A program made the translations under genes and the position numbers. Source: Ignavibacteria bacterium (GTDB taxonomy: Bacteria > Bacteroidota > Ignavibacteria > UBA10030). From it: 64,000 bases of DNA. The notes under the pieces are model-generated. The model was not told where the DNA came from. It ran no database searches and saw nothing but the letters and a program-made list of their open reading frames with translations. The stretch spans positions 8,522 through 72,521 of the forward strand of contig VGVZ01000014.1 of assembly GCA_016873805.1 (NCBI GenBank), written 5' to 3'. How positions within the stretch are numbered: position 1 is the first letter of the stretch; the number at the start of each line of letters is the position of its first letter. Positions 1-64,000 of the stretch are shown here, in pieces.

Positions 1-488
1 ATCGTTCCTCCAAACAGGAAGCTGGTCGAGACTACCCCGCCCACTGCAATCACGCACATGATCTGAAGTTTGTCGATAAGGGCAAGAGCCAGAATCTGGC
101 TCTTGCGCAGCGCCGATATCCCAACTAACCTTCCACCGATTTCTCCGACCTTGCCCGGAGTGAGCGAGCCAACGGCAAGGCCGTAGACGAGAGACAGGAG
201 CACTTCGCGTTGAGTTGTCTCAGGCCTGGCCATCCGTACAATGCGTAGCCATTTTTGATATTGGATGCCAACGTTTGGGATCAGCAGGATCAGGGCGGCG
301 ATGATGTACCATGGTCTCGCATTGGCAATCGCATCGCCGATTTCCCGCGGATCGATCATCACAAAGAGCGCCCCGATGATAGCCAACCCGACGATGAAGC
401 GCAGAATCAACGATCGAGTTCCCTTTTTGGAAATCGTTGGGGCCACAGAAGAATTCGGGGGGGGGTGCTCGGAGGTCAGCTCTTCCAT
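1..488 (-). CDS. Partial CDS (N-terminal part; continues beyond the window start): flippase-like / UPF0104 (lysylphosphatidylglycerol-synthase TM-region family) membrane protein
   Basis: Hand-translated minus-strand frame is open from a stop at 669-671 to the window edge. Candidate ATG at 488..486 (MEELTSEH...KKGTRSLILRFIVGLAIIGALFVMIDPREIGDAIANARPWYIIAALILL...RW-like...GxxxPGKVGEIGGR). This is typical of the UPF0104 N-terminus. It overlaps the GT2 stop by ~11 nt, suggesting an operon. The ORF was missing from the supplied track because it runs off the edge. Confidence 0.45.
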   Translation of the reverse strand, partial: MEELTSEHPPPNSSVAPTISKKGTRSLILRFIVGLAIIGALFVMIDPREIGDAIANARPWYIIAALILLIPNVGIQYQKWLRIVRMARPETTQREVLLSLVYGLAVGSLTPGKVGEIGGRLVGISALRKSQILALALIDKLQIMCVIAVGGVVSTSFLFGGT

Positions 489-1666
489 TCGAACTTTCCA
501 AACAATCCGAGGGGACCAATGATGAAAATATAGAGAAGATACAAAATTTCCCAGAAGATCACGCCTGTGAGAAGTCGGATTTGTCGCGGTGGAGGCGTCG
601 CGAACAGAACAAGAAGAGAATCGGCGCCGAGTTTTAACGCCAACGCGGTTCCAGCCGTCAAGAGCGCATCACTTCCTATCGCGAGAATCGCGATGCTGAG
701 GAGGAGCACTAGATTCGAGGCGTGGAACAGCGCAATCAAGAATTGGATATGCACCGGATAGCGCGTGCCGACGGAAAAGTGTCTTCGTCGCTGGGACACG
801 AAGGCGGAGAATGTCGGTGCGGGCACGGTGTGAACAACGGCCGCGGGGGCTGTTGCGTGAGCAATGTTCCAGGACGTCAAGCGAACAACTCGCTGAAGAA
901 ACAGATCATCATCACCACTCAGGACATCCCTGATTGCCTCAAACCCACCGACCTCATCCCACACTCTGCGCCGGTAGGCCAGATTGCTCGCTTTGCACAG
1001 CCACGGAAAACCCAATCCCGTGAAACCAGCGGAGAGCGCGGCAACCTTTCGCGCTTCATAGGCAATAAAGGCGTGGAGGACCTTTTGGAGCAATCCCGCG
1101 AGCCCGCGCGTTCGCAATGCCGGCCGTATCAGCGAAGGATCATAGAGTGAATATCCCGAAACGACGCCGACGTCGTTATCAAAAAAGCTCACCATTGCCT
1201 CCACCCATTGCCGGGTCGGAATGCAGTCCGCATCCGTAAAACAGAGAATCTCACCTCGGCTGGCGCGAATTCCTTGAGTAATGGCAAATTTCTTCGGAGG
1301 CATGGTGAGCGCGGGTTCCTCGATACTTACTAGGGTGATCCGTTGATCGTGCGCTGCATAACTACGGACGATTTCCGCCGTCGCGTCCTCTGAGCGGTCG
1401 TCCACGATGATAATTTCGAGCCGGGCGTAGGTTTGATGAATCAGAATTTCGAGCAGAGGGGGAAGAGCGTGTTCCTCGTTTCGAGCGGCGACGACGACCG
1501 ACACCAGCGGTTCCTCGACGCTTCGCCCAGGTTTGAGCCGTCTCAGCCCCGCAATCAACGCGACCACAATGAAGAGATAGAGGGGGAGCGCAATCAGGAG
1601 GAGAGGTATGAGAGTCGATTCCATGGATTTGCTTTGGAACATCGCGAACAAAACTCTCTTTTCCAA
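476..1666 (-). CDS. Family 2 glycosyltransferase (membrane-anchored, multi-TM C-terminus)
   Basis: N-terminal TM helix then VSVVVAARNEE...IIVDDRSEDAT, plus DxD-like (TDADC) and QxxRW-like (QRRRH) motifs characteristic of GT2. C-terminal hydrophobic helices. Confidence 0.8.
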   Translation of the reverse strand: MEKRVLFAMFQSKSMESTLIPLLLIALPLYLFIVVALIAGLRRLKPGRSVEEPLVSVVVAARNEEHALPPLLEILIHQTYARLEIIIVDDRSEDATAEIVRSYAAHDQRITLVSIEEPALTMPPKKFAITQGIRASRGEILCFTDADCIPTRQWVEAMVSFFDNDVGVVSGYSLYDPSLIRPALRTRGLAGLLQKVLHAFIAYEARKVAALSAGFTGLGFPWLCKASNLAYRRRVWDEVGGFEAIRDVLSGDDDLFLQRVVRLTSWNIAHATAPAAVVHTVPAPTFSAFVSQRRRHFSVGTRYPVHIQFLIALFHASNLVLLLSIAILAIGSDALLTAGTALALKLGADSLLVLFATPPPRQIRLLTGVIFWEILYLLYIFIIGPLGLFGKFEWKS

Positions 1667-1751
1667 GTTTTGCTGGTTGATAAATCCGTCTCTTCCTCAT
1701 ATATTGGCGCAGAATTGCGCCGCTTCAAGACATTTTTCCGGATCGACATTC

Positions 1752-2405
1752 ATGAACACCCTCGTTGTCGGAATCGCCGGCGGAACCGGCTCAGGAAAGA
1801 CGACGGTCACGAACAAAATCCTCGAATCGATCGACAAATCGCGCGTGCTCGTCATCCAACATGATTCGTACTACAAGGATCTGAGCACCTATCACGGTGC
1901 CACACCGGATCAAATCAACTTTGACCATCCTGCTTCGCTTGATACCGATCTGCTGATTCGACATATCCGTGAACTGAAGGAGGGACAATCGGTCAATCAG
2001 CCCATCTACAACTTTACTACGCACCGGCGGCTCGAGGAAACCAAGCTCCTGAAGCCACTCGAGATCATCATCATCGAGGGAATTCTCATTTTTGTGGAGA
2101 GGGAGCTTCGCGACTTGATGGACATCAAGTTGTTCATCGACACAGATGCCGATGAACGTCTCATTCGTCGGATCAGGAGGGACATTCTCGAACGAGGCCG
2201 ATCCGTTGATTCGGTCATGCAGCAGTATACCCTGACGGTCAAACCGATGCATCTGGAGTTCGTCGAACCCAGCAAGCATTGGGCGGACATCATCATTCCG
2301 CGGGGGGCGGAGAATTCTGTCGCGATCGACATGGTGGTGACAAAGATCCGATCGATGCTCAGAATCAAGTCTGAGCGGCCGCCGGTGAGCGCGCCGATCT
2401 TCTGA
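1752..2405 (+). CDS. udk: Uridine kinase
   Basis: Walker A GIAGGTGSGKTT right after the start codon. Uridine/cytidine kinase-like body (DSYYKD...IIIEGIL...DTDADERLIRRIRRD). Start taken at the internal ATG at 1752 rather than the ORF-track start at 1608. Confidence 0.85.
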   Translation: MNTLVVGIAGGTGSGKTTVTNKILESIDKSRVLVIQHDSYYKDLSTYHGATPDQINFDHPASLDTDLLIRHIRELKEGQSVNQPIYNFTTHRRLEETKLLKPLEIIIIEGILIFVERELRDLMDIKLFIDTDADERLIRRIRRDILERGRSVDSVMQQYTLTVKPMHLEFVEPSKHWADIIIPRGAENSVAIDMVVTKIRSMLRIKSERPPVSAPIF

Positions 2406-2560
2406 TTCGCGTCCGCGCGTCAACTTCGCCGTCGCTGTGATGCGACCGACACTTTCTTGACTCTCCCTCCAAAAAAGGGTATCTTTGGACGTAATTTGAG
2501 CCAAATAGCTCTCTTTTTGGCCCTTGATCGAAGTGACATTCAAATCGGAACCCATTATAC

Positions 2561-3886
2561 GTGCGAAGGTCCAGTCCGTCCAAGCGCATCCAACAGATTA
2601 CCGAGAGGGCAATCAGCGAGGCTGAATCGAAATACCGCAAGACCATTCTTCCCAGCGGTCTGCGCGTGGTCTCCGAGCAGATTACCACGGTTCGATCCGT
2701 CACGATCGGTGTTTGGATCGAGGTCGGTTCGCGCTACGAAACTCCCACCACTAACGGCATTTCCCACTTCATCGAGCATATGGTGTTCAAGGGAACGCCG
2801 ACGCGCTCGAATCGCGAAATTTCACAAAGCATCGAATCAGTAGGTGGCTATCTCAATGCGTTCACGAGCAAGGAGCATACCTGCTTCTATGTTCGCGTTC
2901 TCGATGAATTTGCCGAACTGGGCATCGACGTGCTCTCCGATATTGTCCAGCATCCGGTGTTTCCCGGACGCGAACTCGAGAAAGAACGGGGCGTCGTCAT
3001 CGAAGAACTGAAGAATGCCGAGGACACGCCGGATGACATCATCCACGACCATCTCGAACGCGCGATCTATGGGTCCAACTCCCTCGGTTTTCCGATCATC
3101 GGACGTGCCGACAACTTGAAACGCTTCAGCCGCGAAGATCTCCTCTCACACCACGGGACGTACTATCACCCGTCTCGAATGGTCGTTGCTGCAGCGGGTA
3201 ACCTCACGCACGAAGATTTGCTCGTGCTGGTCGAAAGATACTTCCCTGCAAACGGAGGAACGCGTTCCAGGCAAATCGAAAAGCCCTTGCGGCCTCGTGC
3301 AGTCAAGCCGAAACGAACCCAACTTCTCAAGCCGATTCAACAGGCACATATCTGCCTGGGGACCTCCGCCTACAGCATCAGAAGCAAGTATCGGTATCCA
3401 CTCCTGGTCCTCAATTCCATTCTGGGGGAAGGGATGAGTTCTCGCCTCTTTCAGAACATCCGGGAGCGGTACGGCTTCGCGTACAATGTCTACAGTTTCG
3501 TCAGTCTGCTCAGCGACTCCGGTTCCTTCGGCGTTTATATCGGCACAGATGGAAATCACATCGATCGTTGTATCGAGCTCATTGAAAAGGAATTGGGGAA
3601 GCTCATTGACAAACCGGTCTCACGCAACGAGCTTGCACGAACGAAAGCACAACTCAAAGGGGGAATGATGCTGAGTCTGGAGAACATTCCCAACCGGATG
3701 CTTCGCCTCGGGAGTTCCGAACTCTACTTTCAGCATCTGGCATCGCTGGATTCGATTATCAAGGAAATCGATGTTGTTACACCTGAGCTCCTGCAGGAGG
3801 TCGCGGCAGAGTTGTTTGTGCGGGAGAGACTCGCGGGAGTGGTTTTCAAGCCAAATGGTGGTGACACCCCCACAGAATCTGCTTGA
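2561..3886 (+). CDS. M16-family zinc peptidase (insulinase/pitrilysin-like)
   Basis: Inverted zinc-binding motif HFIEHMVFKGT (HxxEH) and downstream E; ~440 aa typical of the M16B family. Confidence 0.8.
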   Translation: MRRSSPSKRIQQITERAISEAESKYRKTILPSGLRVVSEQITTVRSVTIGVWIEVGSRYETPTTNGISHFIEHMVFKGTPTRSNREISQSIESVGGYLNAFTSKEHTCFYVRVLDEFAELGIDVLSDIVQHPVFPGRELEKERGVVIEELKNAEDTPDDIIHDHLERAIYGSNSLGFPIIGRADNLKRFSREDLLSHHGTYYHPSRMVVAAAGNLTHEDLLVLVERYFPANGGTRSRQIEKPLRPRAVKPKRTQLLKPIQQAHICLGTSAYSIRSKYRYPLLVLNSILGEGMSSRLFQNIRERYGFAYNVYSFVSLLSDSGSFGVYIGTDGNHIDRCIELIEKELGKLIDKPVSRNELARTKAQLKGGMMLSLENIPNRMLRLGSSELYFQHLASLDSIIKEIDVVTPELLQEVAAELFVRERLAGVVFKPNGGDTPTESA

Positions 3887-3922
3887 GGGACAGATCACTG
3901 CCTCTGAGAATTCACCCAAAGG

Positions 3923-5185
3923 TTGATCCACATGAAATCGATTGATGTTGATCCAGGAACGCTTCCCGCTGTTGATGTCGAGAGACCCGGAATCGTTCTC
4001 TCGAAGCGTGCACAATCGATGCAAGCCTCCCCTTTGCGCAAGCTGGCGGCCCTTGCCGAGGCGCGAAAACGCCAGGGGATCAAGGTCTACCATCTCAACA
4101 TCGGCCAGCCCGATTTGCCGACCCATCCTCTAGTCTTCGAGACCATCCGAAATCTCAAGCTGGAAACGATTGCCTATGCCCCATCCAACGGGATGCCGCT
4201 GGCAGTCCAGGCCTGGAAGAAGTACTTTTCACACGTTGGGATTTCGTTCGAGGAGAGCGAGATCATCGTCACCGCTGGGGGATCGGAAGCCATCATCTTC
4301 GCGATGAGCGCGATCTGTGATGCTGAGGATGAAATCATTGTATTCGAACCGTTCTACACGAACTACAACGGCTTTGCGACGCTCAGCAACGTTCGACTGC
4401 GGCCGATTCCGCTCTCGATTGAGAACGGATTTCACCTGCCACCCCGGGCTTCGATCGAGGAGCAGATCAAGGAGCGGACAAAGGGCATTCTGATCTGCAA
4501 TCCGAGCAATCCGACCGGGACAATCTTCACGCGCTCGGAGTTGGAGACCCTCGTAAGTATCGTGCGCGAACACGATCTCTATCTCCTGGCGGACGAGGTG
4601 TACCGCGAATTTGCCTACGAGGCACCCTTTACCAGCATCATGGATTTTCCGGTAATCCACGACCGCGCAATCTTGCTTGATAGCACATCGAAGCGCTTTA
4701 ATGTCTGCGGGGCGCGCGTGGGTGTTCTTGCGAGTCACAACAAAGAAATCGTCCAGGCCGCCTTCCGCTTTGCGATGGCGCGTTTGTCCGTGGCAACGAT
4801 CGAACAGCTTGCACTCGTTCCTCTTCTGAATGATCCGCAGGCCGTCGTCCCGTCCCTTGTGGAAGAGTTCCGACGCCGGCGTGACGTCGTGTACGAAGGG
4901 CTTGCCGCCATCCCCGGTGTCACGTTCTACAAGCCGGAGGGAGCATTCTACATCGTAATCGGTCTGCCGATACGGGATGCAGACCATTTTTCCCGCTGGC
5001 TCGTCGAAGAATTTGCTGTCGAGAAGGAAACGGTGCTGCTTGCGCCGGCGCAAGGATTCTATGCTTCGGCAGGAAAAGGAACAAATGAAGTACGGCTTGC
5101 TTTCATGTTGAATTGCTCCGATCTTGAACGGTCACTGAAGATCATTGCCGCCGGACTGGAGCAGTACAAAGAGAAGTTTCAGTAG
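3923..5185 (+). CDS. PLP-dependent class I/II aminotransferase (aspartate aminotransferase-like)
   Basis: Fold-type I aminotransferase pattern (NPSNPTG, LLADEVY, SxSKRF with the Schiff-base lysine). Confidence 0.8.
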   Translation: MIHMKSIDVDPGTLPAVDVERPGIVLSKRAQSMQASPLRKLAALAEARKRQGIKVYHLNIGQPDLPTHPLVFETIRNLKLETIAYAPSNGMPLAVQAWKKYFSHVGISFEESEIIVTAGGSEAIIFAMSAICDAEDEIIVFEPFYTNYNGFATLSNVRLRPIPLSIENGFHLPPRASIEEQIKERTKGILICNPSNPTGTIFTRSELETLVSIVREHDLYLLADEVYREFAYEAPFTSIMDFPVIHDRAILLDSTSKRFNVCGARVGVLASHNKEIVQAAFRFAMARLSVATIEQLALVPLLNDPQAVVPSLVEEFRRRRDVVYEGLAAIPGVTFYKPEGAFYIVIGLPIRDADHFSRWLVEEFAVEKETVLLAPAQGFYASAGKGTNEVRLAFMLNCSDLERSLKIIAAGLEQYKEKFQ

Positions 5186-5208
5186 TCCGTTCAACTTTTG
5201 CGGGAATC

Positions 5209-6885
5209 ATGGCGACCATCACGATAAACGGAACCGAATTCCAGGTCGATGCAAAGTCGACGATCATTGAAGCAGCACGAGCGAATGGAATTCACATTCC
5301 GCATTTCTGCTGGCATCCGAAGCTTTCCGTGTCTGGCAACTGCCGCATGTGCCTCGTGGAAGTGGAACAAATGCCGAAGCTTTTGATTGCCTGTGCAACT
5401 CAGGTCGCGGACGGCATGGTTGTCAAAACGAAAAGCGAACGCGTCATCCAGGCGCAGAAGGCGGTGATGGAGTTCTTGCTGATCAACCATCCCCTGGACT
5501 GTCCGATTTGCGACGAGGCGGGGGAATGTAAGCTTCAGGAATACGCGTATCAATACAGCGTTGGATACAGTCGCTTCGAAGAGGACAAAGTTCACAAACC
5601 GAAGCGCGTTCCGCTGGGACCAAATGTCATGCTTGATGTCGAGCGTTGCATCATGTGTTCGCGCTGCATACGATTTTCCGAGGAAATTGCGAAGCAACCT
5701 GTTCTTACCTTCACGCAACGCGGTACTCACGTCGTACTTACCACCTTTCCCGGAAGCGAGCTCGACAATCCCTATTCGATGAACGTCATCGAATTGTGTC
5801 CTGTCGGCGCTCTCACAAGCCGGGATTTTCGATTCAAGGCGCGGGTGTGGGAGATGGCAGCAACCGAAAGCGTCTGCAACGGTTGTGCGCGCGGCTGTAA
5901 CATGAACATCTGGACTCGCAACAATGAGATTCTCCGGCTCACGCCGCGGCAGAACGAAGAGGTCAATTCCTCATGGATGTGCGACTACGGTCGGCTGGAG
6001 ACCTTCAAGCATGTGAACGCATCGGAACGGCTCAGTGGACCATCGGTCCGTGTCGACCGGGAACTCCGATCGATCGGATGGGAAGAGACCGTATCGGAAC
6101 TTGCGTCGGAACTTCGCGGCTTTCGGAAGAACGAGATTGCCGGGATCGGATCGGCATACGCCACCAACGAAGACAATTTTGTCTTCCAGCGTTTCATCAA
6201 AGAAGTCTTGGGCTCGAAGCACCTCGACCTTCTTCCGCATGTCATCGAACAGGTTGAAGACGACCTGCTGATCAAGGCCGATCGGACACCGAACAGCCTT
6301 GGCGCTCGGAATGTCGGAATCGAACCGTCGTCGGGAGGATTGTCCGCATCCGGAATCCGGAACGCGATCAACGACGGATCGATCAGGGCTCTATACGTTC
6401 TCGAAGATGATATCGCCGCGGATCCCGAATGGCATTCCGTTTTGCAGAAACTGAGACTTCTCGTTGTTCATTCCGCGGTTCAGAACGCCACAACCGCGCT
6501 CGCCCACGTAGTCCTTCCGGCTTCGACGTATGCGGAAAAACACGGGACGATCACGAATTTTCAGGGAAGGGTCCAGCGACTCCAACCCGCTGTCGCAACG
6601 AGCGAAACCGACCGGAGAATGGACGGACTTGCGGCAAGCCGCTGGGACAAGTTTTCATCGAAGAATGATCGGTGGGGAAGACCCGTGAAGTTTGACGCTC
6701 GCCCCAGCTGGAGAATCCTTGTCTCCGTGGCTGCTGCGCTCGGGACGAGAATGAAATACAATACTGCCGAAGATGTCTTTGGTGAAATTGCAAACGTCGT
6801 TCCGGTGTACCGAGGGATGAGCTTTGCAAGAATCGGTTCGAAGGGGGTGTTGTCCAAATCGTCCCCTGTTCCGGTAAAAACTTAG
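5209..6885 (+). CDS. nuoG: NADH-quinone oxidoreductase subunit G (short form: 2Fe-2S and 4Fe-4S N-terminal domains)
   Basis: CWHPKLSVSGNCRMCLVEV (2Fe-2S), HPLDCPICDEAGECKLQ and CIMCSRC...CPVGAL Fe-S motifs typical of the NuoG/75 kDa subunit. At 558 aa it is shorter than proteobacterial NuoG. Confidence 0.8.
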   Translation: MATITINGTEFQVDAKSTIIEAARANGIHIPHFCWHPKLSVSGNCRMCLVEVEQMPKLLIACATQVADGMVVKTKSERVIQAQKAVMEFLLINHPLDCPICDEAGECKLQEYAYQYSVGYSRFEEDKVHKPKRVPLGPNVMLDVERCIMCSRCIRFSEEIAKQPVLTFTQRGTHVVLTTFPGSELDNPYSMNVIELCPVGALTSRDFRFKARVWEMAATESVCNGCARGCNMNIWTRNNEILRLTPRQNEEVNSSWMCDYGRLETFKHVNASERLSGPSVRVDRELRSIGWEETVSELASELRGFRKNEIAGIGSAYATNEDNFVFQRFIKEVLGSKHLDLLPHVIEQVEDDLLIKADRTPNSLGARNVGIEPSSGGLSASGIRNAINDGSIRALYVLEDDIAADPEWHSVLQKLRLLVVHSAVQNATTALAHVVLPASTYAEKHGTITNFQGRVQRLQPAVATSETDRRMDGLAASRWDKFSSKNDRWGRPVKFDARPSWRILVSVAAALGTRMKYNTAEDVFGEIANVVPVYRGMSFARIGSKGVLSKSSPVPVKT

Positions 6886-6920
6886 ACCAGCCACGAATAC
6901 TTGAAATCGATGCTCTGATC

Positions 6921-7952
6921 ATGGACATCCTCATTGCTTCCACAAAAATCGCTGTTGTGCTTGCGGCAATGCTTACGTCGGTCGTGTTCCTCGTTCTTGT
7001 CGAACGACGCATGAGTGCCTTCATTCAGAATCGCATCGGCCCGAACAGAGTAGGACCGTACGGCTTGCTCCAATCGGTGGCCGATGTCGTGAAACTTCTG
7101 ATGAAGGAGGATATTGTGCCGGCAAAAGCGAACAAGCCGTTGCATGATCTGGCGCCCATCATCTCGATTGCCGTTGCGATGACAACCTTCGCCGTCATAC
7201 CGTTTGGAAATGCCATTGAGCTGTTCGGGACAACTATCAAGCTGCAAATCGCCGATGTGAACATCGGGATCCTTTACATCCTTGCGATCACATCGCTCGG
7301 CGTGTACGGACTCACGCTGGCGGGGTGGTCGTCGAACAACAAGTACTCGTTGCTCGGCGGGCTCCGTTCATCCGCACAAATGATCAGTTATGAGCTTTCG
7401 ATGGGACTTGCCATCATCGGCGTGATATTGATGGCGGGAACACTTCGGCTTGATGTCATTGTTGAGAAACAAACGGAGTATCTTTTGGGGTGGCTTCCGG
7501 CATGGAACATATTCCTTCAGCCTGTCGCGTTCATTACGTTTTTCATCGCCGCCTTTGCGGAGACAAACAGGCTCCCATTCGATTTGCCGGAGGCGGAGCC
7601 GGAACTCGTGGGAGGATTTCACACGGAATACACGGGTCTCAAGTTTGGGCTTTTCTTCCTTGCGGAATACATGAACATGATCACTGCCAGCGCGATCGTG
7701 GTGACATTGTTCCTCGGAGGCTGGCATCTGCCGTATGCAGATATGCTGGGGTTGTCCGGCTTCGCCCTGAGCATCCTGCAGGTTCTCACGTTCTGCGGCA
7801 AGATCGTGTTGGTTCTCCTGTTCTTCATTGCGATCCGGTGGACGTTGCCACGCTTCCGGTATGACCAATTGATGAGCCTTGGCTGGAAGGTGATGCTGCC
7901 GCTGACGCTTGCCAACGCGCTTGTAACGGCTCTGATTCTCCTCGCGTTCTGA
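6921..7952 (+). CDS. nuoH: NADH-quinone oxidoreductase subunit H
   Basis: Polytopic membrane protein with the NuoH/ND1 signature (RIGPNRVGPYGLLQSVAD, LAEYMNM). Confidence 0.9.
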   Translation: MDILIASTKIAVVLAAMLTSVVFLVLVERRMSAFIQNRIGPNRVGPYGLLQSVADVVKLLMKEDIVPAKANKPLHDLAPIISIAVAMTTFAVIPFGNAIELFGTTIKLQIADVNIGILYILAITSLGVYGLTLAGWSSNNKYSLLGGLRSSAQMISYELSMGLAIIGVILMAGTLRLDVIVEKQTEYLLGWLPAWNIFLQPVAFITFFIAAFAETNRLPFDLPEAEPELVGGFHTEYTGLKFGLFFLAEYMNMITASAIVVTLFLGGWHLPYADMLGLSGFALSILQVLTFCGKIVLVLLFFIAIRWTLPRFRYDQLMSLGWKVMLPLTLANALVTALILLAF

Positions 7953-7969
7953 TCTTCGAAGGATTCAGC

Positions 7970-8473
7970 ATGGGCAGAGATAATGGAAAAATGATTCGCA
8001 CGAAAGATCTCACGTTCTGGCAGAAGCTCTATCTGCCGGAGGTCTTCAAGGGATTGAGTCTGACGCTTTCTCAGATGTTCAAGCCGAAGTTCACGTACAT
8101 GTACCCCGAAGAGCGGTTTCAGCCCCCGTCCTCGTTCCGGGGCAGGCCGATACTGGTCGAGGAGAACGGCGTCGAACGGTGCGTCGCCTGCGGATTGTGC
8201 TCAAGAGTGTGCCCGGCTCTTGCGATAGAGGTTCAGGCGTCTGAAACGGAACTCGAAAAAGAACGATATCCCGTCAGGTTTGAGATCAACATGGTGCGTT
8301 GCATCTTCTGCGGATTCTGCGAGGAGGTGTGTCCGGAAGAGGCAATCATCATGAGCAAGGAATACGAACTTGTGTTTAGCAGTCAGGAAGAGGCGATATT
8401 TGGCAAAGAGCGTCTCCTGACGCCTGCGGAGCAGGTTCGCGAGCGGCTCGAGTTCCTTCGAAACAGCCGATAA
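7970..8473 (+). CDS. nuoI: NADH-quinone oxidoreductase subunit I (2x[4Fe-4S] ferredoxin)
   Basis: Two CxxCxxCxxxCP motifs (CVACGLCSRVCP, CIFCGFCEEVCP) and a NuoI-like N-terminus. Confidence 0.9.
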   Translation: MGRDNGKMIRTKDLTFWQKLYLPEVFKGLSLTLSQMFKPKFTYMYPEERFQPPSSFRGRPILVEENGVERCVACGLCSRVCPALAIEVQASETELEKERYPVRFEINMVRCIFCGFCEEVCPEEAIIMSKEYELVFSSQEEAIFGKERLLTPAEQVRERLEFLRNSR

Positions 8474-8545
8474 ATTTCGACTCCGCGGCTTCGCCGTCAC
8501 ATTGAGAGGGGAACTCACCTCACCAATCCCAGGGGGGATTCAGTC

Positions 8546-10084
8546 ATGTTTTCGCAATTGCTCAGTTGCGCCACGTACGGCGTCGACGCGTATGTTGTCT
8601 CAGTCGAGACGCATATCGAGCCCGCCCTGTTTCGCTTTTCCATCGTCGGATTGCCGGACAATGCCGTTCGCGAAAGCAGTGAGCGGGTCATTGCGGCGAT
8701 CAGAAATTCCGGATATCCGTTCCCCTTCTTTCGCATCACCGTAAACCTTGCGCCTGCCGACGTGAAAAAAGAGGGATCGGCCTACGATCTGCCGATCGCG
8801 CTCGGGATTCTCGCGTCCAGCGGCACCATTCCGGGAGATTCGCTCTGCGATTATCTTCTCCTCGGTGAGCTGGCTCTCGATGGACGACTGCGTCCTATTC
8901 GCGGAGCGCTTGTCGTGGCGCTCGAAGCTCGGTCGCGAAATATCAGAGGAATCATACTGCCGCGTGAGAACGCGCGAGAGGCCGCTCTCGTCGAAGGAAT
9001 AGAAGTGTATCCGATGGAGAGCCTTCAGGAAACCGTCGATTTCCTGTCTGGTAGAGAGAAGAACCGAACTCCGTTTCGCGTCGATGCCAAGCAGGTCTTT
9101 TCAGACGAAATGGTGTATGCGATCGATTTCGCCGATGTAAAAGGGCAGGAGAGTGTCAAGCGATCGCTCGAAGTGGCGGCCGCGGGAGGCCATAACATTA
9201 TTCTGATCGGTCCGCCAGGATCGGGGAAGACTATGCTTGCAAAACGCCTCGCGACCATACTCCCTCCGCTCTCCTTTGAAGAGGCGCTTGAAACAACGAA
9301 AATACATTCCGTTGCCGGACTCCTTCCGACCCATTCCGCACTCGTCGCGACACGCCCGTTCCGGGCTCCTCATCACACGATCTCCGACTCTGCGCTTGTG
9401 GGCGGCGGAAGCATCCCGCGGCCCGGAGAGATTTCCCTTTCTCATAACGGAGTATTATTTCTCGATGAACTTCCCGAGTTCGCCAGGAACGTCCTGGAGG
9501 TGCTGCGTCAACCTCTTGAGGATGGTCGTGTGACGATCAGTCGATCGAAGATGTCAGTCGACTATCCGGCGAACTTCATGCTCGTCTGTGCCATGAACCC
9601 CTGTCCGTGCGGACATTACGGAAACCCCCAACAGTCGTGCAGCTGCACACCACTGCAGATCCAGAAATATGTCGGAAAGATCTCCGGACCCCTGCTCGAC
9701 CGCATTGATATTCACGTCGAAGTACCGGCTGTCAAATATCAGGAGCTTTCTTCGCGGAGGGATGGAGAGCTCTCCGAACGCATACGCGATCGAGTTATCC
9801 GTGCCAGGGAGATCCAGCGTCAACGGTTTGCTTCTCCCGGATTGTATTCGAACGCCGACATGGAGACGCGTGAGATTAAGGAAGTGTGCGTGCTCGATCT
9901 GCCAGGAGCAGAGTTGTTGAAGCTTGCCATGCAGCGTTTCGGACTCTCTGCGCGCGCATATGACAGAATTCTGAAGGTCGCGCGTACGATTGCCGATCTG
10001 GAGGGAGCCGAGAACATCCGGCCTGAACATCTCAGCGAAGCCATTCAGTATCGGAGCCTGGATCGGACCTTCTATGCTGTCTGA
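8546..10084 (+). CDS. comM: YifB/ComM-family Mg-chelatase-like AAA+ ATPase
   Basis: N-terminal Lon-like/ChlI domain, Walker A GPPGSGKT, arginine finger/sensor region, and a C-terminal ComM domain (NPCPCGHYG...). Confidence 0.9.
9590..10055 (+). repeat. Direct repeat copy 1: 3'-terminal ~465 bp of comM (the intact gene copy)
   Basis: Read directly: 9590-10055 matches 16822-17290 nearly base for base. Only two substitutions were noticed, including gtacgatt vs gcacgatt. Homology starts at gccATGAACCCCTGTCCG and decays in the last ~30 bp before the stop. Confidence 0.9.
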
Positions 10085-10116
10085 GAATCGGCCCTTATCT
10101 CTCGGACTCGTATGCT

Positions 10117-13100
10117 TTATTGTTTTGAGAATTTCAGAAACAGCGCTGGGATAACAATCATATTCAAGGCGGTCGAACTCAGGAGTCCTCCCAGGATCAC
10201 AATTGCCATCGGCGACTGAATTTCGTTTCCGGGTTCATGACCGGCAATTGCCAGAGGAATCAATGCGAGTCCCGCTGCGAGGGCGGTCATCAACACCGGA
10301 CTGAGCCTCTCCATTGATCCCTGGCGAATAGCCCCGACGAGCGACTTGCCTTCCGCAAGAAGCGTATTATAATGCGAAACCATCAGGATGCCGTTCCTCG
10401 TGGCGATTCCGAACAACGTGATGAATCCAACAAGCGATGCCACACTTATGACACCGCTCGAGAAGAATACGGCGCCAATTCCGCCAATTAACGCGAGAGG
10501 AAGATTCACCATAACGACCATGGCAGTTCGCATCGACTTGAATTCGATGTACAGCAGAAGGAAGATCGTGAAGATGGCAGCGATGCCCAGCAGGGATATG
10601 ACTCGCGTCGCCTCTTGCTCGCTCTCAAACTGGCCGCCGTATTCGATAAAATAGCCCTGAGGGAGCGTTACGTTCATCCCGATCCGCCGTTGGATGTCCC
10701 CGACTACACTCCTCAAATCACGATCCGAAACGTTTGACTGAACAACAATTTTCCGCTGGACATTCTCCCGGCTAATCGTATTGATCCCTTTTTCCGAAAC
10801 AATGGTCGCCAGTTCCTGGATGGGGACTTTGACGCCCAATGGGGTGTCGAACAGTGCCTGTCGGATCTTCTCTATGCTGCCGCGGTGATTCTCATTGAAT
10901 CGAACGAGAAGATCGAAACTTTGCTGCCCCTCGAGAACCTGTGAAACGACCTCGCCATTGAACGCCACATCGAGTGCCTCGGAAAAATCAGCCACGGTCA
11001 TTCCGTATCTTGCCATCTGAAGTCTGTTTGCTTTGATTCGGATTTGCGGAACGTTCATCTGTTGTTCAGTGGCCAAATCGACAATCCCTTCGACCTGTTC
11101 CATTTGCTTCCGAACTTCTTCGGCGATTGACCGCAAGCGGAACAAGTCGGGTCCAAAGATCTTGACTGCAATGTTGGCCCGGGTACCAGAAAGCATGTGA
11201 TCAATACGGTGTCCGAGGGGCTGGCCAATTGTGATATTGGTACCGGGCACAACGGAGAGCATCTTCCGGAGATCCGACAGCACCTGCTCCTTCGACATTC
11301 CGTTAAGCTCTAACCGGGCATCCAGCTCAGCAGAGTTGACGCCCTGGGCGTGCTCGTCCAGCTCGGCTCTCCCCGTGCGGCGGGCCGTAGAGACTATCGA
11401 TGGGTGACTCAGGAGAATCTTCTCGACGTGATTTCCGATCTTGTTGGATTCGTGGAGGGAGGTCCCTGGCATTGTAACAACGCTGATGGTTAGGGACCCT
11501 TCATTGAATTCGGGAAGGAAGGCACGGCCAAGAAACGGAACAATCGCGACGGCTGCAATCAGCGAGATTCCGGCGGATACAAGGACAAGTCCGGGTCTGC
11601 TGAAAACAATGTCGAGTGTCCGGGAGTAGACCGCCTTCAAACGCAAGACCAAGAAGCTGTCCTCTTTTCGCTCCAGGAATCCAGCACGGGGGAGCATGAA
11701 GGCGCACAATGCCGGTGTAACAGTCAGCGCGATGATAAGAGACGCGCCGATTGAAGCAATATAGGCGATGCCCAAAGGACGCAGCAAACGTCCTTCGACA
11801 CCGGTCAGGAAGAAAAGAGGCAGAAACACAGCAATGATAATCAACGTTGCATTGACAATCGAAGACCGGATCTCCCGCGATGCATCGTAAATGACATCAA
11901 AGGCGGGGCGTGGGTTCTGAGCATGCTTGTTTTCCTTCAACCGCCGGAACACGTTTTCCACATCAATAATGGCATCATCAACAATCGCACCGATGGCAAT
12001 TGCCATTCCCCCGAGTGTCATGGTATTGATAGTGATATCGAAAAGCTTCATCACAAACACGGCGAAGATGAGCGACAGCGGCATTGCTGTCAGCGAGATG
12101 AAGGTTGTTCGGGTGTTTGCGAGGAACAACACCAATACAACAATGACGAGTATGGCTCCATCCCTGAGGGCGGCGACAACGTTGTCTATGGCCACCTGAA
12201 TAAAGTCAGCCTGCCTGAAGATGTGCGAATTTATTGTCATTCCTTCCGGCAGGGTTTTCTGAATCTCATCGAGTGTCTGCTCTATTCGTCTTGTGAGTTC
12301 CAGGGTGTTGGCGCCCGGTTGCTTCTGAATGGAAATCACAACGGCAGGCTTGGCGTTAACCGAGGCATCCCCGATCTTTACTGCCGCATCTATCTCCACG
12401 TCCGCGATATCTCTGACAAGAATAGGAATACGGTTTCGGATGGCGACGACCGCGCCCCTGATATCGTCAGTTGAATACACACGGCCGAGGCCTCGTATGA
12501 GATACTCTTGCCCCTTTTCCATGAACACGCCGCCCGAGGAATTCTGATTCGATTCTTCAACGGCACGTAGAACTTCTTGAAGGGAGAGACGGTATGCACG
12601 GAGCCTGTCCGGGTCGACAAGAACCTGATATTGCTTCCGGCCTCCGCCGATGGGAATGACCTGAGAAACACCCGGAACCGCGAGAAGCCTCTTGCGAATC
12701 GTCCAATCTGCAATCGTGCGTACATCGAGCTCGCTGTGATGATCGCTGGAAAGGCTCACAAGCATGATTTCGCCCATGATGGATGAAATCGGTGCAAGCA
12801 CTGGTTGGGCAACGCCGCGCGGAAGCTGTGAGCTCACAAGTTGAAGTTTTTCGTTGACGATCTGGCGGGCGATGAAAATATCGGTTCCCCAATCGAACTC
12901 AACCCAGATAATGGAGATACCCATGGCTGACGATGAGCGCACACGTCGAACGCCAGTCGCCCCGTTGACCGCTGTTTCCACAGGGAACGTGACCATGGTT
13001 TCCACTTCCTCGGTCGCCATGCCATGGGCCTCTGTGAGGATAACCACGGTTGGCGCAGTAAGGTCGGGAAAAACATCAACCGGGATCTGGGTGACTGTCA

Positions 13101-13185
13101 ACGCTCCGATAATGGATAAAGCGCCGGCGCCAATCACGACGAGAAACTTGTTCTTAAGGGAAGCTTTGATAATTCTATCGAGCAT
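10117..13185 (-). CDS. czcA: Heavy-metal efflux RND transporter, CzcA/CusA family
   Basis: 1022 aa with 12-TM RND architecture. The N-terminus (MLDRIIKASLKNKFLVVIGAGALSIIG...) and overall layout match the HME-RND family. Confidence 0.85.
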   Translation of the reverse strand: MLDRIIKASLKNKFLVVIGAGALSIIGALTVTQIPVDVFPDLTAPTVVILTEAHGMATEEVETMVTFPVETAVNGATGVRRVRSSSAMGISIIWVEFDWGTDIFIARQIVNEKLQLVSSQLPRGVAQPVLAPISSIMGEIMLVSLSSDHHSELDVRTIADWTIRKRLLAVPGVSQVIPIGGGRKQYQVLVDPDRLRAYRLSLQEVLRAVEESNQNSSGGVFMEKGQEYLIRGLGRVYSTDDIRGAVVAIRNRIPILVRDIADVEIDAAVKIGDASVNAKPAVVISIQKQPGANTLELTRRIEQTLDEIQKTLPEGMTINSHIFRQADFIQVAIDNVVAALRDGAILVIVVLVLFLANTRTTFISLTAMPLSLIFAVFVMKLFDITINTMTLGGMAIAIGAIVDDAIIDVENVFRRLKENKHAQNPRPAFDVIYDASREIRSSIVNATLIIIAVFLPLFFLTGVEGRLLRPLGIAYIASIGASLIIALTVTPALCAFMLPRAGFLERKEDSFLVLRLKAVYSRTLDIVFSRPGLVLVSAGISLIAAVAIVPFLGRAFLPEFNEGSLTISVVTMPGTSLHESNKIGNHVEKILLSHPSIVSTARRTGRAELDEHAQGVNSAELDARLELNGMSKEQVLSDLRKMLSVVPGTNITIGQPLGHRIDHMLSGTRANIAVKIFGPDLFRLRSIAEEVRKQMEQVEGIVDLATEQQMNVPQIRIKANRLQMARYGMTVADFSEALDVAFNGEVVSQVLEGQQSFDLLVRFNENHRGSIEKIRQALFDTPLGVKVPIQELATIVSEKGINTISRENVQRKIVVQSNVSDRDLRSVVGDIQRRIGMNVTLPQGYFIEYGGQFESEQEATRVISLLGIAAIFTIFLLLYIEFKSMRTAMVVMVNLPLALIGGIGAVFFSSGVISVASLVGFITLFGIATRNGILMVSHYNTLLAEGKSLVGAIRQGSMERLSPVLMTALAAGLALIPLAIAGHEPGNEIQSPMAIVILGGLLSSTALNMIVIPALFLKFSKQ

Positions 13186-13195
13186 AGTTCAATTC

Positions 13196-14218
13196 CTAGT
13201 GCGAGTGTCGCTCAAGTCCGTCGTGCGTGTGTTCATGAATACGGTGATGCTCCTCGCCCGCCAAGTCTTCGGGATCAACATGAACGAGGACATCTCCAAG
13301 GTTTTCAAACTTGTGGAGTAGCTGATGGCGAACCTCGGTTGCGATTGCATGACCCTCGGTAACGGACAGATGTGAGTCCACGGCAACGTTAATTTCAACA
13401 CGCAGGCGGTGACCCAGCCATCGTGCCCTTGCTGCTCCAACAGATTTCACCCCTTTGATATGCTGCGTTGCATGGAGAATCTCGTCGAATAATCCCGTTT
13501 CGATTCCATCGAGCAAACGAGCAACAATGGACTTTCCAGATTCCCACACGATAAAGAGAATAGCAATGGTGATGCCGATCCCGACAAGAGGATCGGCAAG
13601 CGGAAAGCCGATCCAGACGCCAATTGCTCCGACGAGAACACTTAGACTCGTCCATCCGTCCACACGAGCGTGATAGCCATCGGCAACCAAAGCCGCACTT
13701 CCGATTTGTTTGCCAACCTTGATTCGAAACAAGGCAACGGCTTCGTTTCCGAGGAATCCGACCACAGAGGCCGCGATCACCGCCCACACATATGAGATCT
13801 CTGCTGGGTGAAAGAATCTGTCAACCGCTTCATAGCCCGCCACGAATGCACTAGCAAGGATTGTAAGGACAACGGCAACGTCTTCGACGCGGCCCCAGCC
13901 GTATGTGAACCTCTTGGTTGGCGTAAGCCGGGCAAACATGAAAGCCACCGCGAGCGGCACAGCGGTAAAAGCGTCACCGATGTTATGAATTGTGTCGGCA
14001 AGCAGGGCAACGCTGTTGGAGAGAACAACCACGGCAATTTGAAGAAACGCTGTCATCATCAGTCCGACGAAGGACCATTTTACGGCCCACACTCCACGCT
14101 TGGAAGTGGCCATCAAAGGATCAACGACGCCGTGCGTGTGAGCATGATGCCGGTGGTCCTGCGAATGGTCATTATTGCCTGCTGTACCCATGACAGATCC
14201 TTGATCTCTAATGCTCAT
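13196..14218 (-). CDS. Cation diffusion facilitator (CDF) family metal transporter, His-rich termini
   Basis: Six TM helices, a His-rich N-terminus (HSQDHRHHAHTHG) and C-terminus (EEHHRIHEHTHDGLERHSH), and CDF signature regions. Confidence 0.85.
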   Translation of the reverse strand: MSIRDQGSVMGTAGNNDHSQDHRHHAHTHGVVDPLMATSKRGVWAVKWSFVGLMMTAFLQIAVVVLSNSVALLADTIHNIGDAFTAVPLAVAFMFARLTPTKRFTYGWGRVEDVAVVLTILASAFVAGYEAVDRFFHPAEISYVWAVIAASVVGFLGNEAVALFRIKVGKQIGSAALVADGYHARVDGWTSLSVLVGAIGVWIGFPLADPLVGIGITIAILFIVWESGKSIVARLLDGIETGLFDEILHATQHIKGVKSVGAARARWLGHRLRVEINVAVDSHLSVTEGHAIATEVRHQLLHKFENLGDVLVHVDPEDLAGEEHHRIHEHTHDGLERHSH

Positions 14219-15794
14219 GCCCGTGTGCTGGAAGCTGCGAAGAAAGCGAAGCCAGCCGGACCTGGTACGCCCCGACCGTCACGACGCGCTCACCTTCTGC
14301 GAGTCCGCTCAGAATCCCCACATCCGTTCCGTTCCTCTCACCCAGGGTCACATCCCGTTTTACAAACGCTTCGCCTTCCACCTGTACATAGACGCTGTAG
14401 CGTCCCTCTTCTTCGACCAAGGCAGATTCAGAAACAACGAGCGCTCTTTTTTCGTCACCTACGGCAATGCTCACTTCACCAAACATGCCCACCCGCAGGC
14501 GCCCATCCGGGTTCCGGATTTCAAAGATAACGGGGAATGTTCGGGTCTCAGGATCTATGGCTGCGCCAACGGTGACGAGCTTGCCGTTTTCTTCGCTCAC
14601 CTCGAACTGTTCGATGCCCCCGGCGAATTGGATCCAGGCCTGCCTTGGACGGCTGAGTCTTCCAATTTCAGTTGATGCAACGTTTGCCCGCATCCAAAGC
14701 GAGCCTGTGTCAATGATGCGAAATAAGGGCTCACCGGCGTTCACCTGTTTCCCGGGCACGACATTCATCTCGACGATGGTTCCGGAGAGGGGAGTTCGGA
14801 GGGTGAATCCGCCAAACGATTGACTCTCATCATTTGAACCTGCAAACTTGCGCAGCGTTTGATAGGTCGCTTCGGCTCCTTTGAATTCAGCGTCTGCTTC
14901 CTGGTATTCTTTTTCCGAAATCAGGCCCGCAGCGTAGAGTTTCTTTGCGCGCTCGAATTCTTTGGCGGTAAGATCGCGGTCTGATTGCGCCTCGATGAAC
15001 CGTGAAGCGAAGTTTTCGACACCGCCGGGAGTTTCAGCTGAGGGGAGCATCAATGCGAGTGGATCGTCGCGGCGGACGTATTGTCCAATGGTCGGAAGGT
15101 TACGGTTCTCTTCCGACGGTATTGTGCCGGTAAATGGCGCCGGGACGATTGCCTCGTTGTTGAGCTTTGGAACGATCTCGCACGCAGCCCGGATCGTACC
15201 AGTCAAGCGCATCACTTCCGCCGCCTGTGTGCGGAAATCCGTGTTCCACTGCTGTTCTTTCAGGAATGTGATGACTTGTTCGCCCTGAGACGCTTCCTCA
15301 GATGGAATTTCCTCCAAAGCTGAAAATACCCGCAGTCCTTCAACGTACAGAGTGTCCGTCGAGCCACCGTCGATGATCATCATGAGTCGATAGATCCCCG
15401 GTTGACCAAACGTTACCGTGGGTCTGAAGATGCCGGGAGAGGTTGGCTCCTTTGCTGTCGCAGTGACTGTCGATCGGCCAGCCGACGTGAACAAAAGTGA
15501 TAGCGTCCCTTCCCTCACTGGCTTGAAATCGGACAACCAAGTCAAGTGAACTGCGAAGCGCTTCTCCTCACCAACGATAAGAGGGGGATACTCCATGAAG
15601 AGCTCCGATTTATCTGTCCAGAGTGTTATCGATCCGCCGCCCTGGGCACCCGAATTCCTCGCCTCATCCGTGCGGGTGCAACCAAGCAGAGCAAGAGCGG
15701 TGATGGTGCAAATAGCAAAATGCATTACTTTCATAGTGAAAGTCCTTCGTGAACCCAAAAGAGATTTGAGTCGGCTCAAAATGGAATGAATCAC
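14208..15794 (-). CDS. Efflux RND periplasmic adaptor (CzcB/HlyD-like) with ~150 aa N-terminal extra domain and His-rich C-terminal tail
   Basis: Lipoprotein-like signal (LLGCTR). Central coiled-coil plus beta-barrel adaptor region (TPLSGTIVEMNVVPGKQV). C-terminus ends in PAHGHEH. The N-terminal ~150 aa segment looks like an extra Ig/YtkA-like metal-binding domain. Confidence 0.7.
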   Translation of the reverse strand: MIHSILSRLKSLLGSRRTFTMKVMHFAICTITALALLGCTRTDEARNSGAQGGGSITLWTDKSELFMEYPPLIVGEEKRFAVHLTWLSDFKPVREGTLSLLFTSAGRSTVTATAKEPTSPGIFRPTVTFGQPGIYRLMMIIDGGSTDTLYVEGLRVFSALEEIPSEEASQGEQVITFLKEQQWNTDFRTQAAEVMRLTGTIRAACEIVPKLNNEAIVPAPFTGTIPSEENRNLPTIGQYVRRDDPLALMLPSAETPGGVENFASRFIEAQSDRDLTAKEFERAKKLYAAGLISEKEYQEADAEFKGAEATYQTLRKFAGSNDESQSFGGFTLRTPLSGTIVEMNVVPGKQVNAGEPLFRIIDTGSLWMRANVASTEIGRLSRPRQAWIQFAGGIEQFEVSEENGKLVTVGAAIDPETRTFPVIFEIRNPDGRLRVGMFGEVSIAVGDEKRALVVSESALVEEEGRYSVYVQVEGEAFVKRDVTLGERNGTDVGILSGLAEGERVVTVGAYQVRLASLSSQLPAHGHEH

Positions 15795-15834
15795 CCGCGT
15801 CAGCAGAGTGACCCGGCGAATTGAGGGATAATTC

Positions 15835-16284
15835 CTAAGAAACAGCGGGCGGAGAGCGACCTGAGTCCGGGTGGTCTGCCCGTGCGAGAAGCGGAGGCGG
15901 GAACTCCCAGGGTAATGCGAACAGGAATGAAATCGAGAGATTTGAAAACGCCGGTTTCGTCAAGTCGACGGGAACGGTGATGAAACCGTGAATCAAATGC
16001 CCCGCCCGCAACGTCGGAGCAGGAAGAGCGATGAGTCGAACAATAGGGACTGCGTGATCATGGACCCGATCGGCAAGCACTGCACGGGTGTGACTGAAAG
16101 CAACAACCTCATCCGGATGCACATGCGCTGTCCATGAATGCGAATGGAGATTTTCGCCTTCGTGTTTGTGATTCAGCGATTCATGAAAGTGCAAACCGTC
16201 CCCCAATATCAGTCCAATTGCATAAGAGAAAACGATGGCTGACAGAGGGACAAAATGCAACGATATTCGGCGTATTGGTGACAT
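15835..16284 (-). CDS. Hypothetical small His-rich protein (possible metal-binding accessory)
   Basis: The ORF alone. His-rich stretch HFHESLNHKHEGENLHSHSWTAHVHPDE and hydrophobic segments; no recognisable family. Confidence 0.35.
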   Translation of the reverse strand: MSPIRRISLHFVPLSAIVFSYAIGLILGDGLHFHESLNHKHEGENLHSHSWTAHVHPDEVVAFSHTRAVLADRVHDHAVPIVRLIALPAPTLRAGHLIHGFITVPVDLTKPAFSNLSISFLFALPWEFPPPLLARADHPDSGRSPPAVS

Positions 16285-16336
16285 TGTCGACGTTGTTCAA
16301 TGTAGAGAATTCCGCTTCTAACTGCACGACAAATTT

Positions 16337-16732
16337 TCATGGGGCCAACTTTTTCTGAATGAGAGCTTCGCCACTAAGACTGTGCGGATGTCCCTCGTCC
16401 AAAGCCTGACTGTTGAAAAAAGCGATCAGTTTCTTGCCAACTGCACGGGAACACATCCCGTGGTTCCTCTCCAACCTGCTCAACGTCCCCGGATCTATCC
16501 CGATCTGTCGGGCAAGCTCCTTCTGCGTCATTCCTTGATCCCGCCGGTATTTCAATAGCTTCTCTCCCAACGTCTTCGGCTCATTTGGGGCAAGATCATA
16601 ACCAAGGAATTCTCGGATTGCCGGTTGATATCTGAGTGTCGGCTTCGATCTGTTCCACTCCCAGTTGCGGATCGTGTCAACCTCGACTCCAAGACGGTCG
16701 GCAAGCTGGCTCTGGGTCATCTCAAGCTCCAT
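16337..16732 (-). CDS. XRE-family transcriptional regulator with two tandem HTH_XRE domains
   Basis: Two HTH motifs: MTQSQLADRLGVEVDTIRNWE and MTQKELARQIGIDPGTLSRLE. Start placed at MELEM (16732). The ORF-track start at 16885 extends into the comM-repeat antisense sequence and is probably not coding. Confidence 0.6.
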   Translation of the reverse strand: MELEMTQSQLADRLGVEVDTIRNWEWNRSKPTLRYQPAIREFLGYDLAPNEPKTLGEKLLKYRRDQGMTQKELARQIGIDPGTLSRLERNHGMCSRAVGKKLIAFFNSQALDEGHPHSLSGEALIQKKLAP

Positions 16733-16821
16733 TCTCCGCTTCCGAATGTGGTCCCCGATGGTGTTCAGAACAGTGGGCAGTTTCGTAAGTTTTTGGGCTG
16801 TTAAGCGGATTTGACAGAAAG

Positions 16822-17290
16822 GCCATGAACCCCTGTCCGTGCGGACATTACGGAAACCCCCAACAGTCGTGCAGCTGCACACCACTGCAGATCCAGAAAT
16901 ATGTCGGAAAGATCTCCGGACCCCTGCTCGACCGCATTGATATTCACGTCGAAGTACCGGCTGTCAAATATCAGGAGCTTTCTTCGCGGAGGGATGGAGA
17001 GCTCTCCGAACGCATACGCGATCGAGTTATCCGTGCCAGGGAGATCCAGCGTCAACGGTTTGCTTCTCCCGGATTGTATTCGAACGCCGACATGGAGACG
17101 CGTGAGATTAAGGAAGTGTGCGTGCTCGATCTGCCAGGAGCAGAGTTGTTGAAGCTTGCCATGCAGCGTTTCGGACTCTCTGCGCGCGCATATGACAGAA
17201 TTCTGAAGGTCGCGCGCACGATTGCCGATCTGGAGGGAGCCGAGAACATCCGGCCTGAACATCTCAGCGAAGCCATTCAGTATCGGAGCC
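16822..17290 (+). repeat. Direct repeat copy 2: duplicated 3' end of comM
   Basis: Near-identical to 9590-10055 (see copy 1). Confidence 0.9.
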
Positions 17291-17319
17291 TGGACCGAAG
17301 TTTCTACGGCATTGTCTGA
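16825..17319 (+). pseudogene. comM: Truncated comM 3' fragment (C-terminal 164 codons, no N-terminal ATPase domain)
   Basis: Translation ([16 protein letters not shown]...LDRSFYGIV) is identical to the ComM C-terminus apart from the last few residues. It lacks the Walker A/ATPase portion. Confidence 0.8.
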
Positions 17320-17416
17320 AGAACCGATCTCGTCTTCAACACCCGCTTTCTTGTAACTCCATCACGCATTGTGTATATTCATCACACCGCCACTCATTTT
17401 GTCCACGTGGTCTCGC

Positions 17417-18427
17417 ATGAAGATTGGCAGCATCAATATCGATCGCCCCGTTGTCCTTGCTCCTATGGAGGATGTGACAGACCGTTCGTTCCGATTGATC
17501 TGCAAGCGACTCGGGGCTGATATGTTGTACACAGAGTTTGTGAACGCCGAGGGGTTGGTTCGCCAGTCCGATAAAACCCGCCGCAAAATGCTTTTCGACG
17601 ATGACGAACGTCCTTTCGGGATTCAGCTCTATGGCGGAGTCGATACGTCGATGGAGGGAGCCGCTCGGATGGCCGAAGAGCTTCATCCTGACCTCATCGA
17701 TATCAATTGCGGTTGCTGGGTGAAGAATGTCGCGATGCGGGGCGCCGGTGCCGGCTTACTGAGAGATCTGCCGCGATTGGAACAGCTCGTCTCAACTGTC
17801 GTGAAAAGCGTTTCCCTACCCGTCACTGTGAAGACTCGGCTCGGATGGGATGCCGAAAGCATTAAGATCGTCGAGGTCGCAAAGATGCTTGAACAGACAG
17901 GCATCAGGGGACTGACGATTCATTGCCGCACGCGCGCACAAGGCCACAAGGGTGAACCCGATTTCAGCTGGATTCCCGAGATCAAGCGCCATGTCTCAAT
18001 TCCGATTATTGCCAACGGTAGCCTGGAGACACCCGAACAAATTCAAAGGGTGTTCAGTGAAACCGGCTGTGACGGTGTCATGATCGGTCGAGCCGCGATC
18101 GACAATCCCTGGATATTCGAGCAAACCAAGATGTACCGTGCAACGGGATCATATGCCCCGGTATCTGTCGATCAACGGATCGAACTAATGCTGACGCACT
18201 TGGGTCTCGCCGTTCAGCACAAAGGAGAGCGAAAAGGTATCATCGAGTTTCGCAAGCACTACAGCGGGTATCTCAAGGGGATACCCAATTCCGCAAGTCT
18301 CCGCTCCGAGTTGATGCAATATACGTTGCACACGCCAATCGTCGAAAAGATCCAGCGGTTCCACGAGCGGCTCGCATCTGATTGCTCTGCCCCTCCGATG
18401 GTCCGACCAGTGAATGAAAATGGATAA
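17417..18427 (+). CDS. dusB: tRNA-dihydrouridine synthase
   Basis: Dus-family TIM-barrel motifs (LAPMEDVTDRSFR, GIQLYGG, DINCGC, IANGSL). Start taken at the internal ATG 17417 (MKIGS). Confidence 0.85.
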   Translation: MKIGSINIDRPVVLAPMEDVTDRSFRLICKRLGADMLYTEFVNAEGLVRQSDKTRRKMLFDDDERPFGIQLYGGVDTSMEGAARMAEELHPDLIDINCGCWVKNVAMRGAGAGLLRDLPRLEQLVSTVVKSVSLPVTVKTRLGWDAESIKIVEVAKMLEQTGIRGLTIHCRTRAQGHKGEPDFSWIPEIKRHVSIPIIANGSLETPEQIQRVFSETGCDGVMIGRAAIDNPWIFEQTKMYRATGSYAPVSVDQRIELMLTHLGLAVQHKGERKGIIEFRKHYSGYLKGIPNSASLRSELMQYTLHTPIVEKIQRFHERLASDCSAPPMVRPVNENG

Positions 18428-20153
18428 GAAGCATGTCGCTCACATCCTTGAAGAGATCGGCACGTTGCTCGATCTCCGCGGCGAAAACAGCTTCAAGTGC
18501 CGCGCCTATCATAATGCCGCACGCACGATTGAATCGTTGGGCGAAGATCTCGAGCAGCTCGTCCGATCCGGTGAGCTGACAAATGTTAAGGGAATCGGAA
18601 AGGGAATTGGCGACAAGATTACCGAGCTCGTCACCACGGGCCGGATGGAGTACCATGAGGAGCTCAAACGCTCGCTCCCCCCTGGTCTTCCGGATATGCT
18701 CAGAATCCAGGGACTCGGACCGAAGAAGGTCAAAGTTCTTTTTGATCAGCTCGGTATCGAATCGATCGCCCAACTGAAGCAAGCAGCGGAGGAGCACCGT
18801 CTGCAAAACCTGGATGGCTTCGGCGCCAGGACGGAAGAGAACATACTTGTCGGGATCGATTCCCTCGAGAGGCATGCCGATCGTTTTCTGTATCCAGTGG
18901 CCTCTGAGGCCGCAAGGAGGATCGTCGAATCGCTCAAGCGACTTCCGGGTGTGACGGCGTGCGAAATCACCGGCAGTTTGCGTCGGAAGAAGGAGACAAT
19001 CGGTGATATCGATATTCTCGTGAGCGCTTCGGAAAAACAGCGAAAGCCGATCATGCAGGCATTTTCATCGCATGAAGAGGTTGTGCGGGTGATTGCTCAG
19101 GGTGAGACGAAATCGAGCGTCACGCTTCGAATCGGCATCAACTGTGATGTGCGGATAGTGTCGAAGGCGGAATTCCCTTTCGCCCTCAATTATTTTACGG
19201 GCAGTAAGGAACACAACGTCGAAATGCGCTCTCGCGCCCTTGCGAAGGGATGGTCATTGAACGAATACGGCTTCTCGCCGGCAAAAGGGGGGAAGGGCAA
19301 ACGACGCATCCCGGAGTGCACAACCGAGAACGATCTCTATCGGGCACTTGGTCTTGAGTTCGTCCCGCCCGAATTACGGGAGGAGATGGGGGAGTTTGAG
19401 GCAGCCGAACAAGGGATGCTCCCCGAACTTGTCGAGCTCAAAGATCTTCGGGGAACGTTTCATTGCCACACGAACTTCAGCGACGGGGCAAATTCGCTCG
19501 CTGAGATGGTGGCTGCAGCTCAAGCCCTCGGCTGGAGCTACCTCGGTATTGCAGATCACAGCCACTCGGCCGCGTATGCCGGGGGACTTTCGCCCGCAAG
19601 AGTAAGAGCGCAATTCAAAGAGATCGAAAGCGTCCAAAAGCGGCTCAAGGGTTTTCGAATCTACAGAGGCTCAGAGGTTGATATTCTGAGTGATGGGTCG
19701 CTCGACTTCAACGACAAAATCTTGGCTTCTTTCGACTATGTCGTGGCCTCTATCCATAGCAAATTCAAGATGAACGAAGCTGAGGCAACCAAGCGCATCA
19801 TCAAGGCGTTGAAAAACAAGTTCGTGACGATGCTCGGCCATCCGACGGGAAGACTGCTCCTTAGTCGGGACCCATACCCGGTGAACATGACAGAAGTGCT
19901 TCAGGCGGCAGCAGACTACGGTAGGGCGATTGAGATCAATGCCCATCCGATGCGGTTGGATCTCGATTGGCGATTGGTTCGCCAGGCGAAAGCGAAGAAG
20001 ATCCCAATTTTCATCAATCCAGATGCGCACAACACAGAAGGATTGAGGGATGTCGAATACGGCGTGAATGTCGCGCGGAAGGGATGGTTGAGCGCTAAGG
20101 ACGTCGCAAATACGTGGAGTCAACGACAAATCGACAGATTCTTTCAGAAGTAG
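18414..20153 (+). CDS. polX: DNA polymerase X family protein with C-terminal PHP phosphoesterase domain
   Basis: HhH motifs (GIGKGIGDKI, IQGLGPKKV), a Pol beta-like nucleotidyltransferase region (GSLRRKKETIGDIDILV), and a PHP domain (HCHTNFSDG...DHSHS). Confidence 0.85.
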   Translation: MKMDKKHVAHILEEIGTLLDLRGENSFKCRAYHNAARTIESLGEDLEQLVRSGELTNVKGIGKGIGDKITELVTTGRMEYHEELKRSLPPGLPDMLRIQGLGPKKVKVLFDQLGIESIAQLKQAAEEHRLQNLDGFGARTEENILVGIDSLERHADRFLYPVASEAARRIVESLKRLPGVTACEITGSLRRKKETIGDIDILVSASEKQRKPIMQAFSSHEEVVRVIAQGETKSSVTLRIGINCDVRIVSKAEFPFALNYFTGSKEHNVEMRSRALAKGWSLNEYGFSPAKGGKGKRRIPECTTENDLYRALGLEFVPPELREEMGEFEAAEQGMLPELVELKDLRGTFHCHTNFSDGANSLAEMVAAAQALGWSYLGIADHSHSAAYAGGLSPARVRAQFKEIESVQKRLKGFRIYRGSEVDILSDGSLDFNDKILASFDYVVASIHSKFKMNEAEATKRIIKALKNKFVTMLGHPTGRLLLSRDPYPVNMTEVLQAAADYGRAIEINAHPMRLDLDWRLVRQAKAKKIPIFINPDAHNTEGLRDVEYGVNVARKGWLSAKDVANTWSQRQIDRFFQK

Positions 20154-20410
20154 AGGGTCAAGCAGATCAGACCGCGGACAATAGTGAAAGAACCGGATAG
20201 TCGCGTATACCAAACACAAATCGCTTTGGACCGATCCTTCTGGTTTACGCCATTGCGCGGTCAGTATGAGCCTCGTCGCCGGCACCATCATCGACCTCCC
20301 GGAGCACGCTGTGTGAGCGGTCGTCGCACTGGTAATTGCTGGCGATCGGTGCAATAATACGGTGGAAGGAGTTTGCCCGTTCACAAGGTGGAGTCATAGA
20401 CTTGAGTCGG

Positions 20411-21085
20411 ATGAAAGATTCCAGCAAGAAGCACGAAGAGATCAGTGTGACCCGCGTACGGACAAGGAAGATCATCAATGAACTTCAAAAGGATTTTCCA
20501 AGTTCAAAAACAGCATTACGATATCGCAATCCTTTAGAACTTCTTATAGCTACAATTCTCTCTGCTCAATGTACGGACACCCGTGTCAACATCGTCACCA
20601 AGGATTTGTTTAAGCAATATAGGAACGCTAACGACTTTGCGCGGACGAAACAGGAGAAACTGGAAGGGGAGATACGATCAACGGGCTTCTATCGGAATAA
20701 AGCCCGGAGCATCATAGGGGCATGCAGGGCAATCGTCGACCAGCACGGCGGCAGTGTGCCGAAGACAATGGAGGAGCTCATCAGACTCCCAGGAGTGGGG
20801 CGGAAGACCGCCAATTGTGTTCTAGGTGGCGCGTTTGGAATTAATGAAGGGGTTGTCGTCGATACGCATGTCCGGCGCCTAAGCCAGCGACTCGGATTGA
20901 CAGCCCATAGTGATCCGGAAGAGATCGAACAAGACCTGATGAGAGTTGTGCCTCGAGAATTGTGGTACGATTTCAGCAATCTGCTGATATGGCACGGAAG
21001 GAACACCTGTACCGCGCGAAGCCCAAAGTGTCAAACATGTTCGCTCGCGTCACATTGTCCTTCTGCAATTATATTGTCGAGATAA
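20411..21085 (+). CDS. nth: Endonuclease III (HhH-GPD DNA glycosylase with 4Fe-4S cluster)
   Basis: HhH-GPD (LPGVGRKTANCVL) and C-terminal CxxxxxxCxxCxxxxxC (CTARSPKCQTCSLASHC). Start at the internal ATG 20411. Confidence 0.85.
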   Translation: MKDSSKKHEEISVTRVRTRKIINELQKDFPSSKTALRYRNPLELLIATILSAQCTDTRVNIVTKDLFKQYRNANDFARTKQEKLEGEIRSTGFYRNKARSIIGACRAIVDQHGGSVPKTMEELIRLPGVGRKTANCVLGGAFGINEGVVVDTHVRRLSQRLGLTAHSDPEEIEQDLMRVVPRELWYDFSNLLIWHGRNTCTARSPKCQTCSLASHCPSAIILSR

Positions 21086-21177
21086 ATCGATTCAATTTCC
21101 TTAGTTCAAAGAACTTAATGCCAATGAAGTAATTGTAGATCTCAGCACTCAGCAAGCGATCATGGACGGAGGAGAAG

Positions 21178-21732
21178 ATGACTTACGCGGACGCGCTCGC
21201 CATCATGCACGAACACACACAAAGCGATGCACTTCGGAAGCACATGTATGCCGTTGAGGCCGCAATGCGAGCATACGCACGAAAATATGGTGAGGACGAA
21301 GAAAAATGGGCAACCGTAGGGATTCTCCACGATTTCGACTACGAGAAGTTTCCTGATGCTCCCGATCATCCGTTGAAGGGATCGGAAATCCTCAAGGAAC
21401 GTGGGTTTTCCGAAGAGATCCGTCACGCCATTCTCGGACACGCGAGCTACACGAATGTCTCGCGGGATACTCTGATGGCGAAAGTGCTCTTTGCGTGTGA
21501 TGAGTTGTGTGGATTCATTTCTGCCGTCTCAGTGATCCGACCGAACAAGGTGATGGACCTTGAGGTCTCCTCGGTGAAAAAGAAGCTCAAGGACAAGGCC
21601 TTTGCCAAGAACGTAAGTAGGGAGGATATCCAGCAGGGGGTGGCGGAATTGGGGGTGTCGCTCGACGAACACATCAAGTTCGTGATTGACGCGATGAAGG
21701 GGAGTGCAGAAAGACTCGGGCTATCGGGATAA
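21178..21732 (+). CDS. HD-domain phosphohydrolase (HDIG-like)
   Basis: H...HD motif (ILHDFD) and downstream His/Asp residues typical of the HD superfamily. Confidence 0.65.
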   Translation: MTYADALAIMHEHTQSDALRKHMYAVEAAMRAYARKYGEDEEKWATVGILHDFDYEKFPDAPDHPLKGSEILKERGFSEEIRHAILGHASYTNVSRDTLMAKVLFACDELCGFISAVSVIRPNKVMDLEVSSVKKKLKDKAFAKNVSREDIQQGVAELGVSLDEHIKFVIDAMKGSAERLGLSG

Positions 21733-21974
21733 GAGTCCCGATTCAGTTAATAACTGCAAGGCGTAAAAAGGGAAACAAGTGACAATGTCATGCTGATCCC
21801 GACGATTTCTGTCGGGAGACGCATCTGATCTCTCGGTGTTCAGATGCTGCGGCTGTCTCGCCGCTTGGGCTTGGCCGCTCTGCCCCGCCCGCGCCACCGT
21901 GAAACAGCAGCCCCGCCCCAAGGTGACTCAGAACGGGGTTGTTCTTTTCCAGACGGGAAAAGCAAATTGAATTC

Positions 21975-23399
<1,425 letters not shown>

Positions 23400-23512
23400 T
23401 CAAATCTAAACGAAATTGTCGCGACAAACAAGGCTCGTTGGTTCTCGGACGATCGTGCACACCAATGTCCCGGCTTGATTTTCAGTCTTCGAACGCCTAT
23501 CTTGACACGCAA

Positions 23513-24970
23513 ATGATCCGCACATCGACTCTCAAGAAGCTCCGTGACATTGTGGGGGGAGAACATTATTTCGACTCTCCCGAACAGAAACTCGTCTACT
23601 CGTACGACGCAACCCCCCTGTACGAACAACTCCCCGAAGCAATCGTCTCTCCGCAGAGCGTCGAGCAGATTTCGAAGATTCTCCAGCTCGCGAATTCTGA
23701 GGCGTTCGCCGTCGTTCCGCGCGGTTCTGGTTCGGGCTTGAGCGGGGGATCAATTCCGGTCGAAGACTGCATCGTCCTCCTCACAAATCACTGGGATCGC
23801 ATTCTTGAAATCGATGAGCGGAATCTTACCGTTACCGTTGAGCCCGGAATCATCACCGGACAACTCCAAACAGAAATGGAGAAGATCGGCTATCTCTATC
23901 CGCCTGATCCCGGCAGTTCTTCGATCTGCACCATCGGCGGAAATGTTGCTGAAAATGCGGGAGGAATCCGGGGACTCAAATACGGCGTCACGAAAGACTA
24001 TGTGATGGGATTCGAATTCGTGCTTCCGAGCGGAGAAGTCATGATGATCGGGGGCAAGAACGTCAAGGACGTCTCGGGATACAATTTGAAGGATCTTCTC
24101 ATCGGATCGGAGGGAACTCTCGGCGTTTTCACAAAGATCGTTCTGCGTCTCATCCCGAAACCCGAACACAGCAGCACTCTGCTGGCGTACTTCGATCGCG
24201 CGTCCGATTCAGCCGAGGCAGTCTCGGCCATTACGGCATCCAAGATTACCGCCGCAGCCCTGGAATTTTTGGACAATACGACAATCCGCTGCGTTGAGGA
24301 TTACGCCCGGATCGGGCTGCCGACAACCATCGAGGCCCTTCTCTTGATTGAACTGGATGGACGCAGGGGAGAGGTCGAACAGGACCTTGTTCAGGTTTCG
24401 GAGATTTGTCGGCGTCATCGCGCTTCGCAACTCCGCATCGCCAAATCTGCGGCTGAGGCAACCCAGCTGCGCACTGCGCGGAAGGCCGCCTTTGCTGCGC
24501 TTGCCCGCGTCAAACCGACGACAATTCTTGAGGACGCGACCGTCCCGCGAAGCGAAGTTGCACCTATGCTCGAGCAAATCAACGCCATAGCGTCGAAGCA
24601 TGATCTCATGTTCGGGAACTTTGGGCACGCGGGCGACGGCAACCTTCATCCTACGTGCCTGACAAACGAACACGATAAGGACGAAATCCATCGCACGGAA
24701 CTCGCTTTTCACGAAATCTATTCGGCCGCGCTCCGATTGGGTGGCACAATCACCGGCGAACATGGAATCGGGCTTTCAAAGCGGAAGTTCCTGGAGCATG
24801 CAGCATCCAGGACACATCTGGAGCTTATGCGATCTGTGAAAGCTATCTTCGATCCGAACATGGTCCTGAATCCCGGCAAAATCTTCACGACCCGTCCGCG
24901 TTGTGAAGGGCCATTACCCATCTCAAAGGAAAAGCTCAACAAATATCTTGAACTCGGCGCGTATTGCTGA
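23513..24970 (+). CDS. glcD: FAD-linked oxidase, glycolate oxidase subunit GlcD-like
   Basis: FAD-binding PCMH domain (VVPRGSGSGLSGG) and a C-terminal FAD-oxidase_C domain. Start at the internal ATG 23513. Confidence 0.8.
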   Translation: MIRTSTLKKLRDIVGGEHYFDSPEQKLVYSYDATPLYEQLPEAIVSPQSVEQISKILQLANSEAFAVVPRGSGSGLSGGSIPVEDCIVLLTNHWDRILEIDERNLTVTVEPGIITGQLQTEMEKIGYLYPPDPGSSSICTIGGNVAENAGGIRGLKYGVTKDYVMGFEFVLPSGEVMMIGGKNVKDVSGYNLKDLLIGSEGTLGVFTKIVLRLIPKPEHSSTLLAYFDRASDSAEAVSAITASKITAAALEFLDNTTIRCVEDYARIGLPTTIEALLLIELDGRRGEVEQDLVQVSEICRRHRASQLRIAKSAAEATQLRTARKAAFAALARVKPTTILEDATVPRSEVAPMLEQINAIASKHDLMFGNFGHAGDGNLHPTCLTNEHDKDEIHRTELAFHEIYSAALRLGGTITGEHGIGLSKRKFLEHAASRTHLELMRSVKAIFDPNMVLNPGKIFTTRPRCEGPLPISKEKLNKYLELGAYC

Positions 24971-24992
24971 TTTTCGTGATGAGAGTTAGTCA

Positions 24993-26342
24993 ATGCTACC
25001 TGCAAATGTTTCTGGAGAGTACTCACGGGTGATCAACATCCAATCCCTCCAAGCTCTCTCTCATCCAACGAACGAGCTCGAGAAGCTCTGCATTCACTGC
25101 GGACTCTGTCTTCCGACTTGTCCGACCTATTGCCTGACCAAATCCGAACGATCTTCGCCTCGCGGCCGGTTGAAGCTGATACGAAACAGCCGGGAGCACG
25201 GTAACTCATACACAAAGGAATTCGTGGCGGAAATGTACTTCTGTCTTGAATGCCTCGCATGTGAGTCCGCTTGTCCGGCAGGAGTCCCATTCGGTTCTTA
25301 TATGGAGAGTGCCCGCGCGGCCATCGCCGAAAAGAAAGTGCTGCCGTTGGTGACGCGTATCCTCAGATCTGCGATGCTGAAGTGGTCTTTCAAAACACGT
25401 CCGCGTCTTGTGTTCATCTCCCGAGTGCTAAGATTCGTTGCCACCAGCAGTAAGATCAAAGTATTTGAACCTTTTCGCCGGGCAGCTTCCAAGTTGGGAC
25501 TTCCCATTCGCTTGGTCGGACTCATTCCCGATGGTCGGATTGAAAGCGTATCGTCGATGAGGCAAATCCAGCCTGCCACTTCAACAGGTTCAAAGAAGCT
25601 TCGCGTTGGGTTCGTGACCGGTTGCGTCATGGACATATCGTATAGCGAAGTAAACGTTGACACTGTTGAGCTGCTCCGTCGATTCGGTTGCGAGGTGATT
25701 ACTCCCGAGAACCAATGGTGTTGCGGCTCGGTACATGCGCACCAAGGCGAAATGGTTTACGCGCGCGATATGGCAGCAGATCTCATGGAGAAGTTTGAAG
25801 TCGATAAACTTGATGTGCTAGTTGCAAACGCTGCCGGATGTTCCGGATTTTTAAAGAAATATGCTGCTCTATTTCAACAAAATGATCCATCCAGAGACAA
25901 GGCAATGGCATTTGCGGGGAAGGTGCTCGACGTGGTCGAGTTGCTCGATGCGCTCACGCGCGAGCGATATGATCTTTCACTCACGATTGAATATCAAAAC
26001 AAGCGCGTGACGTTTGACGATCCGTGTCATTTGATTCACGCCCAAAAAGTGCGACATGCTCCGAGGAATGTTCTTCGTTCGATTCAGAAGCTTGATTTTG
26101 TCGAACTCCCCGAATCTGATTGGTGTTGCGGCAGCGCGGGAATCTACAACATCACACACCATGCGGAATCCATGCAGCTCCTTGACAGAAAGATTCGGCA
26201 CATTCAGTCGATCGGTGCCGATATCGTGATCACGTCCAATCCAGGCTGCATGATTCAGCTCAAGCATGGACTGGCTGAACACGGATTGCGAACTGACGTG
26301 CTCCACATTGTGACCTACTTGCGGAGGGCTCTTGCGGCATAA
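24993..26342 (+). CDS. glcF: (Fe-S)-binding oxidoreductase, glycolate oxidase subunit GlcF-like
   Basis: Two ferredoxin-like CxxCxxCxxxCP motifs plus two CCG domains (WCCGS). Confidence 0.8.
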   Translation: MLPANVSGEYSRVINIQSLQALSHPTNELEKLCIHCGLCLPTCPTYCLTKSERSSPRGRLKLIRNSREHGNSYTKEFVAEMYFCLECLACESACPAGVPFGSYMESARAAIAEKKVLPLVTRILRSAMLKWSFKTRPRLVFISRVLRFVATSSKIKVFEPFRRAASKLGLPIRLVGLIPDGRIESVSSMRQIQPATSTGSKKLRVGFVTGCVMDISYSEVNVDTVELLRRFGCEVITPENQWCCGSVHAHQGEMVYARDMAADLMEKFEVDKLDVLVANAAGCSGFLKKYAALFQQNDPSRDKAMAFAGKVLDVVELLDALTRERYDLSLTIEYQNKRVTFDDPCHLIHAQKVRHAPRNVLRSIQKLDFVELPESDWCCGSAGIYNITHHAESMQLLDRKIRHIQSIGADIVITSNPGCMIQLKHGLAEHGLRTDVLHIVTYLRRALAA

Positions 26343-26865
26343 AAGGCTTCGTGTGTATCTCTCAGGCGGTATGGAATATGCAAAGGGAGAGGGAATAGAA
26401 TGGCGCGCCGAACTCGGAGAATGGCTCACCAGACAACTGCGCCATAGAGTGTTCAATCCGAACGCGGAAAGCGTCAAGTATTTTCGACGGAAGTCTCATA
26501 CGGTTGACTTCAGGCAATTGAAATTTCAGAACTTAGACCTTTTTTCGAAAGTCGTTCGCGGGATTGTTGATTTCGATTCTCGGGAAATCGCTCATCGATC
26601 GGACTACGTCATATGTCTTTGGGATCGGAGCGCCCAACGTGGCGCCGGCACCAAAGGAGAACTCACCATCGCACGGTTCTTCCGGAAGCCCGTCTACGTC
26701 GTGACACGGACAAAGCATGAAAACATCCCCGGATGGATTTTGGGATGCAGCACGAGGTTTTTCACGTCATTTGATGAGCTTAAGTCATTTTTGCTCGAAA
26801 GATATGGACACTCCCAACCGCTGAAGGACAACCTGAAAGGACGAAAACCATGGAAAGCAAGATGA
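26332..26865 (+). CDS. Nucleoside 2-deoxyribosyltransferase-like protein
   Basis: VYLSGGM N-terminal motif and SDYVICLWDRSAQRGAGTKGELTIARFFRKPV, resembling the NDT/Rcl family YLAGP...DSGTAFEIG catalytic-Glu motif. Confidence 0.5.
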   Translation: MRHKRLRVYLSGGMEYAKGEGIEWRAELGEWLTRQLRHRVFNPNAESVKYFRRKSHTVDFRQLKFQNLDLFSKVVRGIVDFDSREIAHRSDYVICLWDRSAQRGAGTKGELTIARFFRKPVYVVTRTKHENIPGWILGCSTRFFTSFDELKSFLLERYGHSQPLKDNLKGRKPWKAR

Positions 26866-27929
26866 AGAGGCGAGAGTTTCTCCGCTCTACGGCCATCGCA
26901 GGAATGGGAGCAGGCCTCTCAGGCGCGCTGCCACACGAACTTCTGGGTCAGCTCAAACCGACCTCCATCTTCAAACCTGTTTGCATCGCAAGTTCCAATG
27001 GTCTTCAAGCAACGGCAAAGGCCATGCAAATGATTCTTTCCGGCGCAGATGCCCTCGACGCAGTCATCGCAGGTGTCAATCTCGTCGAGGATGACCCCAA
27101 CGACAATTCGGTCGGATATGGCGGCCTTCCGAATGAAGATGGAGACGTCGAACTCGACGCTTCGGTCATGCATGGACCTACGGGTCGTGGAGGCGCGGTT
27201 GCCTCACTCCGAAATATCAAGAATCCATCAAGAGTTGCGCGACTCGTCATGGAGCGCACCGATCATGTGCTGCTCGTCGGAGCAGGGGCGCTTCGCTTTG
27301 CAAAAGCCCACGGGTTCAAGGAGGAGAATCTGCTCACCGATGAATCACGGCGCGAATGGCTGAAGTGGAAAGAGAATCTCAGTACCGACGATGACTGGCT
27401 TCCTCCACACAACATTGAGACACTCGATATCGGAGAGGGGATCAAGTCGGCTGTGCGGAACACGGGGACAATCAATTGCTGCGCGATTGACCAGCGAGGG
27501 AACATCTCTGGATGCACGACTACAAGCGGATTGGCGTTCAAGATTCCCGGACGAGTCGGCGATTCTCCTATCCTTGGTGCGGGACTCTACGTCGACAATG
27601 ACGTCGGCGCTGCGGGATCAACCGGCAGAGGAGAGGCGAATCTCCTCTCGTGCAGCAGCGTGATGATCGTCGAATACATGCGGCAGGGGAAATCTCCCGA
27701 ACAGGCCTGTCTGATGGCATGCCAGCGAATTGCTGCACAAACCAAGATGAAACGCCTTCTCGACGACAAGGGGCGGCCAACATTCAACGTGAATTTCTAC
27801 GCCGTCAACAACCGGGGCGAACATGGCGGAGCGGCAATTTGGAGCGGACCGCGATACGCCGTGAACGGGGGAGAGGCACAGAGCCGACTTCTTGAATGCG
27901 CATATCTCTACAAACGAGAGCGTCGGTAG
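26850..27929 (+). CDS. Ntn-hydrolase asparaginase-2 family (glycosylasparaginase / isoaspartyl peptidase) with Tat signal
   Basis: RREFLRSTAIAGMGAGL twin-arginine signal. Autoprocessing Thr region (GCTTTSG) and GAGLYVDN...GSTGRGE. Confidence 0.8.
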   Translation: MESKMKRREFLRSTAIAGMGAGLSGALPHELLGQLKPTSIFKPVCIASSNGLQATAKAMQMILSGADALDAVIAGVNLVEDDPNDNSVGYGGLPNEDGDVELDASVMHGPTGRGGAVASLRNIKNPSRVARLVMERTDHVLLVGAGALRFAKAHGFKEENLLTDESRREWLKWKENLSTDDDWLPPHNIETLDIGEGIKSAVRNTGTINCCAIDQRGNISGCTTTSGLAFKIPGRVGDSPILGAGLYVDNDVGAAGSTGRGEANLLSCSSVMIVEYMRQGKSPEQACLMACQRIAAQTKMKRLLDDKGRPTFNVNFYAVNNRGEHGGAAIWSGPRYAVNGGEAQSRLLECAYLYKRERR

Positions 27930-27938
27930 TTCGATCCC

Positions 27939-29171
27939 ATGCCCTGGATTGTTTCGGTTACGCTTACGATTGCACTGCCGCTGGTTGCCGTTTATGCCTA
28001 TCTCGGCCGAAAATTCTATTTCGCCCTGACACATCTCAGGAGGATGAAACGGCGGAGAGCGGCGAGACTGATCGTCGCTGTTATCCTTTCCCTGAATCTC
28101 TTTCCAATTCTGCTGCTTGCAAGTTATGTGTTGATCGGACGATCGGCCTCTGTTCTCTATTCGGGTGAACGGTTGATTCTCGATCTCTGTTTTGTCTATC
28201 CGTTTTGGTTTTCGCTCGTCATCGCTACCGAACTCAGTATCATCCTTCTCTTCAGCGACATCGCTAAATTGGTGTTGCTCCCTCTCTATCGTATCTATCG
28301 TGCGACGTGGCGCAGATTAGAGGCCACGGGAATCTTTCTTGCCGGTCTGCTTGTTTCAATCTACTGCATAGTCGTGATCTCGCTCAACACCTGGTCAATC
28401 CGGGTGACCAGACACGAGATACCCTTGCCGGAATCAGCCCGTGCTCTCCATGGACTGCGAATCGCCCTGATCGCTGATGTACAGGGGGATTGGCGAACAA
28501 CGCCGGACCGCATCAGGTCTTTTGTCAAAATAATCAACGAAGAGAGGGCCGACATGGTCCTCTTCGCAGGAGATCTGATTTCCTCCGGTACAAGGCACAT
28601 CGCCTCGACCGCAGGAATTCTCAGGTCGATTCACGCTCCGCTCGGAACAATCGCAGCTGTTGGGGATCACGACATTTTTTCGGGCAAACAACTTGTCTGG
28701 GAGCGACTGACGGAAGCAGGGTTTCATCTGGTCGAGGACTCCACGATTTCGATGACATTGAGGGAAATCGATGTTTCGTTGACTGTTCTGACACATACGT
28801 ATCGCCAGAAAACCACGCCCGCCCGGCTCCAGGCGATTCGTGACCAGCTTGACGGAAGCTACAAAATCCTCCTGGTGCATCAGCCCGCGAACCCGGTGCT
28901 TGAGTATGCCGCTGAGGCGGGGTACGATCTCCTCGTGGCCGGACATACGCACGGGGGTGGAATTGCGGTCGGCATTCCAGGTATTAAGCTGCTGGCACCC
29001 GCTCATTTTGAATCCCGATTTGTTTCCGGTATGCATCATTGGAACAATATGCACGTCGTCGTGACAAACGGTCTCGGATTTACACTCGCTCCGATTCGAT
29101 TCCACGCCCCCGCCGAGATAACGCTTCTGGAGTTGAAAAGGCCGATGGATACGGATGGTTCGCCGATCTGA
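27939..29171 (+). CDS. Membrane-anchored calcineurin-like metallophosphoesterase
   Basis: N-terminal TM helices; metallophosphatase motifs (DVQGD, GDLISSG, GHTHGGG). Confidence 0.75.
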   Translation: MPWIVSVTLTIALPLVAVYAYLGRKFYFALTHLRRMKRRRAARLIVAVILSLNLFPILLLASYVLIGRSASVLYSGERLILDLCFVYPFWFSLVIATELSIILLFSDIAKLVLLPLYRIYRATWRRLEATGIFLAGLLVSIYCIVVISLNTWSIRVTRHEIPLPESARALHGLRIALIADVQGDWRTTPDRIRSFVKIINEERADMVLFAGDLISSGTRHIASTAGILRSIHAPLGTIAAVGDHDIFSGKQLVWERLTEAGFHLVEDSTISMTLREIDVSLTVLTHTYRQKTTPARLQAIRDQLDGSYKILLVHQPANPVLEYAAEAGYDLLVAGHTHGGGIAVGIPGIKLLAPAHFESRFVSGMHHWNNMHVVVTNGLGFTLAPIRFHAPAEITLLELKRPMDTDGSPI

Positions 29172-29187
29172 CACTATTGCTTTCATC

Positions 29188-30153
29188 ATGTCTCTGGATA
29201 TCAAAAACATTTGCGACAGCATGACTGCACCGCATTTGCTGGACGTTTCCCATCGGGCGTTGCTGCGTATGCAAGGCCTCGAATCACTCGATCTTCTGCA
29301 CAGAATATCGACAAACGATCTTGCCGACCTACTTGTAGGCGGAGTCAGACACTCCATCCTGACAAACGAAAAGGGGAGAGTCATCGACAAGATCGCGGCA
29401 TTGCGGGTGGCGGAAGATCAGCTTCTGGTCTCCTGCAGTTCCAGTGATTACGCGCGCATCCAGAATTGGATGGAGAAGTTCATCATCATGGAAGAGATAC
29501 GTGTCGAAAATGCTTCAAGCGACTTCATGCATTTGCTCTTCTTCGATTCCGGTAACCAAGGAATCATCGGGTCGCGATCAGATCCATTGGGATCGTCTGA
29601 CGATAAGGAATTGATTCACCTGGAATCGGATTCGATTCCTGATGCAATTACCTGGCGGGAAAGGATCGGTCAGACCTCAGTAATTCATCTCCTGACGAAA
29701 GGAGTCACGCCAGGAATCGTTCTGCAAGAACTGGCGGCCGCGGGAATATTCGGAGCACAAACGCAAGACTTCGAGAACTTCCGCATTCGTCACGGCATCC
29801 CGGCACATCCGAACGAGCTCTCTGATAAGTACAATCCCCTGGAACTTGGCATGATGGATTACATTAGTTTTACAAAAGGATGCTATATTGGTCAGGAGGT
29901 CATCGCGCGTCTCGATTCTTATCTCAAAGTGCAGAAACGACTCGTTCGTCTCGGGATGAGTCGACAGCCGTCGGCCCTTCCCGCATCAGTCAAACATGAG
30001 GGGAATCATGTCGGTATGTTGACAAGCGTCGCGGAGACGGAGGACGGAATCACCGGTCTGGGGATTTTGCGCACTCAGTCCCTGGATCAACACGTATCGC
30101 TATATTTCGAATTGGAGGATGGACCAGTTGAAGTCAACGTCATCAAGAGCTAA
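29188..30153 (+). CDS. Folate-binding YgfZ / GcvT-like aminomethyltransferase family protein
   Basis: GcvT-like N-terminal region and the YgfZ-like motif KGCYIGQE. Confidence 0.7.
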   Translation: MSLDIKNICDSMTAPHLLDVSHRALLRMQGLESLDLLHRISTNDLADLLVGGVRHSILTNEKGRVIDKIAALRVAEDQLLVSCSSSDYARIQNWMEKFIIMEEIRVENASSDFMHLLFFDSGNQGIIGSRSDPLGSSDDKELIHLESDSIPDAITWRERIGQTSVIHLLTKGVTPGIVLQELAAAGIFGAQTQDFENFRIRHGIPAHPNELSDKYNPLELGMMDYISFTKGCYIGQEVIARLDSYLKVQKRLVRLGMSRQPSALPASVKHEGNHVGMLTSVAETEDGITGLGILRTQSLDQHVSLYFELEDGPVEVNVIKS

Positions 30154-31021
30154 GATCTCCCACAACAGACCCAAGGAACAGAAGAATCCGCTGAAGGCCT
30201 ATAAGAACGTCGAGTTCCTCAGCAGTCCCGACGCCCGCGTGATTCGAATGGTGGCGGAGTTTGTTGAGCCCCTGAGTCGTTTCCGCCATCAGGGCATCAA
30301 GGATACCATTGTGTTCTTCGGCTCGGCACGCACCAAGTCTTCCCGCAGCGCGCGAAAGAATCTGCAGACGCTCAGACAGCAGGCTGCGCGGGCAAAGACG
30401 ATCCCACCTGCGCTGGCAAGAAAGATTCGACACGCGGAGACCGATCTGCTGATGTCGCAATACTACGAAGATGCAAGCGAACTTGCCTCACTCTTGACAA
30501 AATGGTCGATGCGCCTGCACGCCGCCAACCGGTTTGTTGTCTGTTCAGGCGGGGGGCCGGGCATCATGGAGGCAGCGAATAGGGGAGCGAAGCGGGTCAG
30601 TGGCAAATCCGTTGGTCTCAACATCAGCTTGCCTTTTGAACAGGCCCCCAATCCGTACATCACGGACAAGCTCAATTTTGAGTTCCACTACTTCTTCATG
30701 AGAAAGTTCTGGTTTGTCTATCTCGCAAAGGCGCTCGTTATGTTCCCGGGAGGATTCGGAACACTCGACGAGCTCATGGAGGTCCTGACGCTCCTGCAGA
30801 CCGGGAAGATCAAGAAGAAGATGACTGTGGTCTTATACGGAGAAAGCTATTGGCGGCGAATCATCAACTTTTCGGAAATGGTGCGCCTGCGCGTCATCAG
30901 CGACTCGGATCTCAAGCTCTTTCGTTTCGCCAATTCACCGAAAGAAGCATACGATTATCTGGTCAAGGAACTTACGAAGAACTACCCGCACGAGACCACG
31001 ATGCTCGAGATCGGCACTTAG
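30119..31021 (+). CDS. LOG-family (TIGR00730) cytokinin riboside 5'-monophosphate phosphoribohydrolase-like protein, N-terminally extended
   Basis: GGGPGIMEAANRGA and PGGFGTLDEL LOG signatures. Confidence 0.8.
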   Translation: MDQLKSTSSRAKISHNRPKEQKNPLKAYKNVEFLSSPDARVIRMVAEFVEPLSRFRHQGIKDTIVFFGSARTKSSRSARKNLQTLRQQAARAKTIPPALARKIRHAETDLLMSQYYEDASELASLLTKWSMRLHAANRFVVCSGGGPGIMEAANRGAKRVSGKSVGLNISLPFEQAPNPYITDKLNFEFHYFFMRKFWFVYLAKALVMFPGGFGTLDELMEVLTLLQTGKIKKKMTVVLYGESYWRRIINFSEMVRLRVISDSDLKLFRFANSPKEAYDYLVKELTKNYPHETTMLEIGT

Positions 31022-31139
31022 GAGGCCGCTGGGCGATTTGACTCATCGTCCGTACGCTCGTCTGATGGGCCGATTGTTTGCGGATCAATCCGAGAATCGC
31101 TATCTTTGTTGTGGCGCAAGAGCTTCACCACGTATTGAA

Positions 31140-31499
31140 GGGGGTGACACGGCTTCGACGGGGATGAGGAAGCTCAGAACTGCATACCGTGGTCTCCGGG
31201 TCCACGTTAAACAATCGGTAAACCCTTAAGTGCCGACTACAACTACGCACTGGCTGCTTAATTAACTTAAGCAACCCGTTCTCTCGATCTCTCGCCCGTT
31301 GGGGATCTTGAGAACGTCGCTCAGATGGGCTAGTTCTCCATTGTTCTCAGGGATGGAGGACGAATCCGCCGCAAGCGGAACACCCTGAGATAGTGTGCGG
31401 TCAATCCAGCGTGCCGGAGTTTCCGCACATGAACCCAAAGGGCTCGCTACGTATGGAGACGTTCTGAGGGTCTTCTCTTCGGACCGGGGTTCGACTCCC
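31140..31499 (+). ncRNA. ssrA: tmRNA (SsrA); tag reading frame 31232-31261 encodes ADYNYALAA*
   Basis: 5' GGGGGTGACACGGCTTCGACGGGG (tRNA-like domain, G3 pairs with U giving the Ala identity pair). Tag ORF GCCGACTACAACTACGCACTGGCTGCTTAA. 3' T-arm GGACCGGGGTTCGACTCCCCG plus acceptor CACCTCC-A. Followed by a hairpin terminator. Confidence 0.8.
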
Positions 31500-31503
31500 C
31501 GCA

Positions 31504-31536
31504 CCTCCACTGCAAGCCCTCATCAGACCGATGAGG
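31504..31536 (+). terminator. Intrinsic terminator after ssrA
   Basis: AGCCCTCATC-agaccg-GATGAGGGCT followed by TTTT. Confidence 0.7.
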
Positions 31537-31570
31537 GCTTTTCGCGGATACATCGCCTCTCCTCACGTTC

Positions 31571-32263
31571 ATGACATCAACCATTCTCATCATCGACGAT
31601 GAACCTGACATTCGAGAGCTGCTCAAGTACAATCTCGAACGCGAAGGGTACAACGTCCTCACCGCCAGAGACGGCCGGGAGGGAATGGAGAAGATCAACT
31701 CATCGGTCCGCCTTGTAATCCTCGACATCATGATGCCGAAAATGGACGGATGGGAAGTCTTCCGCCAGCTCCGGAAGAATCCCAAGACCCGCGATATTCC
31801 TGTTATCTTTCTCACCGCTCGCGATAGCGAAATCGACGAGGTCGTCGGTCTCGAGATTGGCGCCGATGATTTTCTCACCAAGCCCGTAAAAATCCGGACA
31901 TTGCTGGCCCGCGTCCGGAAAACCCTTCAACGCCGGATCGATCATGTATCCGCTCGAAGTATCGATACGGTAATTTCCCTTGGTGCGCTCGACGTGTTTC
32001 CGCAGAATTACACCATCGCCCTCGAGGCAAAGACCGTCTCTCTTCCAAAAAAAGAATTTGAAGTGCTGCTCTTTCTGGTCCGGCACGCCGATCATGTCGT
32101 CACCAGAGAGGAGCTTCTGAACAACGTGTGGGGGCGCGATATCGTTGTCGTCGATCGGACGGTGGACGTGCACGTGAGAAAGATCCGTGAAAAGCTCGGG
32201 CGACATGCATCGATGATCGAGACGGTCAAAGGAGTCGGCTATCGGCTCAGGGGATCGGCGTGA
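31571..32263 (+). CDS. OmpR-family response regulator (PhoB/PhoP-like)
   Basis: Receiver domain (IIDDEPDIRELL, D52-like, K) and winged-helix trans_reg_C. Sits upstream of the kinase and pst genes. Confidence 0.85.
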   Translation: MTSTILIIDDEPDIRELLKYNLEREGYNVLTARDGREGMEKINSSVRLVILDIMMPKMDGWEVFRQLRKNPKTRDIPVIFLTARDSEIDEVVGLEIGADDFLTKPVKIRTLLARVRKTLQRRIDHVSARSIDTVISLGALDVFPQNYTIALEAKTVSLPKKEFEVLLFLVRHADHVVTREELLNNVWGRDIVVVDRTVDVHVRKIREKLGRHASMIETVKGVGYRLRGSA

Positions 32264-33714
32264 TGCCTTCGATCCGGACAAGAATCAGTTTCACCTATCT
32301 CCTCATTGCGGCCATTGTGCTCGTGTTGCTGGGGACCCTTCTCAGCCTCGAATTTGAGCGTTCCCTGCGCGAGAGAATCGTTGCGGAACTCAAAACGACT
32401 TCTCTTGTGGTTCACTCATTTCTTCTCGAAACCGCTCCCAAACGGGCCTGGATGCAGGAAACGCGAAAGACCCTCGAGATTATCGCATCCACGACGTCAA
32501 TCCGGATCACACTCATCGATGGGGAGGGGACTGTCCTTTTCGAATCGGCCGTACCCGATTCCATGAAGCATCTCCTCGCCAATCATCTTCAGCGGCCGGA
32601 AGTCCAACGCGCCTTGAAAAGGGGAGAGGGAACAGATGTCAGGATGAGCGAGACTATTGGCCTTGAGATGATGTACCACGCCCATCGCGTCGACCCCGTG
32701 CAATTTGAGCAGTCGATCTTTCCTCGATTGCGGTTCATCCGGTCCGGGATTCCGCTGAGCGAGGTGAACAGTCACATCGCAACGATTCGTCTCAAGATCA
32801 CAATCGCCGCGTTTCTCGTTTTTCTGGTGACACTTGTCGCCAGTCGCATCGTTGCCCGAAGAGTGACCGATCCTATTGCAAAGATGTCCGCAGATGTCGC
32901 CAGGATCAAGGCAGGAGAGATCGACATTCGACTTCCCATCCAATCTGACGATGAGATCGCCAAGCTGGCGGAGCTCATCAACGAAATGACGACCAAGTTG
33001 CGCGACGATATTGCTCAGTTGCGCAAGCTCGAACGCTACCGGACCGAATTTCTCGGTAACGTCTCGCACGAACTTCGAACGCCGATCTTTTCCCTCAAAG
33101 GCTATCTGGAGACGCTGCTTGATGGAGCCATCGACGACTCCACCGTCCGCCGATCGTTCCTCGAGAAGGCCTACCATCACGCCTCGAGGCTTGATACCTT
33201 GCTCAACGACCTGATCGAAATTTCTCGGATCGAATCGGGACAGATGAAGTTCAGCTTCCGATTCTTCGAGGTGCAGCCCTTCTTGAAAGAAGTCATTGCC
33301 GATCATCAGCACGCCAGCCAGCGCAAGAGCCAGGACCTTCGGTGCGAGCTGCCGGACGAAGCTCCCCTTGTGTATGGCGACCGCGACCGCCTGCGGCAGG
33401 CGCTCGGCAACATCATCGACAATGCTATCAGATACAGCCCGGAGGGTGCCTCGATTGTCGTCAATGCGGGTCGATCTGATGACACCTTGGTGATCTCGGT
33501 GCACGACAGCGGTCCGGGCATCGATCCAATCCATCTTTCGCGAATCTTCGAACGTTTTTATCGGATCGACCAAGATCGTTCGCGTGAGGCAGGGGGGACA
33601 GGCCTCGGACTGGCCATCTCCAAACACATCGTCGAAGCTCATGGTCAGAAAATCGTTGTGGAGAGTACTCCCGGCTCCGGGTCGACTTTTTCCTTTCACC
33701 TTCGCACATCGTAA
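32260..33714 (+). CDS. Sensor histidine kinase (PhoR-like)
   Basis: TM/HAMP region, H-box SHELRTP, and N/G1/G2 boxes (DNAIRYS, DSGPGI, GGTGLGL). Confidence 0.85.
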   Translation: MMPSIRTRISFTYLLIAAIVLVLLGTLLSLEFERSLRERIVAELKTTSLVVHSFLLETAPKRAWMQETRKTLEIIASTTSIRITLIDGEGTVLFESAVPDSMKHLLANHLQRPEVQRALKRGEGTDVRMSETIGLEMMYHAHRVDPVQFEQSIFPRLRFIRSGIPLSEVNSHIATIRLKITIAAFLVFLVTLVASRIVARRVTDPIAKMSADVARIKAGEIDIRLPIQSDDEIAKLAELINEMTTKLRDDIAQLRKLERYRTEFLGNVSHELRTPIFSLKGYLETLLDGAIDDSTVRRSFLEKAYHHASRLDTLLNDLIEISRIESGQMKFSFRFFEVQPFLKEVIADHQHASQRKSQDLRCELPDEAPLVYGDRDRLRQALGNIIDNAIRYSPEGASIVVNAGRSDDTLVISVHDSGPGIDPIHLSRIFERFYRIDQDRSREAGGTGLGLAISKHIVEAHGQKIVVESTPGSGSTFSFHLRTS

Positions 33715-33895
33715 CTTAAAGTTCGTCCACGAAAATGGGCGTACTATGCCATCCTCGTTCCCCGAATCTCCAAAGCTGACGCAAACACTGTACCCTCTTA
33801 ACAATTTCTTAACACTCCATTTCTCCTGAGTTTAAGCAGAATTTCTATCTTGAGGGCGAATTCACATTTCTACCATTGTTGGAGAGTGGAAGAGC

Positions 33896-34972
33896 ATGAA
33901 TCGAACTCTCGTGTTGGGCCTTCTCTTGACCCTTCTCGGAATATCAACGGTGTTTGCACAGCAACCTATCTCCGCCTATGCCTACCTGGACTATCTGTAC
34001 AACGTCCAACGTGATCCGTCAATCGGAACACTCTCAAACGCGGCTCTGACCGGACAATCAGCTTTTCAAGCGTTCAGCTTCCGCCGGATATATTTTACCT
34101 ACGATAATTCAATCTCCAAAGATTTTTCGGGCCGATTCCGGCTTGAAACGGAGGAGTCTGCCCTTTCAAGCGACGGAAGAATATCGGTTTTTGTGAAGGA
34201 CGCGTACATCCGATGGAAAGGTATCTTCGATGGACACGATGCAATCCTGGGAATCCAGCCCACACCGGCGTATCAAGTCTCCGAGGATTGGTGGGGATAC
34301 CGCTCGCTGGAGAAAACGATCATGGACCTGCGCGGAATCGTGTCGTCCCGCGATTTCGGCTTTTCTCTGAGGGGCAGGTTCGCCGAGAAGGAGAGATTCG
34401 GCTATCATCTCCTCGTAGCCAACGGATCAGGAAACCGACCCGAGGGCGACAAGTACAAACGATACTATGCAAGCGTTCACTACAATCCGTCAGCAGATCT
34501 TCAGGTCACATTGTACGGCGACCTGCGGGTCCGGGCCCGGATCCGAAACCCCTACAGTTCGAATCCCACCGCCACAGTGGACAACAATACCCTCACATAT
34601 GCCGCCTTTGTGGGATATCGACCTGTAAAGGAACTGACGATCGGGATGGAAGGATTCCTCAGTAGAACGCAAAACGGATTCGACACGAGATCATTGCTGG
34701 ACGACCGGACGGCGGCCGGACTATCGATCTTCGGTTCTTTGATCATCAATCCGAAAGTGACCCTCGTTGGCCGTTACGACTACTTTGGCGCAAATACGTC
34801 GCAGGCAGGCTTAGGAGATACCCGTTCCTATGTGCTTGCAGCGATCGATTGGAAAGTCAATGAGCGCGTTTCCATCATGCCCAATATTCAGTTTGAGGCG
34901 TATGAGTCGGTCGAGGGAAGAGCATTTGATCCCTCGGTCACGTCACGAGTAACCTTCTATTTCGCCTTCTAG
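33896..34972 (+). CDS. Outer-membrane beta-barrel protein, putative phosphate-selective porin
   Basis: Signal peptide, alternating amphipathic strands, C-terminal ...TFYFAF (terminal Phe). Position between the Pho two-component pair and pstS. Confidence 0.5.
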   Translation: MNRTLVLGLLLTLLGISTVFAQQPISAYAYLDYLYNVQRDPSIGTLSNAALTGQSAFQAFSFRRIYFTYDNSISKDFSGRFRLETEESALSSDGRISVFVKDAYIRWKGIFDGHDAILGIQPTPAYQVSEDWWGYRSLEKTIMDLRGIVSSRDFGFSLRGRFAEKERFGYHLLVANGSGNRPEGDKYKRYYASVHYNPSADLQVTLYGDLRVRARIRNPYSSNPTATVDNNTLTYAAFVGYRPVKELTIGMEGFLSRTQNGFDTRSLLDDRTAAGLSIFGSLIINPKVTLVGRYDYFGANTSQAGLGDTRSYVLAAIDWKVNERVSIMPNIQFEAYESVEGRAFDPSVTSRVTFYFAF

Positions 34973-35019
34973 CCAAGCGTGGTTCTTTCAACCACCGACT
35001 GACAACGAAAGGAACAAAC

Positions 35020-36045
35020 ATGATCAATCGATTCTTCGCGATTCTACTCCTGCTCACAGCTGCCGGGGCGTCGTTGACTGCCCAACTCCGATTGAACGGT
35101 GCGGGAGCGACATTTCCCTACGTCATCTATTCGAAGTGGTTTGATGTCTACTATCACAAAACGGGAGTCCAGATCAATTATCAATCGATCGGGAGTGGTG
35201 GAGGAATCAAACAGGTGATCGAGGGAACAGTCGATTTTGGCGCCACCGACGGACCAATGTCGGATGAACAGCTGGCTGATGCCCGGACCAAACGAAAGAC
35301 CGACATCTTGCACATCCCGACGGTCCTCGGAGCTGTGGCGGTTGCCTACAACCTTCCCGTGGAGGCAAAGCATATTCAACTGACGCCGACAACGCTGGCA
35401 GACATTTTTCTTGGGAAGATAACGAAGTGGAACGATTGGCGCATCGCTGAGCACAATCCGGGCGTATCGCTCCCGAATAGGCCCATCATCGTCGCCCATC
35501 GCTCCGACGGAAGCGGCACCACATTTATCTTCACCGAATACCTTGCGAAAGTCAGCAGCGCGTGGAAGAAGAATGTTGGACGCGGAACCTCCGTGAACTG
35601 GCCGATCGGCCTCGGAGGCAAGGGAAATGAGGGAGTCGCCGGTCTTCTGAAGCAAACGGTCGGAAGTATCGGATATGTGGAACTCGCGTATGCCGTGAAG
35701 AACAATATTCCATACGCTGCCATTCAAAACAAAGCCGGCGTCTTTGTCGCACCGACGATTTCATCGATCACGGCTGCCGCCGCCGGTGCATCCCGCAATT
35801 TGCCCGAGGATCTTCGCGTGTCTATCACAAATCCCGACGGCAAGGAATCGTATCCGATCTCCGGCTTCACGTGGATTCTGGTATACAAGAATCCGCAAGA
35901 TGCCAAGTCGGGTGCTGCAATCACGCAATTTCTCAAATGGGCTCTCTCGGAAGGTCAGTCGTACGCGGCGGACCTTCTGTATGCCCCGTTGCCAAAAGAG
36001 GTGGTGGCGAAATGCCTCCAACAGGTCGACAGCATTGGAAAGTGA
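35020..36045 (+). CDS. pstS: Phosphate ABC transporter substrate-binding protein
   Basis: Signal peptide, GAGATFP...SIGSGGG PstS motifs. Confidence 0.85.
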   Translation: MINRFFAILLLLTAAGASLTAQLRLNGAGATFPYVIYSKWFDVYYHKTGVQINYQSIGSGGGIKQVIEGTVDFGATDGPMSDEQLADARTKRKTDILHIPTVLGAVAVAYNLPVEAKHIQLTPTTLADIFLGKITKWNDWRIAEHNPGVSLPNRPIIVAHRSDGSGTTFIFTEYLAKVSSAWKKNVGRGTSVNWPIGLGGKGNEGVAGLLKQTVGSIGYVELAYAVKNNIPYAAIQNKAGVFVAPTISSITAAAAGASRNLPEDLRVSITNPDGKESYPISGFTWILVYKNPQDAKSGAAITQFLKWALSEGQSYAADLLYAPLPKEVVAKCLQQVDSIGK

Positions 36046-36081
36046 CTGATCACGTCGAATTCGAAAAGAGAGGAGCGAGCA

Positions 36082-37092
36082 GTGAACATGATAGCTTCCT
36101 TGGATGAGCGTATACGCACCTTGCTGCGGCGCGTTCCAGCGCCCGGTATGGGCGTCGAAAACTCCTCTCGGCATACCAATCTTGGCGATCGCGCCTTTCG
36201 GGGTGCAACGTTCCTTTTCACCTTCATGATTGTCGTTCTGTCGGGCATCATGGTCTATCAGATGATTGACGGCTCTACGCTTTCACTGCGTGAATTCGGT
36301 CTCGGATTTGTGACATCTCAAATCTGGGATCCGGTACAGGAAAAGTTTGGTGCGCTCCCGTTTGTATACGGCACGGTCGTGTCCTCACTGGTTGCACTGA
36401 TCCTCGCAATTCCTCTGAGCCTCGGCGTTGCCGTCTTTCTCGCCGAACTCGCTCCACGCTGGCTGGAACGCATTCTTTCGTTCATGGTGGAGCTCCTCGC
36501 GGCAATCCCCAGCATCGTGTACGGGTTGTGGGGAATGTTTGTTATGGTCCCCTGGATTCGTGAGACAATCGAACCGCCCCTCTCCGAGCATCTCGGATTC
36601 CTCCCCATCTTCGAGGGAGCTCCGTACGGATTCGGCATGCTGGCCGCGGGATTGATCCTCACGGTTATGATCGTTCCGATCATTGCTTCAATTTCCCGCG
36701 ATGCCTTGAAGTCGGTCCCGCGCGCTCAACGGGAAGCCGCGTACGCCCTCGGTGCAACGCGGTGGGAGACAATTACCCTTGTCGTGAAGTATGCGCGCTC
36801 AGGAATCTTCGGTGCCACGCTCCTCGGTCTCGGGAGAGCACTTGGAGAGACGATGGCGGTCACCATGGTCATCGGCAACCGCCCGATCATCTCCGCCTCC
36901 CTCTTCGACCCGGGCTACACGATGGCAAGCGTCCTCGCCAATGAATTTACCGAAGCAACAACGGAACTGTATTTGCATGCCCTCATCGAGATCGCCCTTT
37001 TGCTTTTCACCATCACGATCATTGTCAACATGCTGGCCCGTCTCCTAATGTGGACCATGTCCAGAACGATTTCACAGGGAGGAAGAGCATGA
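36082..37092 (+). CDS. pstC: Phosphate ABC transporter permease
   Basis: PstC-like TM protein with the EAA-type permease motif. Confidence 0.9.
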   Translation: MNMIASLDERIRTLLRRVPAPGMGVENSSRHTNLGDRAFRGATFLFTFMIVVLSGIMVYQMIDGSTLSLREFGLGFVTSQIWDPVQEKFGALPFVYGTVVSSLVALILAIPLSLGVAVFLAELAPRWLERILSFMVELLAAIPSIVYGLWGMFVMVPWIRETIEPPLSEHLGFLPIFEGAPYGFGMLAAGLILTVMIVPIIASISRDALKSVPRAQREAAYALGATRWETITLVVKYARSGIFGATLLGLGRALGETMAVTMVIGNRPIISASLFDPGYTMASVLANEFTEATTELYLHALIEIALLLFTITIIVNMLARLLMWTMSRTISQGGRA

Positions 37093-37943
37093 GCCGCTGG
37101 TACTACTACAAGCGAAAGGCGGTAAACGGCCTGGTGCTCTCGCTTTCCGGTGTTGCGGCAGCCGTGGTCCTCGTTCCGCTCCTGCTGATCTTCTTCCACA
37201 CGATCAGCCATGGGATTGCCATCATCAGCGTCGATTTCCTGACTCAGATGCCCAAGCCGGTGGGGGAATCAGGGGGCGGAATGGCCAATGCCATTGTGGG
37301 AACCCTCATTCTCATCGGCCTCGGAAGTGTCGTCGGAGTGCCGATTGGGGTACTTGCCGGTGTGTACCTTGCCGAGTTTGGAGAGAATCGGTTTGCTCAT
37401 GTCGTCCGGTTTCTTACCGACGTCCTCAGCGGCGTGCCTTCGATCGTCGTCGGCGTGGTAGCGTACACGATCGTCGTTTTGCCGATGAAGCAATTCTCCG
37501 CTCTCGCCGGGGGATTCGCCTTGGGAATTCTCATGATTCCAACGATCACCCGCACGACAGAGGAGATGATGAGACTTGTGCCGCACTCGTTTCGCGAGGC
37601 AGGTCTCGCGCTTGGAATTCCCCAATGGAAAACGACATTGCGAATCGTGCTTCGCACGGCTCTCAAAGGCATCGCCACGGGCATCGTGCTGAGTATCGCG
37701 CGAATCGCCGGCGAGACTGCGCCGCTTCTCTTCACTGCCCTTGGCAATCGATTCTGGTCTACCGACATTCTCCATCCCATCGCTTCGCTGACGGTCTTCA
37801 TTTACGACTACGCTCGTGCGCCGTTCGAGGAGTGGAACAATCAGGCCTGGGCGGCGGCCCTTGTTCTCATTTCAATCATCACGATCCTAAGCCTGCTCTT
37901 CCGGTTCTTTAGCAGATCTCGATACGAAGGACAGCATTCATGA
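37089..37943 (+). CDS. pstA: Phosphate ABC transporter permease
   Basis: PstA-like; ATGA overlap with the pstC stop. Confidence 0.9.
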
Positions 37944-38758
37944 TTCATACCCTTGCGCAACCACAACTCTCTGTCGTGAACGAATCGGCCAATGTACAGC
38001 CTCAGCAGAACGCCGCGAAAATGCAGGTTCTGCATCTCAGCGCGTACTTCGGGAAGACCCAGGCGCTCAAAGATGTCAGCCTGGACATTATGGAGCGTGA
38101 AGTCCTCGCCATCATCGGTCCCTCGGGATGCGGAAAGTCCACCTTCCTTCGTTCATTGAATCGCATGCACGAGGTGGCAGGGGGGAGGATCAGCGGACGC
38201 GTGCTCCTTGATGGTGAGGATATTTATCAGCGCGATCCCGTCATGGTCCGGCGGCGCGTCGGAATGGTCTTTCAGAAACCCAATCCCTTTCCCACAATGT
38301 CGATTTTTGACAACGTCGCCGCTGGCTTGCGCCTGGGCGGCATGAGCAACAGGTCGGCGCTCACGGATGTCGTCGAGGAGAGCCTAAAGCGCGCCGCGCT
38401 TTGGGAGGAAGTGAAAAACTCTCTCGATAAATCGGGGGCAAGTCTCTCGGGGGGCCAGCAACAGCGGCTTTGTATCGCCCGCGCGTTAGCCATCCGACCG
38501 GAGGTGCTCCTGATGGACGAACCGGCAAGCGCACTCGATCCGATCTCCACTGCAAAGATCGAGGAATTGATTTTTGAGTTGAAACGGAATTTCACAATCG
38601 TTATTGTCACGCATAATATGCAGCAGGCGGCCCGCGTCAGCGATCGCACAGCGTTCTTCTACCTGGGTGAACTCATCGAAATCGGCTCCACGGAAACGCT
38701 TTTCACTAAACCTCATGAAAAACGGACTGAAGACTATATCACCGGACGGTTCGGGTAA
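37940..38758 (+). CDS. pstB: Phosphate ABC transporter ATP-binding protein
   Basis: Walker [10 protein letters not shown], signature LSGGQQQR, Walker B LLMDEP. Confidence 0.9.
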
Positions 38759-38784
38759 TCTCACCGACTGCCTGAAAGGAAGAC

Positions 38785-39462
38785 ATGCCCAGACATTTTG
38801 AAATTGAACTCGACGCTCTTCGAACCAACATCATCAAAATGGGAAGTATTGTTGATGAGCAGATCGAGTGGGCGATCGACGCCATTTTGCACGGAAATCT
38901 CGAACGCATTCCGTTGATTACGGAGCGTGATTCAAAGGTGGACCATTACGATAACCTCATCGACGCGCAATGTGCACGGATCTTTGCCCTGACCCAGCCA
39001 GTGGCGGTGGACCTCCGACTGATCATGGCGGCCCTGAAGATCAACCACGAGCTGGAGCGCATCGGCGACATCGCCGTAAACCTTGCTGAACGGGCGACAC
39101 CCCTTCGGGGACATGCCGACTTGCTCGGGAGAATCCAGATTAAGGCGATGGCCGAGCGAGCCCGCCGCATGACTCGACTCTCGATCGATTCTTTTGTCAA
39201 CAATGATCCCGACGCGGCCAGGGCGGTTGTACGAGAAGATGACGTCGTAGATGAAATGAACCGACTAGTTTTTCATGAGCTTGTCAACGAAATGAAGGCT
39301 AATCGCGATCTCATCGAACCTGCGACGCATATTATTATCATGTCACGGCATCTCGAGCGGCTCGCTGATCACGCTACGAATATCGCCGAAGACGTTATCT
39401 TCCTCGTGGACGCGCAGATCGTTAAGCATCCGAAACTCCAACCGGCGTCTGGCGACGCATAG
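38785..39462 (+). CDS. phoU: Phosphate signalling complex protein PhoU
   Basis: Two PhoU repeats (E...D motifs); ~225 aa. Confidence 0.9.
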   Translation: MPRHFEIELDALRTNIIKMGSIVDEQIEWAIDAILHGNLERIPLITERDSKVDHYDNLIDAQCARIFALTQPVAVDLRLIMAALKINHELERIGDIAVNLAERATPLRGHADLLGRIQIKAMAERARRMTRLSIDSFVNNDPDAARAVVREDDVVDEMNRLVFHELVNEMKANRDLIEPATHIIIMSRHLERLADHATNIAEDVIFLVDAQIVKHPKLQPASGDA

Positions 39463-39524
39463 GGCCATTTATTTCCGTCCGAAAAAAGAGTATCTTGAGA
39501 CCCACACATCTCAGGTACCGGAAC

Positions 39525-40364
39525 ATGAAGATACCATTTGTCAAGATGAGCGGTGCGGGGAATGATTTCGTCGTCATCGACAACCGCGAACGCGTTGTGA
39601 CAAACGGACCGGAATTCGCAAAAGCAGCATGCGACCGCCGATGGGGGATTGGAGCCGATGGCCTTCTTCTCCTCGAAGCATGCAAAAAAGCCGCCTACCG
39701 GATGATGTATTACAACGCCGACGGGAGCTATGGTGGTATGTGCGGGAATGGCGGCCGATGTATTGCCGCTTTTGCTCTCTTGGCCGGAATAGCGCCCGCC
39801 CACCACACCTTTGAAGCCCTCGATCATCTCTACACCGCACATGTCGACGGAGAGACAGTATCACTCTCCATGCGAAATCCGAGCGGCGTTATGCTTGGGA
39901 CCGTGCTCCCGATCAAGGCTCTTGGAGCCACAATTGCGGCGAACTTCGTCAATACTGGCTCCCCTCATGTTGTCATCCCCACCGATGTCCTGGGCCGGGG
40001 CCAGACGCTCGACTCGTTGGATGTGATGACCATCGGCCGTGAGGTACGCGGTAACGAACGATTTGCACCCGATGGAACAAATGTGAATTTTATTGAACTG
40101 GGAGATCTTAATACAATATATATAAGAACTTATGAACGTGGCGTTGAGGCGGAGACTCTTTCTTGTGGAACGGGATCGGTTGCCGCCGCGATCATTGCTT
40201 ACATGCTCTGGAAGATCGGTCCACCGACTCGAATCCGGGTACGGAGCGGCGCGGTGCTTCAAGTCCGTTTTGAGCGTGACGGCCAAGGATTCAAGAACGT
40301 CGTGCTAGTAGGTCCAGCAGTTCGAACGTTCATCGGTCAGTTTGATGCGAAGTCGACAGATTGA
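39525..40364 (+). CDS. dapF: Diaminopimelate epimerase
   Basis: MSGAGNDFVVID N-terminal motif and catalytic Cys regions (MCGNGGRC, SCGTGS). Confidence 0.85.
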   Translation: MKIPFVKMSGAGNDFVVIDNRERVVTNGPEFAKAACDRRWGIGADGLLLLEACKKAAYRMMYYNADGSYGGMCGNGGRCIAAFALLAGIAPAHHTFEALDHLYTAHVDGETVSLSMRNPSGVMLGTVLPIKALGATIAANFVNTGSPHVVIPTDVLGRGQTLDSLDVMTIGREVRGNERFAPDGTNVNFIELGDLNTIYIRTYERGVEAETLSCGTGSVAAAIIAYMLWKIGPPTRIRVRSGAVLQVRFERDGQGFKNVVLVGPAVRTFIGQFDAKSTD

Positions 40365-40899
40365 GATGTTCCTGTACGTAGCTTGCTGACAACGATTGCC
40401 GCATAGATGATTTGCAGGATGTGTAACGCGGATTGAAACGACACAGATTCTAGTGGATCAAGGTGAACTCAGAGGAAGAACCGGATTCAAATTCCAAATA
40501 GCCACGGATGACGAAAGATAGACTTCCTCGAGAGTAAATCAAAGATACAAGCGGTTAACTGATAGAAACTCAACCCAATAGCTCAACATGCTTGATAGAA
40601 TACGAAGGGTACACGAGAGACTTGTCAATATCCGGGAGAGGCACTCTAGTTTGTCACGCGCAATCGTAGGAGGCGGGCACGCATACTGCAAGCACGTCGC
40701 ACGGTAAGCCGGTGCATCGGTAGAAATCGCGAGTCTGGAATCGGCTGCTAGCTGGAGATTATCTAGGCAGGTGATCGAGGAAGAATAAGCAAGAACGAAT
40801 GAGTTGACGAAGCGGCAGCGCGGGTCAAGAAGACATACAAAGATAATCAGTATTATGTAAACTTAAACACATAGCAATTCACGCGCCATCAACTATCTG

Positions 40900-43164
40900 T
40901 CATGCCTCCCTTCCTTCAATCCCAAACAACCCCATCACCGCGCCCTCATACTGCTCCTGCATTGCTGCAACACTGACATCGATCCAATCTTCAATAACAA
41001 GTCGACCCGAGCTTGTGACCGAACCGATGCTCTGGGAGTCCACACCCGCGTTGCCGCATCGTCGCATTACTTCGTCAACATCCGTTGCTTGCACAGTGAT
41101 GATGACGCGCGATTGATCCTCGCCGAAGAGGCAATAGTCCTTACGCAGACTCCACATGCTCAGTCCCGTTACCACCGCGCCTACACCCTTGTGGGCTCCC
41201 ATACAGCATTCAGCTAGCGCGACAGCCAGACCACCTTCAGAGATGTCATGCGCACTCTGAACCAGCCGAGATCTGATTAGCGCTAGCAGCGTCTGCTGCA
41301 GCGCTTGCTCCGCCGCCAGATCCATCTCTGGCGCGTCGCCGCGGTAGGATCCCAGCTGTCGGTGGAGATATTGGGATCCGCCCAGATGTCCCGCCGTCTT
41401 ACCGAGGAGGATGATCGCATCGCCTCGTTTGTCGAACGCGGATCGCGTGACATGGGCCAAGTCATCGATGATCCCTAACATCCCGATTACCGGCGTTGGA
41501 AATACAGCTCCCTCGGGACTCTCATTGTAGAAGCTTACGTTGCCGCCCGTCACTGGCGTTTCCAGTACGCGGCAAGCCGCCCCAATCCCCGCCACCGCCT
41601 CCTTGAATTGCCAAAAAACTTCCGGATCGTAAGGGTTTCCAAAGTTCAGGCAGTTTGTGATCGCTATTGGCTTACCGCCGCTACAAACAACATTTCGAGC
41701 CGCCTCCGCTACAGCAATTTCTCCCCCCCTACGCGGATTCAAATAGACATATGCGGCGTTGCAGTCCGTTTTCAATGCCAACGCCTTCGTCGTTCCCTCG
41801 ATACGCACCACCGCCGCGTCTGATTCTCCTGGTCCAAGTAGTGCACTCGTCTGCACCATCGAGTCATACTGCTCATATACGGGACGCTTGCTCCCTATCG
41901 TCGGTGAGCCCAGGAGCTCGAGCAGCACCTTGCTGCAATCTGCAGGTTCCATAACATCAGATGCCGCGAAGTCTCTTACTTCCGCAATATATCCCGGCAA
42001 CCGTGCCTCCCGGTGATACACTGGAGCCCCTCCACCGAGCACCAGAGTCTCAGCTGGAACTCTCGCCTTCAACCGCTCCCTTTGGAAGACTTCTACATCG
42101 GATCCCGCCGATACTTCACCTATCATCGAAACAGCTAAATCCCATTTCCTGAAGATTTTGTTGATCGCTTCTTCGTGTCCCTTCCGGGCAACAAGTAGCA
42201 TTCGCTCCTGAGACTCGGAGAGCATGATTTCGTAGCTGCTCATCTTCTGGTCACGAAGCGGGACGTTGTCGAGATTGAGACGCATGCCCACTCTTCCCTT
42301 GGCGCTCATCTCGGTGCTCGAACAAGTCAAGCCGGCTGCTCCCATGTCCTGAATACCAACGACATGCCCACTCTGAATGGCCTCCAGTGTCGCTTCAAGC
42401 AGCGCCTTCTCCGTGAAGGGATCTCCAACTTGAACTGCGGGACGCCTCGCTTCCGATTCGCCGGACAATTCAACAGAAGCGAATGTCGCACCATGGATTC
42501 CGTCTTTACCGGTCGCGGAACCGACTATCATCACAGCAGAACCCGGTTCTCCCGCCACCGCGCGTGCAATATGATCGGTCTTTACGATTCCCACAGCCAT
42601 CGCATTGACAAGCGGATTTCCATTATAGCAATCGTCGAAGTAGACCTCTCCAGCGACTGTCGGGACACCAAAACTGTTTCCGTAATCCCCTATCCCCTTC
42701 ACGACGTTTTTCAACAGGTATCGCACGCGCGCATTTTTCGGATTGCCGAAGCGAAGGGAATTTAGCGCTGCGATAGGACGTGCTCCCATCGTGAAGATGT
42801 CACGCAGAATTCCCCCCACACCCGTCGCGGCCCCTTGATACGGCTCAATCGCTGACGGATGGTTGTGGCTTTCAATCTTGAAGGCAACGGCCAAACCGTT
42901 TCCGATGTCGACCAGACCTGCGTTTTCCTCTCCCGCCCCCGCCAGCAGTCCCTTACCCTCCCGAGGCAGGGTTTTCAGGACTGCTATCGAATTCTTGTAG
43001 CTGCAATGCTCGCTCCACATGACGCTGTAGATTCCGAGCTCAGTGTAGGTCGGGGTCCGACCAAGAATGCGGAGAATCGCGTCATATTCATCCTCGGTCA
43101 AACCCAATTCACGGGCAACGCGAAGATCAACAACTGGTTCCGTCAATTCTTGACTTCCGATCAT
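40900..43164 (-). CDS. purL: Phosphoribosylformylglycinamidine synthase subunit PurL
   Basis: 754 aa; PurL N-terminus and duplicated AIR-synthase-related domains. Confidence 0.9.
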
Positions 43165-43231
43165 AGGGGATAATTTCCATAACTACAGTGCGTTATCATC
43201 TTTCAGATCAATTTGTTTCGACAATAGATTT

Positions 43232-43765
43232 CTATTCTCTCGATAGCGTAACTAAGGGTTCACCTTTTTCAACGGCCGTCCCCGCCTTGACGTGCACTGT
43301 TTGGACCAATCCGCCTTCGGTCGTTCGGATTTCGTTCTCCATTTTCATCGCTTCGAGGACGAGCAGCGGCTGGCCAGCCTTCATGTGGTTACCGATTGAG
43401 ACGTCCACCTTGACAACAAGTCCCGGCATCGGGGCCTTGACAACTATGGTCCCGGTCGCCGACTCGCGTGCTCCCTGGAGAGATTTTTTCAAGAGCGAGG
43501 TCTCGTCATCGACGATCAGCTCATACTCCCGATCGCTGATCGTCACAAAGGTATGTCGATCTGATTCAGGCGCTGCGGCTGCGTCGTTCGATCCGCTCCT
43601 CACGAAGCCCGCGTAGTGTCTTCCATCAACGCGGATCGAAAAATGACCGCCACCGAGCTCCACAAGGTCTACCCGAACGGTCCGGCCGTCGACGACAATC
43701 GTGCCCGCTTCCGATCGGGTGATTTCGTATTTCCGATTCTTCGCAGTGACGAGGAGTGTTCTCAT
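43232..43765 (-). CDS. accB: Biotin carboxyl carrier protein (biotinyl domain)
   Basis: C-terminal biotinylation motif EAMKMENEI. Start chosen at ATG 43765, forming an ATGA overlap with the upstream biotin carboxylase stop. Confidence 0.7.
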   Translation of the reverse strand: MRTLLVTAKNRKYEITRSEAGTIVVDGRTVRVDLVELGGGHFSIRVDGRHYAGFVRSGSNDAAAAPESDRHTFVTISDREYELIVDDETSLLKKSLQGARESATGTIVVKAPMPGLVVKVDVSIGNHMKAGQPLLVLEAMKMENEIRTTEGGLVQTVHVKAGTAVEKGEPLVTLSRE

Positions 43766-45282
43766 GATGCACGATACGTTCGAAGACGCTCCTGCTTCCA
43801 TTGACTGTCGCTTCCCGGTCGCTTCGCGGTTGCCGCCAACTGATCTCCGAGGGTACCCGAACCGCGGAGGAGCGCGGCAACAATAGCCGCAGCCTCCTCT
43901 TCATCCGCCGGGCCGCTGGTCAACGACTCTGGACTGAACTGGGTCTGAACGAAATGGGTATCGTAGTTGCCCGATTGAAATTGGGCGTTCTTCAGGACGA
44001 ATGTGCAGAAGGGAATGGTGGTTTTGATCCCAACAACCCGAAATTCCTGTAACGCCCGCAGCATCGTCTGAATCGCGTCGGACCGGGACTGACTCCAGGC
44101 AATCACCTTGGCAAGCATGGGATCGTAGTATACCTGCACTGTATCACCGCGCCGTACACCATTGTCCACGCGAACACAGGGTCCTTCCGGTGGAGCATAG
44201 TGAACGATTCGCCCGGTGCTCGGCAGGAAGTTGTTTTCCGGATCTTCGGCATAGATTCGGCATTCGATCGCATGACCGTCGGGTTGAACCTGCGACTGCG
44301 AGAACGAAAGCGGCTGACCGCTTGCGACTCGGATCTGCTCTTTGACAAGGTCGATCCCTGTGGTCGCCTCGGTTACAGGATGCTCGACCTGCAGTCGGGT
44401 GTTCACCTCAAGGAAGAAGAAGTTTCGGTCAGGATCGACGAGAAACTCCACGGTGCCGGCGTTCCAGTACCCCGCCGACGACGCAAGTCTCACCGCCGAT
44501 TCTCCCATCTGTGCTCTCAATTCCGGCGTCATGATCGGTGACGGCGACTCCTCAATGACCTTCTGGTGCCGCCGCTGAACGGAGCAATCCCTCTCCCCGA
44601 GATAGACGACTGTCCCACTTTGATCACCGATGATTTGGATTTCCACGTGTCGAGGCTGCTGGACGTATTTCTCCAGATAGACGCGGTCGTCACCAAACGC
44701 CCCTTTCGCTTCAGATCTCGCCGCCCGCAACGAACTGGCGAATTCTTCGCGTGACCAGACCACTCTCATCCCTTTGCCGCCCCCTCCTGCTGCAGCTTTG
44801 AGAAGCACGGGATACCCCAGTTCTTCGGCAATCTGGATCGCCGCTGCATCAGACTGGATGGCGTCGGTCGTACCGGCGACTGTCGGAACACCGAGCTTCC
44901 GGGCGAGCGTTCGTGCAGCTGTCTTGTCCCCCAAGAGCCTGATCGCACTCGAGGGGGGTCCGATGAAGGAGAGCCCCGCACGCTCAACTTTTTCGGCAAA
45001 TCCCGGATTTTCGGAGAGGAAGCCGTACCCCGGATGAATGGCATCAACAGCACTTGTCCCGGCAATTTCCAGAATTTTGTCCTGATTGAGGTAACTCTCG
45101 CTTGCTTTGACACCGCCCAACGGATATGCCTCGTCGGCCAGTTGCACGTGAAGCGCCGTTCGATCGACGTCGGAATAGACCGCCACCACAGCTATTCCGA
45201 GTTCGCGGCATGCCCGCATGATTCGCACGGCAATTTCACCGCGATTTGCAACCAGTACTTTTCGGATCGATGACTTCTTCAT
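43762..45282 (-). CDS. accC: Biotin carboxylase (acetyl/acyl-CoA or pyruvate carboxylase BC subunit) with ~55 aa C-terminal extension
   Basis: ATP-grasp BC-domain motifs (KVLVANRGEIAVRI, GGGGKGMR, EMNTR-like). Confidence 0.85.
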   Translation of the reverse strand: MKKSSIRKVLVANRGEIAVRIMRACRELGIAVVAVYSDVDRTALHVQLADEAYPLGGVKASESYLNQDKILEIAGTSAVDAIHPGYGFLSENPGFAEKVERAGLSFIGPPSSAIRLLGDKTAARTLARKLGVPTVAGTTDAIQSDAAAIQIAEELGYPVLLKAAAGGGGKGMRVVWSREEFASSLRAARSEAKGAFGDDRVYLEKYVQQPRHVEIQIIGDQSGTVVYLGERDCSVQRRHQKVIEESPSPIMTPELRAQMGESAVRLASSAGYWNAGTVEFLVDPDRNFFFLEVNTRLQVEHPVTEATTGIDLVKEQIRVASGQPLSFSQSQVQPDGHAIECRIYAEDPENNFLPSTGRIVHYAPPEGPCVRVDNGVRRGDTVQVYYDPMLAKVIAWSQSRSDAIQTMLRALQEFRVVGIKTTIPFCTFVLKNAQFQSGNYDTHFVQTQFSPESLTSGPADEEEAAAIVAALLRGSGTLGDQLAATAKRPGSDSQWKQERLRTYRAS

Positions 45283-45290
45283 TCACATGC

Positions 45291-47636
45291 CTATTTGTCG
45301 TGAAGTTCTACCACAGTCACACCGCTCCCTCCTTCGTTCCATTCCCCCAGCCGGAACGATCGGACGTATCGATACTGTTGCAGCAGTTCCGCGATTCTCT
45401 TGCGCAGAGTCCCCGTCCCCTTTCCATGGATGATGCTCACCTTCCTCAATCCCGAGACATAGGCGTCGTCGATAAAATGTTCGACTTTCTGGACTGCCTC
45501 GTCTCCTGTCATCCCTCGCAAGTCGATTTCGGACTGAGCCTGAAGGGGTAGGTCGAACACCGATCGCCGGTCTGTCTCTGCTTTTTTCTTGTCGGTTTTC
45601 TGAAGCGTTGATACTCGAACCCGGAGGATCCCGTGGCGCCAGAGGACAGTCGCATGGTTTCCCTTGATTTCTGAAATTTCCCCCACTTCCGTAGAGCCGG
45701 GCATCAGCACGAAATCTCCCACCTGCAGAGCCGCGTCCGATCTGGGGGCCATTTGCTCCTGTTCGGTCTGCAACTGCTCGCGTGTCTGTTGAATTGCCGC
45801 TTTGGCCTGTTTGATAGAGATTGAGGTGGCCCGCTGTTCCTTGATTTCCTTCACAACCTTCTCGACGGTGACTTGCGCGCGGGCGACAATATCCTCTGCC
45901 TTCCTCATTGCTTCCCGCTGAATCTCCTTCGTCTCCTTCCGCACCTCGTCCATCTTCTTCTGATATTCCTGCAGCAGCGCCGTGGTTTGCGATCGTTCTT
46001 TGGCCAGGGCGCTCAACTGCTGATCATACTTCTGCGACCGCCTCGCGAGATCGAGGAGGAGTTCTTCGAGATTGACTTTTTCGGCCCCAAGATAACTTTT
46101 GGCTCGATGAACGGTTTGTGACGGCAATCCCATCCTCTCCGCAAGTTCGATGGCATAACTGCTTCCGGGTATTCCCGCGACAAATCGATACGTCGGCCGC
46201 AAATGCTGCTGATCGAATTCCATCGAGCCGTTCATCATCCCCTCTGCCTGGTGGACAAACGCTTTGAGCATGCCGAGATGCGTTGTCGAGACTGTGATGG
46301 AACCCCGCTGTCCGAGTTCTGTGAGGATGGAGATCGCCAGCGCTCCCCCCTCCTCAGGATCCGTCCCCGCTCCGATCTCATCCATAAGCACAAGGGATTT
46401 TCCTGAGGCGTTTTGGACGATATCGCGAAGGTTGACCAGGTGAGAGCTATACGTGCTGAGATCGTGTTCAATAGACTGATCGTCTCCGATATCGACGAAG
46501 ATGTCGTCGAAGATGCAGAATTCGCTTGCGTCGCTCGCGGAAATATGGATGCCGGCCTGGACACAGAGTGCGAGGAGTCCGATGGTCTTGAGGGCGACAC
46601 TTTTCCCGCCGGCGTTCGGCCCGGTGATAACCAGCGATCGGACATTGCCTCCGAGCGAAACGTTGAGCGGAACGACCTCATCACGCCGGTGACGCATGAG
46701 AAGACCGGGGTGACGCGCATCGACGAGTTGAAGACGCACATCGTTGACAACCACCGGTGCACAGCCGATCAACTCGACTGAATACTTCGCCCTCGCAAAG
46801 ATCACGTCGAGGTCCGAGAGAGCGCCAAGCGCCACCTGGAGGGGAGGTCCGATTTCCCTCACCTGCTCGGTGAGCTCACGCAAGATGCGATCGATTTCCC
46901 GCTGTTCCTCGATGTGGAGTTCCCGGAGGCGATTGTTGAGCTCGAGCGTTTCCGCAGGTTCAATAAACGTCGTCGCTCCGCTTGCTGACGTCGAGTGAAT
47001 GAATCCCGGAACATTCCTCTTGAATTCGGTTTTCACCGGGATGACCATTCTGCCGTCTCGCGTCGTAACGATCTCCTCCTGCAAAAACTCCATCTCCGAA
47101 ACACGTTTCAGTATGGCGGCAAGACGATCTCTCAGTTGAGAGCTGACGTCGACGATTTCTCTGCGGATCGTTCTCAGCTGCTTGCTCGCGGAGTCCCGGA
47201 CCCGCGCGTGCTCGTCGATGGCCTGACTGATATTGTACTCGATCACCTTGTCCACGAGGAGGCTATTCTGAAGATCCTGGAGAGACGTGCGCTCCGGCCG
47301 TTTCTTTCCCAGGTACGTCTTCATCAGCCGGCTCGCCTGTAACGTCGAGCAGATATTGAGAAGCTCCTCTGCGGAAAGCACGGCGTTGGCGATAGAGGTT
47401 TTCTTCAACTGAGGAGTGATATTCTTCACCCCATCGAGCGGGACGCCCCCCTCCTGGATCAAGAGTTCCTTCGCGTCGGTGACTTTTTGAAGTTCTGCGA
47501 CGACGTCGTCGGGTGATCCCTTGGGGAAGAGTTGGTGGGCGCGTTCACGTCCCGGATCCGAACTGGCGAGCTGCGAAATCCGGTGAAGAATGCGGTCGAA
47601 TTCGAGTTTCTTTATTGCGGATTGAAACGGAGGCAT
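45291..47636 (-). CDS. mutS2: Endonuclease MutS2 (MutS domain V plus C-terminal Smr)
   Basis: Walker A GPNAGGKS and a C-terminal Smr domain (DLRGM...). Confidence 0.9.
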   Translation of the reverse strand: MPPFQSAIKKLEFDRILHRISQLASSDPGRERAHQLFPKGSPDDVVAELQKVTDAKELLIQEGGVPLDGVKNITPQLKKTSIANAVLSAEELLNICSTLQASRLMKTYLGKKRPERTSLQDLQNSLLVDKVIEYNISQAIDEHARVRDSASKQLRTIRREIVDVSSQLRDRLAAILKRVSEMEFLQEEIVTTRDGRMVIPVKTEFKRNVPGFIHSTSASGATTFIEPAETLELNNRLRELHIEEQREIDRILRELTEQVREIGPPLQVALGALSDLDVIFARAKYSVELIGCAPVVVNDVRLQLVDARHPGLLMRHRRDEVVPLNVSLGGNVRSLVITGPNAGGKSVALKTIGLLALCVQAGIHISASDASEFCIFDDIFVDIGDDQSIEHDLSTYSSHLVNLRDIVQNASGKSLVLMDEIGAGTDPEEGGALAISILTELGQRGSITVSTTHLGMLKAFVHQAEGMMNGSMEFDQQHLRPTYRFVAGIPGSSYAIELAERMGLPSQTVHRAKSYLGAEKVNLEELLLDLARRSQKYDQQLSALAKERSQTTALLQEYQKKMDEVRKETKEIQREAMRKAEDIVARAQVTVEKVVKEIKEQRATSISIKQAKAAIQQTREQLQTEQEQMAPRSDAALQVGDFVLMPGSTEVGEISEIKGNHATVLWRHGILRVRVSTLQKTDKKKAETDRRSVFDLPLQAQSEIDLRGMTGDEAVQKVEHFIDDAYVSGLRKVSIIHGKGTGTLRKRIAELLQQYRYVRSFRLGEWNEGGSGVTVVELHDK

Positions 47637-47717
47637 TATCGTCTCTTCACCGGCACCGGCGGGATTCCTGATCGCGATTCACACACACGGGCATGACGGG
47701 CAACAAGAACGTCAGCG

Positions 47718-48236
47718 CTACGGTTTCGGTGCCTGAGGTTTCGTCATTTCATCGATGCGTTCACGCGCCTCGGGACCCATCGTGGAGAGAAAGTCCATGA
47801 TTTGTGGGGCGATGTTCACAATCGGTTTGTAGAGTCGCGAATCCGTTTTCGTCTGGCGTGACGGAAATTCGGCCGTGGTGAAGACCATCAGCAGAACGCT
47901 CACGATGAGCATCCCCTGGAAGAGACCCAGCACGCTTCCGAGAATACGATCCGCGATCCCACCGATTTTGAAGTTGCGCGTCAGGAGGCGGTACAGGAGA
48001 GACTGGATGAAGATGATTCCGAAGAAGACGGCCAGAAAGCCGATGCTGGGAATCACACTGAGCTCCATGCTCAGAAGTCCTGCCAGGAAGTTTCCCACGT
48101 CGCTGCGAAATTCTTGGGCGACGTACATGGCGACGACAGCCGTGACAATACCGACAATCTTTCGCACCATCCCATCGCGAAACCCAAGCAACGCCAGGAG
48201 AATGAGAGGAGCGACGAGAACAAGGTCAAGTCCCAT
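47718..48236 (-). CDS. cvpA: CvpA-family membrane protein
   Basis: Four TM segments, CvpA-like. Confidence 0.65.
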   Translation of the reverse strand: MGLDLVLVAPLILLALLGFRDGMVRKIVGIVTAVVAMYVAQEFRSDVGNFLAGLLSMELSVIPSIGFLAVFFGIIFIQSLLYRLLTRNFKIGGIADRILGSVLGLFQGMLIVSVLLMVFTTAEFPSRQTKTDSRLYKPIVNIAPQIMDFLSTMGPEARERIDEMTKPQAPKP

Positions 48237-48238
48237 TG

Positions 48239-48751
48239 CTATCCACCGAGGTGTTTTCGAACCAGATCTTGAACAACTTTGCCGTCGATCTTTCCCTTCA
48301 GTTCTTTCATGGCGGCGCTCATCACTTTGCCAAAATCCATTGACGATGAAGCTCCGGTCTGCGTAATGACGGTTCTGATGACGGCTTCTGCTTCTTCCGC
48401 ATTGAGCTGTGGGGGAAGATACGCAGAAATGATTTCGATTTCCTGTTTCTCTTTGGCGGCAAGATCGGCGCGTCCCCCCTTTTCAAACATCTCGATCGCC
48501 TCTTTTCGCTTCTTGATCGCGGTCATAAGGACGGCGATTTCCTCGTCAGGCGTTATTCCCTTGTCGGACCCCCGTTTCGCGAGTTCAAGGAACTGGGCTC
48601 TCAAGGTCCGTAAAGTCTCCAGTCGAAGGGTTTGTCTCCCCTTCATCGCCGCCTTGAGATCTTCTTGAATGCTGGTCTGAATGCTCATCGCGTTCTGTCT
48701 TTCAAAACGGAACGAGGCAAGCAGGAGTGTGCTTGCCTCGTCGTGCGTCAA
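48239..48751 (-). CDS. GatB/YqeY domain protein
   Basis: YqeY-like helical protein (~150-170 aa, Lys/Glu-rich). Confidence 0.7.
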   Translation of the reverse strand: MTHDEASTLLLASFRFERQNAMSIQTSIQEDLKAAMKGRQTLRLETLRTLRAQFLELAKRGSDKGITPDEEIAVLMTAIKKRKEAIEMFEKGGRADLAAKEKQEIEIISAYLPPQLNAEEAEAVIRTVITQTGASSSMDFGKVMSAAMKELKGKIDGKVVQDLVRKHLGG

Positions 48752-48779
48752 TCCGAATTCATTGATGCCGAACAGACAA

Positions 48780-49193
48780 CTACAACTTCATCAGCGTGGA
48801 ATAGTTGATCCGCAACGCATCACCTTTTCGGAGCTGCTGCTGGATGTCGGTCACGATTCCCATCTTCGAACCCTCGTCGATTCTGAGGGACATGATTACG
48901 TTGGGAATCACCTGCCGCTTCCGAGCCGCCAAGTTTTGAATCTCCGGGATAAGCACGAGATTGTCATCAACCTGCACCCGACCGTCGCGTCCGACCCAGA
49001 TGTAGCTCACGATCCGTTTGTTGTCGATCTTTTCGATCTGTTTGGCTGCCGGGAGCGTAAATTGAACCTTGACGTCAAATTCCCGCAGTACCGTCGAGAC
49101 CATGAAGAAGATCAACAGCATGAAGATGATGTCCGGAAGCGACGCGGTTGGGACCGACTGCTTCGTTGAAGCTTGTTTTTTCTTGAATTTCAT
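48780..49193 (-). CDS. exbD: ExbD/TolR biopolymer transport protein
   Basis: Single N-terminal TM (PDIIFMLLIFFMV) and an ExbD periplasmic domain. Confidence 0.8.
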   Translation of the reverse strand: MKFKKKQASTKQSVPTASLPDIIFMLLIFFMVSTVLREFDVKVQFTLPAAKQIEKIDNKRIVSYIWVGRDGRVQVDDNLVLIPEIQNLAARKRQVIPNVIMSLRIDEGSKMGIVTDIQQQLRKGDALRINYSTLMKL

Positions 49194-49202
49194 GTCACTG
49201 TC

Positions 49203-49709
49203 CTAACGAGTTCGTTCAGGTTCAGCGATCGAGATACTTTGCTTCACAGCCTCTCGAACCTCATCCATTTGCGCCTTGGTCAGGTTCCTCAAAGGCAGGT
49301 TGAACGTCTCCATCGCATATTCTTCCCGAAGGATATTGTACGCCTGTTTGATTTCATCGAGCGCGGCAATGTATACACGATATGGTGTCTCACGGTCCAC
49401 CTTGATCGAGACGATCAGCTTCTTGTTCAGGCGGAGCTTGTTCGCCACGATCTCATGGATCTGTTGGACCGATGTCACCTCGTCATCGAGAAGGACGTCA
49501 CCGGCGGCGTTCACGAGAACGCGGATAAGGCTCTGGGTCTTGACCTTCACAATTTCCGTGTCTTCAACCGGCGGCGGAAGCACAAGGCCGATACCGGTAT
49601 CGACATCGATGGTGGTCGTCACCAGGAAGAAAAGGAGCAGAAGAAATGAGATATCGGCCATCGAACTCGTTGGGATCTCAACATCCCTGCTGGCTCGCTT
49701 GCGAATCAT
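49203..49709 (-). CDS. exbD: ExbD/TolR biopolymer transport protein (second copy)
   Basis: ADISFLLLLFFLV TM and an ExbD domain. Confidence 0.8.
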   Translation of the reverse strand: MIRKRASRDVEIPTSSMADISFLLLLFFLVTTTIDVDTGIGLVLPPPVEDTEIVKVKTQSLIRVLVNAAGDVLLDDEVTSVQQIHEIVANKLRLNKKLIVSIKVDRETPYRVYIAALDEIKQAYNILREEYAMETFNLPLRNLTKAQMDEVREAVKQSISIAEPERTR

Positions 49710-49742
49710 ACGTTTGACACCTTTCTCTCGGCGTGCGCCGCG

Positions 49743-50453
49743 TTACTTCTTGTCCGTTGGCTTGGTGGTTTTCTTGCCGGCCTTAATAAGAACGAGGGCG
49801 TCGATCAATTCGATCGAACTTTCTTCCATGTCAATCACGAGCCGGTCGATGCGCGAAACGAAGTAGTTGTAGAGCACCTGAAGAAGAATTGCGCACACGA
49901 GACCAAAGAGCGTTGTCAACAGAGCGATCGAAATTCCACCGGCAACGATTTCCGGAGAGATGTTCTTCGCCTCTTTGATTGCGTCGAAGGCCTCGATCAT
50001 TCCCTGCACGGTTCCCGTAAACCCGAGCAACGGCGCGATAGAAATCGCCAGCGAAATCCAGACGAGTCCTCGCTCCAAGAAAGCCATTTCGATTGCGCCG
50101 AAACTGATAATCGCCTTCTCGGCTGCATCGATACCTTCATCCGCGCGCATCAGCCCCGCCTGGAACACGCTCGCAATCGATCCGCGGCTGTTCGCACAGA
50201 CATCAAGCGCGGCAGGAACCCCACCTTCATCCAACGCCTTCTTGACCGATACCAAAAACTTTCGTGTGTTGACGGACGCCCGATTAAGCGTCCACAATCG
50301 CTCGATGGAGAACGCAAGACCAAAAATCAACGTCGCAAGAATGGGGTGCATGAACGCGCCGCCATCGACATACTTTTCCTGAAGCCAGTTGAGAATCCCT
50401 TCGTTCCCTGCCACGGCTTGTTGAAAGAAGGTGATGAAACCTGCCAAGTCCAT
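49743..50453 (-). CDS. exbB: MotA/TolQ/ExbB proton-channel protein
   Basis: Three TM segments and the conserved C-terminal channel region. Confidence 0.85.
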   Translation of the reverse strand: MDLAGFITFFQQAVAGNEGILNWLQEKYVDGGAFMHPILATLIFGLAFSIERLWTLNRASVNTRKFLVSVKKALDEGGVPAALDVCANSRGSIASVFQAGLMRADEGIDAAEKAIISFGAIEMAFLERGLVWISLAISIAPLLGFTGTVQGMIEAFDAIKEAKNISPEIVAGGISIALLTTLFGLVCAILLQVLYNYFVSRIDRLVIDMEESSIELIDALVLIKAGKKTTKPTDKK

Positions 50454-50638
50454 TAAGATTTCCTCCTGACAAAGATGTAATGAATTCGGACGCCGTCCTG
50501 AATAAGGCGAACTAGTATATCAAAAGAAGGCCTTAAAGTCAATCCAATTTTCGAGCTTTGGCCCATCCCCCCTCCCCGCACACCGCACCCCACCGGTCTC
50601 GCTGCCGTCTATCTCGCGGTCCTTCAGGCGCACTTCCG

Positions 50639-52906
50639 CTAGTTAAAGACTGCGATCGGCAGATGGGTGCGAACGATAATGTTCCGACCGGGATTTGAGA
50701 CACCAAACGGCTTCAAGCGGCTCAGATGATCGGTGTACCGTACATCCAAGGCGTTCTCGACCGCAAGAGATACCGCAAGGACCGAAGAACCCAGCGTGAA
50801 CTGGGCCCCCGCGTGCACCCCGAGAAGGAAATATCCCTCGCTTGGGCTTTCTCCTTCGGCGACCCTGCTCTGGGGAAACGCCCTGGTCAGCTGGAATCCC
50901 ACATAGGGGCGACCGAACACCCCCATCGAGTCCCCCAATCCTGTGAGGCCAAGTCTGATCGAGGCCGGGGGAATGAACGGGAGAGAATGTGAACGATCGA
51001 GATTCTTTCCGATCGTGATATCACCTGTGAGGTCGCCTCGTAGCCACGGCAGGATTTCCGATTCCAATGAGACCTCGAGGCCGTGAATCTGAGCCCGTTG
51101 CGCCGATCGGTACTCCTTGATCGGATACCCCGTTTCGGCATCGAGCACGCCGGTGGGCGACGGATACATGTAGTCGAAAATCAGGTTTACGTATCCGGTG
51201 ATCTCAGCTTTGGTTTTGGCGGACGAATAGCGGAGGGAGATATCATGACTCGTCGAAAGTTCCGGCTGGAGATCCTCCTTGCCGACATAGTACGTCGATG
51301 TTCCGTGATGCACCCCATCGGCATAGAGTTCGAATGGGATGGGAGCTCGCCAGCCGCGTGCGACACCGAACACCGCGGAAAAATTTGGCTGGACAAGCCA
51401 GGAGAATCCGACGGAGACTGAGAGCGCGCGAAACTTATGTCTGCCGTCGACTCCGGGAAAGGACCCGTTGTCCCGCGCCATCAACCTCCGAAAATCGTAT
51501 CGCAATCCACCCGAAAGCGTGAAGTTGTCAAGCAGCAATTCCTCGAAGACGAAGAGGGCAAGATCGTTCATCTCTGAATTCGGGACGAGCTTGTCCTCCC
51601 CCTTCGATACCACGTCCTGATGGAGATAGGAGAATCCCAGTGTCCCGGTGAATTTCCAGAACGGGCGGTGGTGTCCTTTGAGATCAAACTCATAGGTATT
51701 CGTCCGGAGCTGAATCGCCGGTTCGCCACCATGCGCATGTCCGGACTCTTCTTCTTTTTCAAATTCCTCCCGAATATTTGTCTGGGCGGCAACGTGTCCC
51801 ACAAGCCGCACTCCTTCGAGGATGACGCTGGACTGGATGTTCCACCGCAAATGCTCGATCGCCTGATTCCCCCCACCATGCTCATCATTCGCGTCGGGCG
51901 CGTCGGGTTGGTAGATGTCCAACTCGGACGCGAATCGGTCCAGTGCCCCTTCGACATACCAATTGTCCGCATGATACCCAAGCGCTATCGCTCCGTTGAG
52001 TTCGTGGAAAGATGTTCCCTCTACAAGACCGTCAGCGGATCGATAATTTCCCGCATCTCGCAGTGAGAGATTCGCTTGATATCCAAGCTTCCCTTCTGAT
52101 CCCTTCAATCCTGCACTTCCGCTCCCCTGTCGATTGTTCGAAAAGTAGTTCATAGCAAGACTCGCCTGGAGCGAGCGGGAGCCCTCGGGACTCGCAGGGA
52201 CGTGCGGCGATATCACATTGACCACGCCCCCCAGCGCATCCGAACCATACAAGAGGCTGCCGGGTCCCCGCACAACTTCCACGCGTTCAACGTGGAAGAT
52301 GTCGATTTCGGGAGCATGTTCATCCCCCCATTGCTGGCCTTCTTGTCGGATACCATCCTTCATCACGAGGACGCGCGGACCGGCAAGTCCCCTGATGACC
52401 GGCTTGGCGATCGAGACGCCCGTGCTCAGTCCGTGAACTCCCGGAAGATGGGAGATCGATTCAGTAAGAGTCTGCGATCGTTTCTTCAGCAATTCTGTCT
52501 CGTCGAGAACCGAGGTCGATTGGGTCGAAAGGAGCAGCTCCCGTGCCTGAGGTCTGGATGTGACCGTGACGGTTGGAAACGACAGAACGCTGGAATAGAG
52601 CCGGACAGAGATGTCGACGTCCCGATCGTCGAGAATGACCGTCCGGCTTTCCGGCGCGTATCCAAGAAAACTGAATGTGATGGTGTACGCTCCCTCATGC
52701 AGCCGATCAATGATGAACTTCCCATCGATATCGGTGGAGGTTCCGCGTTTCAGCGATGGGATCAGAATATTGACTCCCGGGAGCGGCTCTCCCGTCGAAC
52801 CATCGGTCACCGTGCCGGTGATCCTACCGATGAAGAACGGAGGCCCCTCAGCCCGCGCGTACCAGGCCAGGACTACAAGCAGAACAAGGAGTGAGATTTT
52901 TTGCAT
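50639..52906 (-). CDS. TonB-dependent receptor with N-terminal carboxypeptidase-regulatory-like domain
   Basis: Signal peptide, CarbopepD_reg-like domain (GTVTDGSTGEPLPGVNILIP), plug and 22-strand barrel. Confidence 0.85.
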   Translation of the reverse strand: MQKISLLVLLVVLAWYARAEGPPFFIGRITGTVTDGSTGEPLPGVNILIPSLKRGTSTDIDGKFIIDRLHEGAYTITFSFLGYAPESRTVILDDRDVDISVRLYSSVLSFPTVTVTSRPQARELLLSTQSTSVLDETELLKKRSQTLTESISHLPGVHGLSTGVSIAKPVIRGLAGPRVLVMKDGIRQEGQQWGDEHAPEIDIFHVERVEVVRGPGSLLYGSDALGGVVNVISPHVPASPEGSRSLQASLAMNYFSNNRQGSGSAGLKGSEGKLGYQANLSLRDAGNYRSADGLVEGTSFHELNGAIALGYHADNWYVEGALDRFASELDIYQPDAPDANDEHGGGNQAIEHLRWNIQSSVILEGVRLVGHVAAQTNIREEFEKEEESGHAHGGEPAIQLRTNTYEFDLKGHHRPFWKFTGTLGFSYLHQDVVSKGEDKLVPNSEMNDLALFVFEELLLDNFTLSGGLRYDFRRLMARDNGSFPGVDGRHKFRALSVSVGFSWLVQPNFSAVFGVARGWRAPIPFELYADGVHHGTSTYYVGKEDLQPELSTSHDISLRYSSAKTKAEITGYVNLIFDYMYPSPTGVLDAETGYPIKEYRSAQRAQIHGLEVSLESEILPWLRGDLTGDITIGKNLDRSHSLPFIPPASIRLGLTGLGDSMGVFGRPYVGFQLTRAFPQSRVAEGESPSEGYFLLGVHAGAQFTLGSSVLAVSLAVENALDVRYTDHLSRLKPFGVSNPGRNIIVRTHLPIAVFN

Positions 52907-52975
52907 GCCGATTCCTTCGGTTTACTGATCATGGGCGCGATGCGAAGCGGTCGCGCAAGAACTCGTGATGCAGGA

Positions 52976-53326
52976 TCAGGACGAAAGAACGGGGGGACCG
53001 CGGGGATAGATGAGATTAGTGTCGGTGACACGTGGTTTCCCGACGGAGGGATGCCGGACAATTGATACAAGTTCACTGGGCCGCTGCGGTTCAAGAAGGA
53101 CGACGGCCTCCCCGGTGCCTGCAAGCCGTGAGCACGCCAGACAGTGACCGCTCCCCATGAGCGGACGGTGGAATTCCACGTTGCCGCAATCGTGGCTATG
53201 AAGGGCATCGGCGCTGGACCACGCACTGTGGAGAATCGCATGGTCAAGCGTGAAATCGGGCTGTGCCGATTGGACTATCGCAAAAAAAAGGATAAGATAA
53301 AGGTGTGTCAGTCGTGAGAAACGCAT
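52976..53326 (-). CDS. Hypothetical secreted Cys/His-containing small protein upstream of the TonB-dependent receptor
   Basis: Signal peptide plus HSHDCGN and HCLACS motifs; possibly a metal-related accessory protein. Confidence 0.35.
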   Translation of the reverse strand: MRFSRLTHLYLILFFAIVQSAQPDFTLDHAILHSAWSSADALHSHDCGNVEFHRPLMGSGHCLACSRLAGTGEAVVLLEPQRPSELVSIVRHPSVGKPRVTDTNLIYPRGPPVLSS

Positions 53327-53424
53327 GCCTAAAAATATGGAATTGGAACGATAGTCACAATCGCGTTTGTTTGACCGTTAGCCGTGCCGAAACATTTCAA
53401 CTTATTATTCCTTCAGGAGGTTCC

Positions 53425-53961
53425 ATGAGGTTCTTCATCCTCGTTGCTCTCTGTTTTCTCCCGAGCGCGTTCACCGTGGCCCAGCCGAGCGGCATCGATG
53501 TGGGCCAACGGGCGCCCGAATTCACTCTTTCCTACGCGACACGGGATTCCGTCTCACGCGTTCCGCTCAGCCTGACGGAGCTCACTTCGAAGGGAAGCGT
53601 CGTGCTGGCCTTCTATCCCGCCGACTGGAGTGGAGGGTGCACGAGAGAGGTGTGCTCGTTTCGGGACAACTTCGCGGATCTCCAATCGCTCGACGTACAA
53701 ATCCTGGGGATCAGCGGCGACTATGTCTGGTCTCATCATGCCTGGGCCAAGCATCACGATCTTCCCTTCCGTCTGTTGAGCGATCACGACCACGCCGTGG
53801 CGAAGACATATGACAGCTACAATGAACGGTCGGGCTACAATCGGCGGACGATCTTCGTCATCGACCGAAGCGGGATCATCCGATATCGCAATCTTCAGTA
53901 CTCGGTCGCCGATTCCAAGGACTTCGAGCGATTGAAGGAGGAGCTCGCGAAAATCCGGTAA
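53425..53961 (+). CDS. Peroxiredoxin (AhpC/TSA/redoxin family) with signal peptide
   Basis: RBS AGGAGG upstream of ATG 53425. Thioredoxin-fold motif FYPADWSGGCTREVCSF. Confidence 0.8.
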   Translation: MRFFILVALCFLPSAFTVAQPSGIDVGQRAPEFTLSYATRDSVSRVPLSLTELTSKGSVVLAFYPADWSGGCTREVCSFRDNFADLQSLDVQILGISGDYVWSHHAWAKHHDLPFRLLSDHDHAVAKTYDSYNERSGYNRRTIFVIDRSGIIRYRNLQYSVADSKDFERLKEELAKIR

Positions 53962-54070
53962 TCGCGCCTGCTCTGGCGTCCCAGATTGGAATGTCTGAAA
54001 AAAATACCGTAGCTTGGGCGGTGATTTTTCTATCATCACCTCATTTACCACAGACAAGACTTCTTAAACT

Positions 54071-55108
54071 ATGGTTCATACGATTATGATGTTGCTACTC
54101 TCCTGGGGAATAACCGACACGGGAGCCCTCAGAGACGATCCGATCCATCATCCTGACGAGGCGCACTTCAAGAACGTCAGGCAATTGACGTTTGGAGGAA
54201 GAAACGCCGAAGCCTATTTCTCCTATGACGGCAAGTCGCTGATCTTCCAATCGACGCGCGATCCCTATGAATGCGACCAGATTATGAGAATGAATCTCGA
54301 CGGATCAAACCAGGTGTTGATTTCCACCGGCAAAGGAAGAACGACCTGCGGATACTTTTTCCCGGATGACAAAAAGATCTTGTACGCTTCAACCCATCTT
54401 CACGGCGTTACGTGTCCGCCGCCCACGGACCGATCCAAAGGGTACGTCTGGGGAGTTTTTTCTTCGTACGATCTCATCGTGGCCAACGCTGACGGAACTG
54501 ATCCAAAACCGCTCTTTGCTTCACCGGGATACGACGCCGAAGCGACGATCTCTCCCAAAGGGGACAAAATCGTCTTCACGTCGACACGCGATGGCGATCT
54601 CGACCTATTCACCATGAACATCGACGGCTCGAACGTGAAGCGGATCACGAGCGATATCGGATACGACGGCGGGGCCTTCTTTTCCTGGGATGGAAAGAAG
54701 ATCGTTTATCGTGCTCATCATCCGACCGATCCCAAAGAAGTTCAAGAGTATAAAGAACTCCTCGGCAACCAGATGGTAAAACCGAGTCAGATGGAAATCT
54801 TCGTGATCGATCCCGATGGGAAGAACAAGAAGCAGATCACCTCCAACGGAGCAGCAAATTTTGCTCCCTTCTTCCACCCCGATAACAAACGGATCATTTT
54901 CGGATCAAATGTCGAACGGGGGGGTCGGCAGTTCGATCTCTTCATTATGAACGTCGACGGCTCAAACCTGAAACGAATAACGAGGACGGGAGATTTCAAT
55001 TCATTCCCGATGTTCTCGAAGGATGGAAAGAAACTTGTGTTCGTCTCTGATCGTAATGCGAAAGGGAGTTATGAGTATAACGTGTTTATCGCTGATTGGG
55101 TGGATTAG
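54071..55108 (+). CDS. PD40/WD40-like beta-propeller repeat protein (TolB-like)
   Basis: Repeated SxDGxxIxF PD40 units. Confidence 0.7.
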   Translation: MVHTIMMLLLSWGITDTGALRDDPIHHPDEAHFKNVRQLTFGGRNAEAYFSYDGKSLIFQSTRDPYECDQIMRMNLDGSNQVLISTGKGRTTCGYFFPDDKKILYASTHLHGVTCPPPTDRSKGYVWGVFSSYDLIVANADGTDPKPLFASPGYDAEATISPKGDKIVFTSTRDGDLDLFTMNIDGSNVKRITSDIGYDGGAFFSWDGKKIVYRAHHPTDPKEVQEYKELLGNQMVKPSQMEIFVIDPDGKNKKQITSNGAANFAPFFHPDNKRIIFGSNVERGGRQFDLFIMNVDGSNLKRITRTGDFNSFPMFSKDGKKLVFVSDRNAKGSYEYNVFIADWVD

Positions 55109-55134
55109 GAACCCTCTGCCGAAAGGATGATTTC

Positions 55135-56943
55135 ATGAAGCATTTGATGAGTCTCCGTATTGCTGCCCTTCTGATCGTTTCATCCGTTGCACTCTCCCAA
55201 CCTGTTCGGACTCCGGACATCACGATCGACGAGCTTCGTCACCACCTTCGGTATCTGGCATCCGATGAACTCGAAGGTCGGCGCGCAGGGTCCAAAGGCG
55301 CGGATCTTGCTGCTGAGTACATCGGAAAGGAGTTCAAGGCGTACGGATTGAAACCTGCAGGCGATAAGGGAAGCTATTTCCAGGAATTCGAGTTTGTGTC
55401 GGGCGTCGAACTCGGGAAGAAGAATGTATTCGCCGCAGGAGCGGGAAAAGAGAAACATGCCTTCACACTCGGCGCCGATTTTCGGCCGCTCGGTTTCTCC
55501 TCCACCGGATCGTTCAAGGGAGGAGTGATCTTTGCCGGGTACGGCATCACGGCGACCGAAAAACAGTACGACGACTACGCCGGTATCGATGTGAAGGAGA
55601 AGGCGGTGATTTTCTTGCGGTACCATCCGGAGGGAGACAATCAGCATTCCGAATTCAACCAGTTCGCCGCGTATCGATACAAAGCCACGAAAGCGCGAGA
55701 GCTTGGAGCGAAGCTGATCATCGTTGTCACAGGACCGGCCGATTCAGACAAGGATGAACTCCTGCGCCTCAGTTACGACAACACGATCGGCAATGCCGGA
55801 ATTCTGGCAGTCTCGATGACGCGCGCATCGTTGGACAAGCTCCTCCAATCGAGCGGAACTACCGTCAAACAGCTGCAGGAAGAGATCAACACGGTGAAGA
55901 AACCGAAATCATTCAACCTTTCAAATGTCACACTCGATGTCGCGCTGGAAGTGCACGAAGTGCGGATGAAAACGAAGAATGTCATCGGTTATTTGGAGGG
56001 ATCCGATCCCGCGCTGAAGGATGAGATCGTGGTCGTCGGTGCCCACTATGACCACCTCGGGATGGGGGGCGAAGGATCGGGTTCACTGAAGCCGGACACG
56101 ATTGCCGTTCACAACGGCGCGGATGATAACGGATCGGGGACTGTGGGGATGCTCGAGCTGGCGCAGCATTTCAGTGCAAAGCGAGGTGAGCTTAAGCGAA
56201 GCATGATGTTCATGGCGTTTGCCGGCGAGGAACTCGGCCTGCTCGGCTCAGCGAATTTCGTTAAGAATCCCACCATCGATCTCTCGAAAGTCGCCGTCAT
56301 GATCAACATGGATATGATCGGCAGAATGAGCGAGCGGAAACTCATCGTGTATGGGATCGGAACTTCTCCCGGCTTCAAAGATCTTGTGAACTCGCACAAC
56401 AGCGATTCGGCGTTCGTCCTCAAGCTCAATCCCGACGGGTTTGGTCCCAGCGATCATGCGTCGTTCTACGGCAAGAACATCCCTGTCTTCCATTTCTTCA
56501 CTGATTTGCACGGTGACTACCATCGACCTTCGGACGACGAGCCGTTGATCAACTACGACGGGCTGGCGCAGGTGCTGCGATATGTCGGAGCGATTGCTGC
56601 AGATTTGAATCAGCAATCCGCAAAACCCTCCTACGTGCAGGTTGAGGCTCCGCGCCCCGCCGGTGGTGGACGCGGTGTACGGGCGTACACCGGCACGATT
56701 CCGGATTTCGGCGAGCAGTCGGAAGGGATGAAGATTTCCGGTGTGCGCGAGGGAAGTCCCGCTGCAAAAGCCGGACTTCAGGGGGGCGACGTCATCATCA
56801 AGTTTGGGAAAGTGGACATCAAGAACCTGTACGATTACACGTTTGCGCTGGGCGAGTACAACATCGGAGACGAAGTTGACATCGTCGTGAAGCGGGGGAA
56901 CGAAGTACTAACCTTCAAGATCGTGTTGGAGAGAAGAAACTAG
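55135..56943 (+). CDS. M28-family peptidase with PA and C-terminal PDZ domains
   Basis: M28 metal ligands (HYDHLG, DDNGSG, EE), C-terminal PDZ (GLQGGDVIIKFG). Start at the internal ATG 55135 with a signal peptide. Confidence 0.75.
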   Translation: MKHLMSLRIAALLIVSSVALSQPVRTPDITIDELRHHLRYLASDELEGRRAGSKGADLAAEYIGKEFKAYGLKPAGDKGSYFQEFEFVSGVELGKKNVFAAGAGKEKHAFTLGADFRPLGFSSTGSFKGGVIFAGYGITATEKQYDDYAGIDVKEKAVIFLRYHPEGDNQHSEFNQFAAYRYKATKARELGAKLIIVVTGPADSDKDELLRLSYDNTIGNAGILAVSMTRASLDKLLQSSGTTVKQLQEEINTVKKPKSFNLSNVTLDVALEVHEVRMKTKNVIGYLEGSDPALKDEIVVVGAHYDHLGMGGEGSGSLKPDTIAVHNGADDNGSGTVGMLELAQHFSAKRGELKRSMMFMAFAGEELGLLGSANFVKNPTIDLSKVAVMINMDMIGRMSERKLIVYGIGTSPGFKDLVNSHNSDSAFVLKLNPDGFGPSDHASFYGKNIPVFHFFTDLHGDYHRPSDDEPLINYDGLAQVLRYVGAIAADLNQQSAKPSYVQVEAPRPAGGGRGVRAYTGTIPDFGEQSEGMKISGVREGSPAAKAGLQGGDVIIKFGKVDIKNLYDYTFALGEYNIGDEVDIVVKRGNEVLTFKIVLERRN

Positions 56944-57094
56944 ATTTGCGCTTACGCAGAATCCCCACAAAGACGAACCGCAGAGGACACTGAGGGGCGC
57001 AGGGCACTTGCGAGGAGCGTCCTGCACAGATTGGATGGCTTTTTTTCTTGGAGATTCAGCAACCGTTCGTTATATTTGGTCTGTTTGGTTGCAA

Positions 57095-57171
57095 GGGGTC
57101 GTAGTTCAGTTTGGTTAGAACGCCTGCCTGTCACGCAGGAGGTCGCGGGTTCGAGTCCCGTCGGCCCCGCA
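57095..57171 (+). tRNA. tRNA-Asp (anticodon GTC)
   Basis: Cloverleaf read by eye: acceptor GGGGTCG/CGGCCCC, D-arm GTTC..GAAC, anticodon stem CCTGC/GCAGG with loop CTGTCAC, T-arm GCGGG-TTCGAGT-CCCGT. Confidence 0.9.
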
Positions 57172-57209
57172 AAAGCAAAAATGCCCCTCGCGGGCATTTT
57201 TGCTTTTGC
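57169..57209 (+). terminator. Intrinsic terminator after tRNA-Asp (first copy of a repeated block)
   Basis: Perfect palindrome GCAAAAGCAAAAATGCCC-ctcgc-GGGCATTTTTGCTTTTGC. Confidence 0.7.
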
Positions 57210-57299
57210 CATTGATGATGCGGCTGTGTCCCGCTCGCTTTTTGAGCGGGGTCGGCCCTCGCAGAAAGAACTTCTTTCACAGGAAGCCTTTTTTTTGTT

Positions 57300-57566
57300 G
57301 TGGCACACTGGGTTTACATCATCCAAAGTGAGGCTGATGGAACGTATTATGTAGGTTCAACGGAAAACGTTTCCGCTCGTTTGGAGCAACACAATCTTGG
57401 CTGGACACGCTCAACGAAAGCGATGCGCCCGTGGAAGGTCGTCCATATCCAAGAGTGTCAGACGAAAACTGAAGCGATGAAACGTGAACGACAGATCAAA
57501 CAAATGAAGAGCCGTGTCTATATCCAGCGGCTCATTCTGGGCGCAGGAGGTCGTCCCGATCCGTAG
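57300..57566 (+). CDS. Small GIY-YIG nuclease-family protein (YhbQ/UPF0213-like), GTG start
   Basis: WVYIIQSEADGTYYVGSTENVSARLEQHN is the GIY...YIG...R...E...N motif. The ORF's last codons and TAG stop lie inside the tRNA-like fragment at 57543-57591. Confidence 0.65.
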   Translation: MAHWVYIIQSEADGTYYVGSTENVSARLEQHNLGWTRSTKAMRPWKVVHIQECQTKTEAMKRERQIKQMKSRVYIQRLILGAGGRPDP

Positions 57567-57591
57567 GATCGGGAAGTCCCGTCGGCCCCGC
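57543..57591 (+). pseudogene. tRNA-Asp 3' fragment with the T-arm replaced by a 9 bp perfect hairpin (TCCCGATCC-gtag-GGATCGGGA), followed by a terminator copy
   Basis: GCAGGAGGTCG[TCCCGATCCGTAGGATCGGGAAG]TCCCGTCGGCCCCGC compared with intact GCAGGAGGTCG[CGGGTTCGAG]TCCCGTCGGCCCCGC. Confidence 0.7.
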
Positions 57592-57705
57592 AAAAGCAAA
57601 AATGCCCCTCGCGGGCATTTTTGCTTTTGCCATTGACGATGCGGCTGTGTCTCGCCTGTCCCGCCAGAAAGCGGCGGGATCAATTTGGTTCTTTGCAGGA
57701 CAATC

Positions 57706-57746
57706 GGGGTCGTAGTTCAGTTTGGCTAGAACGCCTGCCTGTCACG
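57706..57746 (+). pseudogene. tRNA-Asp 5' fragment (positions 1 to ~39, through the anticodon loop) directly upstream of the integrase
   Basis: GGGGTCGTAGTTCAGTTTGGCTAGAACGCCTGCCTGTCACG, then unrelated sequence. Confidence 0.7.
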
Positions 57747-57881
57747 AGTATTTCTCCACGGTTTCTTCTTCATTTCTGATTTGTTTTCCGCACAGCGCCC
57801 TTCAAGCACCTTTCACGTCTTCTGACACTTTCCAGCCTTAGAGCTCTCAGCATCACTCATCTGCCACTTTTTGGAGGAGTT

Positions 57882-58883
57882 ATGCCGAGCCTCATACGTC
57901 ACAAAAACGGGATCTACTACGTCGTTTCCACGGACAAGGGCAAGCGAATCTGGCGATCACTCCGCACGAAGAACCGAAGGCAAACCTACCAGGTGTTCCT
58001 TGAGCGAAATCCCGCGGAGGTAGAGCAACAGGCACTATGTCTACAAGAGGCGGAGAACCAGTATCTGGACTACGTAAGCACCAACTTCTCACCGACCACC
58101 GTTAACGTATATCGAAATATTTCTTCCCAGTTCAACAAGTTCATTGGAAACCCACGTATCAACGAGATCACCATACGCGATATTGAGTTATACAAGTCCA
58201 GCCGAATTCGGACTGTTTCTCCAAGTACTGTGAACCATGAACTTCGGGGACACAAGGCGTTCTTCAATCGCCTTGTTATTTGGGATCTCCTCCCAAGGAG
58301 TCCAATGAACGGTGTGAAAACGATCAGAATCACGGAGAAGACCAGGCCGTATCTCTCGAAGGAGGAACTTCAAAGGCTTCTCGACTACACGAGCGGGACA
58401 CCGCTTCACGATATCATACTTCTGACCGTTATGACCGGACTTAGGAGAGGTGAACTCATCAACCTAACCTGGGAAGATATTGACTTCGCTCGAGGCACCA
58501 TCCTCGTCAGGAGCCGTAAAAATCACCAAACTAAAGCCGGAAAGAAACGGGTCTTGCCTATGAACACGACCGCAAGAATTCTTCTGGGGCAAATGAAGGG
58601 CAGACAAGGAAGGCTTTTTTCGGGTGAACGAGGGGGATTACTTAACGGGAACCTCTTGAGAGCAAGATTCAAAAGAACGGTGAGGGCGTGTGGTTTGGAT
58701 AGCAGACTTCATTTTCACTCACTCCGACATACGTTTGCCAGTTTGTTGGTTAAGGAGGGTGTTTCTTTGTATCATGTACAGAAACTCCTGGGCCATTCCT
58801 CGCCACGAGTTACAGAAATCTACGCGCACTTAGGTGGTGCTGAGTTGCTTGGATCCGTTGAAAAACTCTGCAACGAAAGGTGA
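57882..58883 (+). CDS. Tyrosine-type site-specific integrase/recombinase
   Basis: Catalytic residues in conserved context: R (LRRGE), HSLRHTFAS, LLGHSS, and nucleophile Tyr in TEIYAH. Confidence 0.9.
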   Translation: MPSLIRHKNGIYYVVSTDKGKRIWRSLRTKNRRQTYQVFLERNPAEVEQQALCLQEAENQYLDYVSTNFSPTTVNVYRNISSQFNKFIGNPRINEITIRDIELYKSSRIRTVSPSTVNHELRGHKAFFNRLVIWDLLPRSPMNGVKTIRITEKTRPYLSKEELQRLLDYTSGTPLHDIILLTVMTGLRRGELINLTWEDIDFARGTILVRSRKNHQTKAGKKRVLPMNTTARILLGQMKGRQGRLFSGERGGLLNGNLLRARFKRTVRACGLDSRLHFHSLRHTFASLLVKEGVSLYHVQKLLGHSSPRVTEIYAHLGGAELLGSVEKLCNER

Positions 58884-58961
58884 TTGTTCAACGTCTCTTC
58901 GAGGCGGGTGGGCGTGGGCAGATCCCTGGAGAAAGGAGGCGAGGCATGTCGAAGGTGAACA

Positions 58962-59279
58962 CTAATGTGGCGTTTCTGTCTTGTACTCTCTTTGACGTAG
59001 TCGGGATCGGATAATATCATTAAGGAGAGCGCGATCGAATTCCTGAATATTGTCGACATCGATCTTCTTGGTCAATTCACCCCTGGAGTACTCTAACGCC
59101 AATTGACCGAAAATCTCATCAAAAAAGGATACCGAGGCGACCAACACATTTCCGAAGTCGATCCTTATGGTGTCAACTTTGTTCCACTGGTCAATGATCA
59201 GGTCGTGAACTACTTTCCCGTCGTCTCGAGTGACGATGTTTTTGCCACACGTTTCAATTATGTTGATCATGTATTCCAT
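58962..59279 (-). CDS. Small STAS-like (DUF4325-like) protein, putative partner of the adjacent GHKL ATPase
   Basis: 105 aa. IRIDFGNVLVASVSFFDEIFGQL resembles the DFSGV..ISSSFLDEL core of STAS/anti-sigma-antagonist-like domains. Family assignment is from memory only. Confidence 0.4.
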   Translation of the reverse strand: MEYMINIIETCGKNIVTRDDGKVVHDLIIDQWNKVDTIRIDFGNVLVASVSFFDEIFGQLALEYSRGELTKKIDVDNIQEFDRALLNDIIRSRLRQREYKTETPH

Positions 59280-59281
59280 AC

Positions 59282-60214
59282 TCAGAATATTGGCTCGTCT
59301 CGCATCTCTGATTCGAGGATATATAGCCCCTCTCCGTCGGCCCTCGCAATAATATTGACAATTGTGCCTTCAAAAGCAATCCGGAGCTTCTTCTGCCAAA
59401 TGGCGACACCATTGCCATTCTTGTAGTTCCAGTGGACCCATCCATCTCCAGACATGATATGGATTTCGCCCTCGTTGACCTTCAAGAATCTATGGATATG
59501 GGTTAATCCAAGACCAGCGAGTTTCCCAACGCGACTCGAAACGCCCTCTTCAATGGCAAGCTTAATTGCATCAATTGAATTTGTAAGATGAGCATAGGTG
59601 GGAACAGAGGACAGAGCCCTGAGGATACCACGCCCAAAATCTGTAATACAGATGTTTACGTTGCCTCGTTCGGTGTAGGATTGAGCGCAAACAAAACATC
59701 CTTCCAGTGTTTCACTATGGTCAAAGGTATTCGTCATCAGCTCGTTGATACTCAGGTGCAGGGAATCCTTCACCCCCTGGGACATAGTCAAAACACTCTG
59801 AAGAACGTTGATGATCGTGCTTGTGTATGTTGGATCCAATCCGTTGAAATGCCGTAGTTCCGCTTGGTGATGGGCATATTTCATGGCTCCATCTCGCCCT
59901 TTCCCCCATTCGTAGAATCCAATGCTTGTCAGATATTCATTGAGTTTCTTGTTGAGTGCAGGACGGTAGCTAACAACATGTCCGCGCGCGATACACGCTT
60001 TGGCGGCTCCAACAATGAAAGTGATAGCGAATGGATCGCTGAAGGCGCAATTGGACAAGTCAAACAGTATCTCCTGATCAGGGGAGAAAATTGCGGCTTG
60101 GCACCTTTCGATGATGCAATTGGCATTCCTGATGGTGAGAAGCAGCGGGAACTTTACGACATGCATATTGGAACTCGCGATGGTTGGCTCAGAGTATCGC
60201 AAAAATAGCAACAT
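59282..60214 (-). CDS. GHKL (HATPase_c) ATPase/kinase-like protein with N-terminal STAS-like domain
   Basis: N-box LSINELMTNTFDHS (ExxxNxxxH), G1 ITDFGRGI (DxGxG), G2 GKLAGLGL. The N-terminal ~140 aa (EILFDLSNCAFSDPFAITFIVGAAK) is STAS-like. Adjacent small gene separated by 3 bp. Confidence 0.55.
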   Translation of the reverse strand: MLLFLRYSEPTIASSNMHVVKFPLLLTIRNANCIIERCQAAIFSPDQEILFDLSNCAFSDPFAITFIVGAAKACIARGHVVSYRPALNKKLNEYLTSIGFYEWGKGRDGAMKYAHHQAELRHFNGLDPTYTSTIINVLQSVLTMSQGVKDSLHLSINELMTNTFDHSETLEGCFVCAQSYTERGNVNICITDFGRGILRALSSVPTYAHLTNSIDAIKLAIEEGVSSRVGKLAGLGLTHIHRFLKVNEGEIHIMSGDGWVHWNYKNGNGVAIWQKKLRIAFEGTIVNIIARADGEGLYILESEMRDEPIF

Positions 60215-60595
60215 TGGCGACCAATTTCAATTCCTGGGTTCATGAACTTTCTTCGGATGTTTTGACGACTGTCTGAGAATGACATCGGTCCCACCAATGT
60301 TGTGACAATCTGCGGGGTTGAAGATGGTGTCTTCCCGATCGCACAACTACCTCAGAAGCGATATGATCTCGGGATCGAGGAGGCAAATTGACGTGCAAAG
60401 ATAAAAACAGTCACGTCCAGCGAGGCGCTATCGCAATCAACATCATGGCGAGTGGATCGAAAAAGCACCCTCCGATTTCGGGATTAGACTTTTCGGGATC
60501 CACACAGTTAGATTTGACCCCGAGCCGGCGTAGTATGTGCTTGGAACGCCATCTGGCGAGTGATTAAGAAAAGTTATACCTTTCGAATGTTCCTT

Positions 60596-60671
60596 AGTTT
60601 GGTTAGAACGCCTGCCTGTCACGCAGGAGGTCGTCCCGATCCGTAGGATCGGGAAGTCCCGTCGGCCCCGC
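60596..60671 (+). pseudogene. tRNA-Asp 3' fragment (from the D-loop onward) with the same hairpin-substituted T-arm, followed by a terminator copy and flank repeat
   Basis: AGTTTGGTTAGAACGCCTGCCTGTCACGCAGGAGGTCG[TCCCGATCCGTAGGATCGGGAAG]TCCCGTCGGCCCCGC. Shares a 27 nt D-loop-to-anticodon-loop overlap with the 5' fragment at 57706-57746. Confidence 0.7.
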
Positions 60672-61257
60672 AAAAGCAAAAATGCCCGCGAGGGGCATTT
60701 TTGCTTTTGCCATTGACGATGCGGCTGTGTCCCGCTCGCTTTTTGAGCGGGGTCGGCCCTCCCAGAGCAGACCCAATCCCCCATCGAGGGGGTTGGGTCT
60801 TTTCTTGTAATGGGCACGTGACTCTATCCCGCCTGATTATTTTCACTTGCAGATAACTTGTGGGCGCTTAGCGTTTTCGAGAAAAAACTCTTCCGGTAGT
60901 GTCGTTACTCCAAAGAGATAAAGGATGCCTGTCGCTCCCCCACCTTGCAAGATACAACTACCCCTTCCGGCATGCGGCAAGATGTCTTCCTTTCGTTGAT
61001 CCAACCTCTCGACGCTCATCAGCATCGATGACACGGCCTTCCCGTCGAAACAGACCATGGAACGTTGATCCTCCTGAGTCTGCTGGAGATTGTTCCTTTC
61101 CGTCCTCTCTTGCAACACCAACGTGTGGAACGATAACGTACTTTTCCGATGTTCATCTGAGCGACAGTTTCCGGCAGCAATTCTCATTTTTGCTTCTCAG
61201 GAGTTATTTGTATATTAAGCTGATTTTTTCAGACCGCATGAAGGACAGAAGACGTAG

Positions 61258-62289
61258 ATGAGCACGAGCACAACCGAGGTCGAGCAGAAGAACACCAGTT
61301 CCCGCACGATGGGTCTCCCGAAAAAGACGCTTCTCAAGTGGTACGATGAGATGCTGCTCATCCGTCGATTTGAGGAAAAGTGCGCGCAACTCTACGGCAT
61401 GGGCAAGATCGGGGGGTTCTGTCACCTCTACAACGGGCAGGAGGCCGTTTCCACAGGTTCTATTGGAGCGATAACGGAGAACGACTACGTCATTACCGCC
61501 TATCGCGATCATGGACACGCAATCTCCAAAGGAATCGATCCGAATGCGATCATGGCCGAGATGCTCGGGAAGTCCACCGGGACGACGAAGGGAAAAGGGG
61601 GTTCGATGCACCTGTTTGATCACCGGAAGAACTTCCTCGGTGGACATGCGATCGTCGGCGGCCATCTCCCGATCGCAGCCGGTGTGGCGTTCGCCATCAA
61701 GTACCGGAACGAGCAAAAGGTTATCCTGTGCTACATGGGGGACGGCGCAACCAACATCGGATCGTTTCACGAATCGATGAACATGGCATCACTTTGGAAG
61801 CTACCGGTTATCTTCATCATCGAAAACAATCGATACGGGATGGGGACTTCCGTCGAGCGTTCGTCAGCCGTCACCGATCTACACAAGCGTGCGGTAAGCT
61901 ACAACATGCGTGACGCAGTCATAGACGGACACGACGTGCTGGCTGTGTACAAGGCAACCAAAGAGGCGGTCGATCACGCCAAAAGGACGCATGAGCCGAC
62001 ACTCCTTGAGATGCGCACCTTCCGTTACCGCGGCCATTCCATGTCCGATCCTATTCACGGCCACTATCGGACAAAGGACGAGGTGGAGTCGCAGAAGAAG
62101 CTTGACCCGATTGAACTCTTTGCCGATATCCTGCGTACCGAAGGCCTCGCCGATGCGTCCTATTTCAAGGATGCAGAGAAGCGAATCAAGAAGATCGTTG
62201 AAGAATCCGTCACATTTGCAGAGCAGAGTCCCGAACCTCCGCTCGAAGAACTCTACACAGACGTATATCGAGAATCGACCGGAGAGTAG
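61258..62289 (+). CDS. pdhA: Pyruvate dehydrogenase E1 component alpha subunit
   Basis: TPP-binding motif GDGATNIGSFHESMNMA...ENNRYGMGT. Confidence 0.85.
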   Translation: MSTSTTEVEQKNTSSRTMGLPKKTLLKWYDEMLLIRRFEEKCAQLYGMGKIGGFCHLYNGQEAVSTGSIGAITENDYVITAYRDHGHAISKGIDPNAIMAEMLGKSTGTTKGKGGSMHLFDHRKNFLGGHAIVGGHLPIAAGVAFAIKYRNEQKVILCYMGDGATNIGSFHESMNMASLWKLPVIFIIENNRYGMGTSVERSSAVTDLHKRAVSYNMRDAVIDGHDVLAVYKATKEAVDHAKRTHEPTLLEMRTFRYRGHSMSDPIHGHYRTKDEVESQKKLDPIELFADILRTEGLADASYFKDAEKRIKKIVEESVTFAEQSPEPPLEELYTDVYRESTGE

Positions 62290-62292
62290 GGG

Positions 62293-63282
62293 ATGCCGAC
62301 AGTAAGTTTTCGAGAAGCACTGAATCAAGCGATGGATGAGGAAATGGCGCGCGATGAGCGCGTCTTCCTAATGGGTGAAGAAGTTGCGTACTACCAGGGT
62401 GCGTACAAGGTAAGTCAGGGGCTCCTCCAGAAATACGGCGATCGACGCATTGTCGATACGCCCATCGCGGAAGAAGGATTTGTCGGAATCGGAATCGGCG
62501 CCGCGATGGTCGGCCTTCGTCCCATCATCGAAGTGATGACATTCAATTTTTCGCTCGTGGCCTACGATCAGATCGTCAACCACGCGGCAAAGATGTATTC
62601 GATGTCTGGGGGACATTACTATGTCCCGATGGTCATTCGCGGTCCCGGCGGCGCGGCGCACATGCTCGCGGCTACACACTCGCAGTCCCTCGAATCGCTC
62701 TATGCCCATATTCCGGGACTCAAAGTCGTCATGCCCTCGAATCCGAAGGACGGAAAGGGGCTCCTGAAGTCCGCGATCCGCGATGAGAATCCGGTTATCT
62801 TTATTGAGAGCGAGATGATGTACGGAGACAAGGGGGAGATTCCTGAAGGCGAGTACACCATTCCGATCGGCGTCGGAGAAATTAAACGCGAAGGAACCGA
62901 TGTCACAATCGTTGCATGGTCCAAGATGCTCACTCGCGTCGCCGGAAAGGCAGTTGAGGAACTTGCCGGGATGGGAATCAGCGCGGAGCTCATCGATCCC
63001 CGCACGATCAGACCGATGGATTGGGATCTGATTGTGAATTCTGTGAAGAAGACGAATCGGCTCGTCGTCGTTGAAGAAGGATGGCCCTTCGCGGGCGTCG
63101 GCGCCCAGATTTCCCATGAAGTCATGCAACGTGCGTTCGACTATCTCGATGCACCGATTGAGCGAGTGACACAGGAAGATGTCCCGCTCCCCTACGCGCA
63201 CAATCTCGAAGTCGCATCTCTTCCAAGCGTCGAGAAAGTTGTCAAGGCAGTGAAGAACGTTATGTATCAGAACGGAAAATAG
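62293..63282 (+). CDS. pdhB: Pyruvate dehydrogenase E1 component beta subunit
   Basis: Transketolase-like pyrimidine-binding and C-terminal domains; 329 aa. Confidence 0.9.
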   Translation: MPTVSFREALNQAMDEEMARDERVFLMGEEVAYYQGAYKVSQGLLQKYGDRRIVDTPIAEEGFVGIGIGAAMVGLRPIIEVMTFNFSLVAYDQIVNHAAKMYSMSGGHYYVPMVIRGPGGAAHMLAATHSQSLESLYAHIPGLKVVMPSNPKDGKGLLKSAIRDENPVIFIESEMMYGDKGEIPEGEYTIPIGVGEIKREGTDVTIVAWSKMLTRVAGKAVEELAGMGISAELIDPRTIRPMDWDLIVNSVKKTNRLVVVEEGWPFAGVGAQISHEVMQRAFDYLDAPIERVTQEDVPLPYAHNLEVASLPSVEKVVKAVKNVMYQNGK

Positions 63283-63291
63283 AGACCCCGA

Positions 63292-64000
63292 ATGGCTACG
63301 AAAGTCCTGATGCCCAAGCTGAGCGACACAATGACCGAAGGAGTCATCCTCAAGTGGCTGAGGAAAGAAGGAGATGCGGTCAAGCAGGGGGAGATTCTTG
63401 TCGAAATCGAATCCGACAAAGCCGATATGGAACTTGAGGCGTACGACACGGGAGTGGTGCGCAAGATATTCGTCCCCGTCGGATCAAAAGCACCAATCGG
63501 AGAAGCGATAGCGATCATCGCGGATGCCGACGAGGATATCTCCGGTTTGCTCCAACCGTCAGCTCCATCCGCGGGAGTGAAGGCAGCGACGCAAACAGAG
63601 GTCTCCACCGTTTCTTCTCCATCGCAATCTGCACCGGCTGTCCCGGCACCCTCGGCTCTGGCAACCGATGGTCGTCTGAAGGCTTCTCCCCTTGCTCGTC
63701 GCATCGCTGAGGAGAGACAAATCGATTTGCGCCTGGTCGCCGGATCAGGACCACAGGGGCGAGTTGTGAAACGTGATCTGGAATCAGTCTCCGCCGCCGC
63801 GAAGCCATCGGCTTCACCGACACCAGCGATCCCTTCCGGCGTCTCCGCTCGTATCGAGCTCTCCCCTATTCGAAAGACCATCGCGCAACGGATGGCCCAG
63901 AGCAAGGCCACGGCTCCGCATTTCTACGTCACGGTCGAGATCGACATGAAACACGCGATCGCGTTTCGTGACCAGCTCAACAGCGTGAGCGACGCAAAGA
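63292..64000 (+). CDS. Dihydrolipoamide acetyltransferase E2 (partial; runs off the window end)
   Basis: Lipoyl domain (IESDKADMELEA), Ala/Pro-rich linker, E3-binding domain (SPLARRIAEERQIDLRLVAGSGPQGRV), start of the catalytic domain. Not in the ORF track because there is no stop within the window. Confidence 0.8.
   Translation, partial: MATKVLMPKLSDTMTEGVILKWLRKEGDAVKQGEILVEIESDKADMELEAYDTGVVRKIFVPVGSKAPIGEAIAIIADADEDISGLLQPSAPSAGVKAATQTEVSTVSSPSQSAPAVPAPSALATDGRLKASPLARRIAEERQIDLRLVAGSGPQGRVVKRDLESVSAAAKPSASPTPAIPSGVSARIELSPIRKTIAQRMAQSKATAPHFYVTVEIDMKHAIAFRDQLNSVSDAK

Follow-up and report, generated by a model that had tools for sequence, protein, structure and literature searches.

The window, the whole stretch of 64,000 nucleotides analysed here, belongs to a 67-kb contig from an Ignavibacteria MAG (JGI metagenome 3300020603, Ga0194126_10000478). 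As listed below, an intact comM gene with nuo genes upstream of it is followed by five genes on the opposite strand, a second comM 3′ end and dusB.

8546..10084, plus strand: comM (yifB), intact, 512 aa; Pfam ChlI, Mg_chelatase and Mg_chelatase_C; TIGR00368 at 647 bits (cut-off 362)
9590..10062, plus strand: direct repeat copy 1, ComM codons 349-506, beginning at the sensor-1 motif AMNPCPCG
10063..10084, plus strand: tail A (...DRTFYAV*), the comM end from the island; not orthologous to the empty site of locus L165
10117..13185, minus strand: czcA/cusA-type heavy-metal RND permease, 1022 aa; PF00873 at 2e-278, TIGR00914 at 831 bits (cut-off 701)
13196..14218, minus strand: cation diffusion facilitator (CDF) transporter; PF01545 and PF16916, TIGR01297 at 203 bits (cut-off 82)
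14208..15794, minus strand: czcB-like periplasmic adaptor (membrane fusion protein); HlyD_D23 and HlyD_3, TIGR01730 at 149 bits (cut-off 95)
15835..16284, minus strand: His-rich ORF, 149 aa, with an N-terminal hydrophobic segment in its translation
16337..16833, minus strand: XRE-family gene with two HTH_3 domains; PF01381 at 5e-20 in two stretches, and homologue alignment
16795..16845, no strand: region of the island/native junction (between 16821 and 16822) at ComM codon 349, from junction alignments
16822..17294, plus strand: direct repeat copy 2, native comM 3′ fragment displaced by the island; Pfam Mg_chelatase (positions 156-206) and Mg_chelatase_C
17295..17319, plus strand: tail B (...DRSFYGIV*), the native comM end; aligns with the comM-dusB spacer region of L165
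17369..18427, plus strand: dusB, the native downstream neighbour of comM; PF01207 at 2e-85

In ComM, Walker A corresponds to residues 222-229 and Walker B to residues 305-312 (window 9458-9481). The Pfam and NCBIfam searches bore out the original description of the genes between the two comM ends as five minus-strand efflux and regulator genes without an integrase, and no recombinase domain was found in any of the five. The only integrase in the window lies at 57882-58883, beside tRNA-Asp. By its TIGR00914 and TIGR01730 scores, the cargo encodes a CzcCBA-type permease and membrane fusion protein. No outer-membrane factor of the CzcC/TolC family was found among the island genes with Pfam and NCBIfam; instead, the operon has the CDF gene and the His-rich ORF. 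The latter has no family match in Pfam or NCBIfam, and its putative role is metal binding.

An ungapped comparison at an offset of 7232 shows direct repeats of 473 bp at 9590-10062 and 16822-17294, with one mismatch between them. The sole mismatch, T at 9985 versus C at 17217, is a synonymous third-position change (CGT/CGC). The original prediction had placed the repeats at 9590-10055 and 16822-17290 with about two mismatches, which was right within a few bases, and had taken the second copy for a 3′-only comM fragment, which it is, since it covers ComM residues 349 to the end and has the corresponding Pfam positions. The left edge of the repeat is sharp, as position 9589 differs from 16821. 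On the right side, the copies are still homologous but diverged, with indels, and only the last seven or so comM codons differ.

Could such a layout be an artefact of assembly? An empty-site chromosome might share the 473 bp with a 7.2-kb circle, or with a second strain, and the two may have been threaded into one path, and in a short-read metagenome, where a near-exact repeat of this length exceeds typical reads, the assembly graph would give exactly the path seen here. However, the 164-aa ORF of the comM fragment occurs with the same neighbours on six contigs, which argues against a one-off mis-join, and the ComM is found on three contigs including an NCBI MAG. Moreover, no full-length ComM with tail B clusters with P0001, which forms a one-member cluster, and the same integrated layout occurs at many loci whose copies are 15-28% divergent and not collapsible. 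An assembly artefact is hardly credible.

An empty site is present in the closest relative found (L165; 86% ComM identity), whose gene order is nuoG-nuoH-nuoI-comM-dusB-polX-nth-HD. Thus, comM directly followed by dusB, which had been proposed earlier as the sign to look for in a relative, does exist. The same synteny, with dusB downstream of comM, is seen in L185 and L186 as well. In L165, the empty site is orthologous to tail B and to the intergenic stretch behind it, but not to tail A and its following DNA. Therefore, the dusB-proximal tail B is the native one and tail A is island-borne. FYAV-type C-termini of ComM are typical of more distant Ignavibacteria, while FYGIV, FYGLG or FYGLT is the ending in the closest relatives, and NFYGIV in P0002, the closest ComM. 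Judging from these sequence comparisons, the intact comM reads as a hybrid, native up to 10062 and with a foreign seven-codon tail after it. After the insertion, ComM is still full, with 512 residues and all three Pfam domains, and the displaced native 3′ fragment (copy 2 with tail B) is at the distal end of the island. The L165 locus and the orthology of the tails support the core of the original prediction, namely that an element inserted into comM, reconstituted the gene and displaced its native 3′ end downstream.

Is this arrangement found elsewhere? The island of the window belongs to a widespread cassette family without recombinases, the members of which are arranged in tandem at one and the same comM codon. 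This family has apparently not been described before. Of the 83 XRE copies, 46, at 42 of the 80 metagenome loci with homologues of the XRE, lie directly beside a comM fragment that matches from residue 349 onwards, in divergent orientation and at a distance of 0-3 nt. The arrangement is also present in the NCBI MAG contigs L083 and L185. The start codon of the family XRE gene sits at the comM junction, and the position of the junction is constant though the XREs of those loci are only 35-60% identical. Tandem arrays of the unit comM 3′ end-cargo-XRE were found in L085, L119, L132, L150, and L185. L127 is probably another array, one of its two bounding fragments being a 39-codon remnant. The cargo is unrelated between cassettes and includes T9SS-tail proteins, Ser/Thr kinases, AraC with dehydrogenases, and TonB receptors. 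Only XRE and ComM recur across the family loci, and XRE is the one gene conserved throughout the cassette family.

Bounded cassettes are 3-10 kb long and, as a norm, have no recombinase. The ORFs scanned in the bounded units were all cargo. Among 286 representative ORFs of the family loci, no recombinase or transposase Pfam family reaches two members, and neither Phage_integrase nor Tn7 families were found. The L187 cassette, which measures at least 20 kb, contains the only large serine recombinase found, at a distance of 12 kb from its XRE end; such an enzyme is not a family feature. A search for a circular form gave no terminal overlap in 24 short contigs. Decay, mobilisation in trans and RecA-mediated excision had been offered earlier to account for the missing integrase. 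Since the recombinase-less structure is the rule across the family, decay is the least likely of the three. It could still be asked whether the window holds the remnant of an integrase-bearing island whose integrase was later deleted, or an in situ 473-bp duplication by unequal crossing-over. The recombinase of L187, a large related cassette, would fit the former, as would the decay-like loss of the canonical start of the window XRE gene (see below). But the normally recombinase-less state of the bounded cassettes is against it, and a junction fixed across such divergent XREs is not a random deletion end-point, while a local duplication would not yield the foreign tail A. I regard both explanations as very unlikely.

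The junction itself was compared among the loci. In the XRE sense, the family motif reads CAGGGTTGCGTTGCC(A/T)TTTTGC, while the window junction carries a host-type version, CAGGGGTTCATGGCCTTTCTGTC. The window XRE has the family-typical N-terminus, (M)VAL-PFC..., on the junction, with TGG at the start position; the gene caller uses a start at 16732, and the ORF is open upstream as far as a GTG at 16885. Thus, the window XRE gene has lost its usual start codon, which in the family is TTG. On the comM strand, AMNPCxCG is present in 117 of 120 intact ComMs, whereas the fragments adjacent to XRE mostly begin with GCAACGC... (A-T-Q/H/R...), the antisense of the XRE N-terminal codons. Fragments with such starts include ones followed by the native dusB-polX, which indicates that those bases travel with XRE. 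No other DNA of the region is as conserved as the junction motif, which is retained even at loci whose comM remnant has otherwise degenerated. That a motif of about 20 nt outlives the remnant favours site-specific recombination by a trans-acting enzyme. On the other hand, the motif overlaps the start and the N-terminal codons of XRE, so that its conservation could reflect a constraint on the protein or its translation and not a recombination site.

The comM 3′ copies within one array share 72-85% DNA identity (15-28% difference), with a dN/dS of 0.03-0.08 and a dS above 1. These values show that the copies diverged as working gene ends and are not local duplications, and the low ratios point clearly to purifying selection on them. 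They also bear on whether the cassettes need any site-specific recombinase. The 0.5 kb of the comM 3′ end might serve as portable homology, and a circle consisting of a comM 3′ end, cargo and XRE might enter and leave by a single Campbell-type crossover dependent on RecA alone, with the junction between XRE and codon 349 inherited from a founding event. Such a cycle would agree with the lack of a linked recombinase and with the repeats of the window, which are near-identical over 473 bp and element-specific at their extremities (tail A here, the ATQ-type start elsewhere), as crossovers inside the homology predict. The array copies also form mosaics; identical patches of 50-107 nt are shared between copies in L148, L150, and L185, which indicates that homologous exchange between copies does happen. 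In addition, the cassette keeps ComM intact, a protein reported to promote branch migration in natural transformation (PMC12012524). Yet the neighbouring copies of L085 and L119 are only 72-75% identical, with dS above 1 and longest identical runs of 15-16 nt, which are a poor RecA substrate, so that insertion by RecA would be very inefficient there. Nor does a RecA-only cycle give a reason for the universal retention of XRE at the cassette end, or for the junction motif outlasting the comM remnant. Overall, I consider it unlikely, though far from negligible.

The preferred reading is that an integrase-less family inserts in comM at the sensor-1 codons 349-353 (AMNPC), that the 7.2-kb island is one cargo cassette, and that it was captured in a site-specific manner; I put its probability at roughly 55%. 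A cassette consists of a replacement comM 3′ end (codons from about 349 to the stop), cargo, and the dual-HTH XRE gene at the other end. For the window, the cargo is the czcA-CDF-czcB metal-efflux set, and the first XRE codons overlap the junction. On insertion, the host comM 5′ part would be joined to the cassette comM 3′ end, leaving ComM functional, and the native 3′ end would be displaced downstream, beside the XRE gene. Repeated insertion would generate the tandem arrays. The crossover would take place at the short conserved junction of XRE and comM, catalysed by a recombinase that may be encoded elsewhere, with the XRE protein as a possible DNA-binding accessory. Mapping did not give an exact crossover point. 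The window copies are host-type over all 473 bp, which counts against a simple site-specific event unless a conversion step followed it. After the insertion, gene conversion may have made the 0.5-kb homologous copies uniform as far as the divergent tails, and may also have turned codon 349 beside XRE into the host GCC and removed the usual TTG start. The 473-bp repeats would still be a substrate for RecA-dependent loss, and the metal-resistance island of the window has probably become fixed, or can be lost only through RecA.

A broader proposal can be made, more tentatively. Ignavibacteria and related uncultured bacteria may possibly have an integron-like system in comM, in which recombinase-less cassettes of 3 to more than 20 kb, each with a working comM 3′ end and a dual-HTH XRE gene starting antisense to the sensor-1 codons, are captured serially at the junction of about 20 nt by a recombinase encoded elsewhere (by the host or a master element), with XRE as a site-recognition or activation factor. 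If so, the spread of accessory genes in these bacteria without visible integrases would be accounted for. The family would also show that the absence of an integrase does not by itself mean decay. The conserved XRE-comM junction is a simple sequence signature for detecting cassettes in metagenomes, and together with a candidate recombinase, it is a potential new site-specific insertion system.

How does this family compare with known elements? The elements e14 and phage 21 in icd, SGI1 in trmE, and GIsul2 in guaA insert in the 3′ part of a gene and supply a replacement end. As with the e14/icd and SGI1/trmE type, the target gene is kept intact by an element-supplied 3′ end, and the displaced native 3′ fragment forms a direct repeat at the other extremity of the element. 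Unlike that type, which uses its own tyrosine integrase by the att site and a short identical core, the comM cassettes have no recombinase, a 473-bp repeat in the window, and multi-cassette arrays.

IMEX (CTX, TLC with its HTH activator XafT, and the gonococcal island), which exploit the host Xer recombinases, and pdif modules are also comparable. The comM cassettes resemble IMEX, which rely on a host enzyme, as recombinase-less integrative elements in tandem arrays, and one IMEX has a small HTH activator; the link to XafT itself is only a sub-threshold, generic HTH match (NF040522, 23 bits, cut-off 70). In contrast to IMEX, the target lies inside comM and not at dif, and no palindromic 11-6-11 arrangement (dif-like, 28 bp) was recognised by eye in the junction consensus.

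In Dehalococcoides, ssrA-specific islands occupy a single conserved gene in tandem, and direct repeats of the 3′ end of that gene lie between them (PMC3146451). The comM cassettes are likewise in tandem with repeats of the target-gene 3′ end between them. The Dehalococcoides islands reportedly each encode a site-specific recombinase and have short repeats and an RNA gene as the target; the comM family differs in these features, with no recombinase, a 473-bp repeat, and the protein-coding comM.

The comM gene is known as a target of other elements. Tn6022/AbaR (with TnsF) and Tsy (with YRec, HTH, and TnsF) recognise Walker B in comM, leave the gene divided into a 5′ and a 3′ part that are not reconstituted, and encode machinery of their own; a small HTH protein is required for the transposition of Tsy (PMC10293859). 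The comM cassettes share with Tn6022 and Tsy a conserved, species-spanning landing site, and with Tsy a small HTH protein. However, they reconstitute comM, enter it 37 codons past Walker B (junction at 9590), and have no TnsABC, TnsF, or YRec. The analogy with the Acinetobacter comM islands drawn in the original prediction is only superficial, since those islands target Walker B and split comM with their own machinery.

The comM cassettes resemble integron cassettes in being recombinase-less, in having diverse cargo, in their tandem arrangement at one fixed site, and in having one conserved recombination-end module. Unlike integron cassettes, they lack an attC-like folded site (RNAalifold gave 0 conserved pairs in 29 junction windows) and carry whole operons with a regulator and a gene fragment; their attachment site is inside a housekeeping gene, and no integrase was found beside the array head. 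If the family works as proposed, integrons would not be the only platform on which cassettes accumulate. This second kind would reside in a conserved housekeeping gene that natural transformation itself requires, and would move whole operons for metal efflux and TonB uptake systems, as well as kinases, secreted proteins, and defence genes.

The two copies of the comM 3′ end in the window (9590-10062 and 16822-17294) were found to be direct repeats of 473 bp at an offset of 7232 bp. The single mismatch (T at 9985, C at 17217) is synonymous (CGT/CGC). Thus, exact alignment confirmed the original prediction of near-identical repeats at 9590-10055 and 16822-17290, for which about 2 mismatches had been counted. 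The left edge of the repeat is sharp, while the right edge is still homologous but diverges, with indels, over the final ~7 codons and stop. Copy 1 terminates an intact ComM/YifB of 512 aa. Copy 2 is a 3′-only comM piece, as predicted; it spans ComM residues 349 to the end and is gene-called as its own 164-aa ORF. The two ends and the genes between the copies are as follows.

10063-10084: tail A, the end of the intact comM, ending in DRTFYAV and the stop
17295-17319: tail B, the end of the displaced fragment on the dusB side, ending in DRSFYGIV and the stop
Between the copies, minus strand: CzcA/CusA-family RND permease
Between the copies, minus strand: CDF transporter
Between the copies, minus strand: RND adaptor
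15835-16284, minus strand, between the XRE and czcB genes: His-rich ORF, 149 aa, no Pfam or NCBIfam match
Between the copies, minus strand: XRE protein with two HTH_3 domains

All five minus-strand genes expected between the repeats were assigned, and none contains a recombinase domain, which agrees with the predicted lack of an integrase. The first reading of this island was therefore essentially right. The czc-type metal-efflux operon (10117-16284) has no outer-membrane factor. The His-rich ORF has a hydrophobic segment at the N-terminus and may bind metal in the periplasm as an accessory to efflux. Promoter and terminator scans of the island gave sites not above the shuffled-sequence level. 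Housekeeping genes flank the island (nuoG-nuoH-nuoI upstream; dusB, polX, nth, and an HD protein gene downstream). The window corresponds to contig Ga0194126_10000478 of a JGI metagenome (sample 3300020603, one of a Lake Tanganyika series) and belongs to an Ignavibacteria MAG, and the 164-aa fragment ORF is recorded on six contigs with unchanged neighbours. An assembly artefact as the source of the repeats is very improbable, given these six concordant contigs and the many other loci with divergent, non-collapsible repeats.

An empty site of the kind anticipated in the original prediction, with comM followed by dusB, is present in a relative. It was found via a protein search and contig look-up; the genome contigs picked via ComM (best match 68% identity) yielded none. 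The closest ComM found (P0002, 86% identity) is encoded on contig L165, whose gene order nuoG-nuoH-nuoI-comM-dusB-polX-nth-HD is the synteny of the window minus the island. The insertion relative to this empty site is 7232 bp. The L165 comM-dusB spacer aligns with tail B and the spacer following it, whereas tail A and the next 32 nt do not align. P0002 has the C-terminus NFYGIV, resembling tail B, while in more distant Ignavibacteria ComMs the most frequent ends are of the FYAV type, as in tail A. Thus, the native comM end is the one adjoining dusB, and the end of the now intact gene came with the island.

Is this arrangement found elsewhere? The main value of the finding is the family to which it leads, made up of cassettes that have no integrase, provide a new comM 3′ end, and build up in tandem; the window copy is a carrier of czc-type metal efflux. 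Alignment of XRE homologues against public metagenome contigs gave 80 loci. The homologues have a common N-terminus, (M/L)PFC-x-[IVL]-x-L-[TS]A-x-K, starting at the island/comM junction. In 42 of the 80 loci (46 of 83 XRE copies), XRE lies directly against a piece of comM; the two are divergently oriented, 0-3 nt apart, and the match of the fragment to the ComM of the window starts at residue 349. The same arrangement occurs on NCBI MAG contigs of Ignavibacteriales (L083) and Bacteroidota (L185). Two tandem units of comM 3′ end, cargo, and XRE, each 3-10 kb in length, were found in L085, L119, L132, L150, L148, and L185. L127 is probably a further tandem locus, one of its two fragments being just a 39-codon remnant. 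A profile run against 1.84 billion cluster representatives matched 186 proteins at E <= 1e-30, many of which bear a (V/P/A)AL-PFC signature. An XRE gene or a second comM fragment was found in 0 of 80 comM loci of other bacterial species (ComM 54-68% identity). Thus, the cassette family is restricted to certain lineages and is not universal.

The comM 5′ part appears to be missing or rearranged in some arrays. In L125 (10001-18262), genes that cluster with nuoG of the window and with the gene next to it are found on the right-hand side of XRE with no intervening comM 5′ part, and in L110 the XRE gene lies beside nuo-like genes with no comM remnant. In L148 (13730-15753), an intact comM is opposite in orientation to the two comM 3′ fragments of the locus and is followed by an XRE-like gene on the same strand. 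Either a repeat copy pair may have mediated an inversion there, or this comM may be a second paralogue. Carriage of the cassettes by phages or viruses was rejected, as viral contigs gave just generic single-HTH matches. So was a plasmid origin of the island, with 60-70% matches to the czcA and CDF genes only and none to XRE or the junction. Terminal overlap, a weak test for circular cassettes, was found in 0 of 24 short XRE contigs.

The cargo varies between cassettes. It includes proteins with type IX secretion tails, Ser/Thr kinases, an AraC regulator with dehydrogenases, TonB-receptor and periplasmic-binding sets, a CO-dehydrogenase cluster, histidine kinases, DNA methylases, and a TrwB/HerA-like ATPase with RuvC and HTH_36 proteins. 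When the ORFs of 82 loci were clustered all against all, XRE (80 loci) and ComM (37 loci) were the only proteins to recur widely. No recombinase was found among the larger ORFs of the bounded units, and in neither half of a set of 286 representative ORFs (175-600 aa) did any recombinase or transposase family reach two members. The sole recombinase seen is one large serine recombinase in L187, 12 kb from the XRE end and within a cassette that is at least 20 kb long. The absence of an integrase thus characterises the family as a whole and does not reflect decay of the window copy. Of the options offered in the original prediction, the decayed island is the least likely.

The L187 cassette (NCBI MAG contig JBBEEC010000033; features at 5829-7520 and 9690-15893) ends in XRE and a comM 3′ end. 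Its serine recombinase is 563 aa in length and is accompanied by a conserved module of HTH_3, HTH_36, a 162-aa ORF, RuvC, a 220-aa ORF, and a TrwB/HerA-like ATPase of 1011 aa. The TrwB-like ATPase recurs in L103, L111, L112, L141, L144, and L156; the complete module is found again in L189, there without XRE or comM nearby. The module could be an autonomous element, either nested in cassettes or acting as their master.

The window itself encodes an integrase at another place. The stretch 57095-60735 resembles an integrative element of the conventional kind, distinct from the island and located at a tRNA-Asp gene.

57095-57170: tRNA-Asp gene
57882-58883: tyrosine integrase, 333 aa (Phage_integrase, 2.7e-35)
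57706-57746 (98%) and 60583-60623 (78%): partial tRNA-Asp copies flanking the integrase
57121-57234, 57542-57655, and 60622-60735: three copies of a 114-nt repeat, likewise flanking the integrase

A role of this integrase as the trans-acting enzyme for the island found no support: its own att repeats are tRNA-Asp fragments, which have only a 6-nt chance match to the comM core. The window also has a tmRNA gene (31140-31510, tag GKPLSADYNYALAA), directly followed by a two-component system (31571-33714).

The comM 3′ copies within one array are uninterrupted ORFs with 72-85% DNA identity, a dN/dS of 0.03-0.08, and a saturated dS (>1). Thus, by these sequence measures, they cannot have arisen by local duplication and neutral drift, and selection acted on every copy as a comM gene end while it evolved. 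Such selection is as expected if each cassette spends time first in the array.

ComM residues 349-356 read AMNPCxCG in 117 of 120 intact homologues. The XRE-adjoining fragments mostly begin with GCAACGC, coding for A-T-(Q/H/R/K)-x-C, which is not a functional sensor-1 motif; this holds even where the native dusB-polX genes come next (L096, L099/L100). Since the opposite strand of these bases encodes the XRE N-terminus (M)-V-A-L-P, they travel with XRE, true comM homology beginning at about codon 352-353. The XRE start is TTG, or an ATG arising opposite comM CCATGT. The best-conserved DNA around the junction is CAGGGTTGCGTTGCC(A/T)TT(T/C)TGC, and the XRE-comM junction motif is written as CAGGGTTGCGTTGCCATTTTGC. 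In loci without a tblastn match to comM, ~20 nt upstream of XRE keep this motif, and a further ~50-100 nt could be read as a decayed, frameshifted comM remnant. The junction has neither an attC-like fold nor any other conserved secondary structure (0 conserved pairs).

It is slightly more probable than not (roughly 55%) that the cassettes spread by site-specific capture in trans, followed in the window genome by gene conversion. The cassettes would be joined by recombination at the XRE-comM junction, not by RecA acting on 0.5-kb homology, with the joining enzyme supplied in trans. Recombination at the junction is suggested by a combination of features: its position is constant across the family, its short motif outlasts the rest of the comM remnant, neighbouring comM 3′ copies in L085 and L119 have identical runs of only 15-16 nt, and one DNA-binding gene (XRE) is universally kept at the cassette end. 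However, the motif overlaps the XRE coding and start signals, so that conservation does not prove it to be a site of recombination. The same features weigh against a Campbell-type cycle driven by RecA only via portable comM homology. That cycle is the less likely reading, although it very naturally explains the 473-bp identity with element-specific ends in the window and is supported by identical patches of 50-107 nt between copies in L148, L150, and L185. Homology-facilitated illegitimate recombination with a random XRE-comM join was rejected, as the join is identical in dozens of divergent loci. Under either capture in trans or the RecA-only cycle, established knowledge of RecA substrates predicts that homologous recombination between the window repeats can remove the island, which would leave the native gene as it was.

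A sub-clade (the window, L083, L085b-L087, L090/91, and L093) has a host-like junction, GC(A/G/C)ATGAAC. Where the first codon is GCA, the TTG start of XRE is retained. Beside the window XRE, codon 349 is GCC, the same as in the intact comM of the window and in L165. Because of this one base, the XRE start position (within 16819-16833, minus strand) reads TGG, while the family has TTG or ATG. In frame, this leaves a GTG at 16885, located in antisense comM, and an ATG at 16732, a start that would remove part of the first HTH. Loss of activity or a changed N-terminus is therefore possible for the regulator. The window island appears to be settled, with its repeats homogenised and its XRE start lost.

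The elements e14 and phage 21 insert in icd, and SGI1 in trmE, replacing the 3′ end of the target gene. The comM island resembles them in this respect; however, they have an integrase and the island has none. In the literature on comM targeting, within incomplete coverage, only Tn6022 and Tsy were found, and the comM-cassette arrangement was not found described. Tn6022 and Tsy recognise the Walker B region, split comM, and carry TnsF/YRec (PMC10293859). The parallel with Acinetobacter comM islands drawn in the original prediction holds for the target gene and nothing else: the Walker B site corresponds to 9458-9481 of the window, while the island junction lies 37 codons downstream and leaves comM whole, and the machinery differs. 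Integron arrays have an attC fold and an adjacent integrase, whereas the junction in this family has no attC-like fold and no integrase is adjacent to comM in the window. Xer-dependent IMEX arrays have a dif-like site, whereas none was recognised by eye at the comM junction; the sole hint toward the Xer activator XafT was a sub-threshold generic HTH match. In organisation, nevertheless, integron cassette arrays and IMEX arrays are the nearest analogues of the comM cassettes.

Follow-up and report, generated by a model that had tools for sequence, protein, structure and literature searches.

We find that the tRNA-Asp locus examined here, in a 64,000-nucleotide stretch of an Ignavibacteria-type genome (the window), is composite, and the explanation that we moderately favour for it as a whole is that two unrelated selfish elements share one tRNA-Asp locus: a GIY-YIG nuclease cassette and a small tyrosine-integrase island. 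A previous sequence-only reading had likewise seen a composite of two elements; its observation is confirmed and its interpretation, taken as a whole, is partly supported. The sole functional tRNA of the locus is an intact tRNA-Asp(GTC) on the forward strand at 57095-57171, as had been read, on which ARAGORN (57095-57170), the Rfam model RF00005 (70.5 bits, E=1.8e-14) and the cloverleaf fold agree. A repeat search recovered the three reported copies of a block made of tRNA 3' part, terminator and flank, each 114 nt long (57121-57234, 57542-57655 and 60622-60735). Identity is 95% between copies 2 and 3; for copy 1, an indel in the T arm lowers the ungapped value to 77%. The same search placed a 41-nt palindromic terminator in each block (57169-57209, 57590-57630 and 60670-60710). 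These had been described as perfect palindromes, which holds for their 18-nt arms but not for the 5-nt loop; the loop reads CTCGC in copy 1 and is inverted (GCGAG) in copy 3 relative to copies 1 and 2, and copy 3 is 100% complementary to both.

Copies 2 and 3 do recur as claimed, but they are not true tRNA 3' parts. Block alignment shows that their T arm is swapped for a 21-nt hairpin, TCCCGATCC-GTA-GGATCGGGA, such that the tRNA segment CGGGTTCG becomes TCCCGATCCGTAGGATCGGGA at 57554-57574 and 60634-60654. The first of these hairpins lies in a pseudo-tRNA-Asp 3' fragment (57543-57592, forward strand; tRNA positions about 38-76 by alignment) which has lost to it the 5' strand of the T stem and TTCG. 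Upstream of this fragment, and running into it, is a GTG-initiated forward-strand gene (57300-57566) encoding an 88-aa UPF0213/SLX1-like mini-nuclease, whose GIY-YIG domain had been correctly recognised (PF01541, E=1.4e-18). Its last eight codons are tRNA-derived DNA and its TAG stop codon is located in the hairpin loop. The flanks, all given on the forward strand, hold additional decayed hairpin and acceptor remnants. Flank A (57210-57263, delimited by sequence and pattern coordinates) contains a 19-nt spacer common to all three blocks, a decayed hairpin, TCCCGCTC..GAGCGGGG, at 57229-57251, and at 57252-57263 the stretch TCGGCCCTCGCA, which is similar to a tRNA acceptor 3' strand; hairpin and acceptor-like stretch are probably the remnant of an older pseudo-tRNA fragment, since loci L035, L075 and L079 share the layout. 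Flank B (57631-57705) holds the common spacer, a hairpin, TCCCGCCAGAAAGCGGCGGGA, at 57659-57679 and a D-loop-like remnant, TCAATTTGGTT...CAATC, and is homologous to a hairpin-bearing 5' pseudo-fragment upstream of tRNA-Asp in the relative L097. Flank A' (60711-60800) carries the decayed hairpin and acceptor-like remnant of flank A again (60730-60764), followed by the native terminator hairpin (60769-60800).

The module of tRNA, GIY-YIG gene and arm-swapped tRNA fragment is general, being found at about 80 loci in many phyla. We surveyed 82 full-length GIY-YIG homologues in 83 loci from about ten phyla, 55 of which have a same-strand tRNA gene upstream at a median gap of 54 nt (45 Asp, 4 Arg, 3 Gly, 2 Val and 1 Ala); 60 of the 82 genes end at a hairpin, and in half of these (30/60) the stop codon is inside it. 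The cassette family is thus widespread, chromosomal and directly 3' of tRNA genes, mostly tRNA-Asp; no copy was found on plasmids and essentially none in phages. It is apparently undescribed, as our literature search returned nothing on a tRNA-adjacent GIY-YIG cassette and, in the papers searched, no description of the function or genomic context of UPF0213. The pseudo-tRNA 3' fragment recurs with the same architecture in 18 mapped loci of the T-arm type, where the hairpin replaces tRNA positions about 51-59; in 20 further loci it replaces positions about 28-46, and the arm that is lost follows the protein, with T-arm and anticodon-arm types forming separate halves of the GIY-YIG tree. The outer 5 bp of the hairpin are invariant and its inner pairs covary (95% of cells paired, a score reached by none of 500 shuffles), the consensus TCCCG...CGGGA is constant over phyla, tRNA species and arms, and such hairpins are 27-fold enriched around the family's genes. 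The tRNA-derived sequence flanking the module matches the local tRNA: the 3' part of the fragment shows 0.6 nt of difference to its own tRNA and 6.6 nt to the tRNA-Asp of other loci.

The protein itself is a catalytic domain only, and neither a domain search nor the predicted model (pLDDT 85.5) contained a DNA-binding module. In sequence and predicted fold it resembles UPF0213 proteins (BH0048, EF2693; E. coli YhbQ type) and the nuclease domain of SLX1, with the catalytic Tyr, Tyr, Arg, His and Glu conserved (Y6, Y17, R27, H31 and E63, invariant among the homologues). PDB entry 1zg2 matches it by sequence (E=1.4e-7), and SLX1 nucleases are its closest solved relatives (TM about 0.6, 30-34% identity), although SLX1 needs SLX4 and has a RING domain.

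Both the presence and the copy number of the cassette vary. The orthologous site between tRNA-Asp and PDH-E1alpha lacks it in L097 and contains it in L006 and in the window, and within one population the number of units is one versus at least two, a two-unit haplotype that could partly reflect assembly-graph cycle traversal because contigs L003 and L004 start inside repeats. Arrays occur in L021 (12 units), L027, L043, L051 and L072, the 12-unit arrays consisting of fragment plus terminator without the gene, and the loci also include truncated copies and pseudogenes. That the repeats of the window are themselves a product of mis-collapse or chimeric joins in metagenome assembly is highly improbable. 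The two contigs that begin inside repeats, and the near-identity of repeats of 40-170 nt, are what such an artefact would predict, but two further independent samples contain the exact arrangement over 4.4 kb (99.98-100% identity), an NCBI MAG also carries the integrase sequence of the window, the copies differ at diagnostic positions (T arm, loop inversion and single-base differences), and the same architecture exists in about 80 unrelated genomes.

Our best reading of the GIY-YIG unit is a SegB-like homing or recombination cassette for tRNA genes, for which we infer a nuclease target, homing, immunity by arm swap and an order of events. The cassette itself comprises a spacer, the gene for the 88-aa nuclease and an incomplete duplicate of the tRNA next to it, in which a hairpin bearing the stop codon takes the place of the T-psi-C arm. 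The nuclease may attack tRNA-arm DNA, with one protein clade directed at the T arm and the other at the anticodon arm, and homologous-recombination repair would then copy the cassette, often with the intact tRNA gene, by way of homology between the tRNA-derived sequences. Within the cassette, the tRNA copy would be spared cleavage, plausibly because it has exchanged the arm under attack. Recurrent cleavage, together with unequal recombination, could generate the duplicated blocks of tRNA 3' part and terminator, the tandem arrays and, at this locus, a fully hairpin-converted second tRNA-Asp copy (tRNA-Asp*).

The model for this proposal, SegB of phages T4 and T6, is a GIY-YIG homing endonuclease of the free-standing type, encoded within a cluster of tRNA genes (PMC2330249, PMC13096335), and the cassette is alike in placing a GIY-YIG nuclease gene among tRNA genes. 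The motif recognised by SegB is GGTTCRANTCC in the T-psi-C stem-loop, and the enzyme cleaves tRNA genes at their 3' ends (PMC2330249); the segment lost from the cassette's pseudo-tRNA includes the core of this motif. Where its own genome contains such sites, SegB tolerates them by being expressed at a low level, and its ORF end overlaps a tRNA, whose processing clips off the stop codon (PMC2330249). It spreads its own gene together with neighbouring tRNA genes and drives tandem segmental amplification (PMC13096335). The two differ in that SegB is about 220 aa long, has a NUMOD3 DNA-binding part and is phage-borne, whereas the 88-aa cassette protein is nearer to SLX1/UPF0213 than to I-TevI, is encoded chromosomally in many bacterial phyla, always comes with an arm-swapped, hairpin-bearing pseudo-tRNA and has a sister clade that swaps the anticodon arm. 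Several observations count against the cassette mechanism: a catalytic-domain-only protein is unlike every characterised site-specific GIY-YIG homing enzyme, the intact tRNA with the supposed target arm always stays beside the gene, and plasmid and phage copies are lacking as described above. Simple immunity also leaves unaccounted for the constancy of TCCCG/CGGGA over phyla, tRNA species and arms, and the occurrence of the same hairpin in the D loops of 5' pseudo-fragments.

The protein tree broadly tracks taxonomy, and inheritance may therefore be mostly vertical, which likewise counts against the cassette mechanism. This is also one of the points in favour of an alternative that we regard as unlikely, namely a domesticated, non-mobile host gene with an RNA element, in which the mini GIY-YIG gene shares a transcript with the tRNA, the repeats are ordinary local duplications, and the tRNA-like 3' end with its hairpin has a role in processing, stability or translational control (for example, RNase P/RNase Z processing removes the stop codon, or the protein binds the hairpin). 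The short distance behind the tRNA, the stop codons inside hairpins, the covarying pairs expected of a structured RNA and the absence of plasmid or phage copies all suit such a gene, and for SegB too, down-regulation through processing of the tRNA at the stop codon has been suggested (PMC2330249). However, in the window a strong bidirectional terminator separates tRNA and gene, and a domesticated gene sits poorly with presence and absence at orthologous sites, copy number that varies in one population, 12-unit arrays without the gene, truncated pseudogenes and the tRNA-species switches seen along the protein tree; the invariant outer stem, moreover, suggests recognition by protein or of DNA rather than mere pairing.

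At 12 of 45 loci a 5' pseudo-copy of the same tRNA lies 63-149 nt upstream of the intact one, and most of these bear the same kind of hairpin, placing tRNA and GIY-YIG gene between two overlapping halves. This arrangement favours a second alternative, to which we give a rather low probability, in which an SLX1-like structure-specific nuclease acts on the TCCCG...CGGGA palindrome as its true site of recombination or cleavage, and a mobile unit of intact tRNA plus GIY-YIG gene, with a hairpin at either end, entered a resident tRNA and left it as two overlapping hairpin-marked halves. The kinship with SLX1 nucleases, which cut branched DNA, the invariance of the hairpin over arms and tRNA species and its presence in D loops are in keeping with this, but the 5' half is missing at 33 of the 45 loci and replacement of an arm, rather than insertion, has no target-site logic. 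We know of no GIY-YIG transposase or recombinase, which also weighs against it, and the idea overlaps with the SegB-like cassette rather than excluding it. A short, conserved, GC-rich palindrome in multiple local copies beside a small nuclease gene also recalls REP palindromes and the RAYT transposases that go with them. RAYT proteins, however, are HUH/Y1 nucleases rather than GIY-YIG, and unlike REPs the palindromes here are not genome-wide (the 64 kb contain four, three of which lie in this locus) but concentrated 27-fold at GIY/tRNA loci, inside tRNA-derived sequence.

The second element is an ordinary small tyrosine-integrase island with precise boundaries, and the int-plus-cargo unit of about 2.9 kb postulated from the sequence is indeed a discrete insertion at the anticodon-loop region. 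Its 2,849-bp body (57747-60595, forward strand) is absent from an uninterrupted copy at L003:515-603. To the left, at attL, the repeat search found the displaced 5' part of tRNA-Asp* (positions 1-41; 57706-57746, forward strand), a fragment reported previously beside the integrase and matching the tRNA at 40 of 41 positions. To the right, attR (60596-60672, forward strand) contains the rest of tRNA-Asp* from D loop to 3' end, with its T-arm hairpin at 60634-60654. The overlap proposed between 5' and 3' fragments, D loop to anticodon loop, exists, but it is a direct repeat of 28 nt with one mismatch (57719-57746 and 60596-60623) rather than of 27 nt. As a tRNA, attR scores 21.7 bits in Rfam, under the 29-bit gathering score, and gives no ARAGORN call; it is non-functional. 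The island sits in the anticodon-loop region of a hairpin-bearing pseudo-tRNA-Asp, not in the functional tRNA-Asp.

Uninterrupted tRNA-Asp* is present in two independent assemblies (the sister metagenome contigs L003 and L004), and virtual excision, joining 57746 to 60624, gives a sequence with 2 mismatches in 253 nt to L003:440-692. The integrase (333 aa; 57882-58883, forward strand) has N-terminal SAM-like domains and the Phage_integrase domain already noted (PF00589, E=2.7e-35), and its 1,608 homologues reach 64% identity at the closest. Three homologues that we examined (53-62% identity, on five contigs) each have, at a distance of about 150 nt, the 5' half of a tRNA-Asp ending in ...CTGTCAC, and their cargo differs. 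We propose that the island entered the anticodon-loop region of tRNA-Asp* by site-specific recombination, carrying its two cargo genes, and that its attP had 28 nt (D loop to anticodon loop) in common with the target, so that the 5' half would have been displaced next to int. With a target copy that was dead beforehand, there would have been no need to regenerate a tRNA.

The attribution of both units to the integrase, as a 0.4-kb GIY-YIG unit and a 2.9-kb unit inserted in tandem or nested fashion with the three blocks as att sites and the former an integrase-less element mobilised in trans, is largely refuted and in our view very unlikely. It does have in its favour a tRNA-Asp-specific integrase in the same locus and the order tRNA, insert and 3' fragment starting at the anticodon loop, formally the signature of an anticodon-site island (PMC4383910). 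The integrase's repeat, however, spans D loop to anticodon loop and the displaced fragment is a 5' one, a geometry that fits neither the three blocks nor the GIY-YIG unit; a tyrosine recombinase lies within 2.5 kb at only 2 of 84 GIY-YIG loci; and att duplication yields no conserved arm-replacing hairpin, which the fragment always has, nor would it make the replaced arm follow the protein clade.

Compared with the tRNA-gene islands of Islander (PMC4383910), the island has the usual integrase at its edge, tDNA direct repeat, crossover region in the anticodon loop and displaced tDNA fragment, but it regenerates no functional tRNA, and the pseudo-tRNA that it entered had been inactivated beforehand by the hairpin. 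Displacement of a 5' fragment puts the island in a minority class (159 of 3,919 islands in Islander; PMC4383910). Its cargo is small, variable and defence-like, and its GC content is lower than that of its surroundings (47.8% versus 53.7% for the window), both as in other tRNA-gene islands. Two cargo genes lie on the reverse strand: one (58962-59279) encodes a 105-aa DUF4325 STAS-like protein (PF14213, E=1.5e-10), and the other (59282-60214) a 310-aa protein weakly like histidine-kinase-like ATPases, for which every match was below the Pfam cut-offs (HATPase_c, E=1.4e-4) and the PADLOC DrmA model matched weakly.

The anatomy of the locus is near-certain. The sole tRNA of the region, an intact tRNA-Asp(GTC), was called by ARAGORN at 57095-57170 and scores 70.5 bits with Rfam. 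A 114-nt block is present in three copies (57121-57234, 57542-57655 and 60622-60735), the second and third being 95% identical, and a 41-nt palindrome with perfect 18-nt arms follows in every copy. These features bear out the sequence-only reading, as do the 41-nt 5′ tRNA fragment at 57706-57746 and the GIY-YIG gene, tyrosine integrase and cargo, all of which were found in ORF and domain analysis. The blocks do recur as that reading described, but the tRNA 3′ parts in copies 2 and 3 are altered: their T-arm segment CGGGTTCG is swapped for TCCCGATCCGTAGGATCGGGA, which forms a 9-bp hairpin with a 3-nt loop. The TAG in this loop is the stop codon of the GIY-YIG ORF (57300-57566, 88 aa), whose last eight codons (GAGGRPDP) derive from tRNA-derived DNA. 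The integrase (57882-58883, 333 aa) is accompanied on the minus strand by a DUF4325 protein and a 310-aa protein (58962-60214), the latter with weak, sub-threshold similarity to histidine-kinase-like ATPases. More hairpins of the same class lie in the flanks (57229-57251, 57659-57679 and 60730-60752), and an acceptor-strand-like TCGGCCCTC(G/C)CA comes behind two of the three; we read these as probable older, decayed copies. The 12-mer TCGGCCCTCGCA at 59337-59348, in the coding end of the 310-aa gene, is identical to the acceptor-like remnant of the first flank, which is probably chance, though unexpected for a 12-mer in 64 kb. In the palindrome of copy 3 (60670-60710) the loop is inverted (GCGAG, against CTCGC in 57169-57209 and 57590-57630) while the 18-nt arms are identical, and this looks like a flip of the hairpin centre via recombination between the arms. 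Mis-assembly of the repeats, a concern raised at the outset, can be set aside: two independent metagenome assemblies carry this 4.4 kb with 99.98-100% identity and an NCBI MAG named 'Ignavibacteria bacterium' shares the integrase sequence, so the locus is not an assembly accident.

The integrase (PF00589, E=2.7e-35) starts 136 nt from attL, the 5′ tRNA fragment, and the far end of its island, attR, is the hairpin-bearing rest of a second, dead tRNA-Asp copy (here tRNA-Asp*) from 60596. The overlap between the two tRNA fragments is real but slightly different from the 27 nt originally read: it is a direct repeat of 28 nt with one mismatch (57719-57746 and 60596-60623, both on the plus strand) extending from the D loop to the anticodon loop. 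Joining 57746 to 60624 yields a 253-nt sequence with two mismatches relative to L003:440-692. This comparison contig carries a full-length, uninterrupted tRNA-Asp* at 515-603, as L004 does likewise, and the two, which both start in repeats, provide the empty target. It follows that exactly 2,849 bp were inserted into tRNA-Asp*. The earlier interpretation was thus right about integrase insertion at the anticodon loop; the target, however, is not the functional gene. Island GC content is 47.8%, compared with 53.7% for the window. In its cloverleaf fold, tRNA-Asp* has a plain hairpin as its T arm and lacks a T loop. The predicted attP junction, ...GTTCCTTAGTTTGGTTAGAACGCCTGCCTGTCACG joined to AGTATTTCTCC..., was not found in viral contigs.

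As had been proposed, the integrase and its att context were looked for elsewhere. Three integrase homologues (53-62% identity, in five contigs) each have a tRNA-Asp 5′ half ending ...CCTGCCTGTCAC at a distance of ~150 nt, and their cargo differs (HsdR, Fic and RadC, or Fic). The integrase family is specific for the anticodon-region site of tRNA-Asp and displaces the 5′ fragment, as only a minority of Islander entries do (159 of 3,919 islands; PMC4383910). Neither a regenerated tRNA-Asp nor a second repeat is present within 10 kb downstream of two of the homologues. As in other tDNA islands, the window's integrase is inside the element near one end, there is a direct repeat of tDNA, and fragment and cognate have the same orientation. 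It differs in that no functional tRNA is regenerated, the attR copy lacking the acceptor 5′ strand, carrying the T-arm hairpin, receiving no ARAGORN call and scoring 21.7 bits against the 29-bit Rfam threshold. The integrase island is thus an ordinary, if slightly atypical, tDNA island. A known defence system was considered and rejected, PADLOC returning only weak partial matches (PDC-S14 for the GIY-YIG gene and a DrmA model for the cargo). Both cargo proteins match adjacent parts of that one DrmA model (139-243 for the 310-aa protein, 332-398 for the DUF4325 protein), which suggests that some DISARM helicases carry the pair fused at their N terminus.

The GIY-YIG unit had also been read as an integrase-type insertion. 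It proves instead to be an instance of a general module, and a tyrosine recombinase lies within 2.5 kb at only 2 of 84 module loci. Close homologues of the protein end in GAGGRPDP, GGRPE or EVVPI, and because EVVPI is the same DNA, GTCGTCCCGAT, in another reading frame, the conservation at these ends lies in the DNA. In the first contexts examined, the gene sits directly behind an intact tRNA-Asp and runs into a partial copy of this tRNA with a TCCCG...CGGGA hairpin. A genome-wide scan provided 80 further loci from Ignavibacteriota, Bacteroidota (including Aquimarina), Cloacimonadota, Calditrichota, Marinimicrobia, Balneolales, Desulfobacterota, Nitrospirota and others. In a scripted analysis of 82 full-length genes, 55 have a same-strand tRNA upstream (median gap 54 nt), and many of the others sit at contig ends, where a tRNA would be hidden. 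The upstream tRNAs comprise 45 Asp-GTC, 4 Arg-TCT, 3 Gly-GCC, 2 Val and 1 Ala. A hairpin is found at the ORF end in 60 of the 82 genes, with the stop codon inside it in 30. Among loci where both hairpin flanks map onto the tRNA, it replaces positions about 51-59 (the T-stem 5′ strand and TTCG) in 18 and positions about 28-46 (the whole anticodon arm) in 20. The two types separate into different halves of the protein tree, and within each half the tRNA species has switched (from Asp to Gly in one half, and from Asp to Arg or Ala in the second). The 3′ part of the fragment differs from its own tRNA by 0.6 mismatches, as opposed to 6.6 for the tRNA-Asp of other loci. The five outer base pairs of the hairpin are invariant and the inner pairs covary (95% of cells are paired, and the score is reached in 0 of 500 shuffles), and such hairpins are 27-fold enriched around GIY-YIG genes. 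At an Aquimarina tRNA-Arg(TCT) locus (L072:2380-3250) the anticodon stem alone is exchanged, from TCTGC/GCAGA to TCCCGA/TCGGGA, and the loop keeps TTCTAA with the anticodon; the arm-swapped copy of L074 is called by ARAGORN as a tRNA with a 4-nt anticodon. No GIY-YIG gene of this kind was found on plasmids, and the search of phages gave two weak Staphylococcus matches. A similar mini GIY-YIG gene ending at GGTCGTCCCGACGGGTCGGGAAGTCCC lies at the very end of a 'viral' IMG/VR contig (L179:14240-14532) and is probably host DNA flanking a prophage. An association between tRNA genes and GIY-YIG proteins (UPF0213, YhbQ, COG2827) was not found in the searchable literature, which leaves out most subscription journals, such that a prior description is possible; a 2006 paper on GIY-YIG phylogenomics does not mention it.

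Several observations bear on whether the module moves. In L097 (PDH E1α 74% identical) the tRNA-Asp is followed directly by PDH E1α with no cassette, while the cassette is present at the orthologous site in L006 (PDH E1α 72%) and in the window, making three comparators in all. Synteny around PDH E1α is shallow, since L097 is the only one of about 26 close or medium relatives in a metagenome scan to keep tRNA-Asp upstream, and an upstream M28 peptidase is not common to L006 and the window. The window's own population includes two assemblies with one unit and two with at least two units, with tRNA-Asp* preceding the gene. Arrays of two to four gene units occur at L027, L043, L051 and L072, and truncated GIY-YIG genes were also found. 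At L021 (1294-2450), twelve near-identical 96-nt tandem units without a gene stand behind tRNA-Asp, each consisting of an arm-swapped tRNA-Asp 3′ fragment and the tRNA's own terminator; the GIY-YIG gene comes after them and its fragment is differently looped. At 12 of 45 loci (L027 at 2283-2340, L046, L049, L051, L056, L062, L076, L087, L089, L069, L034 and L021) the intact tRNA is preceded, at a distance of 63-149 nt, by a 5′ pseudo-copy of itself. Most of these copies carry the arm-replacing hairpin and are truncated just past it, and at the 12 loci the intact tRNA and GIY-YIG gene appear to have been inserted between two overlapping halves. L095, L021 and L097 have tRNA-Asp 5′ fragments whose D loop holds inserted hairpins; those of L095, L097 and the window are TCCCG...CGGGA hairpins in nested or doubled form. 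The L095 example (5740-5880; the same as L096 and L178) is the displaced piece adjoining an integrase homologue. That of L097 (2928-3015) is homologous to the window's second flank (57659-57705) and precedes an intact tRNA, with no GIY-YIG gene in the contig examined.

The GIY-YIG protein itself is a single domain (PF01541, E=1.4e-18) in which Y6, Y17, R27, H31 and E63 are invariant in 12 homologues. Its predicted model has the GIY-YIG fold (pLDDT 85.5), with no separate DNA-binding domain and a disordered tail of 5 residues that come from tRNA-derived DNA. Among solved structures it comes closest to the UPF0213 protein BH0048 and the SLX1 nuclease domain (best Foldseek matches 1zg2 and SLX1; phmmer E=1.4e-7 for 1zg2 and 2.7e-6 for 1ywl, BH0048/EF2693), with I-TevI much further off. 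SLX1 is a structure-specific endonuclease. The wider family numbers 23,369 cluster representatives at E<=1e-3, and many of its database ORFs (for example the database protein P0198) have N- or C-terminal extensions that translate tRNA sequence (...GVAQFGLARN...VVGSNPSSPT). Because the genes are linked to tRNAs, we attribute these extensions to gene-calling artefacts, and the odd termini of short 'GIY-YIG family protein' ORFs are explained as read-through of tRNA sequence.

With respect to known systems, the cassette resembles free-standing GIY-YIG homing endonucleases in its intact catalytic domain and its presence or absence at an orthologous site, but the window protein lacks their separate DNA-binding domain. 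A group I intron was rejected: an Rfam scan of 56.5-61.5 kb (E<=1) gave no intron family, the upstream tRNA is uninterrupted, and only ~40-130 nt is non-coding. The only known RNAs in that scan were the tRNA, the sub-threshold tRNA match at attR and a chance snoRNA match. Of characterised systems, SegB of phage T4 is the nearest. This GIY-YIG homing endonuclease inside a tRNA cluster recognises GGTTCRANTCC of the T-psi-C stem-loop, cuts at the 3′ ends of tRNA genes, presumably has its stop codon removed when the tRNA is processed, and takes adjacent tRNA genes with it (PMC2330249). SegB also drives tandem segmental amplification (PMC13096335). The core of the SegB motif is part of what the T-arm-type fragments have lost in the swap. 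On the strength of these parallels we favour a SegB-like reading and infer a mechanism in which the nuclease would attack a tRNA arm, recombination through tRNA homology would copy or amplify the cassette, and the arm-swapped tRNA copy would be refractory to the nuclease; tRNA-Asp* could then be a resident tRNA copy converted from a swapped fragment. We lean slightly towards a composite explanation for the window, in which a SegB-like cassette and an integrase island share one tRNA-Asp locus. Three points tell against the SegB-like reading. The 88-aa protein has no DNA-binding domain beside its catalytic domain. The cassette's own tRNA copy lacks the arm, yet an intact target stays beside the gene; SegB is in the same situation, and its low expression lets it coexist with the sites present in its own genome (PMC2330249). 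Finally, simple immunity does not explain the invariant hairpin sequence. The hairpin itself may instead be the substrate of an SLX1-like enzyme, or it and the pseudo-tRNA may have a role at the RNA level.

A bolder alternative, which we consider quite improbable, is that the arm-swapped copy is not a by-product but the specificity determinant of a nuclease without a DNA-binding domain. The hairpin 'handle' overlaps the 3′ end of the nuclease ORF and is flanked by sequence always matching the neighbouring tRNA, a guide-like layout comparable to the omega-RNA of TnpB/IscB, and RNA or extruded DNA might thereby direct the 88-aa enzyme to its cognate tRNA gene. If true, this would be a new class of nucleic-acid-programmed homing element for tRNA genes. 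Whichever holds, the main interest lies in the module of GIY-YIG gene and arm-swapped pseudo-tRNA, since UPF0213 (YhbQ-like mini GIY-YIG proteins) has solved structures and no known function, and the tRNA context makes function testable for a large part of this family. Should these genes be tRNA-gene homing or recombination cassettes, their products would be smaller than any such nuclease known so far, and SegB would have a counterpart on bacterial chromosomes. Pseudo-tRNAs, duplicated tRNA genes and decoy sites for integrases would then have a hidden origin in them. Here, the integrase island landed in the dead tRNA copy and not the live one.

Dispersal of the REP/RAYT type was also rejected, as the 64 kb hold four proper hairpins, three of them in this locus, and the nuclease is GIY-YIG and not Y1/HUH. 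The sole other proper TCCCG...CGGGA hairpin of the window, TCCCGACGATTTCTGTCGGGA at 21797-21817, lies between genes, and no tRNA-like sequence was seen beside it. A 14-mer shared with the tRNA, at about 3790, falls within a coding region and was dismissed as chance. The window also contains a tmRNA gene at 31140-31510, with the tag peptide GKPLSADYNYALAA.

Follow-up and report, generated by a model that had tools for sequence, protein, structure and literature searches.

The window, that is the whole 64-kb stretch of DNA that was analysed, carries a canonical tRNA-Asp(GTC) gene followed, on the same strand, by a small GIY-YIG nuclease gene, a partial copy of the tRNA with a perfect palindrome set into it, and a second tRNA-Asp-like gene that is split by an integrase island. 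The sequence-only reading had placed an 88-codon, GTG-initiated GIY-YIG ORF between the intact tRNA-Asp and a partial copy of it, and this ORF is present there as the sole entry in the ORF list between 57171 and 57591. The features of the locus are as follows:

57095–57170 (+): canonical tRNA-Asp(GTC) gene, the anchor of the cassette (ARAGORN; Rfam tRNA, 70.5 bits)
57169–57209 (+): palindromic terminator-like hairpin, 18-bp perfect, copy 1 of 3, repeated at 57590–57630 and 60670–60710 (repeat search)
57229–57260 (+): degenerate TCCCG hairpin (TCCCGCTC..GAGCGGG) followed by TCGGCCCTC, probably a remnant of an older tail, duplicated at 60730–60761 (sequence)
57300–57566 (+): GIY-YIG (UPF0213/SLX1-like) nuclease ORF, 88 aa, GTG start, TAG stop in a hairpin loop (ORF list; Pfam; PDB profile matches)
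57543–57553 (+): left flank of the tail, GCAGGAGGTCG, which repeats the 3' strand of the anticodon stem, the variable loop and the first T-stem base of tRNA-Asp and is identical to 57135–57145
57554–57574 (+): perfect, family-specific palindrome of 21 nt, TCCCGATCC-GTA-GGATCGGGA (sequence; homologous hairpins; RNA fold)
57575–57591 (+): right flank of the tail, AGTCCCGTCGGCCCCGC, which repeats the end of the T loop, the 3' strands of the T stem and acceptor stem and the discriminator of tRNA-Asp (repeat search)
57590–57630 (+): palindromic terminator-like hairpin, copy 2 (repeat search)
57659–57705 (+): TCCCG hairpin (TCCCGCC-AGAAAGC-GGCGGGA; degenerate remnant at 57659–57679) followed by TCAATTTGGTT, resembling, and probably homologous to, the D-loop-hairpin pseudo-tRNA leader of loci L096 and L075 (sequence; comparison with L096 and L075)
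57706–57746 (+): second tRNA-Asp-like gene (pseudo-tRNA), 5' part, split here by the integrase island (direct repeat, 98% identity)
57747–60595 (+): separate integrase island of 2.85 kb, encoding a tyrosine recombinase, a DUF4325 protein and a HATPase-like protein (Pfam); not part of the GIY-YIG unit
60596–60669 (+): pseudo-tRNA-Asp 3' part, with a hairpin (60634–60654) replacing the 5' half of the T arm (repeat search; fold)
60670–60710 (+): palindromic terminator-like hairpin, copy 3, loop inverted, a 100% match to the complement of copies 1 and 2, including the loop (repeat search)
60730–60761 (+): degenerate hairpin and acceptor remnant, second copy (sequence)

The repeat search defined a 114-nt family with three copies, at 57121, 57542 and 60622, which includes the 18-bp palindromic terminator. 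The tRNA-Asp promoter region has its orthologue in contig L094, from a close relative, and alignment with that contig suggests that the palindromic terminator is also an orthologue; the proposal that the native terminator is sited only past the whole array was unsupported. A permissive-threshold Rfam scan of positions 56900–61000 yielded the tRNA, a sub-threshold tRNA on the pseudo-tRNA, one chance snoRNA match and nothing else.

In the partial copy, the tRNA segment CGGGTTCG is swapped for the palindrome, which stands in for tRNA nucleotides 50–57 (8 nt, the T-stem 5' strand and the start of the T loop). The ORF extends into this tail. Its last residues (AGGR) are encoded by the left flank and its stop codon, TAG at 57564–57566, falls inside the substituted T-arm hairpin, as the letters had suggested, with TA in the loop and G as the first base of the 3' arm. 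Altogether, tRNA and hairpin DNA supply the codons of the final 8 residues, which vary with the reading frame among homologues; since one DNA stretch is read in different frames (GGRPD versus EVVPI), conservation lies at the level of nucleic acid and not of protein. Pairing of the tail with an upstream 5' acceptor strand into a tRNA-like fold was considered and rejected, there being no complementary 5' strand; the GGGGTCG at 57249 is probably part of the older tail remnant. Within the window, the pattern TCCCG-N-CGGGAAG has three matches against 0.41 expected by chance, two of them the perfect hairpin at the tRNA-Asp locus and the third an unrelated non-palindromic stretch at 36716. More generally, the hairpin is confined in the 64-kb window to the tRNA-Asp locus, where two perfect and some diverged copies occur, save for an unrelated-looking one at 21797.

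The encoded protein matches the Pfam GIY-YIG family PF01541 at 67.4 bits, against a cut-off of 22.6 (E = 1.4e-18), over residues 3–71 of 88, and by this Pfam assignment the catalytic domain fills the protein and a separate DNA-binding domain is absent. Its N-terminus lines up in the alignment with the starts of the homologues, which range from 73 to 110 aa, and the catalytic residues Y6, Y17, R27, H31 and E63 are invariant in 12 of 12 sequences. A profile of the family matched PDB entries 1zg2 (2.4e-13) and 1ywl (2.1e-10), both UPF0213 proteins, and then SLX1 (7cq2, 1.2e-5), and these profile matches place the protein in the UPF0213/SLX1-like branch of the GIY-YIG superfamily. Stand-alone nucleases of this branch (1zg2, BH0048; 1ywl, EF2693; SLX1) likewise comprise a single GIY-YIG domain of about 80–100 aa with catalytic Y, Y, R, H and E, whereas the subfamily described here carries HNxGW(T/S)(R/K)STK in place of the usual HNxGxGAKYT and is tied to tRNA genes and a tRNA-embedded palindrome. 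SLX1 is a structure-specific nuclease that acts on branched and stem-loop DNA and the bacterial UPF0213/YhbQ proteins, for which we know of no established function, are the closest prokaryotic relatives of the eukaryotic enzyme. The wider family is large, with 655 clusters (50% identity) at E ≤ 1e-10 to the window protein and 7244 at E ≤ 1e-3. Neither NCBIfam nor PADLOC provided a specific nuclease family, the NCBIfam model grpIintron_endo reaching only 17 bits against a cut-off of 56. Differences at the three codon positions number 66, 54 and 223, and this excess at the third position indicates that the ORF is under purifying selection.

Enzymes of the Seg and I-TevI kind measure 200–250 aa and owe their site specificity to a C-terminal DNA-binding domain. 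The window protein is, in contrast, a bare catalytic domain and its locus is chromosomal rather than phage-borne. The comparison with classic homing nucleases that had been made from the sequence is therefore weak, for a catalytic domain of 80–90 aa is nearest to the SLX1 type and not to I-TevI or Seg. There is nevertheless a likeness to the free-standing GIY-YIG enzyme SegB of phage T4, encoded in a tRNA gene cluster, which cleaves the tRNA gene region such that its neighbourhood is preferentially inherited by gene conversion (PMC2330249). Both are GIY-YIG genes among tRNA genes and the cassette also varies in presence among related genomes, whereas SegB is not known to have a palindrome or a tRNA-derived tail.

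The second full-length tRNA-Asp-like gene bears the same hairpin. Its halves lie at 57706–57746 and 60624–60669 in the window; in the sister contig L002 and the conspecific contig L092 they are contiguous, with the 5' part running directly into the 3' part that bears the hairpin. When joined, they adopt a cloverleaf fold in which the hairpin occupies the place of the T arm (RNA fold), and a leader of about 25 nt upstream of this copy is common to it and the first. The integrase gene at 57882–58883 is outside the GIY-YIG unit, and its island, which is absent from L002, is inserted in the pseudo-tRNA and not in a live gene, with 28-nt direct repeats (57719–57746 and 60596–60623) in the tRNA 5' half, from D loop to anticodon loop; the insertion does not restore the tRNA sequence.

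These details bear on an earlier suggestion that the unit is a remnant of att-site processing, in which the partial copy would be the displaced attR of an integrase insertion into tRNA-Asp and the GIY-YIG gene leftover cargo. A complete tRNA and a partial 3' copy bracketing an insert are indeed a signature of tRNA-targeting integrative elements (general knowledge and PMC9897764), and the window does have an integrase island 180 nt downstream. However, that island is separate, with repeats of its own inside a pseudo-tRNA, and it is missing from the sister contig. Moreover, GIY-YIG units at other loci are only 250–400 nt long and no integrase was noticed beside those that were read individually. 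Finally, an att repeat would be uninterrupted, whereas here a conserved 21-nt palindrome takes the place of 8 nt of the T arm. The suggestion is already contradicted by these comparative data and we find it scarcely credible.

A search for the combination of ORF and hairpin beside tRNA-Asp and other tRNAs, which had been proposed as a check, yielded it at both, in dozens of genomes from several phyla. About 85 homologous loci were found in at least eight phyla, and 80 genome loci were retrieved through the protein alone; the loci were picked by one peptide pattern, so the description covers a subfamily and not all of UPF0213. Among the 69 ORFs with enough flanking DNA, a tRNA on the same strand lies no more than 1.5 kb upstream of 53, the hairpin accompanies 63, and 67 have one or both, and the tRNA ends 100 nt or less upstream of 35 of 71 ORFs. 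The upstream tRNA is mostly Asp, with Gly, Arg, Val, Ala and Pro also represented. In Aquimarina species, which include cultivable carriers, between one and three units lie behind tRNA-Arg. Hairpins occur at 46 per 100 kb at the GIY-YIG loci against 3.1 per 100 kb in 489 kb of control loci from relatives, a 15-fold difference, and no such ORF was present in those control loci. A YhbQ-type housekeeping gene at non-tRNA loci, devoid of the hairpin, had been envisaged as the contrary outcome; the gene is of the UPF0213/YhbQ/SLX1 type, but its relatives lie at tRNA loci with the hairpin. Together, nuclease ORF, hairpin and partial tRNA copy make up a single conserved cassette placed directly downstream of a tRNA gene.

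The tail has a common layout, in which about 15 nt of the local tRNA lead into the perfect palindrome and the remaining tRNA follows to its 3' end, often with a copy of the terminator thereafter. The source tRNAs of the tails differ by lineage and include Asp, Gly, Arg, Val, Ala and Pro. Two geometries predominate, each of them clade-specific, with the hairpin replacing either nucleotides 50–57 in the T arm or exactly nucleotides 27–43 in the anticodon arm; in one case (L073) both arms are replaced and in two (L075 and L096) hairpins are inserted in the D loop. Williams reportedly distinguished, in 2002, two classical sublocations of integrase crossover, the anticodon loop and the T loop, and both hairpin positions coincide with these, although the cassette differs from integrative elements in its lack of an integrase, its small size and a repeat that is broken by the substituted arm. 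The flanks follow the local tRNA closely. Right flanks of the tails designated type-A show 97% identity to the local tRNA-Asp against 81% to the tRNA-Asp of other loci, left flanks in the homologues also track the local tRNA, and in 36 of 36 type-A and 31 of 31 type-B cases the tail resembled the local tRNA more closely than it did the other tRNAs on average. Decay of a local T stem does not explain the hairpin, for CGGGA is kept even where the local T stem is GCGAG/CTCGT.

Comparison of 102 distinct homologous hairpins revealed a conserved base, TCCCG...CGGGA, above which base pairs 6–9 covary among A-T, T-A and C-G. Among 754 internal pairs, 752 are Watson-Crick, one is G·T and one is G·G, whereas G·T pairs constitute 9.4% of those in tRNA-Asp stems from the same loci. 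Stems that are perfect and covary in this way point to an element acting at the DNA level. They also speak against a reading at the RNA level, in which an ordinary cellular nuclease gene would be read through from the tRNA promoter and the tail would be a 3'-UTR module concerned with 3'-end formation, stability, tRNA-processing enzymes or autoregulation, the stop in the loop being part of the control. Co-transcription is likely, given that the ORF starts 14–60 nt past the tRNA at many loci, right after the terminator T-run; the hairpin and tail also fold stably as RNA (z = -8.4 with the terminator included), and the long-occupied locus and the selection on the ORF are in keeping with a cellular gene. 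G·U pairs are usually tolerated where a structure is constrained at the RNA level only, yet their DNA equivalent is virtually missing from these stems. The position of the stop codon speaks on both sides. Of the 61 homologues that have a hairpin, 28 place the stop in the loop and 29 ahead of the hairpin, so that a stop in the loop was rejected as a required feature; about a quarter of the ORFs have no strict hairpin at the stop. Furthermore, a tail with no 5' acceptor strand offers no tRNA-like substrate to RNase P or RNase Z, Rfam gives only tRNA at the locus, and ORF-less arrays, D-loop hairpins and hairpin-bearing pseudo-tRNAs upstream of the tRNA are left unexplained. Taken together, we judge a purely RNA-level role to be unlikely.

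The cassettes vary in copy number. One locus (L019) carries 12 copies of a 96-nt unit devoid of an ORF, another (L049) has four 369-nt units, tandem ORFs are 69–100% identical, and truncated and decayed ORFs are also present. In the conspecific contig L092 a 624-nt unit is duplicated, and copy number thus varies within the species of the window. The close relative represented by L094, with an E1 dehydrogenase component that is 87% identical, carries the orthologous tRNA-Asp with the same promoter and lacks the cassette. Synteny between tRNA-Asp and the E1 dehydrogenase was found among close relatives only in L094 and in L096/L097, and a search for empty sites via this downstream gene produced a clean empty site and a second site with hairpins but no ORF; at L096, hairpin-bearing pseudo-tRNA fragments occur with no ORF within 2.5 kb. 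The window and L004, on the other hand, have the cassette at a common tRNA-Asp/E1-dehydrogenase-operon locus, where flanking proteins are 72–75% identical and the nucleases 56%. Because a rough ORF tree follows taxonomy, and the window and L004 share the locus, the cassette looks long-resident rather than actively mobile.

Some of this variation might be passive. An ancient tandem duplication of tRNA-Asp could have captured a nuclease gene, after which the second copy decayed, gene conversion maintained the flanks and the hairpin was a neutral, REP-like palindrome functionally unrelated to the nuclease. Tandem tRNA-Asp copies with a leader in common do exist at the locus, and direct repeats a few hundred bases apart are prone to gene conversion and unequal crossing-over, which alone can give arrays and changes in copy number. 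Neutral decay would not, however, give stems that are perfect, junctions that are fixed and one and the same TCCCG...CGGGA base over at least eight phyla and six tRNA identities, and neither the enrichment of the hairpin at these ORFs over control loci nor its retention by 63 of 69 is expected of a relic. We consider this explanation quite improbable. A minimal tRNA-linked selfish element, as first surmised from the sequence, is a reasonable reading of the presence and absence, the copy-number variation, the arrays and the ORF-less and decayed forms, while the version of it that invoked a homing nuclease did not hold. The unit looks like an undescribed tRNA-linked cassette of DNA, selfish or semi-domesticated: in the literature searched, we found no published account of a unit of tRNA, GIY-YIG gene and hairpin, an article on prokaryotic tRNA fragments (PMC9897764) is without it, and no linkage to tRNA genes or palindromes was found reported for UPF0213 or YhbQ.

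Our preferred interpretation, to which we attach slightly less than even confidence, is a tRNA-anchored cassette of nuclease and palindrome that would persist by recombination with copies of the tRNA gene. Its gene is a minimal one of the UPF0213/SLX1 type, the start codon abutting the tRNA terminator. Its palindrome would be a cis element acting as DNA, in hairpin or cruciform form, which the structure-specific nuclease would bind or use as its substrate. The tRNA-derived flanks would provide portable homology, such that the adjacent tRNA gene, or another tRNA copy, could serve as the recombination partner in the repair of nicks or breaks made at the palindrome. Under this model, the flanks would not diverge from the local tRNA, tandem arrays and mini-units without an ORF would arise, and the hairpin would be copied into redundant tRNA copies to generate arm-replaced pseudo-tRNAs; the unit could also enter any genome with a similar tRNA and leave that tRNA intact. 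At present the link between nuclease and palindrome is purely associative, and several observations weigh against the model, among them the signs of long residence, the quarter or so of ORFs with no strict hairpin at the stop and the hairpin-bearing pseudo-tRNA fragments with no ORF nearby. Cutting canonical tRNA arms would be suicidal for the nuclease, and a nuclease that cut its own palindrome would make the cassette the recipient and not the donor in ordinary double-strand-break repair, so that a selfish advantage is uncertain.

A guide function for the tail was also considered. In TnpB/omega-RNA (IS200/IS605) and IscB/HEARO systems, as here, the 3' end of an ORF enters a conserved hairpin element adjoining target-derived sequence, and by analogy the tail transcript might be a tRNA-mimicking adaptor or guide directing the nuclease to tRNA genes or tRNA-like nucleic acids. 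The target-matching flanks, about 15 nt on one side and 17–33 nt on the other, as well as the conservation of the tail across reading frames, would suit such a role. Nevertheless, the protein is far smaller than TnpB or IscB, a single domain of 80–90 aa with no known means of holding a guide RNA; the flanks are identical and not complementary to the tRNA, targeting of an essential canonical tRNA gene would be lethal, and the element behaves as a DNA palindrome, its perfection speaking against a role confined to RNA. We therefore regard RNA guidance as very improbable.

A further parallel to the tRNA-anchored cassette is provided by REP/RAYT systems. RAYTs are HUH/Y1 transposases and REPs are dispersed genome-wide. 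Like these systems, the cassette combines a single nuclease-type gene with short palindromes that have a conserved base and a covarying upper stem, and is largely vertical in inheritance with local copies and decayed derivatives; it differs in that the protein is GIY-YIG and not HUH/Y1, the hairpins sit in tRNA-derived sequence by the gene, and the stems are perfect. By analogy, the SLX1-like nuclease and the TCCCG...CGGGA palindrome might constitute a partnership that colonises and edits tRNA gene copies, swapping arms for its own hairpin, exploiting the tRNA as universal homology for insertion and leaving arrays of tails and pseudo-tRNAs as its traces; in its logic it would correspond to REP/RAYT with a GIY-YIG enzyme. 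This we consider possible but doubtful; if true, it would furnish a first defined substrate and biology for the large, uncharacterised bacterial UPF0213 family.

A UPF0213/YhbQ subfamily is linked here to a specific nucleic-acid partner, a perfect palindrome within a copy of the adjacent tRNA gene, which raises the hypothesis of a nuclease whose substrate is DNA in hairpin or cruciform form. The locus also suggests a strategy of insertion next to an essential and universally conserved gene without damage to it. An origin in phages was rejected: only two relatives were detected among 2.9 million viral contigs, both at contig ends beside tRNA-Pro or tRNA-Arg-like tails and probably in host flanks. 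For tRNA annotation, the cassette identifies a source of partial tRNA genes and pseudo-tRNAs that involves neither integrases nor CRISPR. Moreover, hairpin-bearing pseudo-tRNAs can be harmless targets for other elements, and the integrase island of the window sits in one.

At the tRNA-Asp locus of the window, the ORF that the sequence-only reading had placed between tRNA copies, the tRNA-Asp copy and the substituted T-arm hairpin were all found as it had described them, together with a second, full-length tRNA-Asp-like gene downstream whose T arm is substituted in the same way.

57095–57170, + strand, tRNA-Asp(GTC) (ARAGORN, Rfam)
57169–57209, + strand, perfect 18-bp palindromic terminator-like hairpin directly after tRNA-Asp (repeat search)
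57300–57566, + strand, GIY-YIG ORF of 88 codons with a GTG start (ORF list; Pfam E=1.4e-18)
57543–57591, + strand, tRNA-Asp copy from the 3' strand of the anticodon stem to the 3' end (sequence comparison)
57590–57630, + strand, second copy of the terminator-like hairpin, after the tail
57706–57746, + strand, 5' part of the pseudo-tRNA-Asp, split from the 3' part by the integrase island
57747–60595, + strand, integrase island of 2.85 kb, with 28-nt repeats at 57719–57746 and 60596–60623
60624–60669, + strand, 3' part of the pseudo-tRNA-Asp, on the other side of the island
60670–60710, + strand, third copy of the terminator-like hairpin, after the tRNA 3' end of the pseudo-tRNA

The tRNA-Asp copy comprises the final 24 nt of the GIY-YIG ORF and the following 25 nt, and this tail carries TCCCGATCC-GTA-GGATCGGGA (57554–57574) in place of tRNA nucleotides 50–57 (CGGGTTCG). 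The TAG stop (57564–57566) does lie inside the hairpin loop, as had been noted for this ORF. Each tRNA 3' end at the locus leads into one of the three perfect 18-bp terminator-like hairpins; the third has a loop that is reverse-complementary to those of the first two, which suggests an inversion between the arms.

The unit of ORF and tail recurs beside tRNAs in other genomes, where a search for it had been proposed. A word-index protein search with the window protein yielded 13 relatives with C-termini reading GAGGRPDP or GGRPE in several cases and GEVVPI in two, and since GGRPD and EVVPI are two reading frames of one DNA, GAGGTCGTCCCGAT, it is the nucleic acid that is conserved and not the protein. 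In all three relatives examined (49–56% identical), the order is tRNA-Asp, the ORF and then a copy of the tRNA 3' part that contains a TCCCG...CGGGA hairpin. Scanning one genome per species, with loci that were selected by one peptide pattern and sample a subfamily, found 80 loci in Bacteroidota, Ignavibacteriota, Desulfobacterota, Cloacimonadota, Calditrichota, Marinimicrobia, Nitrospirota, Armatimonadota and others. When ORFs, tRNAs and hairpins were mapped over all loci, 67 of the 69 ORFs with enough flank had an upstream tRNA and/or a hairpin (an upstream same-strand tRNA no more than 1.5 kb away for 53, a hairpin for 63), and the upstream tRNA ended within 100 nt of the ORF in 35 of 71 cases. 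Hairpin density in the GIY-YIG loci was 46 per 100 kb, against 3.1 per 100 kb in 489 kb of control sequence from 80 loci chosen by way of the adjacent E1 dehydrogenase-component gene, where no GIY-YIG ORF of this kind occurred. An exhaustive HMMER search gave 655 clusters (50% identity) at E≤1e-10 and 7244 at E≤1e-3, and 37 or more of the top 150 matches have a C-terminal peptide that is translated tRNA or hairpin DNA. Full-text literature searches on GIY-YIG proteins and tRNA genes, fragments or hairpins turned up no published description of the cassette. Homologues are often annotated with N-terminal extensions of 20–60 residues that are translated upstream tRNA tail (e.g. GSLVVPALNKL), including the homologous protein P0009 (L005, 3001–3333) and many entries from the HMMER search, and gene callers thereby inflate the annotated lengths of the family.

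The layout of the tail is constant, with about 15 nt of tRNA, the hairpin and the remaining tRNA to the 3' end, often followed by the tRNA's own terminator again and, at locus L003, also by a repeat of the ORF's opening 33 nt. Type A, the form of the window's unit and of those from Fibrobacteres-Chlorobi-Bacteroidetes (FCB) group phyla, has the hairpin in place of nucleotides 50–57 and a left flank that begins near nucleotide 35. In type B the hairpin replaces exactly the anticodon arm, nucleotides 27–43, and the left flank begins in the D arm; its hosts are Desulfobacterota, Nitrospirota, an Armatimonadota tRNA-Ala locus, Aquimarina tRNA-Arg loci and a tRNA-Pro locus. The types form two separate clades in a neighbour-joining tree that serves as a rough guide only. 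Both arms are swapped at L073, and one tail at L078 has two hairpins. Both flanks match the local tRNA, down to compensatory changes specific to a lineage (GCAGAAGG in L004, TCTGCCCC in L009), and the type-A right flank is 97% identical to the local tRNA-Asp against 81% to tRNA-Asp of other loci. The stop codon of hairpin-bearing ORFs falls within the loop 28 times and precedes the hairpin 29 times, so that overlap is frequent and not required.

The 102 distinct hairpins, whose TCCCG/CGGGA base was set by the search pattern, have stems of 6–12 bp and loops mostly of 2–4 nt, and base pairs 6–9 covary freely (A-T, T-A, C-G). Internal stem pairs comprise 752 Watson-Crick, one G·T and one G·G; in 42 canonical tRNA-Asp genes of these loci, the acceptor, anticodon and T stems together have 67 G·T among 714 pairs. 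Perfect palindromy and covariation fit a structure that has to form on either DNA strand, for instance a cruciform or a single-stranded DNA hairpin; an RNA-only constraint or a simple dimer-binding site fits less well. A 3' module operating at the RNA level we consider unlikely, and a tRNA-mimic adaptor or guide very improbable. We favour, with a confidence somewhat short of even, a tRNA-anchored nuclease-plus-palindrome cassette acting on DNA, in which a structure-specific nuclease would have the palindrome as its cis site and the tRNA-derived flanks may let the cassette recombine by homology with the neighbouring tRNA and other tRNA copies. Such a cassette would yield flanks that track the local tRNA, arrays and ORF-less mini-units, and hairpins spreading into redundant tRNA copies, and it could occupy, or move into, a site adjacent to an essential conserved gene while leaving that gene functional.

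The tails might instead be a passive relic kept by gene conversion, which seems distinctly unlikely. The ORF is a real gene under selection, with invariant catalytic residues among aligned homologues and with 66, 54 and 223 differences at codon positions 1, 2 and 3 in moderately diverged pairs. Its product is a bare catalytic domain, whose family profile matches the UPF0213 structures 1zg2 and 1ywl first and SLX1 next, and it belongs by family to the UPF0213/SLX1-like branch, of which it shows every feature tested. Homing endonuclease specificity comes from a separate DNA-binding domain, which is absent from this protein. In behaviour the cassette most resembles free-standing GIY-YIG homing genes such as segB in the T4 phage tRNA cluster (PMC2330249), but the domain that defines their products is missing, and for the protein the analogy with homing nucleases that had been drawn is weak. 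REP/RAYT nuclease-palindrome partnerships behave similarly, but they have an HUH transposase, which the cassette lacks, and within the 64-kb window the palindromes lie in tRNA-derived sequence, apart from one unrelated-looking hairpin at 21797.

Complete units occur in tandem (four of 369 nt at L049, three at L041, pairs elsewhere), with ORFs 69–100% identical within arrays. L019 carries 12.4 tandem copies of a 96-nt ORF-less unit of terminator plus tail (777–1961; 97% matches); this array lies between tRNA-Asp and the GIY-YIG ORF, and its tail is tRNA-Asp-derived with a hairpin unlike that in the ORF's own tail. Two ORF-less tRNA-Val-derived tails at L044 retain the last codons of the lost ORF, ORFs are truncated in L011, L058, L080 and L083, and full-length pseudo-tRNAs with a swapped arm occur in the window, L044, L049, L088 and L012. 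Among relatives of the window's species, L004 has the cassette at the same tRNA-Asp/E1-dehydrogenase-operon locus, with flanking proteins 72–75% and the nuclease 56% identical; it is absent at the orthologous tRNA-Asp of L094 (same promoter; E1 component 87% identical), and L096 and L097 have hairpin-bearing pseudo-tRNA fragments only. The picture is one of long residence with gain, loss, amplification and decay. Two difficulties face the cassette reading: a nuclease cutting its own palindrome does not obviously gain anything, and the rough ORF tree broadly agrees with taxonomy, which points to domestication or to little mobility.

The population varies in copy number and in island occupancy, since in the conspecific contigs the pseudo-tRNA is uninterrupted and the island absent (L002), or a 624-nt segment of ORF, tail, terminator and pseudo-tRNA is present twice (L092). 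The island's 28-nt repeats span the tRNA D loop to the anticodon loop. That the unit is itself a remnant of att-site processing, as had been raised, is contradicted and hardly credible: it measures only 250–400 nt, with no integrase in the units read, a conserved palindrome breaks the repeat, and the integrase island in the window is an independent element. The island encodes a tyrosine recombinase, a DUF4325 STAS-like protein and a HATPase-like protein with weak DrmA-like PADLOC matches. It occupies the hairpin-bearing pseudo-tRNA-Asp and not the live tRNA. Because the island does not rebuild the tRNA 5' end, insertion into a functional tRNA-Asp would destroy that copy.

In L094 (2150–2420, compared with window 57010–57215) tRNA-Asp and its promoter are oppositely oriented relative to the E1 dehydrogenase operon, and CATTGAyGATGCGGCTGTGTCyCGCC, a segment repeated in the window, is similar to the end (3') of a convergent gene there. 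L075, a Bacteroidetes contig, and L096, an Ignavibacteria-like one, share a conserved 5' pseudo-tRNA-Asp fragment whose D loop is interrupted by two TCCCG hairpins (..GCTCAG|hairpin|TTTCG|hairpin|CTCAAyTTGGTT..; L096 2929–3005, L075 1822–1950 and 2354–2430); in L096 it lies directly upstream of a canonical tRNA with no nuclease ORF nearby, and window 57659–57705 appears to be a remnant of such a fragment. The only two relatives in viral contigs, L088 and L089, both lie at contig ends beside a tRNA-Pro or tRNA-Arg-like tail, which points to prophage calls extending into host flank at a cassette-carrying tRNA. Elsewhere in the window, an intergenic perfect hairpin at 21797–21817 (TCCCGACGATTTCTGTCGGGA) shares the base of the family hairpin without recognisable tRNA-like flanks and could be a chance or dispersed copy, and a tmRNA gene (31140–31510) encodes the tag peptide GKPLSADYNYALAA.
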